In this document: positions 1 to 64,000 of the stretch, one piece after another
Layout of the letters: each line of letters starts with the position of its first letter
How positions within the stretch are numbered: the stretch's first letter is position 1
From: Myxococcota bacterium
GTDB taxonomy: Bacteria > Myxococcota_C > UBA6777
Length of the DNA: 64,000 nucleotides
Direction: 5' to 3'
Assembly (NCBI GenBank): GCA_023150835.1
Contig: JAKLKB010000018.1
Span: 1 to 64,000, forward strand
Made by a program: the position numbers and the translations under genes
Notes under the pieces: generated by a model
The model's input: the letters and a program-made list of their open reading frames with translations, nothing else
Databases searched by the model: none
Told to the model about the DNA's origin: nothing

Positions 1-576
1 CGCCGTAGAGGCCGGACACGTCCCTTGAAAACACGACCCCGCGACGCACACTTCGCCCGTTCCGCACGACTTCCCGCACGCTCCACAATGCCGCGCATCT
101 GCCGTAAGATCCACGCATCCATCTCCCCCACATCCCAACAATCCCCCCGCACATAGGCAATTTCCGCCCTCACAACGCTGTCCGATCTCACAAGCCTTCC
201 CACATACCCCACAATGCTTCGCATCTTGGCGCGTATCCACGCAGCGGTCCTCACAACGCGCTACCCCCTCACCCACACACTCTTCCACACAACGCCCCCC
301 CTCGCAGCGTTCTCTTGCCCCACAAGCCTTCCCACAAACACCGCAATTTTTCGTATCTTGGCGAGGATTCACACACACACCACTACATAAAAATTCTTCA
401 TCCCCGCACAACGGACGACACTTCCCCTCCACACACACTTTCCCGCTCTCACACACACCACAAGGATCCGCTGGCTGCGTGCAATCCCACAACAAACCCA
501 CGCACAGCAAGCACCAAACAACCATCCGCCATCCCCCAAATGCCCGAACCTTCCTCAATGCCCCGATCTTCCGCAT
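1..576 (-). CDS. Cys-rich repeat secreted/lipoprotein (MXAN_6577/Stigma1-like), 3' end outside window
   Basis: Manual translation from ATG 576 (RBS GAGGAG): hydrophobic signal ending LLWDC, then CVNPRQDTKNCGVCGKAC / HCGACGKSC repeats; frame stays open to position 1. Confidence 0.85.
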   Translation of the reverse strand, partial: MRKIGALRKVRAFGGWRMVVWCLLCVGLLWDCTQPADPCGVCESGKVCVEGKCRPLCGDEEFLCSGVCVNPRQDTKNCGVCGKACGARERCEGGRCVEECVGEGVARCEDRCVDTRQDAKHCGVCGKACEIGQRCEGGNCLCAGGLLGCGGDGCVDLTADARHCGACGKSCGTGEVCVAGSCFQGTCPASTA

Positions 577-727
577 CCGAAACCCCTTCTCCTCGCACAC
601 AGACACACCGCCAAAAAGATCCAACCCTCAAACCAACGGCCACGCCGCTTTTCTTCAACAAAACACATACACTAGATCCCCCTCCTTTAGCAACCTCTGC
701 ATATCTCTACAGCTTTTCAGATGGTCT

Positions 728-975
728 TTCCCCCCTCTTTCTTCTTCCCCTCTTTCTTCTTCCCCTCTTTCTTCTCTTTCTTCTTCCCCTCTTTCTTCTC
801 TTTCTTCTTCCCCTCTTTCTTCTCTTTCTTCTTCCCCTCTTTCTTCTCTTTCTTCTTCCCCTCTTTCTTCTCTTTCTTTCTTCCCCTCTTTCTTCTCTTT
901 CTTCTTCCCCTCTTTCTTCTCTTTCTTCTTCCCCTTTTTCTTCTCTTTCTTCTTCCCCTCTTTCTTCTTCCCTTT
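728..975. repeat. Polypyrimidine 24-bp tandem repeat (TTCTTCTTCCCCTCTTTCTTCTCT), about 10 units
   Basis: About 250 bp of only C/T on the + strand, with one register slip. Confidence 0.95.
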
Positions 976-1025
976 TCCGTGTATTCCGTGTATTCCGTGG
1001 ACATGTTTTGGATCAAGGCAACGAT

Positions 1026-1517
1026 TTAATCCCCATCGCCGTTGCTGTCTCCACCGCTATCGTCGCTGCCGCTGTCATCGCTGCCGTTGTCTGTGCCGTC
1101 GTCGAGAAAGCCGCCGTTGTTATCGTTGCCGCCGTTGTTATCGTTGCCGCCGTTGTTATCGGGGCTATCATCCCAAGCGTTTTCATCCCAACCATCTTCC
1201 CATCCATCGTCCCAACCGAGATCGCCATCGTCCAATATCGGGGCATTTGAGCGGCGTGGGAAACAAGCTCCTTGGCGGCAGGCGTAGCCATCACCCAAAG
1301 CGCGGCGACAACCCTCGTGCGTCTGGCACAAGACCTTGGGTACGCAACGTTTAAGATGGCAGTGATAATCGCGCCCTAAACGCTTTTGGCACTGGCTTGT
1401 TTCGGTGCATGATAACCGAGGACGTAAACCACATCCCCCGCCCATCAAACCGACAAGTAAGATCAAAGCCAAACAACCTACGATCCAAAAAGAAGTTCGA
1501 TGTAAGCGCTTTTCCAT
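1026..1517 (-). CDS. Small Cys-rich lipoprotein with acidic Asp/Gly/Asn tail
   Basis: AGGAGG RBS before ATG 1517; signal peptide ending GGGC; two C-x5-C..Y-x-C units; DNNGG repeats. Confidence 0.8.
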   Translation of the reverse strand: MEKRLHRTSFWIVGCLALILLVGLMGGGCGLRPRLSCTETSQCQKRLGRDYHCHLKRCVPKVLCQTHEGCRRALGDGYACRQGACFPRRSNAPILDDGDLGWDDGWEDGWDENAWDDSPDNNGGNDNNGGNDNNGGFLDDGTDNGSDDSGSDDSGGDSNGDGD

Positions 1518-1588
1518 AATGCAACCTCCTTGATCTTTTCGCCGTTTTCGACAACGCACCCAAACGTAAGCTGGAAACCCTCTCTCTG

Positions 1589-1777
1589 TCAACACGTCCG
1601 CCTCAGAAGGCAGAAGCTGTCTCCGCCTTCGAGCAAAGGCCACGCCAAACAAGCCTTCGGAGCCGAAGCCTGAACGCGGGCATCGGATCGAGACATACAG
1701 AGCTTACTCCCGCACCCAAAAGCCCGCTCCTTCCGACAAACATTGGAAAGCACCACTCCAGTCCGTCGGAGCAGCAT
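1589..1777 (-). CDS. Possible 62-aa small protein
   Basis: AAGGAGGG RBS directly before ATG; fills the gap between co-oriented genes; no recognisable motif. Confidence 0.3.
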   Translation of the reverse strand: MLLRRTGVVLSNVCRKERAFGCGSKLCMSRSDARVQASAPKACLAWPLLEGGDSFCLLRRTC

Positions 1778-1824
1778 CCCTCCTTGTTTCACGAGAAACC
1801 AAAACAAGCCCTCTCAAAAAGGAC

Positions 1825-2571
1825 TCAGCGCAATTCATACAAGAAAAAACGCCCGCTATCTGTAGGCAAAGGCAACGCTCTCTCCGCAGGAGGTCGCATC
1901 GGCTGTATGTTTGGTGGTGGTTGGTCGGGAGGCTCCAGATGGTGCGGAAACTTCTGCTTCGTCAAACGCCGATAATGTTCTGCGAATATCCGATGGTTGT
2001 GCGCGGAGATGGCTGTTCCATAGATGGCAGGAACCGCAGCGACAAGGCTGATCCCCAACAGCAAGCAAACCCCTCCAGCCGATCCGATCCAAAAAGCTGG
2101 GGAGTCGAAAACATTTCCTGACGGTGGGGCCAAGGTCTGCGGCATCGCAAAAGCCAAAATGGAGATCGAAAGCGCGCTCCCTGCTGCCAAACCGAGAAAG
2201 ATACGACCTGTGATATCCACACCCACCGCCCATCGTGCAAAGGTTTTTGCTCGGGGTGTTTCTCGAAAAAACACGTTATATTCGAGAGGCATGAGCAGAA
2301 AAAAAGGAGCTGGATAATTCTTTTTATTTCGGCGAATTGTCCGCCCATCTGGCAGCAAAAAAACTTGCTTTTGATAAACCTCCATCAATACTTGCGCTTG
2401 TTCTTCTTCTCGGATGATCTGTTGCAGCTTTTGTTTTGCGGCCTCAGCTTTGGGGCTGCTGGCTTTTCGAGCGGGCAGCGTGGTGCTAGGCTGATTCGCC
2501 TGTGCTTCCAAGACACCTAGCCAAAGGATCACCGCGATCCAAAGCACCTCCCATCGAGATCTCACACGCAT
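1825..2571 (-). CDS. Hypothetical membrane protein (signal peptide plus 2 TM), paralog of 2689-3855
   Basis: GGAGG RBS; AQA cleavage site; YQKQVFLLPDGR motif shared with the neighbour. Confidence 0.75.
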   Translation of the reverse strand: MRVRSRWEVLWIAVILWLGVLEAQANQPSTTLPARKASSPKAEAAKQKLQQIIREEEQAQVLMEVYQKQVFLLPDGRTIRRNKKNYPAPFFLLMPLEYNVFFRETPRAKTFARWAVGVDITGRIFLGLAAGSALSISILAFAMPQTLAPPSGNVFDSPAFWIGSAGGVCLLLGISLVAAVPAIYGTAISAHNHRIFAEHYRRLTKQKFPHHLEPPDQPPPNIQPMRPPAERALPLPTDSGRFFLYELR

Positions 2572-2577
2572 CAAAAT

Positions 2578-2700
2578 CCTCCACAATGCTGACTATTCAA
2601 GAGAACATATCGCATACACCAACACCCTCCACAATGCTGACTATTCAAGAGAACATATCGCATACACCAACATCCTCCACAATGCAGGTTATTCAAGAGA
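2578..2700. repeat. 48-bp tandem duplication (about 2.5 copies) spanning a stop codon/RBS junction
   Basis: CCTCCACAATGCTGACTATTCAAGAGAACATATCGCATACACCAACAC repeated. Confidence 0.95.
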
Positions 2701-3855
2701 AAGTAAGACATCGACTCGACTATCCCGAACAGAGGCGACATTGGCGCGGCTCTGGCTTGTGCGGCTTGCTTGCGCAAGGCTACCGGAGGGCGTGTGTGTT
2801 TGCTCTATCGAAAAGGATGCTTTTTGCGGATCACGCGGCCCTGCCACGCGCAAAAAAAGGGCGTGGTTGTACTCTGCAAGCGTCCGTTGGTAGGTCTGTT
2901 GGGCTGTAATCTCCAACAGAACCCCAACGGCAAAGACCGTAAACCCACCCGCCCACAAGCCATAAGAAACACCCGGCGGAATCAACACAGGCCCCGCCGA
3001 AAAGATGGCGTAAGGATTCACTGCAAAACACGCCATTCCGCCCAACATCGCAAGCCCACCTGCCGACAACATCGCGATCGCTGCAACACGCATCTCCCAA
3101 GCCCGACGCAGCGAAGCGAGATGTGCGGGTTCTTCCTTCAACAACACCTCGTGCCAAGCCGAGAATGCGGGAAGACGTTGCTTGCCTTTGCGAACCCAGC
3201 CTTCCTCATGCGCGGAGATCCGCTTGGATTGAAGCAGCAACCACGCCATCTGCTGCGTCGAAGTCCATGCTCCCGACCTCTGCATACGCTCTAACATCCC
3301 CTGATTGGCACTCTCTACCGCCCCGCTCACCGTTTGCCCCAAAGGGATGGTCATCAACAGAGCCGCTGGAAAAGCGATAAATCCGACGCCAATTAGCGAA
3401 AAAATAACGTGATCGACAGCCGATCCAGCAAAAACGTTCGGCGCAGTGAACAACAACGTAAAAGCCCCTCCCACCGACAACAGCGAAACAGACAACGAGC
3501 CAGCAAGAAAACCAAACCACCATTTTCCCTGTTCTATCCGCTGCACAGCTTCGGGGATGTGCCCCAAATAACCATGAACCTCCTGACCAAGCGGCTGTAT
3601 CACAGAGAGCTTTCCACCTTTCATCCACCGCCCATCTGCCTGCAAAAAGATCTGCGACTGGTACAGAGTCCAAACAGCTTTGTACCGTTCGCCTTTTTTG
3701 ATGGGCTGTTCTGCCCTAGCTTCGCAAGCACAAAACATCCAAAACACCCCCCAGATCAAGCCTCCTTTCCCCACCGCCCGAGCCCAGCCACCCAAAAGAT
3801 ACCGCAACGACACCCACACTTGACAGCCCACCCGCACTCGACAGCCCATCCACAA
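2689..3855 (-). CDS. Hypothetical membrane protein with two copies of the same 2-TM module (start uncertain)
   Basis: YQSQIFLQADGR motif; four hydrophobic helices; ARA cleavage site. Confidence 0.75.
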   Translation of the reverse strand: MWMGCRVRVGCQVWVSLRYLLGGWARAVGKGGLIWGVFWMFCACEARAEQPIKKGERYKAVWTLYQSQIFLQADGRWMKGGKLSVIQPLGQEVHGYLGHIPEAVQRIEQGKWWFGFLAGSLSVSLLSVGGAFTLLFTAPNVFAGSAVDHVIFSLIGVGFIAFPAALLMTIPLGQTVSGAVESANQGMLERMQRSGAWTSTQQMAWLLLQSKRISAHEEGWVRKGKQRLPAFSAWHEVLLKEEPAHLASLRRAWEMRVAAIAMLSAGGLAMLGGMACFAVNPYAIFSAGPVLIPPGVSYGLWAGGFTVFAVGVLLEITAQQTYQRTLAEYNHALFLRVAGPRDPQKASFSIEQTHTPSGSLAQASRTSQSRANVASVRDSRVDVLLSLE

Positions 3856-3924
3856 CCTCCACTCGACACACTAACGGCTTTTCACCCAACACACTACGCC
3901 AACGAAAAATGCGGCAAACAACGC

Positions 3925-3953
3925 TTGACACACAACAAGCAACCACCTACAAC
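3925..3953 (+). promoter_or_regulatory. Putative sigma70 promoter of the APC permease gene
   Basis: TTGACA-17 bp-TACAAC. Confidence 0.45.
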
Positions 3954-4092
3954 CCACCAACAGAAAGAACAACGATTTGATTCCGCCCGTGGAGCGCACC
4001 ATTTCACAACAAAAGGATCCTCACAGCACACCACCAACACAACGAAAAGCACTCCAACCTTCGCTCCCTCTTCACCCCAAAGGATGGCGATC

Positions 4093-5433
4093 ATGCCCAA
4101 CACACCAGAACGCATCTCCCCTCCAACCACCTCTTCGGCAGCCCCCAACCAACTCGCCCGTGTCGTCGGCTTTTGGGGGGCTGTCTGGATGGGGCTTGGC
4201 TCGATCCTTGGAACAGGCGTCTTTGTCAGCCTCGGTATCTCCGCAGGGATCGTCGGTTCGAGCATGGTGCTTGCGGTGGCTCTTGCGGCTTTTGTTGCTA
4301 CAGCCAACGGGCTTTCGAGCGCACAACTGGCTGCGAATCTTCCTGTCAGCGGCGGCACGTATGCTTATGCCCGCGCTTATCTTCATCCGTTGGCAGGCTT
4401 TGCGGCAGGATGGATGTTTCTCGCCGCCAAAAGCGCTTCGGCGGCGACGGCTGCCCAAGGATTTTCTGGCTATCTGCTCTACACGCTCGGTTATTCTCCC
4501 TCGCGGATCACGCGAACAGCGCTCGCTCTTGCCCTTGTGATCGCCCTTACCGCGCTGGTCGCCACCGGCCTCAAACGCTCCAACACCGCCAATATCTTGA
4601 TCGTCTCCTTCACCATGCTTGCGCTCGGTAGCTTCGTATTCTTCGGACTGCTTAGCCTTTCCGCAGCTTCTTTCCAACAACACCTCGGCCCAACGTCCCT
4701 CTTTGCGGGGCTTTCGCGTCCCACCGCTATGCTCGAAGCTACCGCCCTGATGTTTGTTGCTTACACGGGATACGGGCGCATCGCCACCCTCGGCGAAGAA
4801 GTCCACGAACCCGCCAAAGTCATCCCACGCGCCATTGTCGGAACGCTTCTGATCTCGATGATCCTGTATCTGAGTGTCTCCATCGTTGCTGTCGCCGTCG
4901 CAGGAGCCGACGCTTTTGGAAAGGCCGCCCAAAGCGCCGCCCCGCTTGAGCGCATCGCACGCAGTTTCCGCGTCCCCCAGATCGCGTACATCGTTTCGCT
5001 TGGTGCCGTGACAGCGATGGCTGGGGTCTTACTCAATCTTTTGCTCGGACTTTCTCGCGTGCTTTTTGCGATGGCCCGCGATCACGAAGCCCCCCAAACC
5101 TTCTCCCACGTCGACGAACGCACCGAAAGCCCCGACCGCGCCGTCTGGGGCGTCGGCATCCTGATCGCTTCTCTTGTATTGCTCGGCGATATCCGCACGA
5201 CGTGGTCTTTTAGCGCCTTTACTGTCCTGATCTATTACGGTTTCACCAACCTCTGCGCGCTCCAGCTTTCCCCCCAAGAACGCCGTTTTCACCCGATCAT
5301 CGCCCTCTTCGGATTGCTCTCCTGCTTTGGCCTTGCCTTCTTTGTACCCCCCAAAGTCTGGATCGCTGGACTTTCTCTGCTCGCTTTCGGTTTTGTCTTG
5401 CGCCTGTTCTTTGTCAAAAGATCCGCCTCTTAA
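4093..5433 (+). CDS. APC-family amino acid permease
   Basis: GSILGTGVF, PVSGGTYAY, FVAYTGY and LGEEVHEP motifs; about 12 TM. Confidence 0.92.
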   Translation: MPNTPERISPPTTSSAAPNQLARVVGFWGAVWMGLGSILGTGVFVSLGISAGIVGSSMVLAVALAAFVATANGLSSAQLAANLPVSGGTYAYARAYLHPLAGFAAGWMFLAAKSASAATAAQGFSGYLLYTLGYSPSRITRTALALALVIALTALVATGLKRSNTANILIVSFTMLALGSFVFFGLLSLSAASFQQHLGPTSLFAGLSRPTAMLEATALMFVAYTGYGRIATLGEEVHEPAKVIPRAIVGTLLISMILYLSVSIVAVAVAGADAFGKAAQSAAPLERIARSFRVPQIAYIVSLGAVTAMAGVLLNLLLGLSRVLFAMARDHEAPQTFSHVDERTESPDRAVWGVGILIASLVLLGDIRTTWSFSAFTVLIYYGFTNLCALQLSPQERRFHPIIALFGLLSCFGLAFFVPPKVWIAGLSLLAFGFVLRLFFVKRSAS

Positions 5434-5505
5434 AAAACAATCGCACTCTTCCCTCGCCTTCCCCTCCTTCTGCCTCTAAAAAAATAATCCCCCCACCTTC
5501 CCCTC

Positions 5506-8169
5506 TTAACGACACGTCCCGTTTTGACAAAACTGACTCGACGAACATTGCCTCCCACAATATCCGCAGTTGGAGCGGTCGATGTTGGTGTTCACACAAG
5601 CACTCCCACAAACCTTCGTCCCATCGGGGCATTTGCACGAGCCACCGCTACAGATCTGGTTCGTATATTGGTTGCATTGGTGCCCACAATACCCGCAGTT
5701 GAGCCGATCTGTATTCTTATCCACGCACGCACTGCTACACACGCTGTAGCCCGACGGACATTTGCACGAACCGCCATCGCAGATCTGGTTCGTATATTGG
5801 TCGCATTGCCGGCCACAGTACCCGCAGTTGAGCCGATCTGTATTCTTATCCACGCACGCATTGCTGCACAACGTATAACCCGAAGCGCAGGTGCATCGGC
5901 GCGAAACGCAGGCTTGGTTGATGTATTGTGTGCATCGAGACCCACACGAGCCGCAATTGTTCTTGTCTGTATCCAAGTCCACACAGGCCCCGCTACACTC
6001 GGACATACCCGTAGCACACCGACAATTTCCGCTGCTACAGCTATATGTCGAGCGACACGGGCTATTGCACGCCCCGCAATGATTGGGATCTGTCGAGCGA
6101 TTCACACAAACGCCCGAACATTCGGTCATTCCAGTTGCACACTTACAGTATCGGTTTTCACAGATCTTTGCGCCTGTGCAAGCTTTTCCGCAGCTTCCGC
6201 AATGATTCGCGTCGTTGCTTAGGTTCGCGCAAATGCCTGAACAATCGCTTGTTCCGCTTGGGCACGTACAATAACGACTGCTACAGATCTTTCCACCCGC
6301 ACAGGCTTTTCCACAACTTCCGCAGTGGCTTGCGTCGGTCGAAAGATCTACGCAAACGCCCGAACATTCGCTTGTTCCACTTGGGCAACGGCAATACCCA
6401 CTCACGCAAACTTTGCCTCCTGCGCAGGCATTGCCACAACGGCTACAATGGTTTGCATCTGCGCTCGTATCGACGCAAACGCCGCTGCATGCGGTCATTC
6501 CGCTTGGACAAAGGCAGCTTCCGTTCTGGCATATATAAGAAGCCTGACAAGGTTTGTTGCATCCGCCACAATGACGCAGATCGCTTTGTGTATTGATGCA
6601 ATTGCCACCGCAAGGCATCGTCCCTGTAGGACAAGAGCATACGCCCTTTGTACAAACGAGACCCAAAGCGCACGGACGGCCGCAGCCTCCGCAATGTTGC
6701 GTGTTGGTTTGCGTATCGACGCACGAAGATCCGCAGATCGTCGGCGATCCGACGGGGCAGTTGATCACGCACTTTCCGTCTGCGCAGCGTTCCCCCGACG
6801 CGCACGCGAGACCGCATCCCCCACAATGCCGCGCATCGGTCTTTGGATCGATGCACTGTCCGCTGCATAGGCGTTGTTCAGACAAGCACTCTGCTTGGCA
6901 CGTCCCTTCACGACAACGCTCCCCTGTCTGGCAAGCGCGCCCACAAACCCCGCAATGACGGCCATCTGTGCTTAACAACACGCACTGGCCGCTGCACACG
7001 GTTTGTCCCGTCGGACAGCGGCAGACGGCCTGTTCACAGTTCTGCCCTCCTGTGCAGCGTTTGTTGCACGACCCACAATGGTTTGGGTTGGTCTGCGGAT
7101 CGACGCAGCCTCCTAAACACAACAGCGGCGTACCTACGGGACATTCCGCTTGACATTGCCCCAGCGCACACACGGATCCTTGCGGACAAGCATTGTTGCA
7201 ACCGCCACAATGCGCCCGATCATTGGCGATATCGATGCAACGGCCCGCACAGGCTTGTTGTCCTGTAGGACATTGACAGCGGCCTTGTACGCATCGGCGA
7301 TCTTCGCTACAAGCGTTTCCACACGACCCACAATGCGCTGCATCCGTTTTGATATCCACACAAGCCCCTAGACATACCGTTGGCGTGGCATCGGGACAAG
7401 ACGAAACGCACTGTCCTCCCGCACAAAACCGACCTTCCGCACAAGCCGCTCCACACGCCCCACAATTTTTCGTATCCGTCTGGAGATCCGCACAACCCGT
7501 CGTGCAAGTCTCCAACCCCGACAAGCACGCACAACGGCCTTCTTGGCACACTTGGCGCGGTAGGCATGTACGACCACATGCGCCACAATGTACTCCATCA
7601 CTTTGCAGATCCACACAATCATTCCCGCAACGTTCGGGAGTATCGCGTGGACAACCTTGGCACACGCCCCCCACGCAACGCTCCCCCACACCACAAGCTT
7701 TTCCACAGCCCCCACAATGCGCTGCGTCACTCTGCGGCTCGACGCATCCGCCTGCACACGCCAACGGGCGATCCGTTGGACAGCTTTGGCCTGTACAAGC
7801 TCCACCGACACAGGGCTGATCGGCTGGACACGCTTTCCCACACGCCCCACAATGCGACGTATCCACCGCAAGATCCACACATCTCCCCGAACAATCGACC
7901 TTTCCAACTGCGCAGCCGCAGCGCCCCGCTTCACACGTCCCACCCTCCTCACAAGCCACTCCACACGCCCCACAATGCGCGGGATTGCGCAAAAGATTCA
8001 CACACACGCCCTCGCACTCTTCCCCACCCTGCGGGCAAACGCACACCTCTCCCACACAGACCCGCCCCCCCTCACACTCCGAATGATACCGACAAGACTG
8101 TTGATTGGGTGCTGTACACGCCACATATCCCCACATCACCGAGGCCAGAAGGATCATCCAACGCAGCAT
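5506..8169 (-). CDS. Large Cys-rich repeat lipoprotein (MXAN_6577/Stigma1-like, about 20 repeats)
   Basis: Lipobox YVAC; repeated CVD-x3-D-x2-HCG-x-CG-x2-C units. Confidence 0.92.
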   Translation of the reverse strand: MLRWMILLASVMWGYVACTAPNQQSCRYHSECEGGRVCVGEVCVCPQGGEECEGVCVNLLRNPAHCGACGVACEEGGTCEAGRCGCAVGKVDCSGRCVDLAVDTSHCGACGKACPADQPCVGGACTGQSCPTDRPLACAGGCVEPQSDAAHCGGCGKACGVGERCVGGVCQGCPRDTPERCGNDCVDLQSDGVHCGACGRTCLPRQVCQEGRCACLSGLETCTTGCADLQTDTKNCGACGAACAEGRFCAGGQCVSSCPDATPTVCLGACVDIKTDAAHCGSCGNACSEDRRCVQGRCQCPTGQQACAGRCIDIANDRAHCGGCNNACPQGSVCALGQCQAECPVGTPLLCLGGCVDPQTNPNHCGSCNKRCTGGQNCEQAVCRCPTGQTVCSGQCVLLSTDGRHCGVCGRACQTGERCREGTCQAECLSEQRLCSGQCIDPKTDARHCGGCGLACASGERCADGKCVINCPVGSPTICGSSCVDTQTNTQHCGGCGRPCALGLVCTKGVCSCPTGTMPCGGNCINTQSDLRHCGGCNKPCQASYICQNGSCLCPSGMTACSGVCVDTSADANHCSRCGNACAGGKVCVSGYCRCPSGTSECSGVCVDLSTDASHCGSCGKACAGGKICSSRYCTCPSGTSDCSGICANLSNDANHCGSCGKACTGAKICENRYCKCATGMTECSGVCVNRSTDPNHCGACNSPCRSTYSCSSGNCRCATGMSECSGACVDLDTDKNNCGSCGSRCTQYINQACVSRRCTCASGYTLCSNACVDKNTDRLNCGYCGRQCDQYTNQICDGGSCKCPSGYSVCSSACVDKNTDRLNCGYCGHQCNQYTNQICSGGSCKCPDGTKVCGSACVNTNIDRSNCGYCGRQCSSSQFCQNGTCR

Positions 8170-8410
8170 CTCGCAACCTCTCAATCGCCTCAAAAAAGCC
8201 TCTCATCGCCTCAAAAACACCCATCCCACAAACATGGACAGACGCTTCAGTCGCCTTTGTTCGCTGCAACCGCCGTGTTTGCTTCTCAAAACCAACCGCC
8301 CAAAAACACTAACCTTTTCGATCTCGACGCGTCAAGCACACGACGCGCTGTCCGATCCTCTATGACTCCTGTCTTCTCCCCCTTGTCTCAGCAGTGTGTT
8401 CTTCCCCTCC

Positions 8411-8564
8411 CTCCTTCCGCATCGCTCGTTTCGATCGTAATCGGTCACGAAAACGAGACAAGCGGTTTGACGACCTCCTTCCGCATCACTCGTTTCAATA
8501 CGTTGAGCTGTCCCCACACTCACATCCAATTCCGCCTCCCACCTTCCGCATCGCTCGTTTCGAT
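8411..8564. repeat. Three 25-bp direct repeats separated by unique 39- and 40-bp spacers
   Basis: C(T/A)CCTTCCGCATC(G/A)CTCGTTTC(G/A)AT at 8411, 8475 and 8540. Confidence 0.85.
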
Positions 8565-8632
8565 AGACTTTGTGAGATGCTGCCAAAGTAATAGGACATA
8601 CAGATCATCATACCGCTTTGTATGATGAATCA

Positions 8633-8750
8633 TACGAAATATACCTATTATGTGATCAGCTTATGTAGGGGCAGCCCCCTGTGGCTGCCCGACCGCAGGG
8701 GGCTACAGCGGATCACACCTACGCTTCGATCACACTCCTCTCGGATATCA
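8633..8750 (+). mobile_element. Degenerate family-B MITE/REP copy
   Basis: TACGAAAT...GTAGGGGCAGCCCCCTGTGGCTGCCC...CGGATATC. Confidence 0.65.
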
Positions 8751-8853
8751 GATGAAGTCTTGTGGGGTTTCACCCCACACCCCACAACCTTAGCGCGGCT
8801 CCCTTGACAATCGAAGAGCTTGCTCGCGTTTTCCAATCACTCGCCTGTAATGG

Positions 8854-8882
8854 TTGACAAAGTGGTCGTACTCTTCTATTTT
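8854..8882 (+). promoter_or_regulatory. Putative sigma70 promoter of the three-gene GTPase operon
   Basis: TTGACA-17 bp-TATTTT. Confidence 0.55.
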
Positions 8883-9066
8883 CTTCTCTCGTCGAAAAAG
8901 AAGCTGTATGCCTCTTGGATCTGTTTTGTGAAGCTTGAGATCATACTTTGTGTGCAAACCTTCGTGCCTACCCAAAAGTAGCGCCCATCGAGCCTTTCGG
9001 AATCCACAACTGTCCCGTCAACACGGGCTGAGCCGATCCCACCTCGCCTGGTGGTCAGGAGGCAGC

Positions 9067-11073
9067 ATGAAAGACACAGAAGGCTCCATATTTAACATCG
9101 AAAACATCGGCGTCGCGCTTGTTGTTTTCGTGGTTGGTTGTTTTGGCTTGTGGTTGTACTCCAACAAATCCATGAACGCTGAGATAGATCCAACCCATTC
9201 TTCCGCTCAAAAAGAGCCTCGCTCGCAACCTCCGCTCACCCACTCCCATCGAGAAAAAACAGCAAACATCGAAAAACAACCTCTTGTTGCTCTTTCTCCA
9301 TCCTCCCATGCCTCACGCCCTTCAAAACAACCCACGATAGCACTGAACCCAACAACTCCCAGACCAAACAACTCACTCTACCCAGAACTACAAAACTGCT
9401 CTGCCTCGAACCGAGAAACTCTACTCCGCCTACCCGCCTCCGTTCTTTCCGATCTTCAAAAAAAACAGCGCCTCAATTGGTTGGTGCGCACAATAGACAC
9501 GATGACCCCGCAAGCCCTTGCGTTGTTCCAAAAAAACCCTTGGAATCTACCCTTTTTGCTTCTCTCAGACGCCGACGCAACCTTCCGTGTACTTGATCGA
9601 TACGGCTACAGAGCGTGGCGCTTACTCTCGATGTTGGATTTTCGCTCAAGCTCCATCGAAAAAATGTCGAAAGCCATCGACCGTTTTGGAGAGATCGTCC
9701 TTGATATCGGCGAACAACACGGCTTGGCTTTCGCGCTCTTCTTTGTCTCAAAAGCAGAAGATCAAAAAGCCTGTTTACCGAGCCTTTTGTACAAAATGAT
9801 CCGCTCATTCCGAAAAGTGGAGCCTCGCCCTCAAGATGGAACCTCTCAAGCCTTGGCGTTATGGCTCCAAAACCATGACGATCTCCAACAACTTCTCACC
9901 GAGAAAAATGTCCTGTGCGAGGCATTCGATCTCCCGATCGAACTCCTTTCCAACGCCGCATCCATCGTGCGCAGCACAGCTTCCGATTCTCCTTTTTCCA
10001 TGCGCTTTTTGCTTGAAAAAGACCACAACAACCACCACACCGGCCTTCATCTATTAAAAACATACGGGCCACTCGCCGCAAGCACCCTCTACGGGCTGAA
10101 TTACCACCTCGACGAAGACGAAAAACGCGGCGCACTCGTTGTGATCAAACATCGGGGCTGGGATGGACTTTATTTGCTCAACCGATTCCATGAACTCTCC
10201 TCTTGGCGCACACTCCTCAAAAGGAAAGAACTCTACCAAAGCGACACAGCCCCTCTTCTCGCACAAATGATCCACACCATTTTTACTTCTCAAGATCCCA
10301 AACAACAAATCGACCTTTTTTCGAGGATCGGGCGGCTTGAGATTATCGATCGTCAAATCCCTCCTGATCTCACGGACAAAGCACTCGGATGGGTTCCCGG
10401 ATATTCTCTCGCAGCCAATCTTTATCGCTCGACCGCCCGAGGCCACCAGATCAGCGCATCCACGTATATCGCATCCGCTGTCGATGTCATCCCCTACGTA
10501 GGCAAAGTCGGGAAAGTCGGGAAGATATTAACAAAAGGTGGAAAGGGACTGGTGAAAACAATTTATCATACAAAAAAATCCAACGATTACTTCCATCATA
10601 TCAAGAAGCTTATTCCACAAAGTATCCTTCTTTCTTTATCAGAATCGAAAGAAAAAGGCGCAAAGATATTCAACGTCATCCAGCACAAAGCCATCCGACA
10701 GCTAAAAAAACGCCACCCTGCTTCTTTCAAGGCCGCTTTGCCGCTGCTGCTTCGACAACATCTCCTTGAACAAAGCACGCACTCGCTCAAGATCAGCCCA
10801 GCCCCTCAAGGACTTTTTCACCGTATATTGTATTTTCATCAACAAATCCCTGATCTCGCAGCTCAAGCAGTTCTCAAAGCAGCTTCTGGCTTTTCTTCTC
10901 TCGGCATCCGAACTTCTTCATTGCCAAAACCTCTTCGCGACTTGCCTTGGCGAGAAATGATCTCCAACAAGATCCAAGACAAAATACAACAACACTCCTT
11001 TTCGATGTTGATCGAACAAGCCTCTGCTCTCTTCCTTACCCCAACCCGCCCACAGGAGTCCTCGACACCCTAG
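9067..11073 (+). CDS. Membrane-anchored hypothetical protein with a pre-toxin-TG-like motif
   Basis: AGGAGG RBS; N-terminal TM; Pro/Ser linker; LGWVPGY...AVDVIPYVGKVGKVGK. Confidence 0.8.
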   Translation: MKDTEGSIFNIENIGVALVVFVVGCFGLWLYSNKSMNAEIDPTHSSAQKEPRSQPPLTHSHREKTANIEKQPLVALSPSSHASRPSKQPTIALNPTTPRPNNSLYPELQNCSASNRETLLRLPASVLSDLQKKQRLNWLVRTIDTMTPQALALFQKNPWNLPFLLLSDADATFRVLDRYGYRAWRLLSMLDFRSSSIEKMSKAIDRFGEIVLDIGEQHGLAFALFFVSKAEDQKACLPSLLYKMIRSFRKVEPRPQDGTSQALALWLQNHDDLQQLLTEKNVLCEAFDLPIELLSNAASIVRSTASDSPFSMRFLLEKDHNNHHTGLHLLKTYGPLAASTLYGLNYHLDEDEKRGALVVIKHRGWDGLYLLNRFHELSSWRTLLKRKELYQSDTAPLLAQMIHTIFTSQDPKQQIDLFSRIGRLEIIDRQIPPDLTDKALGWVPGYSLAANLYRSTARGHQISASTYIASAVDVIPYVGKVGKVGKILTKGGKGLVKTIYHTKKSNDYFHHIKKLIPQSILLSLSESKEKGAKIFNVIQHKAIRQLKKRHPASFKAALPLLLRQHLLEQSTHSLKISPAPQGLFHRILYFHQQIPDLAAQAVLKAASGFSSLGIRTSSLPKPLRDLPWREMISNKIQDKIQQHSFSMLIEQASALFLTPTRPQESSTP

Positions 11074-11130
11074 CAACAAGCCGTCGCCATCCAAAAGCCT
11101 GCGGCTTTAACACATCGGAGTCAACAACGC

Positions 11131-13797
11131 ATGACCTCGCAAGTTTCGGGCGCTCCAACAACAAACCATCCACAGACCTCCTCGAAACAAGCCCCACAAC
11201 GTAATTCCTCATCGCGAATTGAGCGATTTCTCGGGATCTTTGGCCCCAAAGCCTCAGGCAAAACTGTTTATCTTACCGCGCTGTATAACCTCAATATCTT
11301 TTCTCAAGAAGACGAATTCACCTTCCATCTCTCCGTACCCGACGGCCATTCCACGCATAGCTACCTCAAAAGGCGATGGCAACAAATGGCCCAACACCGC
11401 CAATGGATAGACGCGACCGAACTCCGCGCCCCCGAAGAGATGCTTTTCAACGTCACATGGCAAGATCCACAAGGTCAGACACGCGATTACCGTGTCGTCT
11501 TACCCGACGCTTGCGGTGAATTAATGGATCGTGCTGAAGAATACTCAAAAACACAACGCTCCAATATCCTCCAATTGCAGCTCAAAGAGGACTATTTTCG
11601 ACAACTCAAGCAAAGTCACGGTGTAGCGCTGTTTATCCCCGGCAACTTAGCACCACAATCCTCCGAAGCAGCCGAGCTCAAACACGCCTTCGATCCCTTG
11701 TTCGACGCTCTCAAAAGAGAACGTGATCAACAGGGCATCAAGCAACCCATCGCCGTCATCGTCACGATGTGGGATATCCACTCTCCCTACCCACAAAACC
11801 ACGCACAAGAAGAGCAAAAAGCGCGAGATTATATTCGCTCTGTGCTAGGTCATTTCGTAGAAGACTTAGAACAACTCGCCTCAAAAGACTTCGTAAAAGT
11901 CTTTCCTATCTCGTCCACAGGCCCACTCCAACCCACCCTCCCACATTCGTTCGCCCAAATACAACACCTTCCTCCTCCCATTCAATTCCGACCCTACCGC
12001 ATCAAAGCCCCCATCCATTGGCTTTTGTCTGCCTATGAGCAGCTCTTACTCGAAAACAGCGAACGCGCCTACGAAAAAGCCATACAACGCCCCAAACTCA
12101 GCCAACTCACCGAGCTAAAAAAACAAATCAACTCTTCTCTCCAAGAACTCGCCCCTTCCCCCCAAAAAGATCGGCTCGAACACATCTCCGATCAGGTTTC
12201 CGACCTTGTGCTTGCTCTCCAAAAAAAATCTCGCAGGAGAAAGTTCTTTTCTACGTTTGTTCTGCTCGCTTTATTGAGCGGCGGCGTCGCTCTCTGGGAT
12301 AAAGCTTTCGAGAAAAAAGCTATTTCAATAGCAGATCAATTTCTTCAAGATCCTAAAACCACGCAGATGCAACGCATCGAAATCCTTAAACATCTCTGCT
12401 TACGCCGCCCACTTCCCACGCAATCGATCTTTGGCTGCTGGCAAAGCATCACTCTCAAAAGAACCCATGTCATCCAGTCTGGTGCTTCGGCGGGCTGGAA
12501 AGAGCTTCTTCCTCTCCCTTCGGAACCTTCTCTTTCTCAATTGCAAGCAAGGATCAACGAACTAGAAACATTCTTACAAGTTTATCCAAACGTGCCTGAA
12601 TCAACACTTGCGAGACAACAATTAGCACAAGCAAAAGGAAACTTCGTGCAAAAAAGACAAGCCGAACAACGCCTTCATTGGAGCCGCTTCCTTGCACAAG
12701 CACAATCCGCCCACACCACTGTCGAACTGGAACAAGCGACAAAAACTTGCCGCGATCAATTCCTTGAAAAAGAAGAATACGCTTGGATGAAGTTGCAGAT
12801 TTCAGAAATCTGCAATCGACTTCGTGTAAAAATGCAGCATCAAAAAGAAGGAACAGCGGTTTTAAGCAAATTGAATGAGATAAAAACGAAAATCGCTCAA
12901 GACAGCCAAAATACAAGTCTTTGTATTAAAGAAACAGGTGATTTTTTGATCACTTATCCACGAACTCAATTTTCCGAAGAGGTCAAAAAAATCCAAGACG
13001 ACTGCAAAAAGAAAGAAGACGAAGGATACTGGAACAAACAAGTGGCCTTATACAAACAAGAAAATCCGACAGAATATCGAAAAATTATTAAACGCGCAAA
13101 AGAATATCTTCAAAACCCGCAATATAAAATCTATACACAAGAAGCAAGATCTCTCATCCAAAAAACCGAGAGCGAATGGGATCGCAGCCAATACCAACAA
13201 ATACAAAATAACTGGCAAAACAACCATTCAAAGCTTGATGCGGCAACGATCGATCGCATCCACACAAAATGCGAAGAATACATCGCAAACGCACCCACTA
13301 AACAAATGAAAACAGCCATCGAAAACTGGCTTCGGTGGCATAAGAAACTGCGTTCCGGCATACAGTTCAACCTTGTCATCGAAAGGATCCGTATCGGAAC
13401 GGAATGGTATAGCCGCCTTCATTGGCCGGATGTTGTTGTCTCTGTCAAAGTCGGCACACAAGAAAAAAAGTCCGAAGAATTTGTTGATCTGAGAGTCGAA
13501 ACCGAATATAGCAGCAACGAAGACAACCATTTGGTGACAAAAAAGCAGTTGCCGCAAACGTTGGGCCCCTTTACGTGGCGCTACGGCAGCGATGATATCA
13601 CCGTTCGTATGCTCAACACAGAGATCACCCAAGCATACGAAAAATCACAAACCGCAAACACAGAGAAATACAACATCTCCTTTTTGCGAGGACAAGTCGC
13701 TGTTCAGTATGGATTTTATATCCATGCTCGCATCGAACCCGTATCCTCCGAAGACCGCACACCAAACAGCGCCATCTTCCCTGACTACAACGACTAA
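11131..13797 (+). CDS. TRAFAC P-loop GTPase (double-GTPase-like) with TM helix and large C-terminal helical plus beta domain
   Basis: G1 GPKASGKT, G2 T (DATE), G3 DACGE, G4-like TMWD, G5 PISS; TM FFSTFVLLALLSGGVALW. Confidence 0.85.
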   Translation: MTSQVSGAPTTNHPQTSSKQAPQRNSSSRIERFLGIFGPKASGKTVYLTALYNLNIFSQEDEFTFHLSVPDGHSTHSYLKRRWQQMAQHRQWIDATELRAPEEMLFNVTWQDPQGQTRDYRVVLPDACGELMDRAEEYSKTQRSNILQLQLKEDYFRQLKQSHGVALFIPGNLAPQSSEAAELKHAFDPLFDALKRERDQQGIKQPIAVIVTMWDIHSPYPQNHAQEEQKARDYIRSVLGHFVEDLEQLASKDFVKVFPISSTGPLQPTLPHSFAQIQHLPPPIQFRPYRIKAPIHWLLSAYEQLLLENSERAYEKAIQRPKLSQLTELKKQINSSLQELAPSPQKDRLEHISDQVSDLVLALQKKSRRRKFFSTFVLLALLSGGVALWDKAFEKKAISIADQFLQDPKTTQMQRIEILKHLCLRRPLPTQSIFGCWQSITLKRTHVIQSGASAGWKELLPLPSEPSLSQLQARINELETFLQVYPNVPESTLARQQLAQAKGNFVQKRQAEQRLHWSRFLAQAQSAHTTVELEQATKTCRDQFLEKEEYAWMKLQISEICNRLRVKMQHQKEGTAVLSKLNEIKTKIAQDSQNTSLCIKETGDFLITYPRTQFSEEVKKIQDDCKKKEDEGYWNKQVALYKQENPTEYRKIIKRAKEYLQNPQYKIYTQEARSLIQKTESEWDRSQYQQIQNNWQNNHSKLDAATIDRIHTKCEEYIANAPTKQMKTAIENWLRWHKKLRSGIQFNLVIERIRIGTEWYSRLHWPDVVVSVKVGTQEKKSEEFVDLRVETEYSSNEDNHLVTKKQLPQTLGPFTWRYGSDDITVRMLNTEITQAYEKSQTANTEKYNISFLRGQVAVQYGFYIHARIEPVSSEDRTPNSAIFPDYND

Positions 13798-13945
13798 ACA
13801 CGCGTATGCCTCTTTCACTTTTCCCAATGCTACGACAAACGATATGCACACCAAGGAGAAGCTTGCAACATCCAAGAGACCCAACCAACCCGCGATCCTC
13901 TTTTCAACAACCACAACGCTCCAACAAACCAAGGACGAAACCTTC

Positions 13946-15457
13946 ATGCAAACACCAAAAGAAAACCTCTCACTCCATTCAACGCCAGACTCAAATATAC
14001 CACCGCTCTTTGTTCGTACATGGTTCAAAGAAAAAGGCAGCGTTTATCTGCACAACCAGCGTTGCCCAACAGACATCGCACCGAAACTTTATGAGGCGTT
14101 GGACAAACAAGCAAACGAATCTCTCGCGGCAGAAAAAACATGGAAAAAATGGATGGATTTCAACACTTTTTCAACGTTCGTTTTTTCTCAAAGGCTCCCT
14201 GATCCGAACGCTCCGAATCGCCATTTCACGCAACACCTCGTCGCCATCATGCCCTCAGAGACCGATCCCGCTCTGCTCACGCCCGTCATTTCGACGCTAT
14301 CACTGCCGACCGATGCCAAAGAAGCCGCCCGACTCGGATGGATTGAATTCCAACCCCCTTCTCCGCCAATTCCTCCAGCCAAGCCATCTCCTCCCGCCAA
14401 GAATTATCGTAACTGGCTGTGGAGTGGCGCACTGCTTTTTCTCGCTGCTACTTTGTTATTCTTTGGTTTTCCTAATTATTTGAGGCGATGGTTGGGAATA
14501 GAGAAGGCAAACAAAGCCAAACATTCTGAAGTCTCTCAAACAGATCATCGTTACTGGGAGTGTTCGTGGAAAACCTTTAGCGGGAAAGAGAAGTGGACGG
14601 GCAGCAGCACCGATGACCAAAGTGACAACCAAAAAGTTTGGGACAAAAAAACGACAGACGTGTTGGGCGAATTCAAAAAATTGATTAAAACAAAGGACAT
14701 AGAAGATAAAATTAAAGAGAAAATTGAAAAAGATGACACAGATAAAAAAGATGACACAGGTAAGAAGTCATTAAAGAACGAATGGGAAGAAAAAAGAAAG
14801 CAGGCTACTAAAGAAATTCACAACTGGCTCGCCGAAAATAAAAAAGGAAATAAAAAAGGAAATAAAAAAGGAAACAAAACACAAGAAAAGAGCAAACTCC
14901 AAAGTGAGCTTGAACATCTGCTCTTTCCGAAACCGACAACGAATTCAAAATCAACCAACAATCATGCAAATTATGCAGAACTCAAGCGTTGCATCGAATC
15001 AGCAAGAAGACGAAATATAACGAATTTTCAAGCCTTTTTAAAAAATGAATCTCCCTTTGAAAAGAACCCCGGTGACTTGGAGGACAAACCTAGAGAAAAC
15101 CGCAAACCTAGAGAAAACTACAAAAATTTTGGGAAAGAATGCGGATGTCCAGAAGACCCGATCTCCGGCATAGAAAAATGCGTTCTCGACAAACACCGCA
15201 AACCTGCTCCAAAGATCATCGCAGCCGAGATCCGAGATCGTGTGTTGCGCTATTACAAAAATCAGTGGGATCGATGCGCAAACACCCACAAAGCCCCCAC
15301 AGCCCCAAGATCCCCGAGTAGCCCGAAGGATACAAAATCCCCGAGCAACCAGAAAGGTGCGACAGCACCGAAAGACACGAAAGCCTCACCATCTCCGAAA
15401 GATCCAAAAGCCTCGCCATCCCCAGCCAAGGCACCGCAACGCCCCCCATTGCGTTGA
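13946..15457 (+). CDS. GAP1-N2-like N-terminal domain, Pro linker, TM and Lys-rich C-terminal domain (alternative start 13844)
   Basis: RLPDPNAPNRHFTQHLV motif; PPSPPIPPAKP linker; TM WLWSGALLFLAATLLFFGF. Confidence 0.7.
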   Translation: MQTPKENLSLHSTPDSNIPPLFVRTWFKEKGSVYLHNQRCPTDIAPKLYEALDKQANESLAAEKTWKKWMDFNTFSTFVFSQRLPDPNAPNRHFTQHLVAIMPSETDPALLTPVISTLSLPTDAKEAARLGWIEFQPPSPPIPPAKPSPPAKNYRNWLWSGALLFLAATLLFFGFPNYLRRWLGIEKANKAKHSEVSQTDHRYWECSWKTFSGKEKWTGSSTDDQSDNQKVWDKKTTDVLGEFKKLIKTKDIEDKIKEKIEKDDTDKKDDTGKKSLKNEWEEKRKQATKEIHNWLAENKKGNKKGNKKGNKTQEKSKLQSELEHLLFPKPTTNSKSTNNHANYAELKRCIESARRRNITNFQAFLKNESPFEKNPGDLEDKPRENRKPRENYKNFGKECGCPEDPISGIEKCVLDKHRKPAPKIIAAEIRDRVLRYYKNQWDRCANTHKAPTAPRSPSSPKDTKSPSNQKGATAPKDTKASPSPKDPKASPSPAKAPQRPPLR

Positions 15458-15546
15458 GCCTCCGTCCACACCGCGCTGACACACCTACACCACGCTGCCC
15501 CTTGCACCTACACCACGCTGCCTTTCACACCTGTACAACGCCAGCC

Positions 15547-16614
15547 TCACACCAGCACTTCCGCCAACAAAGCACACAGCCCGTGAGGCGTGGCCTCCTC
15601 TTTGTCTGTGAGAGCGAAGCGCAGCCCCGCTTGGTGTAGGTGATGTTGTGCTTCTTTGCTTGCCCGCGCCAAAACGGAACGCACCTTGTAGGCAGAGACG
15701 GTCTGCGTAGACAGCCCAGCGAGCGCCTTCCAGACCACCGAAGCAGCCCGATAGATCCGCAAATGATCGCGCCACACACAAGCGTCCCCTTGTTCTTGCG
15801 GATCCAAAAATCCCCACCAACGGGGGTGATCCAACGCATATCGCTTCGACGGATAACGGCGTTTGCCTCCTTCGATCCCGTACGACTGCAACATCCCCGT
15901 CCTTTCGAGATCGCTCAACGCCAACAAGATACCCCGTTCGGTATAGCCCGAATATCCGGCGATCTCTTTGACCGTACACGTTTCCTGCATCAGCAGCGCC
16001 AACAGCACCTCTGCTTTGCATCCCATCCCCACCAGATGACGCAACAAAAAACGTAATCCCGTCGATGCGTTGGCTAGATGCCCCCCAAAAGGTGCTGATC
16101 GCAGAACAAAAGCGCCACGCAACCAACCATACCGAAGAAATATCGGATCGGTTTCTCCAAAAATGGGCAAAGATGTGCCGTCTTTGTTCAAAAACAAAGG
16201 TCGTGAAACAATGACATTTATGTCCGTAAAGCTCGCTATTTTCTCCCAACGCTTTTGCTTTCCCTGCTCAACCACAACAGACGCAAAGGCTCCTGCCAAC
16301 GGATGCAAGTCTTTTTCTTCTTGCTCTTTCAACAAAGCCTGAAGCCGTGAGACATCGATCTCATCGCCCGCATAACAACACCACCGCAGAACTTCATCAA
16401 AGATCCGTGGCTCCGTTCGCCCCCACCGCCACGTTGAAAGCAACATCACTTCTGGATCGACAACAACACTGTTCGCCTCCACAGAGCGAACACCCGAAGA
16501 AATGCCTCCCCATCGCTCAGCGAGCGAAGCAACAAGATCTTTCGTAAGTTTTTGTATGGCCTGTAATACTTCTTCTTGATGATCGTACTTAGCCTCTAAG
16601 TTCATTTGCAACAT
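15547..16614 (-). CDS. DUF6036-associated protein with C-terminal winged HTH (putative antitoxin/regulator)
   Basis: VDPE..EPRIFDEVLRW motif; HTH TVKEIAGYSGYTERGILLALSDL; overlaps the upstream gene. Confidence 0.75.
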   Translation of the reverse strand: MLQMNLEAKYDHQEEVLQAIQKLTKDLVASLAERWGGISSGVRSVEANSVVVDPEVMLLSTWRWGRTEPRIFDEVLRWCCYAGDEIDVSRLQALLKEQEEKDLHPLAGAFASVVVEQGKQKRWEKIASFTDINVIVSRPLFLNKDGTSLPIFGETDPIFLRYGWLRGAFVLRSAPFGGHLANASTGLRFLLRHLVGMGCKAEVLLALLMQETCTVKEIAGYSGYTERGILLALSDLERTGMLQSYGIEGGKRRYPSKRYALDHPRWWGFLDPQEQGDACVWRDHLRIYRAASVVWKALAGLSTQTVSAYKVRSVLARASKEAQHHLHQAGLRFALTDKEEATPHGLCALLAEVLV

Positions 16615-17179
16615 CCATGAATCCCAAAAGGTCCAAGAGTTCCAGCAACATTTGCTTGTAGCCTTCCGATGGATCGTGTGTCATCGACCATAACGCTGCT
16701 GCTTTTAACTCGCCTGCGTTGGGTTCCAATAACCTCAAATCATCCAAATGCTTACCAACACCCGAATCCACCGTTGCGTACAACTTGAAATGGATCTGAT
16801 CATAGCGGCTCAGAAAACGAACTGTCAGTAGCGCTCCGTATACTCGAACCATGCAACGCTCCAACAAGCCCTCAGGCAGTCCTAAACGTTGGTTCTCCGC
16901 AGGCCCAGCATTCAACCAATCTTTTGGCAACCCGTCATCCTCCGCCACACGCTGCACCGCTCGCAGCAAAGGTTCCGAAAAAGGTTCGGGAAAACAATCT
17001 TTGCCCCCCACGACTCGCGCAACGACATCCACATCCCGCGTCGCACGCTCCACCAAGCCGAGTACTTGCAAACCCGCGCCACCACAAACCACCAAGTCCA
17101 ATCGCTCCGCACCTTCCAATTCCAACGCGTCTGCCAAATGCTCTAATTGCTCGTGTATTTGCTTTGCTTCGGAAAACAT
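16589..17179 (-). CDS. DUF6036/AbiEii-like nucleotidyltransferase
   Basis: VVCGGAGL, RATRDVDV, WLN, KL..KHLDDL motifs. Confidence 0.85.
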   Translation of the reverse strand: MFSEAKQIHEQLEHLADALELEGAERLDLVVCGGAGLQVLGLVERATRDVDVVARVVGGKDCFPEPFSEPLLRAVQRVAEDDGLPKDWLNAGPAENQRLGLPEGLLERCMVRVYGALLTVRFLSRYDQIHFKLYATVDSGVGKHLDDLRLLEPNAGELKAAALWSMTHDPSEGYKQMLLELLDLLGFMDVANELRG

Positions 17180-17229
17180 CGCCACGCCTCCATCCGCTGC
17201 TTCGCTCTCAAACAACATCCACCCCGATC

Positions 17230-17305
17230 TTCTTTATAAAGAATAAAATGTGCTTCTGTAAAGAATAAAATATGCCTTTGTAAAGAACAAAATATACCTT
17301 TACAA
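17230..17305. promoter_or_regulatory. AT-rich 22-bp-period repeat and palindrome array upstream of the NTase gene
   Basis: TAAAGAA(T/C)AAAAT x3; perfect palindrome TTCTTTATAAAGAA at 17230-17243. Confidence 0.65.
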
Positions 17306-17321
17306 ACAAGAGCGGTACAAC

Positions 17322-17464
17322 AAAGACCCCACACAGTTGCCAAAAAAAGCCGTGTTCGCGCTATTTCAAGCGGCGGTGCTGTTTGTTTGAAAGGCGAATG
17401 ATCACCCCGCCGATACGGGGTCAAGGGGCGACAGTCCCTTGCGGGGTTTGGGGCAGCACCCCAT
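17322..17464 (+). mobile_element. Family-A MITE-like repeat
   Basis: AAAAAAGCCGTGTTCG...ACGGGGTCAAGGGG...CCCTTGCGGGG...CCCCA core. Confidence 0.8.
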
Positions 17465-17483
17465 CCTCTCGGATATCGTGGGA

Positions 17484-17597
17484 TACGAGATCCGCCCGTT
17501 GAGTTATCGTAAAGACGTAGGGGCAGCCCCCTGTGGCTGCCCAACGATCGGGCGTCTACGTGCTCTCTTTTGCTGCGTACATCACTCGGATATCGTA
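17484..17597 (+). mobile_element. Family-B MITE with terminal inverted repeats and internal GTAG-REP hairpin
   Basis: TACGAGATCCG ... CGGATATCGTA ends. Confidence 0.85.
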
Positions 17598-17634
17598 TTA
17601 TCCATAGCCTCGATCCTATCGGGAGATCTTGCAC

Positions 17635-18171
17635 ATGAACACGAACAAACAGCGGTTGCCAAGCAGCCAACGACTCACCCTGCGCCTCCTGAGCACAGGG
17701 GATCTTGATGCGGTGACGGCCATTTATCGGGACAACCGACGATTTTTTCAGTTGATTGCCGGCATCAATGAGCCGCCCGAAGAGTACATTTGTGCCGAGA
17801 TGCAAGAGGGGCCGCTCGGATACGAAGACCACAAGCACTTCTTTGGGCTGTTTTTGCGTGAAAGTGGCGAGATGATCGGAGTTGCCGACTTTGTGGTCAA
17901 CTATCCGAGCGCAGGCAAGGGGATCTTCGGATTGCTGTTGTTGTCAGAACAGCATCAGTCCGAGGGGTTCGGAACAGAGGCGGTGGGGCTAGTCGAAGCT
18001 TGGGCACGAGAAAGCGGTGCAACGAGCGAAGTCACCGTCGGCGTGGAGTGGGTGAACGAGCGAGCCCGCAGATTCTGGCGCAAATGCGGCTATCGCCCGA
18101 CAGGAGAGAGCTTTAAGACGACTGCTTTAGGGCGGACACATCAGGCGGAAGTACTTCTCAAGCAGCTTTGA
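17635..18171 (+). CDS. GNAT-family N-acetyltransferase
   Basis: QSEGFGTE acetyl-CoA motif; NERARRFWRKCGY. Confidence 0.9.
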   Translation: MNTNKQRLPSSQRLTLRLLSTGDLDAVTAIYRDNRRFFQLIAGINEPPEEYICAEMQEGPLGYEDHKHFFGLFLRESGEMIGVADFVVNYPSAGKGIFGLLLLSEQHQSEGFGTEAVGLVEAWARESGATSEVTVGVEWVNERARRFWRKCGYRPTGESFKTTALGRTHQAEVLLKQL

Positions 18172-18342
18172 TAGGGCTTACGCAGTTGCCCCCAAAAAAG
18201 CCGTGTTCACGCCACTTGAAGCGACAAAGTCGTCTGCGTGAAAAACCGTGATCTCTTCGCCAACACGGGGTCAAGGGGCGATAGTCCCTTGCGGGGCGTG
18301 GGGTTCCAACCCCACATCACCGGCCCAACCGCGAAAGTCTTG
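18172..18342 (+). mobile_element. Family-A MITE, near full length
   Basis: Left end AGGGCTTACGCAGTTG, degenerate right end CAACCGCGAAAGTCT, family-A core. Confidence 0.8.
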
Positions 18343-19515
18343 TCAATTGTCAAAAGCTGCAAGACCCGTGATCTCTTTGCCCAAGATCAGCTTGTGGATA
18401 TTTTCGGTCCCTTCGTAGGTAAGGACACTTTCGAGGTTCATCACGTGCCGCATAATCGGGTACTCAGCGGTGATCCCGCTTGCCCCCAAGAGTTCGCGGG
18501 CTGTGCGTGCGATCTCGATGGCGATCCGCACGTTGTTCATTTTGGCCATCGAAACGTGCGTGTGGTGGCTTGCTGCCATGTCGCGCAGCCGACCGATGTG
18601 CAACGACAAAAGCTGGCCCTTGCTGATCTCCGTCAACATCCACACCAACTTCTCTTGCACCATCTGATAACCCGCGATAGGCCGAGAGAACTGCACACGC
18701 TCTTTCGCATACGAAAGGGCCGTTTCATAACACGCCATCGCCGCCCCAAGTGCTCCCCAACTGATGCCATAGCGCGCTGAATCCAAGCATTGCAACGCCG
18801 CTTTCAATCCGACTGCGTTGGGAAGGCGGTTTGCGACAGGGATACGGCAATCTTCCATGATCAACTCGCCTGTATGCGACGCACGCAACGAGTACTTGCG
18901 CTTGATCTCGACCTGTTCCAATCCTGCGGTTCCTCGATCGATCAGAAATCCACCGATCTGGCCTTGATCATCCTTGGCCCAAACCAACGAGACATCGGCG
19001 ATATCTGCATTGGTGATCCAACGCTTGGTTCCGTTGAGGACGTAGTGATCGCCATCGCGCCGCGCACGAGTCAACATCCCGTTCGGATTCGAGCCAAAGT
19101 CCGGCTCTGTCAAACCAAAGCACCCAATCGCCCGTCCCTTCGCCATATCTGGCAACCAGCGCCGCCGTTGTTCTTCGGAGCCAAACTTCCAAATCGGCAA
19201 CATCACAAGACTCGATTGCACCGAGCAAAAGCTGCGCACCCCCGAATCTCCACGCTCCAATTCTTGGCAAACCAAACCATACGCCACATACGAAGCCCCC
19301 GATCCTCCGTACTCTTCGGGCAAAAACGACCCCAGATAACCTTGTTCCCCCAGCACCTTTGACAACGCATCGGGGAAGGTGTGCGCTTCAAAATGCCCTT
19401 CAATCGTCGGCAAGATCTCACGTTCCACGAAGGTTCGTGTTTCGTCACGGATCATCCGCTCTTCTTCGCTCAACATCCGATCGATCTGCAAAAAGTCTAC
19501 ACCTTGAAAGCTCAT
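18343..19515 (-). CDS. gcdH: Acyl-CoA dehydrogenase, glutaryl-CoA dehydrogenase-like
   Basis: ELERGDSG, SVQSSLVM, CFGLTEPDFGS, NLESVLTYEGT. Confidence 0.85.
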   Translation of the reverse strand: MSFQGVDFLQIDRMLSEEERMIRDETRTFVEREILPTIEGHFEAHTFPDALSKVLGEQGYLGSFLPEEYGGSGASYVAYGLVCQELERGDSGVRSFCSVQSSLVMLPIWKFGSEEQRRRWLPDMAKGRAIGCFGLTEPDFGSNPNGMLTRARRDGDHYVLNGTKRWITNADIADVSLVWAKDDQGQIGGFLIDRGTAGLEQVEIKRKYSLRASHTGELIMEDCRIPVANRLPNAVGLKAALQCLDSARYGISWGALGAAMACYETALSYAKERVQFSRPIAGYQMVQEKLVWMLTEISKGQLLSLHIGRLRDMAASHHTHVSMAKMNNVRIAIEIARTARELLGASGITAEYPIMRHVMNLESVLTYEGTENIHKLILGKEITGLAAFDN

Positions 19516-19677
19516 CTTTCTCTCCTACACATCCCGCGCTCCGTACGCCGCCAAAAACAGCCCTTACGTCAGATCAGCGCGCCATCACAAACTGCTCACC
19601 GTCAAGCTCTGCCGCCCTATAACACAACCGACTACAATCTCCTAGAGGTTTCAAGCTCCAGATCGAACCAATATCAC

Positions 19678-19802
19678 CAAAAAAAGCCGTGTTCGCGCAG
19701 CTTCAAGCGGCGATGTTGTTGGTTTGAAAAACCAAGGCACACTCCGCCAAATACGGGGTCAAGGGAGCCGCGCTCCCTTGCGGGGCGTGGGGCAGCGCCC
19801 CA
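19678..19802 (+). mobile_element. Family-A MITE-like repeat
   Basis: Same core as 17322 and 18172. Confidence 0.8.
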
Positions 19803-19864
19803 AAACGAACAAACCCAGCCGCACATCTCTCCAATCGAAGTGCCATACCGCGATAGTTCGAGCG

Positions 19865-20905
19865 CTATGATGCCGTTGTGGTGGGAGTTTCCGCGATATG
19901 CAAACCGCACTCGCGCTTGGTTTCTTCTTCCCACCACCAACGCCCTGCGCGTTCGTGTTCTCCCGGGCGTGGTGGCCGTGTGCAAGGCTCACATCCAATC
20001 GACACAAAGCCCCGATCATGCAAGGGATTGTAGGGTAGTTCTTGGGCGCGGATGTAGCCCCAAACTTTTGCCAACGTCCATCCTGCCAAGGGATTGATCT
20101 TGACCAACAGCCCTTCTTTTCCGACAAACGCTTCGTCTGGGTGGATCACCAACACCTCTCCCCGTGTACTCGGGCTTTGATCCCTGCGCTGCCCTGTGAT
20201 CCATGCTCGATACGAACGCAACGCACGCTTCAATGGCTCGACCTTACGGATGCCACAGCACTCCTTGTGTCCGTCTGTATAAAAGCTGAACAGTCCCTTT
20301 TTTTTCACCAACGCCTGCAAGGCCGAAGTATCGGGGGCCATCAACGAGATATCGATCCCGTAGTGCTTTCGCACACGCTCAAGGAACTGATACGTCTCAG
20401 GGTGCAAACGCCCTGTATCGAGGCAAAACACCGAAAACGGATACCCCGTCCGCACCGCCATCTCGATCAAAACGACATCTTCGGCCCCACTAAAAGCGAT
20501 CGCGCACTCCTGTCCGAAGGTTTGAAGCGCCCATGTGATGATCTCCAACGGGGGCCGATTTGCATAAGCCTGCTCCAAAACAGCGAGAGACTCCGCAGAT
20601 AGCACCACACTTTCTCGGATACTTTCGCTGGGTGTATCAGGAAATTGTTCGCGCAAAAATTGGAGCACGCTTCGATAGATCTGCTCGCTCCCATCGTCAG
20701 ATTGTACAACAAAAAAAGGAGCGACTTCTACACCATAACGCCCCGCCAACACCATCCCTTCGGAGGTTGCGTTACCTTCCTCTGCGATGATCACCTGATC
20801 GATCTGTTCCCACACTCCGCGTTGACGCAAGAGTTCCTCTGCGTGCAAACATTTTTCGCAATCCCGCCCATCCAACAGGCGCTTCTTCACCATCGTGCGC
20901 TTCAT
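19865..20905 (-). CDS. cysH: APS/PAPS reductase with fused N-terminal CxxC thioredoxin-like domain
   Basis: [36 protein letters not shown]. Confidence 0.92.
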
Positions 20906-21175
20906 CTACACCTCCCGAAGCATCGCAGCTTTTTCACCGAGCCGACACCACACAACCATCGAAAAAACGCCGAAGCAGGTCAAGGGGCTACGCTCGCTCC
21001 TGTAGGATGGAACTGACTTCAAAAAAATCGCGTGTACATTTTTGTGTGTCGTGATATGACAACGCCCCTGCGCATTCTGTCCCGCGCTTGTTCGCGGGTG
21101 CGTCTCCTAGCGGTTCACGGTGAACCTCGCCCTAAAACGCACCCCAATTGTTTCATTGTAAAGGATTGAAATCCA

Positions 21176-21640
21176 ATGAAAAAAATGCTCCTCTTGATCG
21201 CGACCGTTGCTCTCTCCTTCTCCCTTGTTGCATGCAAAAAAGGCTCTGTGGAAGGCAGCTACACACTCGACAAAGCCGCGATGAAAGCCGCAGCCGAAGC
21301 CGAGATCGCCAAAATGGATCCCAAAAAACAAGGATTCGCTAAGTTTGGCCTCGCCATGATCGATATGATGAACATCAGTCTTTCTCTCGAAGCAGGCGGA
21401 AAAGCCACCATGAACACCGAGATGCCCAACCCCTTCAAAAAAGGCGAGATCCGCAAAAAAGCCGAGATGGGAACTTGGAAGATGGATGGCGGTAAAGTCG
21501 TGATCACCACCACCCGCGAAAGCGCCAAAGACAAAACCAAAAAAGAAACCACCGTGAGCTGCGATCTCAGCGGCAACAAACTCTCCTGCGCCCGTGAAGG
21601 CGGCAAGCGCAAGCAAACCTTGGTCTTCATCAAAGGCTAA
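21176..21640 (+). CDS. Lipoprotein, lipocalin-like beta barrel
   Basis: Lipobox LVAC; VEGSY..GTWK pattern. Confidence 0.8.
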   Translation: MKKMLLLIATVALSFSLVACKKGSVEGSYTLDKAAMKAAAEAEIAKMDPKKQGFAKFGLAMIDMMNISLSLEAGGKATMNTEMPNPFKKGEIRKKAEMGTWKMDGGKVVITTTRESAKDKTKKETTVSCDLSGNKLSCAREGGKRKQTLVFIKG

Positions 21641-21727
21641 TCCCCCACCAATCCACCCTCTCCATATCCCCGATCTTCTTGATTGCATCGCCTCTTCCCC
21701 CTCCAAAACAAACACTCCCCTGCCTAA

Positions 21728-21838
21728 TACGATATCCGAGTGATGTGTACACGAAGGATCGTGCGTAGACGCCCTGCTTTAGGCAGTCACGGGGGGCTGC
21801 CCCTACATTTTGCGATTACACTATGGGCAGATTTCGTA
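21728..21838 (-). mobile_element. Family-B MITE
   Basis: TACGATATCCG ... CAGATTTCGTA; GGCTGCCCCTAC hairpin. Confidence 0.8.
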
Positions 21839-21976
21839 TAACTTTTCCTTCTTGTTTCTTGTGTGTTTGACAGCGCTCGACACAGAACAAAGATACCTTC
21901 CCATCAGAACACTTTGGCTTGGGTAACGCCCCACAACACACAACCGCTTCACCCACACACCGACCGAGGTCCAAAG

Positions 21977-23050
21977 ATGGCGATCTTGCGAAAAAAACTT
22001 CACTCCAAAAAACCCCGCTCCACCAACAAAAACGATACGCACGAGCCAGATCCCGAATCCATCGCATCGCTCGAAACAGACGACACTCACACCGCCTCTC
22101 CCGACACCATCAACCCCTCTCCTCCTGCCCAAACCCCAGATCGGATCATCACCGCGATCGAAGCCCAAAAGAAAAACCCCGATCGCCTTTCGATCTATCT
22201 CGACGGAGTATTTGCCTTTGGTCTTCCACAAGCGTTGGTGATTCAACACATGCTTTGCAAAGGATGCCGCATCGACGAAGAAAAACAGCGAGCGCTGCTT
22301 GTTGAAGCCCAGCTTGTACGCGCCAAAGAGATCGCGCTCAACTTTCTTTCCTACCAGTCCCGCACCGAACAAGAGGTCATCCAAAAACTCCGAGAACGTG
22401 AGATCGCGCCCGATGTGATCGAACAAGTCATCGCCCGCTTCCGTGAACTCGGCTACCTCAACGATCAAGGCTTTGCCCGATCTTTCGCCCAAAGCCGCCT
22501 CGAAGGACGCGGACAAGGCCCACGACGCATCCAGATGGAACTCAAAAAACGAGGAGTCGCCGAACCCCATATCCGCGAAGCCATCTCCCACCTCCACGAG
22601 CAAAACGATCTCCCCGAAGCCATCCTCCCCCATGCTCAGAAGCGCTGGGAACGCCTGCGCAAAGAACCTCACCCTCAAAAACGCCGACAAAAGTTACTCG
22701 ACTTCCTGCTGCGCCAAGGTGTCGGTTTCGAACTCGCTCAAAAAGTTTTCCATGCTCTCCAACAACAAGACCAAGACGCCGCTTCCTCCACCGATGATCT
22801 CGAAGAACAGGCATCCTTTGAAACCGATGCCATCGAGGCTTTCGATGAATCCTCTGAGATCTTCGATGAACCTGAACCCACCGAACGCGATGCCCTCGAA
22901 GAGATCCGCCCTCTCGCACTCAAACGCTGGCAGCGCCTCGAAATAAGCGAAGCCGATCCCCGAAAACGCAAGCGCAAGCTCACCGACTACCTCCGCCGAC
23001 AAGGCTTTTCCTTTGACGCCATCTCCGCCGTTCTCGAAGAGATATCCTAA
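21977..23050 (+). CDS. recX: RecX regulatory protein with duplicated C-terminal helical repeat
   Basis: ALNFLSYQSRTEQE, GYLNDQGFA, GPRRIQMELKKRGV, LLRQG/LRRQGF. Confidence 0.9.
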   Translation: MAILRKKLHSKKPRSTNKNDTHEPDPESIASLETDDTHTASPDTINPSPPAQTPDRIITAIEAQKKNPDRLSIYLDGVFAFGLPQALVIQHMLCKGCRIDEEKQRALLVEAQLVRAKEIALNFLSYQSRTEQEVIQKLREREIAPDVIEQVIARFRELGYLNDQGFARSFAQSRLEGRGQGPRRIQMELKKRGVAEPHIREAISHLHEQNDLPEAILPHAQKRWERLRKEPHPQKRRQKLLDFLLRQGVGFELAQKVFHALQQQDQDAASSTDDLEEQASFETDAIEAFDESSEIFDEPEPTERDALEEIRPLALKRWQRLEISEADPRKRKRKLTDYLRRQGFSFDAISAVLEEIS

Positions 23051-23070
23051 AGGTCTCTAAACTCTTTTTC

Positions 23071-23442
23071 TCAAAACCTCAAAAGCCTCTCAGGGAAAAG
23101 GTAGCTCGACTTCACAAAATTGCTCGCGCATCTCGTTCCATCGCTGAAGATCCGCCTTCGCACTCGAAACAACGACCTTCCCTGTCTCTTCGTTGGCGGC
23201 TTGGGGTTCTTCGCTTTCTGGCAAACGCAAGCAAAAACCTGAATAGTTGGTTTCCATTTCTTGATGAGTAATTGTACGCTCAGACATCGCTCTCTCCCTC
23301 CTAATCGCCCTGTGGGGCATACACGACATTTCTGTTTCTCTCGTCGATAGCGATATCCTTCGTGCAATACAAACACCACAAACGTTAGAAACATCAAAGA
23401 AAGCAGGTATTTCAATGAACTAAGTTTTGAACAACGCTTCAA
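23071..23442 (-). CDS. Small basic Cys-containing hypothetical protein with N-terminal TM
   Basis: Hydrophobic N-terminal segment; AT-richer than flanks; start uncertain. Confidence 0.4.
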   Translation of the reverse strand: MKRCSKLSSLKYLLSLMFLTFVVFVLHEGYRYRREKQKCRVCPTGRLGGRERCLSVQLLIKKWKPTIQVFACVCQKAKNPKPPTKRQGRSLFRVRRRIFSDGTRCASNFVKSSYLFPERLLRF

Positions 23443-23643
23443 ATCCTCCTGAATCTCTACTCAATCCAAGTGAACGGCACTTCATACGGAACCCCAGCGA
23501 CCCAACCGCGCAGCCTTGTTCTCAGCACAAACAGACCCATCCCCCCCAAGCCCCTCGCGGGATCGGAAAAGCGGCAACGATCGGCGTATCTGCGGGTAGC
23601 ACAAACAGCCCCCCCCCTCCAAGCCCCCCAGCAAGCCCCAAGA

Positions 23644-24912
23644 TTATTTGTGAGCGAAGTTGAGTGGGTAGGTGACGCGAACCGCCTTTCCCTGAGGGGG
23701 AGCAGGGAAACGAAGGGCTTGGAAGTGACGAAGGAGACAGGCCTCGACTTCGGGGGATTGGAGTGTGCTGCTTTTGACGCGGGCTTCAGCGACATCGCCT
23801 GCGGCTTGGATGGCAAAGGACATCACCACACGACCTTTTAAACCGGGACGAGACTTTAAGGCTTGCTCATAACAACGCTTAAAGTGAGAAACGTTCTCGC
23901 GGATCACTTGCACGATGCTGCGACGGCCCCAATGCGAAGCGACAACGTTCGTTTTTGGAGACACAGGCGCGGGAGGTTGGCTCGTTGGAGCCGTGGGCGC
24001 ATGGGCTTCGTGGGCTCGATGGGACGGGGGATCTTGTGCGATCTGTTGTGGAAGTCCTGAGGAGATAGCCTTGGGGGCGTCGTCGCTCTCTGTGTCAAGC
24101 ACGTCAGGCAGGCGTCGGATGTGCATCACCACCAACACTTTTTCGCGAGCCTTGCCCCTCCGCTGAAGTGGGGCATGACCGATCACAACGAAACGACCGG
24201 GCTTTACAAACAACCGCGTGCGCAAGTGAACCGATGAAACAAACTTGGTGTCCGCGCCCTTTGGTCCGACAGAAGAAAACATCTCGTTTTGGCTGATCTG
24301 AAACTCCACAAGGACGGCTGCTTGTGGATGAGGCGTCTGATGCAGGCGGATGGACACAAAAGGATCGGAGATGTTCGTTAGGTTGGTGATCTTGGCCTTG
24401 GCTTCTTCGTGGTTGCTTGCGTGCAAGTAAAGCTGTTCAACGAGCGAAAAGCCTGAAACGGTTGGAAACGTCTGAGAAAGAGCGGTCAACATGCCCGTCG
24501 GAACGTGCTCTTCAACCACTTCGCCCTTTGACAACGTTTTCACAAAGAACAAGCGTACGCCAAATTGCGACAAGGGAGTGTCCAATTGCTTGCTTGCCGC
24601 CCGAAGTCTTTGCAAGAGAGCGGGATGAGCGCGAACCAAGATCTTGTTTAGGGTGTGATTGTAGCGGATCTCCGTGTCTCGATATTCACGCGGCACAAAC
24701 AGGCGCAACAACTCCACCACGCGATAACCATCCGCTGAACGCAGCGAAAGGATCATCGTTTCCCGTTGATCAGGCTCCACCACACGCCTTGGACTTGGCG
24801 GGTTAGACGGAGGGGTCGGTGGACCCGCCATCACCGAGGCTTCCGACCACAACACGCACACCAAACACAAGCCGAACAAAAAACCAATCGCACTTTTTTT
24901 TGATCGATTCAT
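23644..24912 (-). CDS. Secreted protein with secretin-N-like region and AgmX/PglI (TonB-C-like) C-terminal domain
   Basis: Signal peptide; NKILVRA..LD; KRCYEQAL..GLKGRV..VEACL..LRFP..VTYP. Confidence 0.82.
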   Translation of the reverse strand: MNRSKKSAIGFLFGLCLVCVLWSEASVMAGPPTPPSNPPSPRRVVEPDQRETMILSLRSADGYRVVELLRLFVPREYRDTEIRYNHTLNKILVRAHPALLQRLRAASKQLDTPLSQFGVRLFFVKTLSKGEVVEEHVPTGMLTALSQTFPTVSGFSLVEQLYLHASNHEEAKAKITNLTNISDPFVSIRLHQTPHPQAAVLVEFQISQNEMFSSVGPKGADTKFVSSVHLRTRLFVKPGRFVVIGHAPLQRRGKAREKVLVVMHIRRLPDVLDTESDDAPKAISSGLPQQIAQDPPSHRAHEAHAPTAPTSQPPAPVSPKTNVVASHWGRRSIVQVIRENVSHFKRCYEQALKSRPGLKGRVVMSFAIQAAGDVAEARVKSSTLQSPEVEACLLRHFQALRFPAPPQGKAVRVTYPLNFAHK

Positions 24913-24937
24913 CGTTGATCTCCTTCTTAATTAAGAG

Positions 24938-25050
24938 AGGACTTACGCAGTTCGATACGAAAAAGGCCCATGTTCGGGCGTGGGCGGCTCGCGAACCGTC
25001 CCTACAACGTTCTGATATCTCAGGGTTTCCCTTTTCGACTGCGTAAGCCC
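24938..25050. mobile_element. Short MITE with family-A type inverted ends and an internal REP hairpin
   Basis: AGGACTTACGCAGT ... ACTGCGTAAGCCC; GGGCGGCTCGCGAACCGTCCCTAC. Confidence 0.75.
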
Positions 25051-25054
25051 AAGA

Positions 25055-26593
25055 TTACAAAATTAAAACAGGCTGTTTTGTTTCTTCCGCGATATCGCGA
25101 GGAATCACTTTAGGCACCCAAGGAAGCGCTGATGGGATCTTCTCTTGGTGCTTTGCGGTTCGGCCTTTTTCAGCCTCTACCGCATCCGCTCCTCCCCTCT
25201 CGATCGCCAAAAAGGCGCTGGGATCGTCTTCTACGCGCACCTCCATTTCTGCGTTCCCATGCCTTGCGTCTTCTCTACTCCCGTACCTTGCGTCTTCTCC
25301 GCTCCCGTACCTTGCATCCAAAGACACGACACGCACCACAACATCAGAGAAAGACATCGTCGCCTCTTTTTGTAATCGCCCACGATAACGAGCCTCTGCG
25401 TGCGTGAAATGTCCTACTCGTTTGGGGACGACCACCACAACACGCACAGCTTCGAGTTCATTGATGCCCTGTTGACGGCGTGCTTCGATGCCCTGTTGGT
25501 GGGGATTTTGGCCGCTTTTCTGTGTGTGGGTTCGGACATCGCGTTGCTTTGGCTGTGAGGTATAGGCAACGATCCGAATGGACTCTTGATGTAACCAAAC
25601 ATCCGCAACATCGGGCATACTTGCGATGTTCTTCGGATTTGCCGTGATCTTCGGTTCACGAGTCCTCGTCGGCGGTTTTACGGATCGGGCCATCACAAGC
25701 CGCTGTGCCTTGACAGCACGGCGTGGAGAAGGCGTGATGTGCGATGAAGCCTCGGGAGAGCGACGTGCTACGCCATGAAAAGCGTCGGGAGAGCGGCGTG
25801 CGGCATGGTGCGAAGTATCAGGGGAGCGGCGTGCTGCATGGTGCGAAGTATCAGGGGAGCGGCGTGCTGCATGGTGCGAAGTATCAGGGGAGCGGCGTGC
25901 TGTGCGATGCGAAAGCGATCGAGACAAAGGCCGACCCTCCGAATCCTCCCGCTGTTTCGATGTTTCAAACTGCCCCAACAGCACCGCAGCCCCCACCAAA
26001 ACGCAAACCAACGCAGACCACGCCAACGAGCGCAACGAAAACAGCGAGCGCAACGTAGAAAAAAAACCGCGCAGCGTAGAAAAAAAACCGCACAGCGTAG
26101 AAAACAACCCGTGCAGCGTAGAAAACAACCAGAGCGGTTTGGTTTGCCCCGCTGATCCAGCGCCGTCTCTCCCCGCGACATCCGAGCTTTTTAGACCATC
26201 CGTGACTGTTGCGATACCTTCCGCGCCTTTTGCTCGAAACACCCGCTCCAAGTTCCGCTGATGTCCGACTTTTGGGGCGCTCGAAAAGACAGCCTCGACG
26301 ATCCGCTGATGCTCGGCTTCTGACACGCTCGAAAAGACGCTTTGTGATGGAGTCAAAAGAGCCGATAGCGCGAGATGTTTGCTCACTTCCTTTTGGCAAG
26401 CCGCGCAATCTTTTTGATGGCGCTCGAAAGCCCCCGAAGATTCGACATCAAGCTCACCAAACAGATACGCTTCGCGATCCATGCAAGACGCCGCTCTGTC
26501 CGAACCATCCGCGATTCCATGTTTGTTTTGTTCTGCAAAAGACACCACTCGCTCCGAACCCGCAGGTGCTCTGTCGTTGCGTTGTCTTGTCAT
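25055..26593 (-). CDS. Putative zinc-finger anti-sigma factor expanded by in-frame repeats
   Basis: HQKDCAAC (HxxxCxxC); TM; ATGA overlap with the sigma gene. Confidence 0.75.
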   Translation of the reverse strand: MTRQRNDRAPAGSERVVSFAEQNKHGIADGSDRAASCMDREAYLFGELDVESSGAFERHQKDCAACQKEVSKHLALSALLTPSQSVFSSVSEAEHQRIVEAVFSSAPKVGHQRNLERVFRAKGAEGIATVTDGLKSSDVAGRDGAGSAGQTKPLWLFSTLHGLFSTLCGFFSTLRGFFSTLRSLFSLRSLAWSALVCVLVGAAVLLGQFETSKQREDSEGRPLSRSLSHRTARRSPDTSHHAARRSPDTSHHAARRSPDTSHHAARRSPDAFHGVARRSPEASSHITPSPRRAVKAQRLVMARSVKPPTRTREPKITANPKNIASMPDVADVWLHQESIRIVAYTSQPKQRDVRTHTQKSGQNPHQQGIEARRQQGINELEAVRVVVVVPKRVGHFTHAEARYRGRLQKEATMSFSDVVVRVVSLDARYGSGEDARYGSREDARHGNAEMEVRVEDDPSAFLAIERGGADAVEAEKGRTAKHQEKIPSALPWVPKVIPRDIAEETKQPVLIL

Positions 26594-27207
26594 CGCTCCT
26601 CCCCTCTTTGGCCAAGCAGCGACAGCCATTCGGGCGCTTGTATCGTGATATGTGACGCCAACTTTTTGCGCGCAGAGAAATAGTAGCCGCGTGCGGTGGT
26701 GGCTTGGCAAGCCATCAGTTCTGCGATCTCTTTGCCTGATCGCTGTTCGATATCGCGCAGCACAAAAGCGATACGCTCTTGTTCAGAAAGTCGCTCAAGG
26801 GCTTTCCCTAAAAACACCTGAAATTGTTGTGTCCGTAGGTATCCCTCTTGCGAAGCCGGAATCGCCGCGCTATCGGTACACTCCAGCACATCCGAGCCGA
26901 GATCGCGGGCTGCTCGTTTGCGCAACCACCCATAACAAGCATGCACCGTCACACGATACAGCCAACCATCGGGGTTTTGCTCCTGATCGACCTCTTCCCA
27001 ACGCTGGTACAACACAAGCGCCACCTCTTGTAAGATATCCAAGGCCGCTTCCCGATCCCGCAACACCCGACACGCGATACCCAACAGACGATCTTGTCTT
27101 TCCCTCAAAAAAGACGAATATGCAGATCGCTTTTTTCGCAAAGAAAGCGCCTCTCTTTCGGACAAAGACGTCTCCCTTCTTGTTTCGTCTGGTTCGCTCT
27201 GTTGCAT
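26590..27207 (-). CDS. ECF RNA polymerase sigma factor
   Basis: AALDILQEV, WLYRV, LSEQERIAFVLRDIEQRSGKEIAELM. Confidence 0.92.
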   Translation of the reverse strand: MQQSEPDETRRETSLSEREALSLRKKRSAYSSFLRERQDRLLGIACRVLRDREAALDILQEVALVLYQRWEEVDQEQNPDGWLYRVTVHACYGWLRKRAARDLGSDVLECTDSAAIPASQEGYLRTQQFQVFLGKALERLSEQERIAFVLRDIEQRSGKEIAELMACQATTARGYYFSARKKLASHITIQAPEWLSLLGQRGEER

Positions 27208-27413
27208 CGCTCCACCCAAGCTGATCGACGGCAACCAGCCTTCCGCAAATCGCGCAAACATAGAGGATAGCTCGATATCTCGCATCGCTTTCCCTGCCTC
27301 AATCTCCACAAGCGACGCCTGTTGCGCGATCGCTTGTTTGTTTTGATCGGCTATAGTGATCGGCGATCCAAAATGTTGGGAGCTTACACAAAATTTTTTT
27401 CTGGTAGGACTTA

Positions 27414-27537
27414 TACGAAATCCGCCCATCGTGTTACCGTAAAGAGGTAGGGGCAGCCCCCATAGGCGTTATGGTGAAGCCACCGCTGGCCCCTCTTACA
27501 TGGGTATAAAACACGGGCATCACGCAGAGGATATCGA
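27414..27537 (+). mobile_element. Variant family-B MITE
   Basis: TACGAAATCCGCCC..GTAGGGGCAGCCCCC..GGATATCG. Confidence 0.6.
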
Positions 27538-27647
27538 AAAGAAGAGTCCACGGAAAGCACGGAAAGCACGGAAAGTACGGAAAGTACGGAATCAAGCGAT
27601 ACCCAGATCGGTCGCGACTCTCCAACATAAACCTTTTTTAGACACCC

Positions 27648-27908
27648 TCAGCTGGCCCCCACCAAAGCATCCAACACCCCGTCGGACAACAAGCCCGATG
27701 CGTCCAACTCAAGCTCCAAAGCATCTTCTGGGAACTCCATCGCAAGGCTCGAAGAAAAACGCACGCGAAACCGCGTCACCCCTCCCGCTTGTTTCGATGG
27801 ATACACACAAACCACCATTCCCCGACAACCCGCCAAGGGCTGACCTGATTCTGGCAACACACGCACAGCATCGCCCAACAAAAACGGAAACCCATCAAAC
27901 CCTCGCAT
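27648..27908 (-). CDS. Small SH3/KOW-like protein (86 aa)
   Basis: F-x-LGDAVRV...G.RGMVV...FRVRF...EFPEDALEL pattern. Confidence 0.6.
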   Translation of the reverse strand: MRGFDGFPFLLGDAVRVLPESGQPLAGCRGMVVCVYPSKQAGGVTRFRVRFSSSLAMEFPEDALELELDASGLLSDGVLDALVGAS

Positions 27909-28306
27909 CGAAGGGGGTTCCGCCACGATGGTCGGCAACGTTCCGCTATCATCGCGTCGAGTGTTGTACGCAGCAGTCTGTGGTTGGAGAGGTGGATGAA
28001 AAAAAAGCGCATGCTGAGATGAACTAGGCTTACGCATAATCGAACCCTTTCAAGGCTCCTGATGCTTCGCATCGCTCGACTCCGCAAGCGATCACAAAAC
28101 ATTCGGGACTGTCTTGCTTGATGGTTCCTCGGTAAGATGTTGATTCGTATGTTGAATGACTTCGAGGTGTCTGTTTGTGTCCGTCCATTGACACCACAAC
28201 CCCTTTCTACGACGACCATCAAAAAAAAAAGTTAAGGCTCTCGCTGTTTTTTTTTAACAACTGTTGCCCACCACCTGTCTCCCCTTCTTCTCCGTAAGAA
28301 AAATAT

Positions 28307-28402
28307 TTTCTGTGATTTATCTCACATGACACTTTTTTCTGTGATTTATCTCACATGACACTTTTTTCTGTGATTTATCTCACATGACACTTTTTTCTGT
28401 GA
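28307..28402. repeat. 29-bp tandem repeat; each unit carries TGTGA-N6-TCACA
   Basis: TGTGATTTATCTCACA at 28311, 28340 and 28369, plus a half site at 28398. Confidence 0.92.
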
Positions 28403-28462
28403 TGTGTACGAGAGAAGAGAGGCGTGTGTTTGACTTTTTGAAATAAGAGTGACCCTGTTGGA

Positions 28463-28728
28463 CAAAAAAAGCCGTGTTCGCGCTACTCCAAGCGGCAAAG
28501 TCGTTGGCGTGAAAAGCACTTATACGAAATCCGCCCGTTGCGTGATCGTAAAAATGTAGGGGCAGACAGGTGTGGCTGCCCAACAATCGGGCGTCTACGC
28601 GCTCTCCTTCGATCACAGATCACTCGGATATCGTATTATTCGCCCCGCCAATACGGGGTCAAGGAAGCCGCGCTCTATGGCGGGGCGTGGGGTGACACCC
28701 CACAAACACCATCGACTGCGCGAGTCCT
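28463..28728 (+). mobile_element. Family-A MITE interrupted by a nested family-B MITE (28523-28635)
   Basis: A left arm, complete B with both TIRs, A right arm ending GACTGCGCGAGTCCT. Confidence 0.85.
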
Positions 28729-29722
28729 ATTGGAATTGAATGACGAGACGGGGTTCTTTTCCTTGGAGGGCGGGATCGAATCCGGTGAGGGTGCGGCTGC
28801 TTTTGTATTTTTCGCCGTCTTGGTCGGTGGCTGCGTTAAAAAGAAACACGCTGATGGCGTTTCCAGCGCGCCAATCGGGTTGTGCAAAGACCTCTTGGAG
28901 CAGTGCCTTTAGGTCTTTGGGGACTTGGTAGAGAGTTTGCCGATCCCAACAGTCTTTTTTGCGTTGGGGGCAATCGTATTCGTACTTGGGGGAGGTGCTG
29001 TCATCGCTGCAATCGGCGTTGCATCGGACGATCCAGCGATCGATCTTGGCGGTGGTCTTGCTGCGTTGATCGGGCCTACCTTGGACGTAATCTTGGACGT
29101 TGTAGATAGCGGAATCTGCGGTCTTTTCTGCGTAGACGTTGATCATCAAGCGGTTGTTGCTATCGACTTCGTTTTGTGGATAAAAGGACAGATACGCCGA
29201 AACGACGGAGGCACCTTGGGGAACAGCGACTTGTCGAAAGCGAAACGCCGTAAAATAAGAGGGATTTCCTGTCGCAGAGTGCCGTCCCAAGGGGACTGTT
29301 TTTCCTGAAAAATAGTTCCACGCCGTGCCGCTCATCAGATAAGAGGCCACGATGTCCTCAGGATGCGTGATCGTCAGAGATATCGGGCCTGCTGTATCAG
29401 GGCTAAGGGACTCAGCAACAGCTTCGCGGGCCTGTTCTTCGGCCTTTTCGGGGATGATTTCGGCCCCATCTACGGGCATCTCGGAGGAACGCTCGATCAG
29501 GGCCTCGGCTTGGGGTTCAGACGAGCTTTCTTGGGTGTCCTCGACGACGGCTTCTTGGGAAGTCTCGGCTCCTACGGGTTCTTTGGGAGTCGTCTCGCTG
29601 GCGGATTCTTGGCGGGGTTCGCTGCTACTGACTTCTCCTTCTGCGAGGGGGGCTGACGGCGGACAAGCAGGCAGCCCGATCAAGAGAACAAGACCGATCA
29701 CCAGATATCCAAAATAACGCAT
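28727..29722 (-). CDS. Lipoprotein with acidic linker and DNRLRE-like C-terminal domain
   Basis: Lipobox LPAC; FRFRQVAVPQGASVVSAYL; terminal PRLVIQF. Confidence 0.78.
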   Translation of the reverse strand: MRYFGYLVIGLVLLIGLPACPPSAPLAEGEVSSSEPRQESASETTPKEPVGAETSQEAVVEDTQESSSEPQAEALIERSSEMPVDGAEIIPEKAEEQAREAVAESLSPDTAGPISLTITHPEDIVASYLMSGTAWNYFSGKTVPLGRHSATGNPSYFTAFRFRQVAVPQGASVVSAYLSFYPQNEVDSNNRLMINVYAEKTADSAIYNVQDYVQGRPDQRSKTTAKIDRWIVRCNADCSDDSTSPKYEYDCPQRKKDCWDRQTLYQVPKDLKALLQEVFAQPDWRAGNAISVFLFNAATDQDGEKYKSSRTLTGFDPALQGKEPRLVIQFQ

Positions 29723-29744
29723 CTTTCGCTCCTATAGACGGCGA

Positions 29745-31499
29745 TCAGATCGACATCGAGCCTTCGCGGAAATCGCTGTTTGCGAGGTGGACGTTGATGC
29801 AAACGGGCGTCCCTTCGGCGGCGAGGCGCTTGGCTTCGTCGATAGCGCCGTCGATCTGGCTGCTTTCCGTGATCAAGATGCCTTTGGCCCCGTAGCCTTC
29901 GGCCACTTTGTGATAATCGGTGCGGCGCAGCGTTGTTCCGACCGCATCACCGAGGATCTTGACTTGATCGCGAGCGATCTGTTGCCAACTTGCGTCGTTT
30001 CCGATCACCGCGATCGGAGCAAAGCCACTGCGCACGCACGTATCAAACTCCGCGATACTGTAGGCACATGAGCCATCTCCATAAAACAACCAGACTTCGG
30101 CGCTAGGCCGCACGCTTGCCGCTCCCACCGCAAAGCCTCCACCAACGCCCAACGTGCCGAAGACTCCGGGGTCAAGCCAACTCAACGGACTGCGAGGCCG
30201 CACGATGTACGAGCCTGTCGCCACAAAGTCCCCACCATCGACGATCAACACGCTATCTTCGGCGATCTTTTCTTCGATGCGCAAAAAGAGATGGATCGGA
30301 TCAACCAACGGCCCCTCTGTTCGGGCGCTTTTGAGGATCTCTGCATCCCGTGCATCTTCGCGTGTTTTCAAGACACCAAACCAATCGCCCCAATTCTTGC
30401 GTTGGATCACACGTTGCGACAACTGCACCAAAAAGTGTCCGGGATGCGCTTGGATCGGGATCGTCGGACGTCGATTTTTCTTGAGTGCCGTAGGATCGAG
30501 GTTGATGCTGATCAGCTCGGCCTTTTTGTTGATCTTGATCCCGTAGCCAAGGCGAAAATCAAACGGAAAGCCCGCCACGATCACCACATCCGCTTCTTTT
30601 AATGCAGCACTTCGCTGATGCCGAAACTGCACTTCGCTAAACCGCCCCAATAGACCGCGTGATGCGCCCCCCAAAAACGTCGGGACGCCCAACGTCCGCA
30701 CCGCAGACGCCAAAGCTTCCGCCCGATCAGGCGTCAAGTTCACCATCGCTTGGTTTCCGATCACCAACACAGGCTTCGATGCACTCGAAAGGGCCGCAGA
30801 CACCTGTTCTAATTGGCGGCCCACACCCAAACCAAACGGTAGGTCGAATGACGGCCAGCCCGGGATCGGTAGATGCGGCATGTGGAATTGATGCTGGAGA
30901 TATCCTTTCATCGCCAACTGTGCGGCTTTTCCGACGACGCCCTTCATCTTGTCGACGCCCGACTCTTTCATATACCACTCTTCCACGATCTCTTTCGGAT
31001 ACAGCACATCGACGGGGATCTCCAAAAACACCGGTCCCGGCACGCCTTCCGTCGCGACCGCAAAGGCTTTTTCCAGCATCGGCACCAGATCGCCCACTTT
31101 GTTGCAACGCGCCGCCCACTTGGTGATCGGCTTCATCAACGACAACTGATCGATATCTTGCAGAGAACCTCGTCCCCGCAATACGGTTGCGGTCGCACCA
31201 CCCAAGATCAAGATCGGCTGCTGCGCTTCTTGTGCGTTTTTGACCGCTGTCACGGTGTTGGTCACCCCCGGCCCTGCGGTCACAGCGCAAACGCCCGGGA
31301 TACCCGTCATTCGGCTCGCTGCATCCGCAGCAAACGCCGCTGTCGCCTCGTCTCGGACATCCACCACCGTCAGGCCGTGCATCTTCGCGCCCTGCAAGAT
31401 CGGCGAGATATGCCCCCCACACAGGTTGTACAAACAAGACACGCCATGCGCCGCCAACACCTCGCCCACTATCGAACCACCGTGTATATGCTCACTCAT
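29745..31499 (-). CDS. TPP-dependent enzyme, acetolactate synthase-like (ILVBL/2-hydroxyacyl-CoA lyase-like)
   Basis: [43 protein letters not shown] motif. Confidence 0.88.
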
Positions 31500-31674
31500 C
31501 GAAAACTCCATCTTTCTGTTTCATCCAAGCCCATGCAGGTGTCATCCCGCAAGAAGCTCCCAACATCGCGGAAGAGACAAGCCAATCAGAAGAGAGCCAA
31601 CTTGCCACAAACCTCCTGCGCGCCCATCACAACCGCATCAACTCGTTCTGTCAAGCAGATGGCTCGATCGGTCG

Positions 31675-31730
31675 CCCTTCAAACAAACCACTGCACTGCT
31701 TGAAAGAGCGCAAACACGGAGTCTTTGTCT
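31675..31730 (-). mobile_element. Family-A left-arm fragment
   Basis: Reverse complement of CCGTGTTTGCGCTCTTTCAAGC...TTTGAA. Confidence 0.6.
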
Positions 31731-31795
31731 ACGGATTGCTCCCGTATGTGCATCCTTCAAGATTTGTAGCGAGCAAGAAGCGGTCGGTACGGAGG

Positions 31796-32140
31796 TTAGG
31801 GCTTTTTGTAACGGATCTCGGCGTCTGCCGATGCGCAAATTCCGACTCCCCCAAGAACAACGCTGCTATAGCCGCTCGACTGATTCATCCGTTCAGCCGA
31901 GATATGGCTTGCGCTGCCCGTTGTTTCGTTCAAACTTCCGCCTGATATCGTGCTGTCTTCCCCGATCGTGCGATTCAAATGCCCCCCCAACACACAACTC
32001 GTCAGCCCACCCGCCCGATTCGAAGAACCGCCGAGAACAGCACTACCGCGCCCTATCGCTTGGTTATCCGTTCCACCCACCACAGCACTTCGATCACCTT
32101 TCGCTTCGTTGCTACCGCCTTCGGGTACGCTGCTGCGATT
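31796..32140 (-). pseudogene. Fragment of a GGxxN 14-residue repeat (adhesin/tail-fibre-head-like) protein
   Basis: [26 protein letters not shown] repeats; no own start or RBS; abuts the stop codon of the neighbour. Confidence 0.65.
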
Positions 32141-32142
32141 CC

Positions 32143-33036
32143 CTATTTTTGTTTGGAGCGGCTTACTGATGAAAGGGTTTTTTGGAACCAATCTCGATCA
32201 AATTGCAACATTGCATGGCGAAGGCCCTCCCATAAGATCGGCGCTGTGCCGTCTAGATGGCGGCGCATCCAAAGACCAAGAAGCACAGCCGGCGGGTGCG
32301 CATAGTCTCCGTCGGTGGATTCGCCGTCGGGATCCCAGAACTTATGCTGCGGAAGAGTGCTACGAAATCGCTTCACAAGATACGAAAGCCCTCCCTTGCT
32401 GTCGGTCAACGCAAGAGCTTTTTCGTACGCCTTCACTTCTTGTTTCAAGTCAAGTTTTGTGTGCAAATGCAGATAAGTCTCTACACATTTCCTCGCATAG
32501 TCGCGCAGCATCACGTCATAAACAGTTTGCCACTTGTACGCCCCAACCTTCTGATCTGGTGAAGGCATCAAATGAGCGATCACCCAACGCACAAACGCAG
32601 GATTCACCGAGTTTCGTTTTGCGCGCTCGGGTTTAGGCGATCCAAGAAATATCTTCTGCCCAGACAAACGTTCCCAAACAGCCAGTTCATCGGCGAATTG
32701 GCCTTTTTCTTTCGAGAGTTTTTTGAAATGGAGATGGAGCGCTTCTGCAAACAAAAGCCGCCAAGATCCGTGTGATCGCCAAAAAGTTCCGAGCTTTTTT
32801 CGATGAAACGCCAACGGACCCTTGGGCGCAAAGAAGCTCGTGATGTACTCATAAGCAAGCAAATCGACGAAGATCTCTGAAATAAGAGGTTGTTTCGTCT
32901 CGAACGCGCTTTTCTTGAGCAGCACAGAAGATCGATCTGGGGGAGGTGTCGCAGGCCGAGAATTCGGCGGCTGCGCGAAAGACTGGAACGGGGAAAGGCA
33001 AAGCAAACTCAGCAAAATACATAGACTTATTCGCAT
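32143..33036 (-). CDS. Secreted hypothetical protein
   Basis: AGGAG RBS; signal peptide ending SFA; NPAFVRW..P.PD and [11 protein letters not shown] motifs. Confidence 0.8.
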
Positions 33037-33583
33037 GGACTTTCTCCTAAGTCGGAGGGTTTGTAGAAGTGCCGCAGTTCGTCGTAAAGCACCCATTGCT
33101 TTTCGAAATCGAGCTGTCTGCGCATCGTCCATCTCTATCAAACGGGTGTTTTTTCTTCGCTGAGATTCGGTTCGTCTGATCTTGCGGGAGCGTTGGAACA
33201 CCTTACACACTGCTCTCGTTGGCGTCAACACACTCGCGGCACGAGCAAGCGAAGCTCGCTTTGTTTCATGGAAAGATCTCAACCGCATGGCTTGTTTGTG
33301 ACGGATGCCCAAAAAAGGTGTTTGTAAAACGTAGCGGCTGGCGAAGGGGCAACTATAAACTTTGCAACAGCGGCTCAGTCCCCAAAACTTTAAGATCGGC
33401 GAAGGGGCAACACCCCGCAGCATAAACCCACCGCATCGCTCGGATGCGACTCGGGGAAGCCTTGCGCCTTGCTTGCCTCGGTGCCGCCCCTTCGATATGA
33501 TGCGCCGCCGAAACGTATGCCGAGATGTTGCATCCAAGGCATACCATCGGACACCCCCATCCACCGAGACGAAAGAGGAAGCC

Positions 33584-34753
33584 ATGCCGATCCAAACCAT
33601 CGAAGATTTTCAAGCCTACGTCCAAAGCATCGAAGCAGAGGCCGATTACAAACGTCCGCTGGCTTATGGACTCGGAATCCGCCGTCGCAAGGGCGAAAAA
33701 ACGCTGGATGTGTTGTTTCCCCACATCAACTACCAAACCAACTTTGGCGGTGCGGCTGTACTCTCCAAAAAAGTCGGGTGGTTCGGACAACAAAACGGAT
33801 TTGCCTCCCTCACCCTCGAACAGATCCAAGACCTCCACAAGACTTTTCTCCCTTTTCGCAACGACACCACCAAGCCCCATCCCAACCTGCGCACCCTTGA
33901 AACCATCCTCGCTGCCCACAAAACGCCCGAAGGATACGCAGAGATCGACATCATCCTTTATCTTCTCTTTGACGGGAGCCACCCCGTTCAAACGCCCGAA
34001 GAGGCCTACTTTAAGCTCCAATGCCTCTCTCAACGCTGTGTCAAACCCCACAGCGTCAATCTCCAAGGCGCATTTGGCGTCCTCCACAACCTCGCGTGGA
34101 CCAACTACGGCCCCATGCTTCCCGAAGACGTCCCCGCCGAACGCATCCGCTACCTTTACTCCGCTCAACCTCTTCAGATCAGCCATCTTGACAAGTTTCC
34201 TTACCTTGTGGACTACCATCTCCCAAGCGGCTGTCGTATCGCAGCCAACGCCCAAGTCCGCCTCGGTGCTTACCTCGGCGAAGGAACCACCGTGATGCCC
34301 GCAGGTTACATCAACTTCAACGCAGGCACCGAAGGGAACGCGATGGTCGAAGGGCGCATCTCTGGCGGTGTTTTTGTGGGTGCAAACTCCGATATCGGCG
34401 GAGGGGCCTCGATCATGGGAACCCTCTCAGGAGGCAACAAGCATGTGATCACCATCGGCGAAAAATGCCTGCTCGGAGCCAACGCAGGGACGGGCATCTC
34501 GCTTGGATTTGGCTGCACCATCCAAGCAGGTCTCTACATCACCGCAGGCATGAAGATCTTTCTCTACAACCAACACGACCAACCCACCGACCTCAACGGA
34601 AAGATCGTCGAAGAAGGCCAAAACCTCGTCAAAGCGATGGATCTGAGCGGTCGCGACAAGATGCTGTTTCTTCAAGACTCCCGCACGGGCCGCGTGATCT
34701 GCAAACCCAACCCCAAAACCATCGAACTGAACGCCGCTTTGCACAAAAACTAA
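33584..34753 (+). CDS. dapD: Tetrahydrodipicolinate N-succinyltransferase
   Basis: DKFP, VRLGAYLGEGTTVM, NFNAGT, EGRIS, GGGASIMGTLSGG, LNAALH. Confidence 0.95.
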   Translation: MPIQTIEDFQAYVQSIEAEADYKRPLAYGLGIRRRKGEKTLDVLFPHINYQTNFGGAAVLSKKVGWFGQQNGFASLTLEQIQDLHKTFLPFRNDTTKPHPNLRTLETILAAHKTPEGYAEIDIILYLLFDGSHPVQTPEEAYFKLQCLSQRCVKPHSVNLQGAFGVLHNLAWTNYGPMLPEDVPAERIRYLYSAQPLQISHLDKFPYLVDYHLPSGCRIAANAQVRLGAYLGEGTTVMPAGYINFNAGTEGNAMVEGRISGGVFVGANSDIGGGASIMGTLSGGNKHVITIGEKCLLGANAGTGISLGFGCTIQAGLYITAGMKIFLYNQHDQPTDLNGKIVEEGQNLVKAMDLSGRDKMLFLQDSRTGRVICKPNPKTIELNAALHKN

Positions 34754-34926
34754 CGCAAACAGCGGGTTCGTTCTTCAACGCCTATCCCAGAACTGAACGC
34801 CGCTTTGCACAAAAACGGACCTTTGCGCCACCGCGCAGCCTTCCACGAAAAGTCAACACGTGGCTTCACCCCATGCCGTTCCACCCGATGGATCGGCATA
34901 TCCGCACCTCAAAGGAGTTTCCTCAG

Positions 34927-35403
34927 ATGTACACTCTGACGCTTTGGCTTCACTCGTTCTTGCGCTGGGCCTTGTTATTGGCCCTTCTATTCAAAATCTG
35001 GCAGGCGTATTCAGGCTGGTTCCAAAACAAAGCTTGGACGCCGCTTGACAAACAAGGCAATCTTCTCGTGCTGATCTTCTCTCATCTCCAGCTTGTTTTG
35101 GGACTTATCCTGTATCTTGGCCTCAGCCCTTATGGCGCCTCTTCTTTCAAAAATGGGATGAAGATCGTCATGAAGACGCGAGAGTTGCGCTTTTGGGCGG
35201 TCGAACATATCGCACTGATGCTGCTTTCGCTGGTGTTCGTCCAGATCGGCTTTTCCATCGCCAAGCGCAAAGAAGAAAGCCTGAGCCAGCACAAGATTTC
35301 CGCTATCTGGTTTACGGTGGCCTTGGTTGCGCTGCTCGCAGCGATCCCGTGGCCCTTCCTTTCCACAGGTGCAGGAAGACCTTGGCTGCGCTTGGGTTGG
35401 TGA
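34927..35403 (+). CDS. 4-TM membrane protein, cytochrome b-like
   Basis: LHSFLRW, HLQLVLGL, RFWAVEH, IPWP. Confidence 0.82.
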   Translation: MYTLTLWLHSFLRWALLLALLFKIWQAYSGWFQNKAWTPLDKQGNLLVLIFSHLQLVLGLILYLGLSPYGASSFKNGMKIVMKTRELRFWAVEHIALMLLSLVFVQIGFSIAKRKEESLSQHKISAIWFTVALVALLAAIPWPFLSTGAGRPWLRLGW

Positions 35404-35490
35404 TTTGATGTAGGAAGGGGCGGGCGATGCGGCGGGTTTGCTTTTGTCGCGTTTCAAACGCTGGTTCGCTCTCTACGAACGGCGGCTGCA

Positions 35491-37179
35491 CTATGCAGCG
35501 GACTTGCTTTTGTCGCGTTGGTGCGAGATGTATTGCGCGATATTGAAAGCGTGATCTCCGATCCGCTCGAAACTGGTCAACATATCGATAAAGATCAGCC
35601 CTGTGTTCGCGTCACAACGGCCTTCAACGATGCGTGCGATATGGGCATCTCGCAACTCACCGCGCATCTTGTCGATCTGTTGCTCGAGTTCCAACGCTTC
35701 TTTGATAAAGTTGGCGTCATAATCCGTCACGTACTTTTCCAACAATTGCAAGGCCCGCTCAACCAGCGTTGCGATCGCGTGTACCTGCTCTTTTCCATCT
35801 TCCGAAAAAGACAGTTTTTTATCATATTTTCTCTGTAAAAATCGCAAAATTGCTTCGCAATGATCCCCGATCTTTTCAAAGTCGTGCGCCATGTTCATGC
35901 AAGCAGCGACTTCCGCGCTCGTTTCGCCCGAAAGCGGCTCACGGATGATCTGCGCAAGGTATGTGGTTAGTTCGCGCTCTAAACCATCGATCTCGTCTTC
36001 GTAGCGCGCCACTTGCTTCGCAAGTTCCACAGCCTTCGATTGCCCTTGGTCGAACAACTGAATCACCGACCGAAACATCTCGATCGACTTCTGCGCCATC
36101 CGCTGCAACTCTTTGCGCGTCGCGACCAACGCCAGTTCTGGAGTCGCCATCAGCGTGGTTTCCAAATACACCAGATGCCGTTCTTCGGGTTTTTCTTCAC
36201 CGGGAACAAGACGCACTACAAACGCTGCAAACGCCCCAACAAACGGCAAAAACAGCATCGTGTTAATGATGTTAAAGGTCGTATGAAAAGCCGCCATCCG
36301 CGTCGCAACGTTCCCGGGCGAGAGCCACGTCACCAACGACAATAACGGGCTAAACAACACCACCGCCCAGACGACACCCACGACGTTGAACGCCATGTGC
36401 GCTCTTGCTGCACGCCTCGCAGACAAACTCATCCCCAAAGAAGCTAAATAAGCTGTAATCGTTGTTCCAATGTTTTCGCCCAAGATCAAGGCGGCTGCCG
36501 TCGGAAAATCAATCAAACCTTGATACGCAAAGTTGATGGTCAAAGCCATCGTCGCGCTCGACGATTGTAAAATGATGGTCAAGACCGTACCAATAAAAAC
36601 ACACAAGATCACCGCAAAGATTCCCGTCTGTGCAGAGTAGGTCTTCAACATCCCCGCCATAAAAGGCGAGGCTTGGATGATATCTTTCATCCCTGCCACC
36701 GACTTCTGCATAAACATCAGGCCCAAAAATAGCAGGCCAAACCCCACCAAGATCTCACCCCACAACGCCCGCCGTTTGCCCGTACCCAAAAAGATCAACA
36801 CAACCCCCACACCCACCGCTGGCCCCGCAAAGGTCGAGATATCGAACTTGAACCCCAAAACGGCCACGATCCAACCCGTCATCGTCGTGCCGATGTTCGC
36901 CCCCAAGATCACACCGATCGCCTGCACCAACGACAAAAACCCCGCATGCGTCAGCCCCACCACCATCACGGTCGTTGCGCTCGAAGACTGAATCACTGAT
37001 GTCACCAAAAGGCCGGTCAGTACACTCTTGATCGGATTCCCTGTCATGCTTTGGAGCATTTGGCGCATTTTCGGCCCGCCTGCTGAGTCCAAGCCTTGAC
37101 TCATCAAGCGCATCCCGTACAAAAATACCCCCAAACCTCCAAAGACTCCCAATGCGATCTGTAACCCGGTTTCTTGCAT
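35491..37179 (-). CDS. Na+/Pi cotransporter with PhoU domains
   Basis: Two QSSSAT motifs; GANIGTT/GENIGTT; C-terminal ERIGDHA.NI. Confidence 0.93.
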   Translation of the reverse strand: MQETGLQIALGVFGGLGVFLYGMRLMSQGLDSAGGPKMRQMLQSMTGNPIKSVLTGLLVTSVIQSSSATTVMVVGLTHAGFLSLVQAIGVILGANIGTTMTGWIVAVLGFKFDISTFAGPAVGVGVVLIFLGTGKRRALWGEILVGFGLLFLGLMFMQKSVAGMKDIIQASPFMAGMLKTYSAQTGIFAVILCVFIGTVLTIILQSSSATMALTINFAYQGLIDFPTAAALILGENIGTTITAYLASLGMSLSARRAARAHMAFNVVGVVWAVVLFSPLLSLVTWLSPGNVATRMAAFHTTFNIINTMLFLPFVGAFAAFVVRLVPGEEKPEERHLVYLETTLMATPELALVATRKELQRMAQKSIEMFRSVIQLFDQGQSKAVELAKQVARYEDEIDGLERELTTYLAQIIREPLSGETSAEVAACMNMAHDFEKIGDHCEAILRFLQRKYDKKLSFSEDGKEQVHAIATLVERALQLLEKYVTDYDANFIKEALELEQQIDKMRGELRDAHIARIVEGRCDANTGLIFIDMLTSFERIGDHAFNIAQYISHQRDKSKSAA

Positions 37180-37484
37180 CTGGATTTTTTCCTTTATTGG
37201 TGTCAGCCATATCCCAAGATCTCGCCCACAAGCACCACAGATGCGACACGTTGCAAAGCCCGCATAGGCGAGATCTCCCACAAAACTGCCCGACAACATC
37301 GGCAACTTTGCTTTCTGCGATGCGTGTTTCTAGCACATCTTTTGTGATTTCTATGAAACTTTTCTGCAACAACCCTGTTTCGCCTCCCCATGCTCGCTCG
37401 AAACAATGAACCCTCTAGCCAACCAAGCAGCCCAAAGGATGTCCCGCCTCCCCATGATCCCTCAAAACATCTCCCCACCTTCCT

Positions 37485-37922
37485 TCACCCATGAATTGAT
37501 TTTAGGTTCGAGGAGGCCAACAAGTCTTGCAAACGAGCCTTGATCTGATCACGCGCCACCCGAAAAAAGTGCAGACGCTGTTCGTCCGTTAACACTTCTG
37601 CTTTTCGATCAGGATCTTGCAACGGCCAATGCAAACGCTTTGCGCAGCCCAAAAAGACGGGGCAGACTTCTTCTGCGCACAACGTGATCACCAGCTCCAC
37701 CCCCGCAGGATCGATCGTGTCCACCGACTTGGAATGATGCCCTGCCAGATCGATCCCCACTTCCGCCATCGCCTTGATCGCAAAAGGATTTACCCGCGAG
37801 GGCTGCGTTCCCGCCGATTGCACCAACACGCCCTCCCCAAACAACGATCTCGCCCATCCTTCCGCCATCTGCGAGCGAGCCGAGTTCGCAACACACAAAA
37901 ACAACACGCTTTTCCACTCCAT
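37485..37922 (-). CDS. arsC: Thioredoxin-type arsenate reductase
   Basis: [25 protein letters not shown]. Confidence 0.93.
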
Positions 37923-38022
37923 CACCCTGACTCCTTGCCAAACGCACCCATCGCACGGTCTGCCGCCCGAGGACAGGTCTTCTTTCACTACGTGGCCTTG
38001 GCCCCTTGCCAAACGCACGCCT

Positions 38023-39078
38023 TCAAACATCTTGCACAGCCGTCTTCGGGGCTTTGCTTGGCGCTTCGCTTGGGGTTGGAAACCATGCCCTCGTTCGGTT
38101 CGCAAAAGCCACCAACGACAACATCACAGGAACCTCGATCAAGACGCCCACAACCGTCGCCAAAGCCGCCCCAGACAACGGGCCAAACAAACTGATCGCC
38201 ACCGCCACCGCCAGTTCGAAAAAATTGGATGTCCCGATCATCGCGGCTGGAGCAGCGATATCATGTGGCAATCGCAGCAATTTTGCCAAACCATAGGAGA
38301 TCCCAAAGATCCCGTAGCTCTGGATCAGGAGCGGCACCGCGATCAAGACCACCACAAGAGGCTTTCCGACGATCTCCTTCGCTTGAAAACCAAACAACAA
38401 CACCACTGTCAGCAACAATCCCACCATCGATACGGGCTTGAGTCCGTCCCCGAATCGCTGCAAGCGCTCCCGACTTAATCCTCGCTGCGTCAAAACACCC
38501 GCAGCCAAAGGGATCACGATAAAGATCACCACCGAAGCCAACAGCGTTTCCCAAGGCACCACCAACCGCGTTACCCCCAACAAAAAAGCCGCGATCGGCG
38601 CAAACGCAAACACCATGATCAGATCGTTCACCGACACTTGGACAAGCGTGTAGTTTGGATCGCCGTCTGTCAGATGGCTCCACACAAACACCATCGCCGT
38701 GCAAGGCGCAACACCAAGCAAGATCATCCCTGCGATGTACTGTTGCGCATCTGCCGATGACACCCACCCCGCAAACACATAACGAAAAAATACGATACCT
38801 AAAAAAGCCATCGTAAAGGGCTTTACAAGCCAATTAATCAACAATGTTAAGAATAAACCTTTGGGTTTTTTCCCCACATCTTTCAAACAACTCGGATCGA
38901 CCTTCAACATCATCGGGTAGATCATCAACCAAATCAGCACCGCCACCACAAGGTTCACACGCGCCCATTCAAGCTTACCCAACCACACAAACGCGCTCGG
39001 CATCCACAAACCCAACACCACACCCACCCCAATCGACAGCGCCACCCACAACGACAAAAACCGCTCAAAAAGACCCAT
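38023..39078 (-). CDS. acr3: Acr3 arsenite efflux transporter
   Basis: [42 protein letters not shown]. Confidence 0.96.
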
Positions 39079-39116
39079 CGCTCTCCTCTTCCCTTTCTTT
39101 CGCCTAAAAAAGCCTA

Positions 39117-39458
39117 TCATTCGGATGTTTCCGAGGATAACGCCTCCAACAAGCGCTGAAATATCCCCATCACTTCGGGTTCTATGCAATAACAAACCTT
39201 TGGCCCCTCGATCTCGCCCCGTATCCACCCCGCCTCCTTCAACACTTTCAAATGCTGCGATACCGTCGACTGCGCCAACGGCAATTCCTCCACGATCTCC
39301 CCACAAATACAAGACGTTCGACGCATCAATAACCGTAAGATCGCCACGCGCGCCGAATGCCCCAATGCCTTCGCCAATTCCGCCAAGCGCGTATTCGCTT
39401 CTCCCTCACTCTTCGGATAATCCATCACTGCTGCTTCGGGACAACATCTCTTCTCCAT
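39117..39458 (-). CDS. arsR: ArsR-family repressor
   Basis: [27 protein letters not shown]-terminal CC. Confidence 0.93.
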
Positions 39459-39467
39459 CGAAACCTC

Positions 39468-39500
39468 CTTTTATCGTTTATCTGCGATAAACGATAAAAG
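39468..39500. promoter_or_regulatory. Putative ArsR operator
   Basis: Perfect 15-3-15 inverted repeat CTTTTATCGTTTATC-TGC-GATAAACGATAAAAG next to the arsR RBS. Confidence 0.85.
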
Positions 39501-39606
39501 AAGCTGCGTCAACCCCCGACTTGTAAAGAAGCCGCGTCAACCCCCGACTTGTAAAGAAGCCGCGTCAACCCCCGACTTGTAAAGAAGGCGTCAACCCCCG
39601 ACTTGT
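39497..39606. repeat. 28-bp tandem repeat (about 4 copies) containing the 3' end of the SnoaL-like gene
   Basis: GCGTCAACCCCCGACTTGTAAAGAAGCC. Confidence 0.95.
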
Positions 39607-40019
39607 GCGGCTTGGTAGGCTTTAAACATCCCGGGATCGACGCGCACTTCGTGGCTTGTCACACGCCATCCAGCGGCTTTCTTCACCAAGGTATCCCGAA
39701 CAACCGCTGTGGCGACGACTTTGGGGATATCTTCTCGCTCGATCACCGTCAGATAAGAGGTTGCGACAACGCCTTGCTCTGTGGGATCCAAGACCACGTT
39801 GCTGACGACGTGGCGTTTGCCGCTGGTGTTTCCCTCCGTAGCCACCAGAAACCCACGGATCGCATCGACTCCCGAAACAGGCGGCGCGAACCCCGGATCC
39901 ATCGTGGCTTGCGCATCAAAAAACTGCATATACGTGTCCCAATCTTGGGCATCCACCGCATGATCAAGACGCGACAACACTTCGTGGACCATCAACCGAT
40001 CTTCGATCGACAAAAACAT
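39591..40019 (-). CDS. SnoaL-like/NTF2-family protein
   Basis: EDRL..D..DW..F..DA; RHVVSN; WRV; divergent from LysR. Confidence 0.88.
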   Translation of the reverse strand: MFLSIEDRLMVHEVLSRLDHAVDAQDWDTYMQFFDAQATMDPGFAPPVSGVDAIRGFLVATEGNTSGKRHVVSNVVLDPTEQGVVATSYLTVIEREDIPKVVATAVVRDTLVKKAAGWRVTSHEVRVDPGMFKAYQAAQVGG

Positions 40020-40156
40020 CGTTTCCTCCAAACTCTCTTGTGGGGTATGTTCGACACTCAGTTTGGCGGCACGAAACAAGGCCACACGAGCAGCGGACTC
40101 GGAGGCACGTTGTATGCGTCCGCCCGTTCTGTGGCTCCTTGTCTCTCGCCGCGTGA

Positions 40157-40269
40157 TACGGTATCCGAGTGATCTGTGATCGAAGGAGAGCGCCCAGACG
40201 CCCTGTGCTTGGGCAGCCACAGGGGGCTGCCCCTACATTTTTGCGATCACACAACGGGCGGATTTCGTA
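40157..40269 (-). mobile_element. Family-B MITE
   Basis: TACGGTATCCG ... CGGATTTCGTA; GGGCAGCCACAGGGGGCTGCCCCTAC. Confidence 0.85.
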
Positions 40270-40424
40270 TGACTGTTTTTCGTGTCCATCTGCTCCCGAC
40301 GCCGAAACCTCGGTGAACCCAAGGCACACGCAAGATATACCGCCTTGACTTTGATTTGTCGATTGTGAGATATCGCAACCCTGCTTTGCATTTTCTGCAA
40401 AGTCTTTTCCCGAAGGAAACGTCG

Positions 40425-41342
40425 GTGAATACGACCCATCTCGCGACGCTCGTCGCCGTTGCTGAAGCAGGTTCACTTTCACGCGTGGCACAGCAACGAA
40501 AAACCAGCATCAGCAGTATCAGCCGTCAGATCGCAGAGATCGAACAGACACTGCGAACACCTTTGCTGTTGCGAACAGGACGAGGTGTGCGCCTCACACC
40601 CGCAGGAGAGGGATTCGTCGAGCGAGCGCGTTTTCTTTTGCGTGATCTGGATCTTGCGATCGCCGAAGCCACCGCACTCGATCACCCCCAAAACCACCCC
40701 CTGCATCTCTCTTCACCGATCGAAGTTGCGCTATCCTTGCTTCCATCCAGCCTATCCCTCTTCCATCAAGCCCATCCTACGGTGCGTTTGGATATCCATG
40801 CCGAAGCGCGAAAAGTCTCCTTACTCGAAGAAAGCTACGATGCCGCTCTCCGCTTGGGCCCGCTTCAAGATGTGAACCTACTTGCCCGTCCCATCGGCGA
40901 AGTGGCCCTTTTTTTGTGTGGCCCACCCTCTCTGCGCTTGCAAAAGCCTTCGATCGAAGCCATCGGCTCTCTGCCGTATGTCGGTGTCGTCGGTACAAAC
41001 GAAAAAGTCCAAGCCGTCCTCCGCCAAAAAACCTTTGATCTATCTATCCGTTCCACGATCCGCACGAGCACTTTCTCAGAAGCCGCCGAGTTTGCAGTCC
41101 TCTCCCAACACGCTGTGATCCTCCCCTCCTACACGGCCTCACGCTTTTTACACGATCAACGCCTGATACTGCTTGTGCCTGCGTTGAAACTTCCGACGAT
41201 CCATCTGCACATGCTGCTGTCCCCACACCACCGCAAGACCCTACCCCTGCAAACGCTCTATGAGATCCTGCGCGAACAACTCGCCAAGCACAACACCCTC
41301 TCCCCCAAAGCATCGCGATCAAACCGCTCCGCACGACGATAG
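40425..41342 (+). CDS. LysR-family regulator
   Basis: EAGSLSRVA..SISRQIAEIE..LLRTGRGVRLTPAG. Confidence 0.92.
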   Translation: MNTTHLATLVAVAEAGSLSRVAQQRKTSISSISRQIAEIEQTLRTPLLLRTGRGVRLTPAGEGFVERARFLLRDLDLAIAEATALDHPQNHPLHLSSPIEVALSLLPSSLSLFHQAHPTVRLDIHAEARKVSLLEESYDAALRLGPLQDVNLLARPIGEVALFLCGPPSLRLQKPSIEAIGSLPYVGVVGTNEKVQAVLRQKTFDLSIRSTIRTSTFSEAAEFAVLSQHAVILPSYTASRFLHDQRLILLVPALKLPTIHLHMLLSPHHRKTLPLQTLYEILREQLAKHNTLSPKASRSNRSARR

Positions 41343-41409
41343 ATATCCCTGTTTTTTTGGAATCTCCAAAACGATCTCGACGATAATCAAAAGAGGAGTG
41401 ACGCGGCTC

Positions 41410-41490
41410 ACAAAAAACCCGCGTTCGAACCCGTTCAAGCGAGAGAGTCTTCTGTTTGAAAAACGTTGATCTCTTCGCCGATATCGGGAT
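41410..41490 (+). mobile_element. Family-A left-arm fragment
   Basis: AAAAAACCCGCGTTCG...TCAAGCG...GATCTCTTCGCCGA. Confidence 0.65.
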
Positions 41491-41535
41491 GAGATCGACA
41501 AAGATCGACACATAGCATCGTGCGTATCTCCGCAA

Positions 41536-42813
41536 ATGCCCAACAACCCGAGAGTTTCGATGTCAAACAAGATCACCAAAAACGCATTCCAAGATCATTT
41601 TCGCAACAAAGAACTGCGCATCAACGACCTGCAACAAGAAAACTCCCTCACCCCCGCCCTCAAAGAAGCCGCACGCAGCGCCGACACCAACCGCGACGGC
41701 AAGATCAGCGGAAGCTCCGAAACAGACAAACTTTTTCGTGCGCTTGACCGCTTTGACCGCGACGGAAGCGCCCGTTCCATGCACCGAAGCCCTGCCGTCG
41801 AGACCGTTCTCCATCATGCCGCCTCCCCCCAAACGCCCACCACACCGACCCAACCGAGCGCTCCCACCACGACCATCACTCGTGCGGCCTTTCAAGCGGC
41901 GCTCGACGACAAACACATCAAGGTATCATCCCTGAAAGACAATAGCGCGATCCCAAGCGAAGTCGCATCAGCGGCCCGCAGCGCCGACGCCAACCGCGAT
42001 GGCAAGATCAGCGGAAGCTCCGAAACAGACAAACTCTTTCGCGCACTCGACCGCTTTGATCGAGACGGAAACGCCCAATCCATGCACCGAACCACCGTTT
42101 TGGATGCGATCCTTGGTGCAGCAACGACCAATCCTCCGCCTCCTACAGCAGATCCCAACCGCGCCGTCCGAGCCAACTTCTCTTTTCAACCCAATGCTGT
42201 TGCCCTTGACCGAGCCCGAAGCTCCGACCTCGGCAGCAAGATGTCCGAAAAACTTGAACAGCACCGCGACACTTATCTGAAAGCCTCCGCCCTCACAGGC
42301 GTTCCCGCCGAACTGATCGCTGCGATCCATGCCAACGAATCGGGATTCGGCGATTATCGGCCTTCTGTGCGCGGCCCTGAGTCGGGCTTCGGCCTAGATG
42401 ATCGCCATGTCTCTACTGCATGGGGCAACAGCAAACTCGAACAATACGGCCTCGGGCGCTGGGAACGCGGAACAGGAACCGAGCGCAGCATCTTCCAAAG
42501 TGCTGTGATCGCTGCCGAACATCTCAAACGCAACGCTGCCTTCGCAGGAATCGACATCCACGCACAGATGAATGCCAACGATCTCGCAGGAGCCGCCCTC
42601 TCCTACATCCAAGGTACACGCGCTGCCGAAAACGCCCATGATCGGGGCTCAAGCTGGATGTTCAACACTTCCGACAACAACCCCCATCCCCTTCACCCCG
42701 GCGGCACCAGCCGAACCAGTAGCGGGCGCACCGTTCGCGTTGAACCCGACCGAAAAGAAGGGCTTTTGCGCTGGGACACCCTTTTGCCTTTGATCAAAGA
42801 ACATCTGCGCTAA
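41536..42813 (+). CDS. Duplicated EF-hand-like modules plus lysozyme/SLT-like domain
   Basis: AD(T/A)NRDGKISGSSE..DRFDRDG x2; TGVPAELIAAIHANES. Confidence 0.8.
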   Translation: MPNNPRVSMSNKITKNAFQDHFRNKELRINDLQQENSLTPALKEAARSADTNRDGKISGSSETDKLFRALDRFDRDGSARSMHRSPAVETVLHHAASPQTPTTPTQPSAPTTTITRAAFQAALDDKHIKVSSLKDNSAIPSEVASAARSADANRDGKISGSSETDKLFRALDRFDRDGNAQSMHRTTVLDAILGAATTNPPPPTADPNRAVRANFSFQPNAVALDRARSSDLGSKMSEKLEQHRDTYLKASALTGVPAELIAAIHANESGFGDYRPSVRGPESGFGLDDRHVSTAWGNSKLEQYGLGRWERGTGTERSIFQSAVIAAEHLKRNAAFAGIDIHAQMNANDLAGAALSYIQGTRAAENAHDRGSSWMFNTSDNNPHPLHPGGTSRTSSGRTVRVEPDRKEGLLRWDTLLPLIKEHLR

Positions 42814-42912
42814 AAGCACCCTTTCTTGGTTTGTCTCTTCCTTGGTACGCATGCCTTTTTCAATTTCGCCTGTGCTCAAAACGCCCGCCCCCCCTCCGTG
42901 CTCCGAAGCCCC

Positions 42913-43823
42913 CTAAGGGCGAATGCTCTCGTTTTGCGTCATCTGCCTTACGCTTTCGTTGGTTTGCTGTTGCGATACACCACGTTCGCAATACGCACTC
43001 CACAAAGCCACCAACGCAGCAGGTGCCGCCCCAATCGCCAATCCGATGCCCATCCCCGCAACACCTGCTGTCGCCACAGTTGTAGAGATGGCAGCGGCCA
43101 AGCCACCTGTTGCAAAGGCTGCCGCTGCGTTGGTGACCGCCTCCATCCCCCTCCCTGAACTTGCTCCCCAAGCCACACCCACAACCAAACCAATGGCCAC
43201 CCCTGCTGCTCCACCCGACGCACTGATTCCCGAGGTGAGTTTCGTCACGATCCCTTGCGCGACGAAACCCGCCCCAGCAGCAACGGCATCGCCCGCCGCG
43301 ATGTTCTTCAACGCCTTTTGAACGTGATCTTTGATGGCTTGCGGACCTTGTTTTGCGGCATCAACCAAGGGAGAAAACAGCTTACGATAACTTTCTGGGT
43401 CGCTTGCTTTCAGTGCGACCATCGCAACATACGCTCTGTCATGATCGACTCCTTTACCGCCACCGAATCCTACACGCTGCACCAAGATCCCCGCCAGAAC
43501 TTGTTGCGTCGCCGGAGAAAGCAAGGCGAACGCCTTTGGATCTGCCGTGATATTTTTGGCCAATTCCGTAAGGAATGCCGTTTTGTCTGGGCGCGAAGAC
43601 GATGATAGAAAATTGTGGCATCATCCATACCGCTCTGCACAAAACCAATGTTTCGCCTTGCCCGCGTAGCCTCCCCTTCTCTGTGCTTCTCGGATCGAAA
43701 TCGTTCCTGTGTCCAACGTCCGAACACCTGAGCACCCGAAGCGAACTCATTCGACCAAAAGCCCAACACCCGACATTTCTTTTCATCGAACGCCACCAAA
43801 CGCCCAAGTTCCGACGCATCCAT
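42913..43823 (-). pseudogene. Probable frameshifted Gly/Ala-rich (glycine-zipper-like) membrane protein
   Basis: Upstream frame ...SGMDDAT joins NFLSSSSRPDKTAFLTELAKNI after a 1-nt shift near 43605; hydrophobic GxxxG helices. Confidence 0.45.
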
Positions 43824-43863
43824 CGCTCGCTTATCCTCTCAATCAGCACTTTCCGCAATTTCC

Positions 43864-45183
43864 CTAAAACCGCACAGGAAAGCTCTTCCAACGCGCAACC
43901 ACTTGGCCGCCTCGTACTGCGTCGATCGTCTCAAAGTTCAGCAGCGCATCCCCCTCCATCGGTCGAAAAAACACAAAGTCTCCTTGCTCGATCTCGACCG
44001 CATCAGAGCCGATCAACAGCGACTGGTTCGGCAGTAGGTTGGCGTTTGGCGCACCCGCCGTCAAAGGCTCGACCACAAGGCCCGTTGGAGACGCGATCTC
44101 CCTCGACCAGCCGCCCCCGTAGATGTAAAAAGACCGACCGCGATTGGGATCCCACCAGCGCAACAGCCCCTCAAATGACTCCAGAAAAGCAACCTGATTG
44201 CCCTCAAGCTTTTTTAACACAGGAGCCGCGATCCATACCGCAGGACGGTGCGCTGCGAGCGTGTAAAAATCAAAATGCGCGGGCTGCAAAAAGGCACTTC
44301 CAATGCTGAGATCGCGGATACTCGTGCGTTTCTCCATCCCTTGATACAGCGAATAGGTCTTGCTCCCACCACCATTCAAGGTCAATGGCTTCGCAAACAT
44401 CGACGGATACGCCGATCTTGCCTCGCTCACAAACGCTTCGTATCGCCGCAAGACCTCTTGAAATGCCCGTTGTACCGCAGAACGCTGCGATGGAACAGCA
44501 AATGGCGTGTGCGGGACATGCCCGTCATAGCCCATCAGCCCCGAAAAAACCAGATGTTTTGGATGGCTTGCGATCACGTTCAACGCCTCCTTGAGTGCCT
44601 TCGCATCGGCAAATCCGCCACGCCGAAGCCCCACATCGATCTCCAGATTGATCCGCAACACCAACCCCTCTGCCTTTGCCCACGCAAGATAGCGCTCCAA
44701 CCGCTGCCGCGAATCCACCAGCCATTGTACCGCCCCCAACAACGGCTGCTTTTGCGCAGATCCCATCGAACGCACCGCAAACTGCGCAGCCTCCACCGAC
44801 CAAGGCTTGCCCAGCAGATAATCCATCTGACCCCCAAAATGCCCAAACAAGCGCGGTAAAAAGCGCGCATGAAACACCATCAACCCCTTTGCATCGGTCT
44901 TTTTGCACAGGTAGGACAGCAGCTCAAGACTCGGCAGCGACTTGACCACGATCCGCAGGCGATACGGCTCTCTCACCACATGACGGATCGCCTCGGTGTT
45001 GTGATCCAAACGCCCCAGATCGATCACCAACGCGGGCTGCCCCTCGGCCTGCCCTTTCAGCACTCTGTTCAGCCCCGAAAAAAAAGCGTCGTGCTTTCCC
45101 CCCCCTTTGCTCGGCTTCAACACAAACAACCCCACCACAAGCAACCCAACACCCAGCCCGATCCATACACGCACACGTCTCAT
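43864..45183 (-). CDS. DSD1-like PLP-dependent alanine-racemase-fold protein with N-terminal TM
   Basis: RIVVKSLPS, LEIDVGLRRGG, GLMGYDGH, GGGS. Confidence 0.88.
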   Translation of the reverse strand: MRRVRVWIGLGVGLLVVGLFVLKPSKGGGKHDAFFSGLNRVLKGQAEGQPALVIDLGRLDHNTEAIRHVVREPYRLRIVVKSLPSLELLSYLCKKTDAKGLMVFHARFLPRLFGHFGGQMDYLLGKPWSVEAAQFAVRSMGSAQKQPLLGAVQWLVDSRQRLERYLAWAKAEGLVLRINLEIDVGLRRGGFADAKALKEALNVIASHPKHLVFSGLMGYDGHVPHTPFAVPSQRSAVQRAFQEVLRRYEAFVSEARSAYPSMFAKPLTLNGGGSKTYSLYQGMEKRTSIRDLSIGSAFLQPAHFDFYTLAAHRPAVWIAAPVLKKLEGNQVAFLESFEGLLRWWDPNRGRSFYIYGGGWSREIASPTGLVVEPLTAGAPNANLLPNQSLLIGSDAVEIEQGDFVFFRPMEGDALLNFETIDAVRGGQVVARWKSFPVRF

Positions 45184-45395
45184 TGCCCTCGACCTCCCGA
45201 CCTTTTCAAAAAACTCCGCTCCACCTATACCACACCTCTGTCTTTTCTTACAGATGTCACTTAACACACCAACTTGACCTATCCCCCGCTCTTTGCTACG
45301 TTCAATCCCCTTCTGAAGAAGTTCGCCTCGCGGCATCCATCCCACGCTCCCACCTTTTGCGCCTGATGGACGCCTCCGTACCACAAGGAACCGCA

Positions 45396-45992
45396 ATGTC
45401 CGAAGCCAACAAAGCTCAAAAAAAGAAAGCACAACTCCGCGAAGCCGCCTACCGCTGCTTTCAAAAGTCTGGCTATTACGAAACCACCGTCGATGATATC
45501 TGCCAAAAAGCCCAATGCTCAAAAGGCAGTTTCTATTATCACTACGCCTCCAAACAAGAAGTCTTTATCGATATCCTCCAAGTCTGGGCCCGCGAAGTCA
45601 TCTCCGAGATGCTCAAGTCCTTTGAAGATGCCCTCGCCAACGAAACCCCCATCGAAGCCGTCACCCAAGCCATCCAAAACGAAGTCCGACGCGGTCGCGC
45701 CATCGTCCCGCTCTGGCTCGAATTCACCATCCACGCCCACCGCGACGAACTCGTCCGAAACGCCCTCTCCAAATTCTTCCGACGTACCCGCAACGCCATC
45801 TCCGAGATGCTCGAACCCCTCACCCGCGATCGCTTCTCCGCAGAAGAAAGCGAAGGCATCGCCGCCGGCATCTTCGGTATGTACACCGGCCTGATTATGC
45901 AAGAACTCGCCGACCCCGAAACCGCCGATGCCAGCGAGTCCGTCGCACGCATCATGCGCGTCATGTCCATTCTTCTCGCTCCCATCGCCTGA
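45396..45992 (+). CDS. TetR-family regulator
   Basis: GYYETTVDDIC..SKGSFYYHYASKQE. Confidence 0.93.
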   Translation: MSEANKAQKKKAQLREAAYRCFQKSGYYETTVDDICQKAQCSKGSFYYHYASKQEVFIDILQVWAREVISEMLKSFEDALANETPIEAVTQAIQNEVRRGRAIVPLWLEFTIHAHRDELVRNALSKFFRRTRNAISEMLEPLTRDRFSAEESEGIAAGIFGMYTGLIMQELADPETADASESVARIMRVMSILLAPIA

Positions 45993-46026
45993 TCTCCCTC
46001 CGCCATCCTTGATCCAAATTTTTTTA

Positions 46027-46093
46027 TTGACATCCTTCACGAATTCAAGTACCGCCCTCTTCCATTGATTTTTCTTTAGACCGACCAGTCGGT
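46027..46093 (+). promoter_or_regulatory. fas upstream region: TTGACA and TetR-type palindrome
   Basis: TTGACA at 46027; ACCGAC-CA-GTCGGT at 46080-46093. Confidence 0.55.
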
Positions 46094-46124
46094 TTTTGTT
46101 TGCCCAAAAGAGAAGAGGGATACG

Positions 46125-49100
46125 ATGCGAAGAACAGAAGAGCGCAACAACGGGAAAGCAGCGGTTGTTCAAGCGGCAGAGGAGGGTGCTTCTTTGTCGG
46201 CGTCAGCGAAAGAACAGCTGTGGGGTCTGGAGCGCACGTCGCAAGGGTTCGTGTCGTACGATGGAGAAGGGGGGCAACAAGGCGGCGCGTTGTACACAAG
46301 CGGTCAAGTGACTGCGGTGCGCTCGTTGTTGTCGCGTCTGGTGCTGGGGGAAAACCAAGCGGCGATCTCGTTTGCGGGACAAGGTTTCTATGATCTGGAT
46401 CATCTTGCGGGTTTGATGCGGGGATCGCGGGAAGTACGGGCATTGTTGGAAGCCGCGACAGCACATCTAGAATCACTGGTCCACACACAAGAAGCGCGAT
46501 GGAGCGGGTGTTATGCCGATGGCTTCGATGTGATGGCTTGGTTGCAAGAGCCTTCGACGCGCCCGTCGGCAGCGGTATTACGGGGCGGTTGTTATTCACA
46601 GCCGCTGATCTTGATCCAACAAGTCGCTTTGTATGTCGCGTTGTACGAAGAAGGGATCCGCGAAGCCTTTGCGGTGGGGGCGATCCCCGTGATCTTTGGT
46701 CACTCTCAAGGCTTACAGACGGCGTTGTTGGTGGCGGAAAGCCCAAACGGACAGATCGAGACCGAACGGCTCTTGGCTTATGTAAGCTATGCCTTTTGGC
46801 AGGGTCTGGTGATGGAACAAGGATACACCGTCACGCCCGAACGTTCGGCGGAAGGGGCGTCACCGATGGCGGCGATCTCGGGTCCGTCGCTTGCGGTGTT
46901 GGAACAGGTGTTGGCGCGTTTCAATCGCAGTTTGCCCGAAGCAGCGCAAGTCGATATCTCGTTGTACAACACACGCAATCGCCATGTGGTGAGCAGCCAT
47001 CCTGCGGTGCTTTCGACGCTACGCAAGGCGATGGAGGCCCAAGCCGAGCGCGAGGCTGCCCGAAAAAAAGCCGGGCGATTCGGAGGACAACCGCTACAGT
47101 TTACATGGGAATATCTCGAAGTCAGCGGCCCGTTTCATTCGCGTTATATGCGCGAAGGCTTTGAGCAGATGCAGCGAAAAGTCCGAGATATCGGCTTTGA
47201 TTTTTCAAAAAGCCGCTTCTTTGTGGATGTGTTGTGTGGCCACACAGGGCGCGTGTTGACGCAACAGCCCGATGTATTGGATGAGTTGCTGCACAATCAG
47301 TTTGTGCGCTCGGTACGTTGGTCGCGGATGTTGCGCAGTTTGGAGCCTTACAACGGAGTTTCGGATATCTTGGATCTCGGGCCGGGGGATGGGGTGATGC
47401 GCTTGACGGCTTCGGCCTTGCGTGGAACGGGACGACAAGTCCACACGCTTTACACCCAAGAAGGCCAAGACGCTTTCTTTCTACAAGCTCCGCAGACACC
47501 TCGTCCTGTGGCTTATTGCAGCTTTCTTCCGTCTGTTTCTCCCGATGAGGCAGGGGGATGGCGCGTCGAAAACCGATACACCCGCGCAACGGGCCATGCA
47601 CCCGTGATCTTGCCGGGGATGACCCCCACCACGTCGGATGTCCCGATCGTCGCCGCAGCGGCCAACCAAGGTTTTACCGCCGAGTTGGCGGGCGGCGGTC
47701 AAGTCAACGAACGGATCTTTTGGTTGCGGATGGAAGAGCTTCAAGAGGCCCTTGGACCCGGGCGTGAAGTCGTCTTCAACGCGCTGTATCTCGATCCGTA
47801 TCTGTGGGATCTTCATGTGCGCAAAACGGGCTTGGTGCAAAAAGCACGCAAGGCGGGTTATCCGATCTGTGGTGTGACGATCAGCGCAGGGATGCCCGAA
47901 GTCTCCGAAGCTGTCGCTCTTTTGGATGAGTTTGTGTCGTTGGGGATGTGGCTCAATGCTTTCAAGCCCGGGACGTTGGCGCAGATCCGTCACGTCGTCA
48001 AGATCGCACAAGCCGCACCGCACCATACGATCTTTGTGCATCTCGAAGGCGGCAAGGCAGGCGGGCATCACTCGTGGGAAGATCTCGAACAGCTTTTGTT
48101 GGACGGCTATCACCTCTTGCGCGAACAGCCCAACCTCGTGCTTTGCGTGGGCGGCGGGATCGGAAGCGAGGCCCACGCCAATGCCCTGCTGACAGGCCGA
48201 TGGTCTCTCGCTCACGATCTGCCACAGATGCCCGTCGATGCGGTGCTTTTGGGGACGCTCACGATGGCTTGCAAAGAAGCCACCACCTCCGCACAAGTCA
48301 AACAAGCCCTTGTCGATGCTCCCGGCTGCGCGGGATGGGTCTTTGCAGGCCACGTCGAAGGCCAGACCACTTCGGGAAAAAGCGCACTCAACGCAGATAT
48401 CCACTACATCGACAACGCTGCCTCCCGCTGTGGGCGTTTGTTGGATGAAGTCGCGGGCGATGCGATCGCAGTTCAAGCCCGACGCGATGAGATCATCGCG
48501 GCACTCAACCAAACCGCCAAGCCTTACTTTGGCGATCTCTCGACCATGACGTATCATGCCGTCGCGCAGCGCCTTGTCACGTTGATGGCCCTCGGACGTC
48601 ACGGACGCTACGAAGACGGTCCTTGGCTTGATACGACGCACCGCACACGATTCGCAGACTTTTTGCAGCTTGCAGAGGCTCGATTGTGCGAACAAGAAGA
48701 AGGCCGCTTCGCATGCTTTTTTGGAACCTTCGAAGCGCTTGACCATCCACAGGCTTGTGTCGATCGGCTGCTTGCGCTGTATCCCCACGCAGCCCAGCAG
48801 ATCTTGCATCCTGCGGATGTTCGGCGATTTTTGTATGATATCTGTGGCCGCGCTGGCAAGCCTGTTCCGTTCGTTCCCGTCATCGACGCCGAAGTGCGGC
48901 GTTGGTACAAAGCAGACTCGCTCTGGCAAGCCCACGATGATCGCTACAGCGCCGACCAAGTTCTGATCATCCCCGGCCCTGCGGCCCTTCAAGGACTCCG
49001 TAGCGCAGATCAGCCTGTGGCCTCGATGCTTGGGCGGTTTGTGGACGCACTCCAAGCAGAAGTCCAACAGATGCCCGCGCCTCCCCACGCCGAACGTTCA

Positions 49101-52100
49101 CCGCTGTCTCTCTCCCGATGGCCCGAAGGTTGTACAGGTAGCGTGACGTTGTGCAGCGATCCCCATCCGACCGCCCCGCGCTACGAAGTGGTCCTGACGA
49201 TCCCATCGGCCCTTCCAACAGAACCGACCGAATGGTTTGGATTCCTTCGCGAGGCTTTTACAGGCCCCCTGATCACCGCCATGACCTCGATCCGCCTCTA
49301 CCAACAAGGCGGCTCACAGCCCAATCCCTTGCGCGAGCTGTGCGTGTGTGAAGCAGGCGCACAACTGCGTATGATCATGACCGAAGGACGGCGCATCCAG
49401 TCGCTTACCTATCATCCAAACAACACTGCGGCCCACGAAACCGTCCACCTTTCCTTACACACTGACCAAGCCAACGACGCCCACCTCCATCTCGATATCT
49501 CTCTTGCATCGGCCTTTACAACAGAGCCTGCCCTCTACAGGCTGCCTTTGCGCGTCCAAGACGGTATCTTGCTCGTCGATGCCCGCGAACAAGAACAAAC
49601 CTTGCGCGACTTTTACCAACACGCGCTCTTTGGCCGTCTGTTGGCCCCTGTCGAAGCCTTTGCCCCCACCCACCACACCACCCACGCGGACCCCCAAAAG
49701 CTCCGAGGCTACGCGGTCTCCACAGGCTCTCATGGTGATCCGTCGCACCTGCCGATGAATATGGCCTTTTCTTTGGTCTGGGAGCCTCTCTTCCGCTTGC
49801 TTTCTGCCGAAGGGGTTTGCGAAGGGATCTTGCGACTTGTTCATCTTTCCCATCACGTCGAGATCGACGCTGGTTGGCCGATCCTCCCTCACCAAGCCGT
49901 CGATGTCGAAGCCCAGATCACACGCATCGAAAACACCGACACAGGCCGAAGCATCCACACCCGATGCACCCTCTCACGCAACGGTGCGCGCTGCGCGATC
50001 GTTGAATCGGCCTTTTTTGTGCGTGGCTTTTTTGGCCGAACAACCGACATCTTGCGCACCAAAGAGATCATCGACACCTCACTGATCTTGCGCGATCAAG
50101 GCAGCATCGACTTTTTGCTTGCACACGGATGGCTGCATCGCACCTCCGACACCCCTCTGCACGTCGGCGATATCTTGCAACTGCGTGCGCTCCAAGAAGA
50201 ACACCGCCCCCGAAAAGGTCTTGCGCATTTTGCCGCAACAGGTCAGATCTGGCGTGGTTCCCAACCGATCGCCACGCTCGCGCTCGATCTACGGGCAGCG
50301 CGCAAACTCCATCCTCTGCAAGCCCTTCTCCAAGCCTTCGCCCAAGAACAAGCCACCCCGCGCAAGCCTGTCACGCCCCGCATCCTTGCGCATACCGAGA
50401 CCCAAGCCCCCCAATCCATGCAAACCTTTGCAGAAGTCAGCGGCGATCTCAACCCGATCCATCGCAGCTTGCTGTTTGCTCGGATGGGACGGCTCGATCG
50501 CCCGATCGTGCATGGGATGTGGACCGCTGCCCGCCTGCATAGCTTCTTGGTCGCCTCGGTGGTCGATGGCGAAGAAAGCCGCGTCCTTGATTACAAAGCC
50601 TCCTTCCTTGCGCCGCTTTTGCTTGGTGAACGCTTGCGACTCGAAGCCACCCGCACAGCCGTCCAAGAGGGCGTCTTGTTCGTCGAGCTTACAGCTTCCG
50701 CCATGCGCGACGCCCAAGCCATCGCCGTTGTTCGCGCCGAAGCCAAAGTCAAGATGCCCCGCAGCGTCTATCTGTTCCCCGGCCAAGGCATCCAACAAAA
50801 AGGCATGGGCATGGAGGCTTACGCCCGCTCCAAAGCGGCGCGCAACGTCTGGGATCAAGCGGATGCTTATACACGCGAACATCTCGGATTCTCGATCTTG
50901 GAGATCGTGCGCAACAACCCCAAAGAGCTTCTCGTCCAAGGCCGCACCCACGTCCATCCCCAAGGCGTCTTGCATCTCACGCAGTTCACACAAGTCAGCA
51001 TGGCTGTGATGGCGCAAGCACAAGTCGCAGAGCTCCGCGAGTCCGGGCTTTTGGACCCTGATGCGATCTTATGCGGTCACAGCGTCGGCGAATACAACGC
51101 CATCGGTGTGACAGGTATCCTCCCGCTGACAGATGTCGTCGAGATCGTCTATCATCGGGGACTTGTGATGCACGCACTCGTCCCACGCGATGAATCGGGC
51201 GAAAGCGGCTACCGCATGGGCGTTCTTCGCCCTCATTACGCAGGAATGGATCACGCCCAAGCCGAAGCCCTTGTCGAGCAAGTCGCCAAACAAACCGGCC
51301 AGTTCTTGCAGATCGTCAACTACAACGTCCGAGGCCGTCAGTACTCCGTCACAGGGCAGATCGGCGCGCTTCGGCTTCTTGAGCAGCTTCTCGATCAGCG
51401 CGCAACACAGAAAAAGCCCCCCTACATCGAAGTCCCGGGCATCGATGTTCCCTTCCATTCGTCCGTCTTGTTCAACGGTGTCGACGACTTCCGCAAAACT
51501 TTGGAGGCGCGCTTCCCTCAAGATATCGATGAACAACGACTCTTGGGTCGTTATATCCCCAACCTTGTCCCCAAACTCTTCTCTCTCGACAAGCCATACA
51601 TCGAAGAAGTTCAACAGACCACTCAGTCGCCGATCCTAGAAAAAGTCCTTGCAGACTTCGCCGACTACGCCGCCACCCCCAAGCGCCTCGCACGTATCCT
51701 GCTCATTGAGCTGTTGGCATGGCAGTTTGCAAGCCCTGTCCGTTGGATCGAGACCCAAGAGCTGCTCTTCCAACGCCGTTCGCTCGGTGGGATCGAGATC
51801 CAGCGCGCTATCGAGATCGGCGTGGGCTACCAGCCCACCTTGGCAAACATGGCGCGTTATTCCCACCAACTGCTCGGCCCTTCAGCTCCTGATATCGAGA
51901 TCCTCAATATCGAAGCGGAAGCGGATCGCGTCTTCTTGCGCGACCAAGACACCCTGCCACCTCAAGCCCAAGATACCGCTGCTCCGGCCTCGATCCAGCC
52001 TCTCTCCGCTCAAAAGCCACAGCCCTCACAACAGGCCACCTCCTCCGCTTCGCTCCAGCAACCATCACAACAGGCCATCCCATCGACAAACGCCGCCTCC

Positions 52101-55100
52101 CCCGTTTCGGTCGGCGCACCGCCACCGCCCGATCAGCCGCTTTCTGTGGCCGAAGGCGTGACTTTTGTCCTCGCAAGCCAAGCCCGTATCCGCCCCGATC
52201 AGCTTTCCATGCAAGAGACCCTCGATGATCTCTTTGACGGCGTTTCATCGCGCCGCAACCAAGTCCTGCTCGACCTTGGCGCAGAGTTTCAGATGGGACC
52301 GATCGACGGGGCCCATGAAAAACCTTTGCGCGAACTGATCGCCGAGATCACCCGCCGCTGCCCTTCCTACAAAGCCCCCGGAAAATATATGCGCGCCACC
52401 CAAGATGATTCGATCAAACGAGTCTTCGGACGCGCTGGACTGACGCGCAAAGAAGTGGAAAGCCACTTTGAACAACAATTCGGCCTTGGTTCGGGCTTGC
52501 GCGAGAGCGCGTTGTGTCTGCTCGCCTTGGAAAGCCGCGAAGGAGCCTCCGCTCGCGGCGGCAGCATGGGCTTGTTGCCCCAAGCCCTCCCATCCGACCG
52601 AAACACCGCCAAGACCTTCTTAGACGAAGCCGCCCTACGCATCGGACAGATCAAAGGTCTGACGATCAGCCGACAAGGCGCACACAGCACAGGGGGCGGA
52701 GCCTCCGTCGATGCCGCTGTCGTCCAAGAGCTTGAGTCCAAGATCCTCGGACCCAAGGGGATCTTGATGCAACAAGCCCGTGAGATCGCCGAACGTCTGG
52801 GGCATCCGATCGAGGCCGCAGCAAGCGGGCTTCCTGCGCAACACAATGAACAAGCCGAAAAGCTGGCTCTCTACGAAGCAGAACACGACAGCGAGTTTGT
52901 CGAATGGCTTCAACCGCGCTTTGATGCCAAAAAGCACGTCGCGCTGACTTCTTCGTGGGCGTCTGCTCGACGCGATGTGGCTCGATTGTTCTTTGATCTG
53001 CGAAACAACCGCATTGAGGCTTCCGAAGCCTTGGCACAAGTCGCCCGACTGGCCGCCTTCCACGAGGATATCACCCTCACACAAACCGCTTCTTGGTACG
53101 CAAAACTCGCCGAAGAGCAAGGCGACCTCCGTCTTGCAGGTTGGCTCCACCAGATCGCAGCGGGTGATGCGCCCCATACTCCGGCGTTTCAGCCGACGCG
53201 CCCCGCGCTCTCTTTGCAACAAGACGGCTCTTGGAGATACGCCGAGGCCGTATGCGATCAAGCCGATGCCCTCGACCGTTTTGTCGATGCCTTGTGGCCC
53301 AAAGATCGCCCTCCCCTTCTTCAAATCGGCGAACAAGGCGAATGGAACATCACTTTTTCCAAGCTCCTGTCCGAACACACCAAGCGGCCCTTTGATCTGC
53401 GCAACACGACCGCTCTGGTGACGGGTGCAAGCCCGGGATCGATCGCCTTGGCCTGTGTGCGCTTTCTTTTGCGCGGTGGAGCCCGTGTCATCGTCACCAC
53501 CAGCACTTACAACAGCGATCGTGTACGCGAATACCGCGATCTCTTCGAGACTTCTGCCGTCCCGGGTGCAGAGCTCCATGTCGTCCCCTTCAACCAAGCC
53601 TCTTTCCAAGATGTCGAGTCCCTGATCCACTGGCTGTTTTCCTCTGTCACCGAACAAGACGGAGCCAAAGTCCGCGTCGTGAAGCGCCCTTTTGCACCCG
53701 ATATCGTGCTGCCTTTCGCCGCCATCAAAGATCTCGCCACGCTCGACAGCCTCCAAGCCCGCTCCAATGCCGTGATGCGTACGATGCTGCTCAGCGTAGA
53801 GCGCCTTGTGACGGGCATCGCCACCCATTACAAGCGTCACGGTCTCCCCGCGATGCCTTGCCATATCCTGCTGCCGCTTTCGCCAAATCACGGGAGCTTC
53901 GGTGGTGACGGCGTGTACGCCGAAACCAAAGCTGCACTCGAAGTCCTCCTGACCAAGTGGGAAAGTGAACGCGAAGCGTGGGGCAAAGCCACCACCTTGT
54001 GCGCGGCCCGCATCGGATGGGTCCGTGGGACGGGCTTGATGGATGCCAACAATCTTGTGGCTCACCACCTCGAACAGCGCACAGGCATACGCACTTTTTC
54101 GAGCGATGAGATGGGCTGGTTGTTGACCGCTCTGTGTACCCATGCGGCCAGAAAACAAGCCCTCCACCAGCCGCTTGAGGCCGATCTAACGGGCGGTTTC
54201 CAGCGGATCAAAGCCCTTCGTCAGACTGTTTCGACGATCCGCACCGAACTCGAACACCAAGCCGCTCGCGTCAAGCAACGCCTGACCCTCGAAAACGCCG
54301 AAGCCACCTTGCTTGGCGCGCCCACCGATGCGCCTTTGCTTGTCGATGCGCTTCCTCATTGGCCTGCGACCTTACACCCTCGATTGACGCCTGCCACAGC
54401 CAAAAAGCCCGTCCATTGGCCCAAACGCGGCCTTTCCTTGCGCGAGATGGTGGTGATCGTTGGCATGGGCGAGATCGGCCCTTGCGGAAGCGCCCGTACC
54501 CGCTACGAGATGGAGCTCGGTCCATCCCTTTCTCCTGCTGCTGTGCTTGAGTTGGCTTGGATCACGGGCTTCGTCACCTACGAAGAAAACGGCAAAGCGG
54601 GGGTTTGGAAAGATCGCCAAACCAACACCGTGATCGCAGAACACGAGATCGCCGCTCGTTATCGTGAAAGCGTCCGCAAACATCTCGGGCTGCGCTGGAT
54701 CGAGCCTGAGACCGTAGGCATCGACCCCAACGCTCTTTCTATGTACACCTCTGTTTTTCTGGAAAAAGATTTTACTTTTTCGGTCAGCTCCGAAGAAGAA
54801 GCCCGTACTTTCTTTGCGACGGCCCCCGAAAAAACCCGTGTTCACTTTGATGCCCAAGACGGACAATGGCGCATCACACGCCTCGCTGGAACCGAAGTTA
54901 AAGTCCCCCGCCAAGTCCGCCTCCAACGTCAAGTCATGGGCCAGATCCCCAAAGGCTTCGACTTTGCGCGATTCGGTCTCTCCAACGATATGATCGAACG
55001 CATCGATCGCGTCGCTCTCTTCAACCTGATCGCCACCGTCGATGCCTTCTTGTCTGCTGGCATCGAACCCGAAGAACTCTTGCGATGGCTCCATCCTGCC

Positions 55101-56354
55101 CGCGTCGCAAACACCCAAGGCTCGGGCATCGGTGGGATGCGCAGCTTGGCCCGTCTCTACCGCGATCACGTCCTCGATATCGAGCGCCAGCCTGATATCC
55201 TCCAAGAGACCTTGATCAACGTCGCAGCGGCCTATGTGGTCCAAAGCTACGTCGGAAGCTACGGGCCGATGTCTCACCCTGTCGCCGCCTGCGCAACCGC
55301 TGCCGTCTCTCTCGAAGAAGCCACCGACAAGATCTTGGCAGGAAAGGCCGACTTTGTAGTCGCGGGTGGGTACGATGACGTCGGGCGCGAAAGCCTTGTG
55401 GGCTTCGGTGATATGAACGCCACCGCAAACACCGATGAGATGGTCGCGATGGGGCTTGAACCCGCCCAGATGTCCCGCCCCAACGACACGCGGCGACGCG
55501 GCTTTGTCGAGGCCCAAGGCGGCGGAACCTTCTTGCTCGCTCGCGCCGATATCGCCCTACAGATGGGTCTCCCCGTGTACGGTGTGGTCGGATACTGCGG
55601 CTCTTTTGGTGACGGTATCCACAAATCCATCCCCGCCCCCGGCATGGGCGCACTCGCTTGTGCCATCGGAGGCCAACAATCCCCGCTCGCTCGTTCACTC
55701 CAACACTTCGGCCTGACCGCTGATGATATCGCCGTCGTGTACAAACACGACACTTCCACCGCTGCCAACGACCCCAACGAAAACGAACTCCATCACCGCA
55801 TCCAACGAGCGCTCGGACGCAGCGAAGGAAACCCGCTCTTTGCCGTCTCTCAAAAAAGTCTGACAGGTCACGCCAAAGGCGGAGCCGCTGCGTGGCAGAT
55901 CATCGGGCTTTGCCAGACTCTTCTCCAAGGCCGCATCGCAGGAAACCCCAATCTCGACAACGTCGATCCGATGATGCGTTCTTTTTCTCATCTCGCTTTC
56001 TCAAACAAAACCCTTGACGTAGGTGAGACGCTGCCGCTGCGTGCAGGGATGCTGACCAGCCTCGGTTTCGGCCACGTCAGCGGTATCGCTCTTTTGCTTC
56101 ACCCCGATGCCTTCTTGGCCCAACTCTCCGAAGAACAAGCCACCGCTTACCACTCCCGCTGTCAGCAGCGCCACCACCAGACCACCCAACGCTGGGCCTC
56201 CGTCTTCATGGGACAAACACCCTTGTTCTCTCGCCGAAACCTCCGCCGCTTTGAAGCCCAAGACGGCTCTCCCGAACAAGCCGCCCAAGAAGCCGCCATG
56301 CTCCTGAACCCCCACGCTCGCCTTGATACCTCACGCGGCTTCTATTCTTTGTAA
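46125..56354 (+). CDS. fas: Type I fatty acid synthase, actinobacterial/fungal type (AT-ER-DH-MPT-ACP-KR-KS)
   Basis: GHSQG; EGGKAGGHHS; SGDLNPIH; FPGQG/GHSVGEY; GVSSRRNQ; TGASPGSI/FGGDGVYAETK; AACATA, KHDTST, GHAKG. Confidence 0.96.
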   Translation: MRRTEERNNGKAAVVQAAEEGASLSASAKEQLWGLERTSQGFVSYDGEGGQQGGALYTSGQVTAVRSLLSRLVLGENQAAISFAGQGFYDLDHLAGLMRGSREVRALLEAATAHLESLVHTQEARWSGCYADGFDVMAWLQEPSTRPSAAVLRGGCYSQPLILIQQVALYVALYEEGIREAFAVGAIPVIFGHSQGLQTALLVAESPNGQIETERLLAYVSYAFWQGLVMEQGYTVTPERSAEGASPMAAISGPSLAVLEQVLARFNRSLPEAAQVDISLYNTRNRHVVSSHPAVLSTLRKAMEAQAEREAARKKAGRFGGQPLQFTWEYLEVSGPFHSRYMREGFEQMQRKVRDIGFDFSKSRFFVDVLCGHTGRVLTQQPDVLDELLHNQFVRSVRWSRMLRSLEPYNGVSDILDLGPGDGVMRLTASALRGTGRQVHTLYTQEGQDAFFLQAPQTPRPVAYCSFLPSVSPDEAGGWRVENRYTRATGHAPVILPGMTPTTSDVPIVAAAANQGFTAELAGGGQVNERIFWLRMEELQEALGPGREVVFNALYLDPYLWDLHVRKTGLVQKARKAGYPICGVTISAGMPEVSEAVALLDEFVSLGMWLNAFKPGTLAQIRHVVKIAQAAPHHTIFVHLEGGKAGGHHSWEDLEQLLLDGYHLLREQPNLVLCVGGGIGSEAHANALLTGRWSLAHDLPQMPVDAVLLGTLTMACKEATTSAQVKQALVDAPGCAGWVFAGHVEGQTTSGKSALNADIHYIDNAASRCGRLLDEVAGDAIAVQARRDEIIAALNQTAKPYFGDLSTMTYHAVAQRLVTLMALGRHGRYEDGPWLDTTHRTRFADFLQLAEARLCEQEEGRFACFFGTFEALDHPQACVDRLLALYPHAAQQILHPADVRRFLYDICGRAGKPVPFVPVIDAEVRRWYKADSLWQAHDDRYSADQVLIIPGPAALQGLRSADQPVASMLGRFVDALQAEVQQMPAPPHAERSPLSLSRWPEGCTGSVTLCSDPHPTAPRYEVVLTIPSALPTEPTEWFGFLREAFTGPLITAMTSIRLYQQGGSQPNPLRELCVCEAGAQLRMIMTEGRRIQSLTYHPNNTAAHETVHLSLHTDQANDAHLHLDISLASAFTTEPALYRLPLRVQDGILLVDAREQEQTLRDFYQHALFGRLLAPVEAFAPTHHTTHADPQKLRGYAVSTGSHGDPSHLPMNMAFSLVWEPLFRLLSAEGVCEGILRLVHLSHHVEIDAGWPILPHQAVDVEAQITRIENTDTGRSIHTRCTLSRNGARCAIVESAFFVRGFFGRTTDILRTKEIIDTSLILRDQGSIDFLLAHGWLHRTSDTPLHVGDILQLRALQEEHRPRKGLAHFAATGQIWRGSQPIATLALDLRAARKLHPLQALLQAFAQEQATPRKPVTPRILAHTETQAPQSMQTFAEVSGDLNPIHRSLLFARMGRLDRPIVHGMWTAARLHSFLVASVVDGEESRVLDYKASFLAPLLLGERLRLEATRTAVQEGVLFVELTASAMRDAQAIAVVRAEAKVKMPRSVYLFPGQGIQQKGMGMEAYARSKAARNVWDQADAYTREHLGFSILEIVRNNPKELLVQGRTHVHPQGVLHLTQFTQVSMAVMAQAQVAELRESGLLDPDAILCGHSVGEYNAIGVTGILPLTDVVEIVYHRGLVMHALVPRDESGESGYRMGVLRPHYAGMDHAQAEALVEQVAKQTGQFLQIVNYNVRGRQYSVTGQIGALRLLEQLLDQRATQKKPPYIEVPGIDVPFHSSVLFNGVDDFRKTLEARFPQDIDEQRLLGRYIPNLVPKLFSLDKPYIEEVQQTTQSPILEKVLADFADYAATPKRLARILLIELLAWQFASPVRWIETQELLFQRRSLGGIEIQRAIEIGVGYQPTLANMARYSHQLLGPSAPDIEILNIEAEADRVFLRDQDTLPPQAQDTAAPASIQPLSAQKPQPSQQATSSASLQQPSQQAIPSTNAASPVSVGAPPPPDQPLSVAEGVTFVLASQARIRPDQLSMQETLDDLFDGVSSRRNQVLLDLGAEFQMGPIDGAHEKPLRELIAEITRRCPSYKAPGKYMRATQDDSIKRVFGRAGLTRKEVESHFEQQFGLGSGLRESALCLLALESREGASARGGSMGLLPQALPSDRNTAKTFLDEAALRIGQIKGLTISRQGAHSTGGGASVDAAVVQELESKILGPKGILMQQAREIAERLGHPIEAAASGLPAQHNEQAEKLALYEAEHDSEFVEWLQPRFDAKKHVALTSSWASARRDVARLFFDLRNNRIEASEALAQVARLAAFHEDITLTQTASWYAKLAEEQGDLRLAGWLHQIAAGDAPHTPAFQPTRPALSLQQDGSWRYAEAVCDQADALDRFVDALWPKDRPPLLQIGEQGEWNITFSKLLSEHTKRPFDLRNTTALVTGASPGSIALACVRFLLRGGARVIVTTSTYNSDRVREYRDLFETSAVPGAELHVVPFNQASFQDVESLIHWLFSSVTEQDGAKVRVVKRPFAPDIVLPFAAIKDLATLDSLQARSNAVMRTMLLSVERLVTGIATHYKRHGLPAMPCHILLPLSPNHGSFGGDGVYAETKAALEVLLTKWESEREAWGKATTLCAARIGWVRGTGLMDANNLVAHHLEQRTGIRTFSSDEMGWLLTALCTHAARKQALHQPLEADLTGGFQRIKALRQTVSTIRTELEHQAARVKQRLTLENAEATLLGAPTDAPLLVDALPHWPATLHPRLTPATAKKPVHWPKRGLSLREMVVIVGMGEIGPCGSARTRYEMELGPSLSPAAVLELAWITGFVTYEENGKAGVWKDRQTNTVIAEHEIAARYRESVRKHLGLRWIEPETVGIDPNALSMYTSVFLEKDFTFSVSSEEEARTFFATAPEKTRVHFDAQDGQWRITRLAGTEVKVPRQVRLQRQVMGQIPKGFDFARFGLSNDMIERIDRVALFNLIATVDAFLSAGIEPEELLRWLHPARVANTQGSGIGGMRSLARLYRDHVLDIERQPDILQETLINVAAAYVVQSYVGSYGPMSHPVAACATAAVSLEEATDKILAGKADFVVAGGYDDVGRESLVGFGDMNATANTDEMVAMGLEPAQMSRPNDTRRRGFVEAQGGGTFLLARADIALQMGLPVYGVVGYCGSFGDGIHKSIPAPGMGALACAIGGQQSPLARSLQHFGLTADDIAVVYKHDTSTAANDPNENELHHRIQRALGRSEGNPLFAVSQKSLTGHAKGGAAAWQIIGLCQTLLQGRIAGNPNLDNVDPMMRSFSHLAFSNKTLDVGETLPLRAGMLTSLGFGHVSGIALLLHPDAFLAQLSEEQATAYHSRCQQRHHQTTQRWASVFMGQTPLFSRRNLRRFEAQDGSPEQAAQEAAMLLNPHARLDTSRGFYSL

Positions 56355-56373
56355 AAATGTCGGATCTATCTTA

Positions 56374-56826
56374 ATGAGTTTTCAACTGTCTTTTCATCCT
56401 CAAGGGCGTGTCCTTGGTGTCGGTTTCGATGTCGTTTCGGTTGCGGCTTTCTCTCTACAGCTTCAAGATCCAGCCTCTTGTTTTGTCGAAGAAGTCTTTA
56501 CCTTAGCAGAACGCCGCATCGCTCGCTCACGCGCAGGGCAACAGCCCGCACGCCACTTCGCGGCCCGCTTTGCTGCCAAAGAAGCCCTCATCAAAGCGTG
56601 GTCTTCGGCCCTTTTCGGCCAACCTCCCCCCTTGCCGCATCTCTCCTTACGAGAGATCGAAGTGATCCACGATGCTTATTCTCGCCCTGCCCTACGTTTT
56701 CACGGTCAAGTCTCGGATGCCATTCAAGCACTTTTCCCCTATACAACCCACCTCTCTCTCTCCCACGATGGCGACACCGCCGCTGCCATCGTCTTGATCG
56801 AACAGCTCACCGCTGCTTCGCGTTAG
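56374..56826 (+). CDS. acpS: Holo-ACP synthase (PPTase)
   Basis: GVGFDVV, FTLAE, AARFAAKEALIKAWS, LSLSHDGD. Confidence 0.95.
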   Translation: MSFQLSFHPQGRVLGVGFDVVSVAAFSLQLQDPASCFVEEVFTLAERRIARSRAGQQPARHFAARFAAKEALIKAWSSALFGQPPPLPHLSLREIEVIHDAYSRPALRFHGQVSDAIQALFPYTTHLSLSHDGDTAAAIVLIEQLTAASR

Positions 56827-56892
56827 GCTTCCGCCAGATCGCTCGGAACAGATCACTGCGGCTTCGCGCTAGGCTTCCGCCAGATCGCTCGG
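56807..56892. repeat. 46-bp diverged duplication at the junction of convergent genes
   Basis: GCTTCGCG(T/C)TAGGCTTCCGCCAGATCGCTCGG twice. Confidence 0.9.
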
Positions 56893-57734
56893 TGGGTCTC
56901 CACATACATCCGCAGCGTCCGCCCTCGCCGCCCCAACAACGCCTCCATCGTCGGATCGACCCGCTCTGCCTGCCCAAAACGCAGCCCGACGTGCAAGATC
57001 GTTTGGACGATACACTGCCCCCAAGGCAGCCCACGCCGCCGAAGATGCCACACATACCCCACCACCGACGCAGCCCGATAACGGATGCTCCGCCCCAAAA
57101 CATCGCTCAAGATCTTCGCGACCTCATCAAACCCGATGGCTTCTGGCCCTGTAAGCGTATAAGCTTGATTCGCGTGCTTTTCTGGCGCAACAAACGCCTC
57201 GGCGGCCACCTCCGCCACATCATACAGATCCACAAAAGCTGCACGACCTTTGCCCGCAGGCACATACAAACGATCCGCCTCGCAGATATCCTGCAAGTAG
57301 GCGTCTTGTAGGTTTTGCGCGAAAAATCCGGGGCGCAGCAACGTGTACGGAGCGACCGATGCTTTGAGGTGCATCTCAACTTTATGATGCGGAATGATCT
57401 TGTTTTCTCCCGCTCCTGCAACCGATAAAAAGACGATATGCTCAGCCTTTTTTTCTCGTGCGATATCCACAAAAGGATTCAGCGTTTTTTCCACATCTGC
57501 GATCGGCGGCGGACGCAACAAAAACACGCCCGAACATCCCTCCAAAGCAGCCGACCACGTCGCAGCGTCCCGAAAATCAAACCGCACACTCTTGACTTCT
57601 CCGTTCCAGTACTCTTCTGCCGATGCCACCGATGAAACAGCAGCCCGCACGTCGATACCTCTTACACGCAACGCACGAACCACCTCACGACCCACATTCC
57701 CCATCGCTCCTGTCACCAAGATCCGCTTCGTCAT
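56853..57734 (-). CDS. NmrA-family NAD(P)-binding protein
   Basis: ILVTGAMGNVG, LRPGFFAQN, YTLTGPEA. Confidence 0.92.
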   Translation of the reverse strand: MTKRILVTGAMGNVGREVVRALRVRGIDVRAAVSSVASAEEYWNGEVKSVRFDFRDAATWSAALEGCSGVFLLRPPPIADVEKTLNPFVDIAREKKAEHIVFLSVAGAGENKIIPHHKVEMHLKASVAPYTLLRPGFFAQNLQDAYLQDICEADRLYVPAGKGRAAFVDLYDVAEVAAEAFVAPEKHANQAYTLTGPEAIGFDEVAKILSDVLGRSIRYRAASVVGYVWHLRRRGLPWGQCIVQTILHVGLRFGQAERVDPTMEALLGRRGRTLRMYVETHRAIWRKPSAKPQ

Positions 57735-57776
57735 CAAAAGATCTCCCAAACAAAATCGCCTCAAGCCGACGTCACC

Positions 57777-57900
57777 CAAAAACCCGCGTTCGCGCCCGTT
57801 GCGAGCGACTGCGTCGTTGGTTTGAAACACGATGCTCTGTTCGCCAATACGGGGTCAAGGGGTTGCGACCCCTTGCGGGGTTTGGGGCCGCGCCCCAATT
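57777..57900 (+). mobile_element. Family-A repeat (right end duplicated at 57940-57990)
   Basis: Family-A core. Confidence 0.78.
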
Positions 57901-58031
57901 CAACAAACATCCTCAGATGTACGCTTACTCAGACGGCGAGCCGTTGCGGCCCCTTGCGGGGTGTGAGGCAGCGCCCCTAATTCAACAAACCCCACCGCCT
58001 CCCTTCTCTTTCTACCCAAGGAGCTCCCAAG

Positions 58032-59000
58032 ATGGACAAGATTCTACAAAAAGCTGGATACACCGAACAACAATACACACACGGCGCTGTTACGCTCAAT
58101 TACGCGGTCAGTCCGCCCAAACAACGCGCTCTCTTGCTTATCCCCGGCCAGACGATGCCTTGGCAAAGCTACACCCGCGTCCTTCCTGCGCTCGCACAAC
58201 ACTTCCAAGTCTACGCGCTGGATATCCACGGACACGGGCGCTCTTCACGCTGCCCACAACGCTACACCTTCGAGGCCATCACCGAAGATCTCGTCGCCTT
58301 TCTTCACAACGTCGTTCAGCGCCCCGCCTTTTTGTCGGGTAATTCTTCAGGCGGCCTATTTGTCACATGGATGGCCGCCCAAGCCCCCGATTATGCGCAA
58401 GGCGTCATCGCCGAAGATCCGCCTTTTTTTAGCAGCGAACATCCCCGACTCCAACAATGCTTTGTATACCACGTGATGAAGCTATTTCTCGAAACCCTTG
58501 ATCGCCCCGAAGGACGAGACTTGGGCGCGCTCTTTCAACGCCTAGAGATCCCGCACAAAAGCGGAAAGCGCGTCTCCAAAATCCCGATGTTCCTCGCTCG
58601 CCTTCTTTCTTCGTGGCTTCAACGCCGCCAAGCCAAAACCCCCGACCAGCCGCTCGATATCCCTTGGTTGCCCCTCCAACTCCGCCTCACCATCCGCTCT
58701 TTTTCCGAATACGACCCCGCCTTCACACGTGCCTTCTACGAAAACACGATGGCGGGAAGCTTCGATCACGCTGCCATGCTCGCAAAGATCCAATGCCCCT
58801 TCGCTCTGATCCACGCCAACTGGTTTGTTCACGAAAAATTCGGACTCGTCGGTGCGATGCTCCAAGAAGAAGCCCAGCGCGTTTGCTCGCTCGTCCCCCA
58901 AACTCGCTATCTCCCTGTCTCTGCGGGGCATGTCGTCCACCTCGAAGCCCCAAAACTTTTCCTCCAAATTATCGACGACTTCACAAACGACGCAGTATAG
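58032..59000 (+). CDS. Alpha/beta hydrolase
   Basis: DIHGHGRS, GNSSGG nucleophile elbow, EDPP, AGHVVH. Confidence 0.9.
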   Translation: MDKILQKAGYTEQQYTHGAVTLNYAVSPPKQRALLLIPGQTMPWQSYTRVLPALAQHFQVYALDIHGHGRSSRCPQRYTFEAITEDLVAFLHNVVQRPAFLSGNSSGGLFVTWMAAQAPDYAQGVIAEDPPFFSSEHPRLQQCFVYHVMKLFLETLDRPEGRDLGALFQRLEIPHKSGKRVSKIPMFLARLLSSWLQRRQAKTPDQPLDIPWLPLQLRLTIRSFSEYDPAFTRAFYENTMAGSFDHAAMLAKIQCPFALIHANWFVHEKFGLVGAMLQEEAQRVCSLVPQTRYLPVSAGHVVHLEAPKLFLQIIDDFTNDAV

Positions 59001-59032
59001 GCTCTGATCAATCTCGTCCGTGTAGGCTCCGA

Positions 59033-59518
59033 TCAATCTCCTTGCTTTCCCAACGAACGCAACTTTTCGTCTTGCAAGCATTTCGTCAACAAACGATCCA
59101 AAGCATTCGCAAAGCTCCGTTTATCGGCCTCTCCAAACGGCCTTGGCCCTCCCGTCTGCACACCTGAATCACGAAGATCCTGCATAAAGTCCCGAACCGA
59201 CAAGCGTTCGCGCACATTCTCTTCCGTATACAACTCCCCATGATTGCTCATCGCAACACCCCCCGCTTCGATCACCAACGCCGCCAACGGGATATCGGAT
59301 GTCACCACCAGATCCCCCAACCCCACGCGCTGCGCAATGTAATGATCCGCAACATCAAAGCCCTTTTCCACCACCACTTGCGACAAATACGGCGATTGTA
59401 ACAGGTACATCCCACGATTCGCCACAAAACAAGCACGGACTCTTCGCTTTTCCGCAACACGAAACAAGATATCTTTGATCGCCTTCGGCGTTGCATCGGC
59501 ATCCACCCAGATCTGCAA
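59033..59518 (-). CDS. YaiI/YqxD (DUF188) family protein
   Basis: IWVDADA, GFDVAD, TSDIPLA, GGP..FANALD; TTG start after GGAGG. Confidence 0.93.
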   Translation of the reverse strand: MQIWVDADATPKAIKDILFRVAEKRRVRACFVANRGMYLLQSPYLSQVVVEKGFDVADHYIAQRVGLGDLVVTSDIPLAALVIEAGGVAMSNHGELYTEENVRERLSVRDFMQDLRDSGVQTGGPRPFGEADKRSFANALDRLLTKCLQDEKLRSLGKQGD

Positions 59519-59552
59519 ACGAAACCTCCTCTCAATCAATTAGGTTTGTTTT

Positions 59553-59680
59553 TGTGGGGCTTTGCCCCACACCCCACTGCCTTAGCGCGGCTCCCTTGAC
59601 CCCGTATCGGCGGAGTGATCAGTGGTTTTTCAAACAAACATCCCTGCCGCTTCAAATAACGCGAACACGGGGTTTTTGCA
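59553..59680 (-). mobile_element. Family-A repeat
   Basis: Reverse complement of the family-A core. Confidence 0.78.
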
Positions 59681-59704
59681 AACAGCATCACTCCGATAAG
59701 AAAA

Positions 59705-61387
59705 TTATTCGTCAAGATCTACGTCTTTTTCTTCTTTCTTCTCTGGTTTTTTCTCTTCTCTTTTTTTCTCTTTTGCGGTTTCTTTGCAAAGACAGCGTCC
59801 CTGCTCACCTTTTGGACCCATCGGTCCCTTGTCACCTTTCAACCCTTTCGGACCCATCGGTCCCTTGTCACCTTTCGGACCCATCGGTCCCTTGTCACCT
59901 TTCGGACCCATCGGTCCCTTATCACCTTTCGGACCCATCGGCCCCTTATCACCTTTCGGACCCTGTTCGCCTCTCAGTCCTTTCGGTCCCATCGGTCCTT
60001 GCGCGCCTTGTTCACCCTGTTGGCCTCGCTGACCGACCGGACCTTGCTCACCTTGTTCTCCTTTTGTCCCCATCGGACCTTGCCGCCCCATTCGGCCCTG
60101 CTCACCTTTCGGACCTTGCTCACCTTTTGGCCCCTGTTCACCTCTCGGGCCTTGCTCACCTTTCGGTCCCATCGGACCTTGCGGGCCTTGCAGCCCAACG
60201 GAGCCTTGCTCACCTTTTGGTCCAACAGAGCCGTTCTCGCCTTTTGGACCTCGCGTTCCCATCGGTCCGACCGCTCCCGTAGCGCCTCGCTCGCCTTTCG
60301 GACCTTGTGGTCCTTGCAACCCCATCGGCCCTCGCGTTCCTGCCGCTCCAGAAACACCCTGCTCGCCTTTCGGGCCTTGCGGCCCAACGGGGCCTTGCTC
60401 GCCTTTTGGACCTTGCGCTCCTTGCGGTCCCATCGGTCCTTTCTCACCTTTCGGGCCTTGCTCGCCTTTCGGCCCCTGCGGTCCTTGCGGACCTTGCGGC
60501 CCAACGGGGCCTTGCTCACCTTTCGGTCCTTGTGGGCCGATCTTTCCAGCGATACCCTGCTCGCCTTTTGGCCCCTGTGGGCCGATCTTTCCAGCGATAC
60601 CCTGCTCACCTTTTGGACCTTGCGGGCCGATCTTTCCAGCGATACCCTGCTCACCTTTTGGACCTTGCGGCCCCTGCGGACCTTGTAATCCTTGTGGACC
60701 CTGCGGTCCTTGCGGACCTTGCAGACCTTGCGAACCTCTTGGCAGAAGAACGTGTTGTATTTGCGAGCCGCAGCGAAAACGAATGACTGTACCGCGTGCC
60801 TCTTGTGAAACGCCGTCGATTTGACAGGGCGTGCCTTCGTTTCCTTTTTCTCCTTGCAAGACCATGACTTGCGCCAACGTTTTTTGCTGGCTGCCAAAGA
60901 ATCCCACCAAAACAAACAGCCCTGCACGCAATGTTTGCGGCAGATGGATCTCGCGTTTCATCGAAGTTCCTCCTTGAAGAATTTGAAAACCTTGCTCGCG
61001 TCCGTAATGTTGTTTGGGTTCACGCTCCGAGACAAGAGAAACACCCGTCAGCACGTCAAGATGTTCGCCATGTATCGTCCACCGCGAACGAAACCGCCGC
61101 GAAGCCATCTTTGCAAAAGACGGCTTTGCTTGCTCAGAAGAAAAAACGATGGGGGACAACGTACCCTCACCTTCGATAGAGAGGACTTTTGCGTTGTGAA
61201 AATGACGAATCATTTCTGATGCGCAATGTCCTTTTTGACATACCAAGCCTGACAGACAATCTGTATCACGCTTGCAAGGTCGCCCAAGCCCACCGTCTTG
61301 GCAACCCGTCACAAACAGCGACAGAAAAAACCACAGCCACACGCTGCGCTGTAATCCAATCCAAACACCTCGAACCCTCGCTCTCAT
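59705..61387 (-). CDS. Collagen-like lipoprotein
   Basis: Lipobox VTGC; small Cys domain; more than 100 uninterrupted G-X-Y triplets. Confidence 0.92.
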
Positions 61388-61443
61388 CAACCCCTCCTGT
61401 ACCATGCGCTCGCCATCCGCCAAAGCAGATCAACTCTCTTGAT

Positions 61444-61612
61444 AAAACTCACGCTCCCAACAAAAAACCCCGTGTTCGGGTAGGTTCAAGCGGAGCCGTC
61501 GTTGGTTTGAAAAAACTCAGTTCGCCCCGCCAAGTCGGGGTCAAGGGGCCTTTGGTCCCTTGCGGGGCGTGGTACCTCGCCCCACAAAGACAATTCCAAC
61601 CGCGCAACCTCT
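61444..61612 (+). mobile_element. Family-A repeat
   Basis: Family-A core with degenerate ends. Confidence 0.75.
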
Positions 61613-61753
61613 ACCTTGAAACAAGGCTCTTCACTTTTACAATGCCCGAAGACACAAAGCAACTTCGCCCCGCTCTGCGCGACACTTTTCTTGCGGCCTC
61701 GTCCTGCGGGCTGGAGTTCGATCACTCTCACAAAAACAAAAAAGGAGTCCGAC

Positions 61754-63145
61754 ATGAAATCCCTTCCCTTCCGTCCACCTTCACCAGACGCATCGGCCCA
61801 AGAGATCGACCCTTCTCGCGGAAGTCTTCGCTCTGTTCGAAAATTCTCAGGACTCGCGCTTGGCTTGTTCTTCCTCTCCGTCTCCATATCGCCAACGACA
61901 GCCCAAACAACTCCCCCCACAACCACCCGACACCGTAAGCCCACTCTTCCCAAAACAGCACCACGCCCCGTCCTTCCGACATCAAGGGCCACACAACACA
62001 ACCAAGCTGCCCCACATGCCCCGCCCAGTTTCACTTTCCTCAACCCACTACGCGGCGGTTATCCTTATGTGCAAAGCGTTGCATTCTCCGATCGAGGGGA
62101 TCGCGTGATCGTGGGAGCCGCAGGAAAAGATGGCGGAGTCCGTTCTTGGTCTTGGTGGTCAGGCATTGAGCAAGAATTCGCAAGTCCGTACGGAGATATC
62201 GTACAAGTGAGCTTCCTTCAAAAAGAAAGCTTTTTTGGTGCTTGGCGCGTGTATACGCCGGGAGATGGTCTAAATGGAAATCAATTCACGATCCACAAGA
62301 TCGGCCAAAAAGATCCTATTTTAAGTGGAGAGTATGGAACTTCTTTTGCAACTTTTTCTCATTCAGCTCCACAAACCGCGCTTGTTGGCGGTTGGAGCAA
62401 GATCGCTTTCTTTGCCTCGGGAAAAACCCAAGGCTCGTTGCCGAACAAGGCTGAACGCCCCGATACCACAGCGATCACACTTTCTTCCAACGGTCGTTAT
62501 GCCGCCATCTCCCAACGCAACGCCACCAAAGACATCAAAAAATACCACGATGAGATACTCTGGATCGACACCTTCAAAAAAAAGATTCTGACAACAACGA
62601 TACGACCTTTTTCATATCCACTCGAACGCTTGGCCTTAACGAATGATGGACACCTCGCGATCGCAACACGCGGATACGCGGAGATCTGGGATCTCAAGCG
62701 CGAAAAGCGGTTGCTCGGTATCGATCAACAGGGGTTTCCTGAGCTTTTGCCGCTGTACTCTCCCGATCAAAAGACATTCCTACTGATCAGCCAAGCCAGT
62801 ATCGGCCAGTCATGGACTTACGCACGCACCCCTTCTGGTTTCAATTTCGCCAATCCTTCCAATCACAAAGACACCAAGATCTTTTTCTACGACGCAAACA
62901 CTTACAAGATTCAAAAGATCTGGACGATCCAACAATGCCTTTTTCGTACAACTTATTTCCGTTTTGGAAGTATCCGAGGCCCCGAACACAATCCTGAGCG
63001 TGTGGCCTTTTCTCCTGATGGGCGTGTCATCGCGATCGGCTGCAATGGCGGCGTGCTTTTCTTTGACAGATCGCTGAACCAACAAATCAAAGGCATTCCT
63101 TGGATGGTCCGCCGTCCTCTCCAACAACAACCCCCCAAACCTTGA
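61754..63145 (+). CDS. Secreted WD40/beta-propeller protein
   Basis: AGGAG RBS; VAFSD, EIWD, VAFSPDG repeats. Confidence 0.8.
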   Translation: MKSLPFRPPSPDASAQEIDPSRGSLRSVRKFSGLALGLFFLSVSISPTTAQTTPPTTTRHRKPTLPKTAPRPVLPTSRATQHNQAAPHAPPSFTFLNPLRGGYPYVQSVAFSDRGDRVIVGAAGKDGGVRSWSWWSGIEQEFASPYGDIVQVSFLQKESFFGAWRVYTPGDGLNGNQFTIHKIGQKDPILSGEYGTSFATFSHSAPQTALVGGWSKIAFFASGKTQGSLPNKAERPDTTAITLSSNGRYAAISQRNATKDIKKYHDEILWIDTFKKKILTTTIRPFSYPLERLALTNDGHLAIATRGYAEIWDLKREKRLLGIDQQGFPELLPLYSPDQKTFLLISQASIGQSWTYARTPSGFNFANPSNHKDTKIFFYDANTYKIQKIWTIQQCLFRTTYFRFGSIRGPEHNPERVAFSPDGRVIAIGCNGGVLFFDRSLNQQIKGIPWMVRRPLQQQPPKP

Positions 63146-63252
63146 TTGTCGAACGAATACAGCGAACCCATCGCACCCGAACGGCTCCCACCCCAAACTT
63201 TGCTCCCCAACGCCCCACAAAACAAATCGAGACGGCGTCGCTCAAACGGTAT

Positions 63253-64000
63253 TTATGGCTGTTTGCAAGCGCCCAACGACTGAACCGAAACGCCCAATCG
63301 TGCGGCTTCGCAATCGTTACTGTACGTTTTACCGTCACAACCGCACACAGGCTTGTATTCTCCACGACAACCTGTGGGCTTGGGCATACAAACCCCGGGA
63401 TGATCGGCGGCTCCGCACATCGCGGTCAAGCTGTACTGACAATACTGATCGTCAGGGCAAGAGTTATCGACGCCGGGAGGAACAAGCCCACCGCATGACT
63501 TCCCAGTACAAGGCATCTTTGAGCAAAGGGCGCTTCCACCTCGGCAGGTGCAAGTATTACAGCCGTCTCCTGCGGGGAAAGACTCACCTTCTTTGTAACG
63601 TTGGCCGTTGTATACGCAAACACCCGGCTGGCTTTTGCATTCGCCCTCGTATTGTACAGAAAGGCCCGCCATCGCGGCATCACAAGCATTGCTATAAGTC
63701 TTTCCATCGCAGCCACACACAGGCTGATGGATCAGGTTGCAGCTTTTGGGCTTATCAACACAAACACCCGTTCCATCGTCAAATCCGCAGCCTTTTTCGA
63801 TCTTGCAATACTTCCCATCGGCACAGCGAAGTCCTGCTTCCCCTCCACAAAACGATTCTGCGCAAGCTTCATCCGTACAAGCCACTTTTCCTTTGAAGCA
63901 CGAACACTTGCTTCCTTTATCACAGAACGATTCTCCGTCTTTGTAGATCTTACCGTTGAACTCGCACTGTTGAGGTGTTGCACAAGCGCCGATCTTGGCT
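63253..64000 (-). CDS. Kazal plus VWC/pacifastin-like Cys-rich protein, 5' end outside window
   Basis: PVCGCDGKTYSN.C x2; CVYNG..Y..GESF..DGCNTCTC; frame open to 64000. Confidence 0.9.
   Translation of the reverse strand, partial: AKIGACATPQQCEFNGKIYKDGESFCDKGSKCSCFKGKVACTDEACAESFCGGEAGLRCADGKYCKIEKGCGFDDGTGVCVDKPKSCNLIHQPVCGCDGKTYSNACDAAMAGLSVQYEGECKSQPGVCVYNGQRYKEGESFPAGDGCNTCTCRGGSALCSKMPCTGKSCGGLVPPGVDNSCPDDQYCQYSLTAMCGAADHPGVCMPKPTGCRGEYKPVCGCDGKTYSNDCEAARLGVSVQSLGACKQP

Follow-up and report, generated by a model that had tools for sequence, protein, structure and literature searches.

We found that three co-oriented genes (g1, g2 and g3) in a 64,000-nucleotide stretch of DNA from a Myxococcota bacterium, hereafter called the window, form a real module, and we put at about 0.5 the probability that they are a horizontally acquired operon encoding a predicted membrane-spanning, GAP1-less variant of the DO-GTPase conflict systems. 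The three open reading frames lie on the + strand (8935/9067 to 11073, 11131 to 13797, and 13592 to 15457), and a Kyte-Doolittle scan detected one transmembrane (TM)-like segment in each protein, as an earlier note on this DNA had described. The likeliest start of g1 is the ATG at 9067, with caggaggcagc just 5' of it, giving a 668-aa protein (9067 to 11073), and g2 encodes 888 aa (11131 to 13797). The g3 frame, when read from its first ATG, shares 206 nt with g2, and alignment with homologues places the true start at the ATG at 13946 or, alternatively, at 13844, for a product of ~503 aa (13946 to 15457). All three frames are uninterrupted (668, 888, and ~503 codons). The earlier note had also placed a promoter ahead of these genes; the sigma-70-like sequence TTGACA-17-TATTTT is indeed present on the + strand (8854 to 8882), with the g1 start lying 185 nt further on, but six promoter-type sites were found between 8200 and 16000 compared to 5.3 ± 2.1 in shuffles, and since such sites are not enriched, we regard it simply as a motif match. 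Contigs from RNA libraries (four runs of one activated-sludge sample) span parts of g1, g2, and g3 and bridge the g1-g2 junction, which is compatible with, but no proof of, expression of the genes.

The same three families are found together in distant bacteria, including Planctomycetota. We compared seven loci outside the window (L005, L011, L012, L056, L057, L058, and L059), drawn from two Planctomycetota genomes and four metagenome contigs. All seven, which make up every other locus with sufficient DNA, have a g1-family gene and downstream of it, immediately or one gene on, a gene for a TM-anchored DO-GTPase, and at each of the six loci that extend far enough, the gene next after the GTPase encodes a single-pass protein. 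Three of these six proteins match the g3 N-terminal domain (N-domain) in phmmer searches (L012, 3.8e-8; L057, 4.8e-5; L059, 4.4e-4), and a fourth aligns with the g3 family in a five-sequence alignment (A5). Gaps of 3 nt separate successive genes of the trio at L059. For both P0004, a full-length orthologue of g2, and P0007, its counterpart for g1, the source is an ENA contig of 8635 bp, probably the same one, and near-identical copies (95 to 96%) are present in other metagenomes. Thus, the co-occurrence on which the earlier note had made its proposal depend is borne out by these loci, and searches of g1 to g3 against Pfam and NCBIfam at E ≤ 1 returned none of the characterized systems that it had named as possible matches (T6SS TssM/TssL/TagF or Srf).

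The product of g2 has a DO-GTPase domain, and beyond a TM helix come a helical stalk and a beta-sandwich. The protein scored 39.4 bits against Pfam PF19993 (DO-GTPase2; cut-off, 27) over residues 32 to 233, so that the family guessed from the letters was the right one. In scans of the genome, which is 93% complete, g2 scored 43.5 bits with PF19993 and 28.5 bits with PF19975 (DO-GTPase1; cut-off, 27) and was the sole DO-GTPase found with these models. This agrees with the proposed single-GTPase variant, there being no second, paralogous DO-GTPase in the scan; two paralogous GTPase genes are found in 38% of DO-GTPase systems and are hence not obligatory. Orthologous GTPases of the g2 clade score marginally with both Pfam models (24 to 41 bits), which places this clade at the edge of both. 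The protein is divided into a predicted cytoplasmic DO-GTPase domain (~30 to 290), a helical linker, the TM helix (~372 to 390), an ectodomain of helical hairpins (391 to 742), and the beta-sandwich (744 to 870), the last two corresponding in the AlphaFold2 model (mean pLDDT, 78.4) to what had been noted as helical repeats and a beta-rich tail. The motif [FYW][LI]xxxP occurs three times within residues 391 to 742, a count reached by 1 of 2000 shuffles. All four GTPase motifs reported earlier (GPKASGKT, DACGE, the variant G4 TMWD, and PISS) are present, as is SSTG, in keeping with the TRAFAC-type G motifs and Walker B Glu that PMC7159879 gives for the family. Among eight g2 orthologues, G38, G43, K44, D126, G129, W214, and D215 are invariant, the Walker B Glu of DACGE is kept in seven, and the 23 invariant columns of their alignment (A7) are all retained in the window copy, which is 33 to 35% identical to P0004 over its full length. 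The G4 Lys is replaced by Met in the window and by Cys in one orthologue while being kept in the other six, so nucleotide binding by the window protein could be altered.

Neither g1 nor g3 matched a Pfam, NCBIfam, or PADLOC family, and they are members of two undescribed families. The g1 protein has an N-terminal TM anchor (~14 to 32), a disordered linker (34 to 102), an all-alpha domain (~105 to 480), and a Lys/Gly-rich C-terminal region, and an exhaustive phmmer search of 1.84 billion proteins found 31 representatives of its family at E ≤ 1e-3. The alpha domain carries conserved CGPxAA, LLRR, and WVPGY motifs; the last of these, singled out by the earlier note as LGWVPGY, lies in a region where P444, Y446, and D473 hardly vary among 25 sequences (alignments A2 and A6). 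AlphaFold2 modeled residues ~110 to 430 of g1 with a pLDDT of ~79 to 97, and fold searches with g1 gave no clear match. The g3 protein begins with an N-domain of ~130 aa, followed by a Pro-rich linker, a TM segment (~157 to 175, numbered from the start at 13946), and a Lys-rich C-terminal region that is partly of low complexity and contains family motifs. A BLASTP search for g3 gave a match at 1e-7. The N-domain carries the motifs VRTW..G and R.PDP..PNR, and the motif RLPDPNAPNRHF, pointed out earlier as its end, is conserved in homologues, with P85, P87, and P90 invariant in the five sequences of A5.

The trio had been proposed as kin to the GAP1/double-GTPase ternary systems, and here the canonical partner was not detected. 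Models of GAP1-N1 and GAP1-N2 (PF20012 and PF20013) detected no match in g1, g3, or halves of them at E ≤ 1 to 10, nor any in the 93%-complete genome at E ≤ 1. Of 401 Planctomycetota genomes, 27 did give a GAP1-N2 match with these models. When the g3 N-domain (5 sequences) was aligned with GAP1-N2 (28 sequences) using hhalign, the probability was 1.35% (P = 0.038), with a score of 18.0 compared to 10.6 ± 2.0 for column shuffles, 1 of 150 of which reached 18.0; the two domains may be remotely alike, at a level short of significance. GASH domains and FNIII repeats were likewise not detected in g1 to g3 (Pfam, E ≤ 1). Since no GAP1-N1/N2 domain was detected in the locus or, at E ≤ 1, in the 93%-complete genome, we rejected the idea that the trio is a GAP1/double-GTPase ternary system, which has a GAP1 protein fused to the GTPase or encoded after it, as that system is defined in the available text of Kaur, Burroughs, Iyer, and Aravind (2020, eLife; PMC7159879).

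The charges flanking the TM segments suggest how the three proteins may be oriented. The N-side flank is the more positive one in 16 of the 20 g1-family members with a TM segment, in 6 of 8 members of the g2 family, and in 4 of 5 members of the g3 family, with the reverse in none of the g2 or g3 sequences. The flanks of the window copies of g1 and g3 are uninformative, and the N-terminal flank of g1 deviates from the rule of its family. By the positive-inside rule alone, the GTPase domain and the g3 N-domain are predicted to be cytoplasmic, whereas the g1 helical domain, the g2 helical stalk and beta-sandwich, and the g3 C-terminal region are predicted to be periplasmic, the bulk of g1 being placed outside the membrane because of the bias in 16 of 20 relatives. 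The large extracytoplasmic domains that the earlier note had envisaged are therefore predicted for both g1 and g2. As the earlier note proposed, the three products might form a trans-envelope complex, in which they would bind one another and reach the outer membrane.

The g1-g3 locus is an accessory island. A segment of ~10 kb (approximate limits, 8200 to 18340) holds the trio together with three minus-strand open reading frames (15547 to 16614, 16589 to 17218, and 17143 to 17838) and is absent from the syntenic site of a genome of the same genus (G002). In that genome, the match to a Stig1 gene stops at the point corresponding to window position 7618, and 740 nt further on begins the match to an acyl-CoA dehydrogenase gene, which corresponds there to window position 18350. 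The GC content is 0.485 for g1, 0.463 for g2, and 0.455 for g3, compared to 0.543 for the window. A PF19993 match was found in one of six genomes of the phylum, and of 401 Planctomycetota genomes, 3 had a g1-family match, which was weak in one. The frame at 16589 to 17218 on the minus strand is weakly NTase-like, with matches to DUF6036 (22.9 bits; cut-off, 23.6) and AbiEii (20.7 bits; cut-off, 22.5) and none to PADLOC; a neighboring pair resembling a toxin-antitoxin system, as the earlier note had it, draws weak support from this likeness, which falls below the Pfam cut-offs. No family for g1, g2, or g3 was found in PADLOC-DB 2.0 at E ≤ 1. A defence-island context is seen at one locus only: the G343 copy of the module lies directly upstream of ZacA/B/C (E-values, 1e-125 to 3e-303).

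Taken as a whole, the trio has the look of an acquired module, for defence or for the envelope. If it is a GAP1-less conflict system, its periplasmic parts would detect an envelope event (phage attack, for example, or damage to the wall or membrane), which would be coupled across the membrane to the G domain as a nucleotide-dependent switch. The G domain would probably act by dimerizing, which has been proposed for DO-GTPases and is known of dynamin-like G domains, and the g3 N-domain may serve as co-regulator in place of the GAP1-N of canonical systems. No recognizable effector domain was found in g1 to g3, and since they encode no cytoplasmic enzyme, the output would most likely occur at the membrane, through permeabilization or remodeling that aborts infection. 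The conflict role of DO-GTPases is itself a computational prediction in the available text of PMC7159879, and our literature search on DO-GTPase systems found computational mentions only. We also entertain, with some doubt, the broader proposal that the locus represents a class of transmembrane GTPase switch not described before, in which a cytoplasmic DO-GTPase cycle would be coupled to a periplasmic stalk with two dedicated partner families and no classical effector. In such a switch, one TM helix would provide the mechanical coupling to a ~500-aa stalk and beta-sandwich, g1 would be a periplasmic alpha-solenoid, and g3 would be a bitopic co-regulator replacing GAP1.

A serious rival, which we hold to be a tentative explanation, is that the trio is an envelope-stress or lipid-handling module, in which the anchored GTPase regulates or powers maintenance of the inner or outer membrane with periplasmic partners, along the lines proposed for YcjX-type GTPases and for DO-GTPases in psp operons. 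All three proteins are membrane anchored, and the stress protein YcjX is the best match to the g2 G domain among solved structures in our VIA search (Z, 14.9; rmsd, 4.3; 264 residues aligned), with small GTPases falling within 1 Z unit below it but covering only ~160 to 177 residues. A fusion of ABC_tran and MlaE domains is encoded directly upstream of the TM-anchored DO-GTPase at three cousin loci in Planctomycetota (L043, L044, and L047) and also at L048, where the GTPase is of the g2 clade, and two related GTPases end in a C2 domain. These ABC_tran and MlaE neighbors of related anchored DO-GTPases point to a role with lipids or the envelope and away from defence; however, no ABC or MlaE gene is present at the window locus or at seven of the eight g2-clade loci whose neighbors could be seen. 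The patchy spread among Planctomycetota and within the phylum fits poorly with a housekeeping envelope function, as do the low GC and the empty site in the same-genus genome. An accessory module for envelope adaptation is possible.

We consider it very unlikely that the trio is a contact-dependent or secreted toxin system, in which g1 would be a polymorphic-toxin-like protein whose pre-toxin module and variable C-terminal cargo are released under control of the GTPase. Six g1-family members (P0015, P0017, P0018, P0023, P0024, and P0027; 6 of 20 in A2) have an insert of ~200 aa after the WVPGY region, in which a D...(V/I)xVVEAKG-like stretch can be seen by eye, but these members have no Pfam, PDB-sequence, or PADLOC match, and the window g1 lacks the insert. 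The Atlas search listed a cluster of PT-TG, the pre-toxin domain, at rank 7 with a sub-threshold score of 0.79, of a kind common among shuffled proteins, and SseC-like matches in 3 of 25 g1-family members were below the cut-off (best E, 4.9e-4). PT-TG (PF14449) itself gave no match in P0001 at E ≤ 1 or in the 25 family members at E ≤ 10, and these searches do not support the pre-toxin-like partner that the earlier note had proposed. No secretion-system or immunity gene was recognizable near the window locus. About as unlikely is a decaying or inactive remnant, a pseudo-GTPase module kept by chance in the island, as suggested by TMWD where six of eight orthologues read (T/S)KWD, by the KKGN repeats and 12-nt tandem repeats (14836 to 14879) in the Lys-rich C-terminal half of g3, and by the aberrant flank charge of g1, against which stand the intact frames, the retention in g2 of all other G motifs and of the invariant columns, the near-identical copies in other metagenomes, and the coverage by RNA-library contigs.

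Whether it proves to be a conflict system or an envelope module, the locus establishes a compact form of three genes, GAP1-less and with two partner families for which databases have no model, and it supplies orthologue sets, structure models of g1 and g2, and a clear topology prediction. Of the bacterial conflict systems that are predicted but without experimental work, DO-GTPase systems are among the larger ones, and the trio offers a small testable system for DO-GTPase function, for a GTPase switch wired across the membrane to periplasmic sensors, and for the question of immunity versus envelope maintenance, on which the link between anchored DO-GTPases and MlaE-type ABC fusions also bears. 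If the transmembrane switch is real, it would signal across, or act on, the inner membrane upon envelope attack.

Several known systems resemble parts of the trio. YcjX is a soluble protein that has a separate membrane protein as its partner. Its structure (PDB 6nz4) shares the fold likeness to the g2 G domain described above, but g2 has a TM helix and a ~500-aa ectodomain of its own, and searching the PDB with the A7 profile at E ≤ 1 gave no sequence-level match to YcjX; the available text of PMC11237479 connects YcjX with membrane stress and with the DO-GTPase family. Dynamin-like GTPases (BDLP, LeoA, atlastin, mitofusin, and GBP) combine a G domain, long helical bundles, and membrane anchoring, as g2 does, and Foldseek matched the g2 model to BDLP, GBP1, Sey1p, mitofusin, and atlastin at E-values of 3.7e-5 to 1e-3 and probabilities of 0.97 to 1.0, but with low TM-scores of 0.13 to 0.17 of the query. 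No Dynamin-family Pfam match to g2 was found at E ≤ 1, and the helical region of g2, unlike that of these proteins, is predicted to lie across the membrane from the G domain. The resemblance suggests nucleotide-driven dimerization and action on membranes. The Planctomycetota operons at L043, L044, and L047 share the gene order of the trio (an N-anchored large protein, a TM-anchored DO-GTPase of ~900 aa, and a single-pass protein of 330 to 420 aa) but also include the gene for the ABC-permease fusion and a fifth, small gene. The GTPases of these operons match g2 at the family level only, and no similarity in sequence to g1 or g3 was detected in their anchored partners.

Compared to the DO-GTPase/GAP1 systems in the available text of PMC7159879, the trio has a single GTPase, no Zn ribbons, and no N-terminal TMs; GAP1 (N1/N2, M, and C), GASH, and FNIII components were not detected in it, its partners have no Pfam model, and no effector or EAD was recognizable. 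In contrast, the GTPase family is the same, down to the Walker B Glu, and in both cases the gene immediately after that of the GTPase encodes a conserved partner. As described there, the GAP1-N2-type systems have TM segments and extracytoplasmic domains after the G domain, as in g2, and the systems occur in Planctomycetota with a sporadic, accessory distribution like that of the trio, whose architecture may be among those listed in the supplementary tables of that study.

The locus comprises three plus-strand genes, g1 (9067-11073; 668 aa), g2 (11131-13797; 888 aa) and g3, which runs to 15457. A good ribosome-binding site lies ahead of the g1 start, g2 begins 57 nt beyond g1, and the frame of g3 opens at 13592, inside g2; since homologues begin just ahead of a conserved VRTW motif, the likely start of g3 is the ATG at 13946, with 13844 as the alternative. 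Each of the three proteins has exactly one strongly hydrophobic segment. The TTGACA-17-TATTTT promoter site reported in an earlier note is present at 8854-8882, and sites of this type are equally frequent in shuffled sequence. We also observed 12-nt tandem repeats at 14836-14879, which encode KKGN repeats of g3.

The g2 protein matched Pfam DO-GTPase2 (PF19993) at 39.4 bits (gathering score, 27) and at 43.5 bits in the genome scan, where its match to DO-GTPase1 (PF19975; 28.5 bits) was barely over the cut-off of 27. All GTPase motifs claimed for g2 from the sequence are there (P-loop GPKASGKT, Walker B DACGE, G4 TMWD, and PISS), as is an SSTG motif, and DACGE carries the Glu that excerpts of Kaur et al. 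(2020, PMC7159879) give as a mark of the DO-GTPase family. In an alignment of eight g2 orthologues, G38, G43, K44, D126, G129, W214, and D215 are invariant, and the G4 Lys is replaced by Met in the window g2 alone and by Cys in one other of the eight. The AlphaFold2 model of g2 (mean pLDDT, 78.4) contains a G domain at residues 30-290, a long helix after it that leads into the TM segment, helical hairpins at residues 391-742, and a beta-sandwich at residues 744-870, in agreement with the helical repeats and beta-rich tail proposed to follow the TM segment. A Cys-rich N terminus is absent from g2. By Foldseek, g2 resembles G proteins of the dynamin-like, GBP, atlastin, and mitofusin types (E, 4e-5 to 1e-3) at low TM-scores, and a Foldseek-independent search (VIA) placed YcjX, a stress GTPase, at the top (Z, 14.9, over 264 aligned residues), with small GTPases tying in Z over fewer residues; these lists are filled by G-domain matches and speak for the G domain, not for the ectodomain or beta tail. 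A word-seeded homologue search with g2 returned a single match, the orthologue P0004. A related-locus search of genome and metagenome contigs with the g2 alignment gave no match, and the g1-family alignment A2 offered no stretch of sufficient conservation for such a search. PDB sequence searches with profiles A5 (g3 family), A6 (g1 family), A7 (g2 orthologues), and A3 gave none under E 0.05.

We found ten sites outside the window that match the g1 family. Two of these (contig C550 of genome G041, and locus L060) stop within the gene and were left out of the module count, and a third (contig C304 of G157; E, 3.7e-6) is a HEAT-repeat protein on a 6-kb contig with no GTPase and likely a false positive. 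In all seven remaining loci, L056 among them, a TM-anchored DO-GTPase lies downstream of the g1-family gene: immediately after it in L059, beyond one small gene with 1-2 TM segments in L011, L012, L057, and L058, and beyond a weak g1 paralogue in L005. Five of these GTPases are orthologous to g2 (those of L012, L057, L058, L059, and L011, the last by phmmer over the G domain only), and profiles recovered the g2-type ectodomain and tail in these five and also in L048. In every one of the six loci that extend that far, the gene next after the GTPase encodes a single-pass protein with a 150- to 200-aa N-terminal domain; phmmer matched the g3 N-domain to three of these proteins, and a fourth aligns. 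The module loci come from two Planctomycetota genomes and four metagenome contigs (GC, 0.55 to 0.65). P0004 and P0007, orthologues of g2 and g1 over their full length, each lie on one 8635-bp ENA contig, probably one and the same. Thus, the module recurs in other loci, and the possibility that the three genes do not co-occur outside this genome does not hold.

No family for g1 or g3 was found in Pfam, NCBIfam, or PADLOC. Searched exhaustively with phmmer, 1.84 billion representatives yielded 31 g1 relatives at E ≤ 1e-3, and none of the 19 scanned had a Pfam domain above the cut-off. Common to the g1 family are an N-terminal anchor, an all-alpha domain of ~350 aa (with CGPxAA, LLRR, and WVPGY motifs), and a variable C-terminal part. 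The structure model of g1 is confident across residues ~110-430 and has no clear PDB counterpart by Foldseek or VIA. A resemblance to TAL effectors and designed repeats was rejected (best Foldseek E just 0.04; TM-score, 0.12) with no fold assigned, as was a wide VIA match (best Z, 6.4), which spans only the helical hairpins at 436-576 and barely probes the confident core at 170-430. Homologues of g3 were found solely beside orthologous GTPases and share the N-domain motifs VRTW..G.GC and R.PDP..PNR, the TM segment, and C-terminal motifs. Word-seeded searches with g1 and g3 returned near-identical fragments, one match each, and an Atlas search with g3 returned nothing usable. By phmmer, g3 showed no resemblance to the proteins encoded downstream in L005 and L011, nor did g1 to the anchored proteins (544 aa and 766 aa) of the cousin loci, Planctomycetota loci with related TM-anchored DO-GTPases. 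Separately, a subset of the g1 family (P0015, P0017, P0018, P0023, P0024, and P0027) has a ~200-aa insert (columns about 700-890 of alignment A2) in which an RDGxR(V/I)xVxExKG stretch is conserved and an EVVRTxH motif occurs; judged by eye only, it resembles a nuclease-type core, and it had no Pfam, PADLOC, or PDB-sequence match.

Topology was assessed by comparing, family by family, the charge carried by the 15 residues flanking the TM segment on each side. Among the 20 TM-bearing g1-family members, 16 have the more positive flank on the N side (reversed in 1), as do 6 of 8 g2-family members and 4 of 5 g3-family members (reversed in none of either); for g1 and g3 of the window themselves, the flanks give no information. 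These family-wide flanks predict a cytoplasmic location for the G domain and the N-domain of g3 and a periplasmic one for the helical domain of g1, the stalk and beta-sandwich of g2, and the C-terminal region of g3. Part of the g1 relatives have a second, C-terminal TM segment followed by an Arg-rich tail.

The module and three minus-strand ORFs lie on an accessory segment. The window from 7618 to 18350 (~10.7 kb) corresponds to 740 nt at the syntenic site of the same-genus genome G002, in which the flanks are conserved (amino-acid permease, Stig1-repeat protein, acyl-CoA dehydrogenase, and PAPS reductase), and GC is 0.485, 0.463, and 0.455 in g1, g2, and g3, respectively, and 0.543 in the window. 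Of the proposed toxin-antitoxin-like neighbours, what stood was one minus-strand ORF with sub-threshold nucleotidyltransferase matches (DUF6036/AbiEii), but none reached the threshold. PF19993 occurs in one of the six species genomes of the phylum in the searched collection; these represent three genera of one family (5-11 Mb each), so there are very few close relatives for any gene family here. In G343, the module copy (L011) is directly upstream of a complete ZacA/ZacB/ZacC set, candidate defence genes in PADLOC (contig C39, L011 8851-15015; PADLOC E, 1e-125 to 3e-303; Pfam DUF6361, PLD-like, and helicase). As side observations, the 895-aa minus-strand protein at 5506-8193 consists of 14 Cys-rich repeat stretches of the Stig1 type (PF04885; E, 2.4e-94), and many sites across related genomes match fragments of this protein; GC skew is strongly negative almost window-wide on any gene strand (C, 0.319 versus G, 0.224; mostly -0.1 to -0.37 per 2 kb over 1-64000).

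A pair of 29-nt repeats (at 8665 and 17517) was rejected as island borders because both belong to a palindromic, REP-like element of 26 nt, GTAGGGGCAGCCCCCTGTGGCTGCCC. The 7.56-Mb genome contains 462 copies of this element (≤2 mismatches) and 0 when it is read backwards. It occurs frequently in short arrays, and its window copies are at 8665-8690, 17517-17542, 21781-21806 (minus strand), and 40211-40236 (minus strand). RNA-library contigs heap up on this element at a depth of 70-650, and it also explains an RNA-contig "joint" at 8689>17516. Other repeats are three 30-nt copies upstream of g1, 64-65 nt apart (8406-8564), three 22-nt tandem units (17237-17302), and a duplicated ~120-nt block with copies 850 nt apart (17340-17462 and 18191-18312). 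RNA-library contigs from four runs of one activated-sludge sample partially cover g1, g2, and g3 and span the g1-g2 junction, which is no proof of transcription; the bins lacking cover (7768-8535, 12760-13143, 14680-15063, and 15832-16983) carry no meaning. At 10270-12615, contigs of one sample carry a g1/g2 variant that differs at 58 of 2346 letters (~2.5%) and in which 1-nt deletions and insertions compensate for each other at 12414-12429, suggesting a second strain that carries the locus.

The earlier note had classed the trio as a variant of GAP1/double-GTPase conflict systems. The single GTPase stands, with no second one found in the genome, as does the DO-GTPase assignment. GAP1 was not detected: neither GAP1-N1 nor GAP1-N2 matched at the locus, or at E ≤ 1 across the 93% complete genome. 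The same GAP1-N2 model was positive in 27 of 401 Planctomycetota genomes. Module-bearing G343 has no GAP1-N2 match, and the sole match in G041 sits on a different contig from the module. When the profile of the g3 N-domain was compared with that of GAP1-N2, three motif blocks aligned in the same order, a similarity that is not significant (probability, 1.35%; 1 of 150 column shuffles equals the score). A complex prediction for g2 (25-365) with g3 (1-150) scored 0.00 against a mark of 0.32 and, with the partner fold uncertain, is uninformative on binding.

Beyond its observed family membership, architecture, conserved gene order, and accessory status, we read the trio, at about even odds (probability roughly 0.5), as a conflict system built as a membrane-spanning GTPase switch. 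The periplasmic parts would sense an envelope event, the G domain would cycle, probably via dimerisation, and the g3 N-domain would fill the regulatory role of GAP1-N; the output would most likely lie at the membrane, where we place it because no enzyme is encoded.

The main rival, an accessory envelope-stress or lipid-handling module, is a less probable but serious possibility, and the cousin loci speak for it. Three Planctomycetota loci (L043 5068-13267, L044 4756-12332, and L047 4829-12958, in G217, G049, and G139) share a five-gene operon: the first gene encodes an N-anchored protein of 544 aa and the second an ABC_tran+MlaE fusion, followed by genes for a DO-GTPase2 with a TM anchor (about 900-960 aa), a 334- to 421-aa single-pass protein, and a small protein that is also anchored. 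In L048, a member of the g2 clade, the GTPase likewise follows an ABC_tran+MlaE fusion gene. GAP1-N2 had no match in G217, G049, or G139 in the same sample. The resemblance to YcjX and its psp link also favor an envelope role; excerpts of PMC11237479 cite YcjX jointly with the DO-GTPase paper when describing a member of the DO-GTPase family encoded in psp operons. In Planctomycetota, two further long DO-GTPases with a TM anchor end in Pfam C2 (L045 7721-10510, E 1.6e-4; L049 5619-8945, E 9e-8), which hints at lipid or membrane binding by extracytoplasmic tails in the wider anchored group. Toxin delivery by the trio is improbable, and the pre-toxin-like partner once proposed was not upheld, PT-TG matching neither the g1 protein at E ≤ 1 nor any of 25 g1-family members at E ≤ 10; a decaying remnant is likewise improbable.

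Our literature search turned up no account of the g1 and g3 families or of an anchored trio lacking GAP1, although the supplements of PMC7159879, outside that search, may list the architecture; for DO-GTPase systems it returned computational mentions only. The DO-GTPase family and its membrane link are already published, as excerpts of PMC7159879 make clear. The window trio, for which no GAP1 was detected, differs in this from the published DO-GTPase systems, in which, according to the same excerpts, GAP1 is the defining partner.

Follow-up and report, generated by a model that had tools for sequence, protein, structure and literature searches.

The 64,000-nucleotide stretch analysed here (the window) carries what is most likely a native and intact tetR-fas-acpS unit for a type I fatty acid synthase (FAS I) of the microbial kind, whose mode of action is probably that of the corynebacterial and mycobacterial enzyme. 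The fas gene is inherited within the small lineage of its host, and its product falls in a large clade of Myxococcota-type FAS I and is no recent gift from Actinomycetota. The features of the unit are as follows.

45396..45992, + strand: tetR-family regulator of 198 aa that opens the unit (ATG at 45396, stop at 45992; Pfam TetR_N and TetR_C_6)
46078..46097, no strand assigned: imperfect palindrome AGACCGAC-CA-GTCGGTTT, a candidate operator for the TetR protein, 28 nt ahead of the fas start codon
46125..56354, + strand: fas, single-chain type I FAS of 3409 aa in one open reading frame, with TAA at 56352-56354
46395..47096, + strand: AT (acetyl/starter transferase), aa 91-324 (PF16073 and PF22690), with GHSQG Ser194 in invariant columns
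48027..49031, + strand: FAS-I-specific helical part of the ER (DUF1729), aa 635-969 (PF08354, 322.5 bits), with the FMN-type ER barrel upstream of it
49077..50729, + strand: DH region, aa 985-1535, with a MaoC hot-dog at aa 1422-1516 and His1446; contains segments absent from actinobacterial FAS
50766..51359, + strand: core of the MPT (malonyl/palmitoyl transferase), aa 1548-1745 (PF00698, a FabD-like match), with GHSVGEY Ser1653 invariant
52128..52532, + strand: ACP domain, aa 2002-2136 (PF18325), with G2039, S2041, R2044, N2045 and Q2046 invariant
aa 2237-2387 of the fas product, + strand: FAS_I_H (PF18314, 44.2 bits, above cut-off)
53385..54224, + strand: KR domain, approximately aa 2421-2700, with Y2598/K2602 invariant (SDR match at aa 2421-2504; alignment to the KR-KS of mycobacterial and fungal alpha chains)
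54855..55955, + strand: KS domain, aa 2911-3277 (PF00109 and PF02801), with Cys3056, His3208 and His3249 invariant
56374..56826, + strand: acpS, holo-ACP synthase of 150 aa (NF000831, 142.5 bits; cut-off 124)

All seven catalytic and carrier domains lie on the single fas chain in the order AT-ER-DH-MPT-ACP-KR-KS (Pfam and NCBIfam), both scaffold domains (PF08354 and PF18314) score above their Pfam cut-offs, and the coordinates of the helical part were reproduced by a separate PF08354 search of genomes. The motifs GHSQG, NPIH (H1446), GHSVGEY, GVSSRRNQ (S2041) and Y2598-x3-K2602, together with C3056, H3208 and H3249, are invariant across 19 aligned sequences, and we take S194, H1446, S1653, S2041, Y2598/K2602, C3056, H3208 and H3249 to fill the catalytic roles. 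The acpS ATG follows the fas TAA after a gap of 19 nt, and its product contains a LIKAWSS segment and passes the NCBIfam equivalog cut-off. The original prediction of a complete CMN-style locus, with a TetR gene and palindrome upstream, an acpS carrying an IKAWS segment 19 nt downstream and a synthase longer than the mycobacterial one (3409 aa versus 3069-3092 aa in the solved chains), is thus borne out. In the window an NmrA-like gene converges on acpS, and the single-chain acetyl-CoA carboxylase (ACC) of this genome is on contig C199, away from the fas unit.

From homology we infer the chemistry and assembly of the enzyme. AcpS would attach phosphopantetheine to the internal ACP at Ser2041, with acetyl-CoA presumably loaded by the AT and malonyl-CoA by the MPT, which would also return the finished chain to CoA. 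Elongation by KS, KR, DH and the FMN-type ER would proceed within an oligomeric barrel, and malonyl-CoA may be supplied by the eukaryote-type single-chain ACC encoded elsewhere in the genome. Metatranscriptome contigs of at least 99% identity tile fas and acpS, a weak hint of transcription of both genes in situ. These are assembled contigs from one sample, and cover is missing at 44000-45400, 45868-46334 and 57076-57542, gaps that prove nothing alone.

Of the FAS I loci with enough upstream flank to be counted, 19 of the 27 non-actinobacterial ones have a TetR orthologue upstream of fas in the same orientation, against none of the 39 actinobacterial ones; the adjacent conserved TetR and palindrome seen here are absent from all 39. 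A separate downstream AcpS-type PPTase gene is common to Actinomycetota and the Myxococcota-type clades, with acpS 3′ of fas on the same strand in 24/25 non-actinobacterial and 36/38 actinobacterial loci that have enough downstream flank. The FasR of Mycobacterium and Corynebacterium is also a TetR-family protein tied to fas. The regulator here is not its orthologue: the NCBIfam FasR equivalog model has a cut-off of 330 bits, gives 43.5 bits here and matches the N-terminal, DNA-binding domain only. Unlike FasR, this regulator heads the unit and is accompanied by a conserved palindrome.

The palindrome (ACCGAC-CA-GTCGGT, inside 46078-46097) was read by eye and then pattern-matched; a repeat search seeded at 6 nt gave no inverted repeat for 45900-46200. 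Its core, ACCGACNNGTCGGT with no more than two mismatches, lies between tetR and fas in eight of the 19 TetR-bearing loci; of these eight, the core in L018 is not palindromic, and L012 has a variant without the spacer. A somewhat unlikely alternative is that the palindrome is not an operator at all, but the intrinsic terminator of tetR, with fas under its own, otherwise regulated promoter. A hairpin scan scores it as terminator-like, with a 7-pair stem at 46078-46095 followed by the T run TTTTTGTTT on the + strand, 86 nt past the tetR stop, and in L076 and L017 both arms co-vary (ACTGAC..GTCAGT) with the hairpin kept. However, terminator-like matches are frequent in this region (24 found versus 13.7 expected), L024 has two copies of the palindrome, and L010, L013 and L023 share the exact 14-mer even though their FAS proteins are only ~47-52% identical to this one, which fits recognition by a protein better than a mere hairpin. 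In the operator reading that we prefer, TetR probably represses fas via the candidate palindrome and would be released by an acyl-CoA.

We infer that fas encodes the main synthase of the cell. No FabF, FabH, FabZ, AcpP or LpxA scores above its family cut-off in the host genome (G000) or four relatives (G001-G004), and LpxC gives no match of any score in these five; in the host the best FabF match reaches 316 bits against a cut-off of 494, and no FabH-like starter enzyme exceeds 63 bits. A single-chain, eukaryote-type ACC is present in all five of these genomes and in none of 14 controls. The check for FAS II genes advised in the original prediction found none of these above cut-off in the five genomes, by a cut-off test that does not discriminate. 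AcpP is above cut-off in 22/46 FAS-I-positive and 11/20 FAS-I-negative sampled Myxococcota, FabF in 18/46 and 8/20 respectively, and PlsX in only one of five FAS-I-positive Myxococcota that have AcpP. The AcpP, FabF and PlsX cut-offs were thus rejected as proof of FAS II loss, since Myxococcota that are free of FAS I or that bear AcpP fail them about equally, and below cut-off does not equal absent.

The discrete KS genes of the host sit in specialised clusters. Cluster C99 has its own ACP, KS, FabZ-like enzyme, AT, KR, HMG-CoA synthase and two crotonases, as well as two FabL-like SDRs and a BioF/serine-palmitoyltransferase-like enzyme; cluster C160 has a KS, ACP, SDR, AT, FabA-like enzyme and FAD oxidase. 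We note that both FAS-II-like clusters, each equipped with an ACP, AT, KS, KR and DH, could supply bulk synthesis.

Specialised synthases of the FAS I type include fungal HexA/HexB and Ustilago Fas2, and mycobacterial FAS I feeds elongation systems. A comparable role here, in which FAS I makes a particular lipid or secondary product and housekeeping fatty acids come from a divergent type II system missed by the curated models, seems improbable to us, although several observations are consistent with it. The two discrete FAS-II-like clusters have ACPs of their own, and the best Pfam match of the first fas domain is the aflatoxin 'SAT' starter-unit model. The 18-22 of 46 FAS-I-positive Myxococcota that keep FabF or AcpP above the cut-offs show that FAS I and FAS II can coexist, and the FAS-I-negative genomes without AcpP (9/20) or FabF (12/20) above cut-off indicate that unrecognised systems or gaps are common. 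Against this, the unit is retained in five of six genomes of the lineage, the ACC gene is joined to it in the relative G004 as would be expected for bulk synthesis, no FabH-like match in the host rises above the low score given above, and the type-II-like clusters carry beta-branching or amino-acid-condensing enzymes that are typical of dedicated products.

The host is a 7.56-Mb MAG of an uncultured sludge bacterium, whose assembly yielded no 16S rRNA gene. The genome taxonomy tool places it in a phylum-level group of six genomes only, without any other family, and the FAS protein from the same genus (95% identity) carries the label 'MAG: Myxococcota bacterium', with the nearest FAS matches labelled Myxococcota or Myxococcales. 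BamA, an outer membrane marker, is above cut-off in all five group genomes examined (G000-G004). The host, a probable myxobacterium in the original prediction, is not actinobacterial (BamA in 5/5, a Myxococcota-labelled congener) and may belong to Myxococcota, as the record titles have it, or to a phylum-level group of its own, as the genome tool has it.

The FAS I marker PF08354 is above cut-off in five of the six group genomes, which are MAGs of 64-94% completeness; among the 14 control genomes it matches only in Corynebacterium glutamicum, and it is present in 46 of 401 sampled Myxococcota genomes (about one in nine). The FAS orthologues are 95% (G001), 76% (G002), 57% (G004) and 55-63% (G003) identical to this one. 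The tetR-fas pair is present in all four relatives, with acpS next after fas in G001, G002 and G004, the G003 contig stopping within fas; in G004 the ACC gene comes directly after acpS. The congener's copy of the locus sits on a 542-kb contig, so the locus is no chimera, and this, together with BamA in the group, removes the concern that the contig is actinobacterial or chimeric. The original prediction had also named an already documented, common FAS I in this lineage as a ground for setting it aside: FAS I is common there by the counts above, but as to documentation, a search that covers subscription journals poorly turned up no paper that describes FAS I from Myxococcota or related MAGs.

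A FastTree analysis of 50 full-length rows sets all 19 actinobacterial rows apart behind a branch with support of 100; this FAS lies outside them, as it does in the IQ-TREE analyses. The four rows of its own lineage nest with MAGs labelled Myxococcales, Deltaproteobacteria and Bradymonadia (support 99), and the eukaryotic rows group into a separate clan (support 100). The 35-57 rows in these trees were sampled from 490 clusters at E<=1e-30, and the group labels are the submitters' MAG titles, six of which are clearly wrong (Enterobacteriaceae, Klebsiella).

Rooting was addressed with 35 rows and 1253 columns (21 Myxococcota-type, seven actinobacterial and seven eukaryote-type). Both the LG+F+G4 and the PMSF LG+C20 trees place eukaryotic FAS beside two Myxococcota-type subclades, with Actinomycetota nested elsewhere. 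A split of the 21 Myxococcota-type rows from the seven actinobacterial plus seven eukaryote-type rows is rejected (dlnL 83.4, p-AU 0.0019; under PMSF dlnL 85.8, p-AU 8e-5), with the same constrained likelihood at iterations 30 and 90, and is still rejected when the longest Myxococcota-type subclade is removed (dlnL 40.7, p-AU 0.019). The KS phylogeny that had been proposed as a check (39 rows, 376 columns, four FabF-like outgroups) separates the outgroup, eukaryotes and two Myxococcota-type subclades from Actinomycetota and the other Myxococcota-type rows with support of 99.9/99, and so also puts Actinomycetota within Myxococcota-type diversity; outgroup branches are long, and the position of Patulibacter shifts among analyses. 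The actinobacterial enzymes thus look like a trimmed offshoot of the Myxococcota-type clade, and the horizontal acquisition of an actinobacterial gene first suggested for this locus is contradicted both by the place of the protein outside the actinobacterial clan and by the rooted trees.

The composition of fas is mildly odd, with a GC content of 58.7% (genome mean 55.2%; 95th percentile of 10-kb windows 57.0%) and a tetranucleotide distance from the genome profile that is reached by 6% of random windows. A recent import from Actinomycetota, or an actinobacterial contig misbinned as a chimera, is very improbable: the raised GC and the mycobacterial identity of the best solved relatives point that way, but the nearest proteins are the 95, 76 and 57% orthologues of the same genus and family (one on the 542-kb contig), the flanks are collinear with G001 over 16 kb, sludge and wastewater metagenomes from nine studies contain near-identical DNA, the clade-specific TetR is missing from every actinobacterial locus, the separation from the actinobacterial clan has full support, and the closest actinobacterial proteins have ~40-56% identity, often over partial length.

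The comparison with known systems shows resemblances in two directions. CMN-type FAS I (M. tuberculosis and M. smegmatis, PDB 6gjc, 4v8v and 4v8l; Corynebacterium FasA/FasB) has the same single chain, domain order and separate AcpS gene directly downstream, and the best solved relatives, with near full-length alignments, are from M. smegmatis (2148 bits) and M. tuberculosis (2127 bits). Unlike in CMN hosts, there is an outer membrane here, and the enzyme is ~320 aa longer than mycobacterial FAS, with insertions that amount to ~140 aa in the DH region and 67 aa ahead of the KR, the others lying in the AT and at the N-terminus. Eukaryotic microbial-type FAS (yeast Fas1/Fas2, PDB 2uv8; the single-chain forms of Entomophthora, Ustilago, Phytophthora and Thecamonas) also has the same domain order, and shares with this enzyme most of the segments that are missing from Actinomycetota. 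It differs in having a fused C-terminal PPT domain, whereas here there is none and acpS is separate; the single-chain eukaryotic forms are also much longer (median 4071 aa in 10 rows), and the fungal chains score lower against this enzyme (alpha 746 bits, beta 617 bits).

A total of 347 residues of the fas product are in segments occupied by fewer than 25% of actinobacterial rows, and most of these segments are present in 70-99% of the Myxococcota-type and 58-99% of the eukaryotic rows. The DH region (aa 985-1535), the one part of fas that was modelled, gave an AlphaFold prediction with pLDDT 88.9 and pTM 0.86. In Foldseek comparisons the model superposes better on fungal FAS beta chains (TMq 0.76-0.80, rmsd ~4 Å) than on mycobacterial FAS, which fits it poorly (TMq 0.53-0.56, rmsd 7-9 Å); as modelled, the DH region is closer to the fungal than to the mycobacterial structures. 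The segments shared with eukaryotes and the fungal-like fold modelled for the DH region lend support to the view that the locus is informative for the origin of fungal FAS.

Papers, PMC6972935 among them, describe bacterial type I FAS as a speciality of corynebacteria, mycobacteria and nocardiae. Here, a Gram-negative-type lineage has FAS I as a regular feature, accompanied by a regulator of its own and, in relatives, by an adjoining eukaryote-type carboxylase. We tentatively raise the possibility, without holding it to be the likelier case, that the Myxococcota-type enzymes are the older microbial FAS I stock, that actinobacterial FAS I is a trimmed and transferred descendant, and that the sole fatty acid supply of this lineage is eukaryote-style and CoA-based. 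Such a reading would take in scaffold pieces otherwise seen in eukaryotes only, and an outer-membrane lineage with FAS I, a single-chain ACC and no recognisable type II or lipid A genes. It also raises the question of how a bacterium with an outer membrane would make its envelope out of acyl-CoA, lacking lipid A and perhaps acyl-ACP as well. Should the rooting hold, the mycobacterial drug-target enzyme would descend from a Myxococcota-type clade, and the clade would give natural forms that stand between the minimal barrel of bacteria and the heavily scaffolded one of fungi, so that the long-discussed origin of the fungal scaffold would be open to structural test.

The locus comprises three genes and an intervening palindrome, and the predicted domains of the fas product follow in the order listed.

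45396–45992, + strand: tetR, TetR-family regulator
46078–46097: palindrome AGACCGAC-CA-GTCGGTTT, 28 nt before the fas start
46125–56354, + strand: fas, 3409 aa
56374–56826, + strand: acpS, ATG 19 nt past the fas stop codon
fas aa 91–324: starter/acetyl transferase domain (Pfam)
fas aa 635–969: FAS-I-specific helical domain (DUF1729; Pfam, 322 bits)
fas aa 1422–1516: MaoC-type dehydratase (Pfam)
fas aa 1548–1745: malonyl/palmitoyl transferase (Pfam)
fas aa 2002–2136: FAS-type ACP (Pfam)
fas aa 2237–2387: FAS_I_H (Pfam)
fas from aa 2421: short-chain reductase stretch (profile match)
fas aa 2911–3277: ketosynthase (Pfam)

All of the fas active-site motifs named in the original prediction are found and do not vary among 19 aligned relatives (42–75% identity), and the acpS product scores over the NCBIfam AcpS equivalog cut-off (142.5 vs 124 bits). 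The predicted layout, domain order, motifs, intergenic gap and palindrome are confirmed in every detail, and that description of the locus stands. Where the flanking sequence is long enough, a co-oriented acpS is present downstream of fas at 24 of 25 non-actinobacterial loci and at 36 of 38 actinobacterial loci. The tetR-fas-acpS locus is a genuine FAS I operon, complete and conserved, and belongs to a clade of FAS I from Myxococcota-labelled MAGs, here called Myxococcota-type.

Contig C139, of which the window covers the initial 64 kb, is 77 kb long and belongs to a MAG of 7.56 Mb and 239 contigs (93% complete, 2% contaminated, 55.2% GC). There is no 16S gene in the host assembly, and genome taxonomy places it in a phylum-level group that has just five further genomes and consists of a single family with three genera. 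The FAS of a congener (95% identical) is from a MAG labelled Myxococcota and a 74%-identical protein is from a MAG labelled Myxococcales. BamA is over its cut-off, with two paralogues, in five of five group genomes (the host, G000, and G001–G004), and the host cell therefore has an outer membrane. By its relatives' labels and BamA the host is certainly not actinobacterial, and we call it a Myxococcota-affiliated lineage of uncertain rank. An assembly artefact is ruled out by recurrence of the locus: it is in G001 with collinear flanks, in G002 on a 542-kb contig, and in G003 and G004, and near-identical DNA is present in sludge and wastewater metagenomes from nine studies. The fas gene has a GC content (58.7%) slightly above 95% of 10-kb genome windows and a tetranucleotide profile whose distance from that of the genome is at the 94th percentile, a mild shift that is expected of one long conserved gene. 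In three metatranscriptome runs from one sludge sample, short contigs of ≥99% identity tile 46.3–56.8 kb (two of the three runs reach 24 of 30 bins), with none on the flanking genes at 44000–45400 and 57076–57542; because these data are contigs, they are only a hint that the fas-acpS stretch is transcribed in sludge.

Several other features of the window are of note. A 46-nt unit is tandemly duplicated at 56800–56891 (91% identity), spanning the acpS stop codon and covering the 3′ end of a convergent NmrA-like gene (56853–57830, − strand); the second copy holds a TAG in the same register. Predicted proteins at 5506–8193, 59705–61423 and 63253–63885 (all − strand) have Stig1-type cysteine-rich repeats (310 bits), collagen triple-helix repeats and a Kazal inhibitor domain. 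At 11131–15457 (+ strand) a protein of 888 aa that has a DO-GTPase2 domain is encoded beside large ORFs without Pfam matches, and GC dips to 0.445 at 12001–14000, the AT-richest part of the window; the region may be an acquired island.

The FAS I marker PF08354 is over its cut-off in five of the six group genomes (the exception, G005, is 86% complete), only in Corynebacterium glutamicum among 14 control genomes, and in 46 of 401 Myxococcota genomes, a sample even across the phylum with the genome that carries locus L018 as its centre. A protein search returned 1104 relatives, a representative library 490 clusters for the KR-KS part (E≤1e-30), and a species-level genome collection 528 confirmed relatives. 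With these counts and hundreds of relatives, FAS I is a recurrent trait of these bacteria. The 75 best loci comprise 41 titled as actinobacterial and 34 others, the latter made up of 24 that are Myxococcota by title, six with implausible titles (Enterobacteriaceae, Klebsiella, Proteobacteria) and four without assignment. Loci L013, L022, L024 and L025, titled Enterobacteriaceae, Enterobacterales or Klebsiella pneumoniae, have Myxococcota-type FAS I and the same TetR, and their titles look wrong. A passage of a 2020 paper places bacterial FAS I in corynebacteria, mycobacteria and nocardiae (PMC6972935). No paper reporting FAS I as common in these bacteria was found in the literature searched and, as far as that literature is searchable, the Myxococcota-type operon has not been described, although hundreds of copies are present in databases.

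Whether FAS I is the main synthase of the host was considered from its type II genes. In G000–G004 there is no match over curated cut-offs for FabF (best 316 vs 494 bits, in G000), FabH (best 63 bits, in G000), AcpP (35 bits), FabZ (68 bits) or LpxA, and no match whatever for LpxC or PlsX. These results fit a host that would make acyl-CoA by FAS I and be without lipid A, and G000–G004 may all be outer-membrane bacteria without lipid A. However, the cut-offs are not discriminating: among sampled Myxococcota, AcpP is over cut-off in 22 of 46 FAS-I-positive vs 11 of 20 FAS-I-negative genomes and FabF in 18 of 46 vs 8 of 20, and PlsX is in only one of five AcpP-bearing FAS-I-positive genomes. Failure to reach cut-off is therefore common here for other reasons, which weakens the argument for FAS I as the only synthase. 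Genome incompleteness is not the whole story, since a closed 9.29-Mb FAS I chromosome (L019/G368) gives no match to AcpP at E≤1e-12 and none to FabF at E≤1e-125. FAS I is likely the main synthase of the host and may be its only one.

The discrete ketosynthases of G000 are in two specialised clusters, each with its own ACP, in addition to polyketide synthases. One (L009; contig C99, 14600–27500) is type-II-like, with a BioF/serine-palmitoyltransferase-like enzyme, AT, FabZ-like protein, KS, KR, HMG-CoA synthase, two crotonases, two FabL-like reductases and an ACP; these genes make up a beta-branching cassette that may serve to make an amino-lipid. The second (L087; contig C160, 2044–12018) encodes a 982-aa KS protein, an ACP, a GcvT-like aminomethyltransferase, SDR, AT, a FabA-like dehydratase and an FAD-linked oxidase.

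The window TetR scores 43.5 bits against the NCBIfam FasR model (cut-off 330), which rules it out as a FasR orthologue. Upstream of fas and in the same orientation, an orthologue of it (phmmer E 1e-41 to 1e-128) is present at 19 of 27 non-actinobacterial loci and at none of 39 actinobacterial loci; G001–G004 have it as well. The palindrome core ACCGACNNGTCGGT (≤2 mismatches) is between tetR and fas in eight of the 19 TetR-bearing loci, being identical in three, in two copies in one and non-palindromic in one (L018); by our own estimate about 0.01 per locus is expected by chance. Locus L012 has a spacerless variant in this interval. The site also matches the pattern of a terminator, a rival explanation kept for that reason; the recurrence between tetR and fas points to the palindrome as a candidate operator. 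In G004 (contig C37) a 1.9-kaa single-chain acetyl-CoA carboxylase directly follows acpS, fused into the fas operon, and is 59.7% identical to the 1963-aa eukaryote-type enzyme of the host (L088; contig C199, 43782–49673, − strand). This carboxylase, with biotin carboxylase, BCCP, ACC_central and carboxyltransferase domains, is in five of five group genomes (G000–G004) and none of the 14 controls.

The solved structures closest in sequence to the host FAS are those of mycobacterial FAS (2127–2148 bits), with far lower scores for fungal FAS (alpha chain 746 bits, beta chain 617 bits). A FastTree of 50 full-length proteins gathers the 19 actinobacterial rows into a single clan (support 100), and the four own-lineage rows, from the host and its group, into a clade (support 100) inside a group (support 99) of MAGs titled Myxococcales, Deltaproteobacteria and Bradymonadia. 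This placement excludes a recent actinobacterial origin, and horizontal acquisition from Actinomycetota is not borne out; the direction is more likely the reverse. Ten eukaryote-type FAS from the representative search (including Entomophthora, Ustilago, Phytophthora, Thecamonas and Anaeromyces) were added, and the rooted analysis used 35 rows, our own selection from 57 aligned, and 1253 columns, every second among those ≥97% filled. Trees under LG+F+G4 and PMSF LG+C20+F+G4 concur that the eukaryotic clan joins beside two Myxococcota-type subclades, and that the actinobacterial clan sits apart from the eukaryotes, adjoining the L018/L019/P0070 subclade (SH-aLRT 86–96). A constraint that separates all 21 Myxococcota-type rows from the rest by a single branch is rejected (dlnL 83.4, p-AU 0.0019; under PMSF dlnL 85.8, p-AU 8e-5), in a time-limited search with likelihood unmoved from iteration 30 to 90. 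Removal of the long Polyangiales-titled subclade weakens the rejection (dlnL 40.7, p-AU 0.019) and shifts the position of Patulibacter. Wherever the root lies, the actinobacterial FAS group, the eukaryotic one or both arise within Myxococcota-type diversity. The KS phylogeny called for by the original prediction (39 rows by 376 columns, four FabF-like outgroups) groups two Myxococcota-type subclades with the root and the eukaryotes, and the opposing split uniting Actinomycetota with the remaining Myxococcota-type rows has support of 99.9/99. With either outgroup it would be the actinobacterial group that arises within Myxococcota-type diversity, with confidence that is only moderate because the outgroup branches are long and the sampling thin.

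One protein grouping with the eukaryotic clan, P0214 (5652 aa), is from a 100-kb contig of a MAG titled Deltaproteobacteria, and has a ~1840-aa N-terminal extension followed by a FAS 36.7% identical to that of Entomophthora. Either its contig is eukaryotic and was binned with bacteria, or it is a eukaryote-type FAS of a bacterium.

The host FAS is, as first noted, longer than the mycobacterial type, with median lengths in the 57-row alignment of 3030 aa for actinobacterial, 3325 for Myxococcota-type, 3394 for own-lineage and 4071 for eukaryote-type FAS. Segments filled in fewer than a quarter of actinobacterial rows total 347 aa (aa 22–65, 359–380, 994–1043, 1084–1134, 1308–1413, 1958–1972, 2349–2415, 2717–2731 and 2754–2763). 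Three of them, at the N-terminus, in the pre-ACP linker and at 2754–2763, are restricted to the own lineage; the others are filled in 50–99% of Myxococcota-type and 58–99% of eukaryotic rows. The DH region (aa 985–1535), as modelled with pLDDT 88.9 and pTM 0.86, is nearer to fungal FAS beta chains (TMq 0.76–0.80, rmsd ~4 Å) than to mycobacterial FAS (TMq only 0.53–0.56, rmsd 7–9 Å), a gap that the lower resolution of the mycobacterial models may explain in part. The model fit and the shared segments suggest an enzyme that is mycobacterial-like in sequence with a fungal-like build in places. Judging from sequence, the host FAS I probably functions like that of Corynebacterium, Mycobacterium and Nocardia, yet it lies outside their clade; its operon has its own regulator and the predicted enzyme has fungal-like scaffold pieces.
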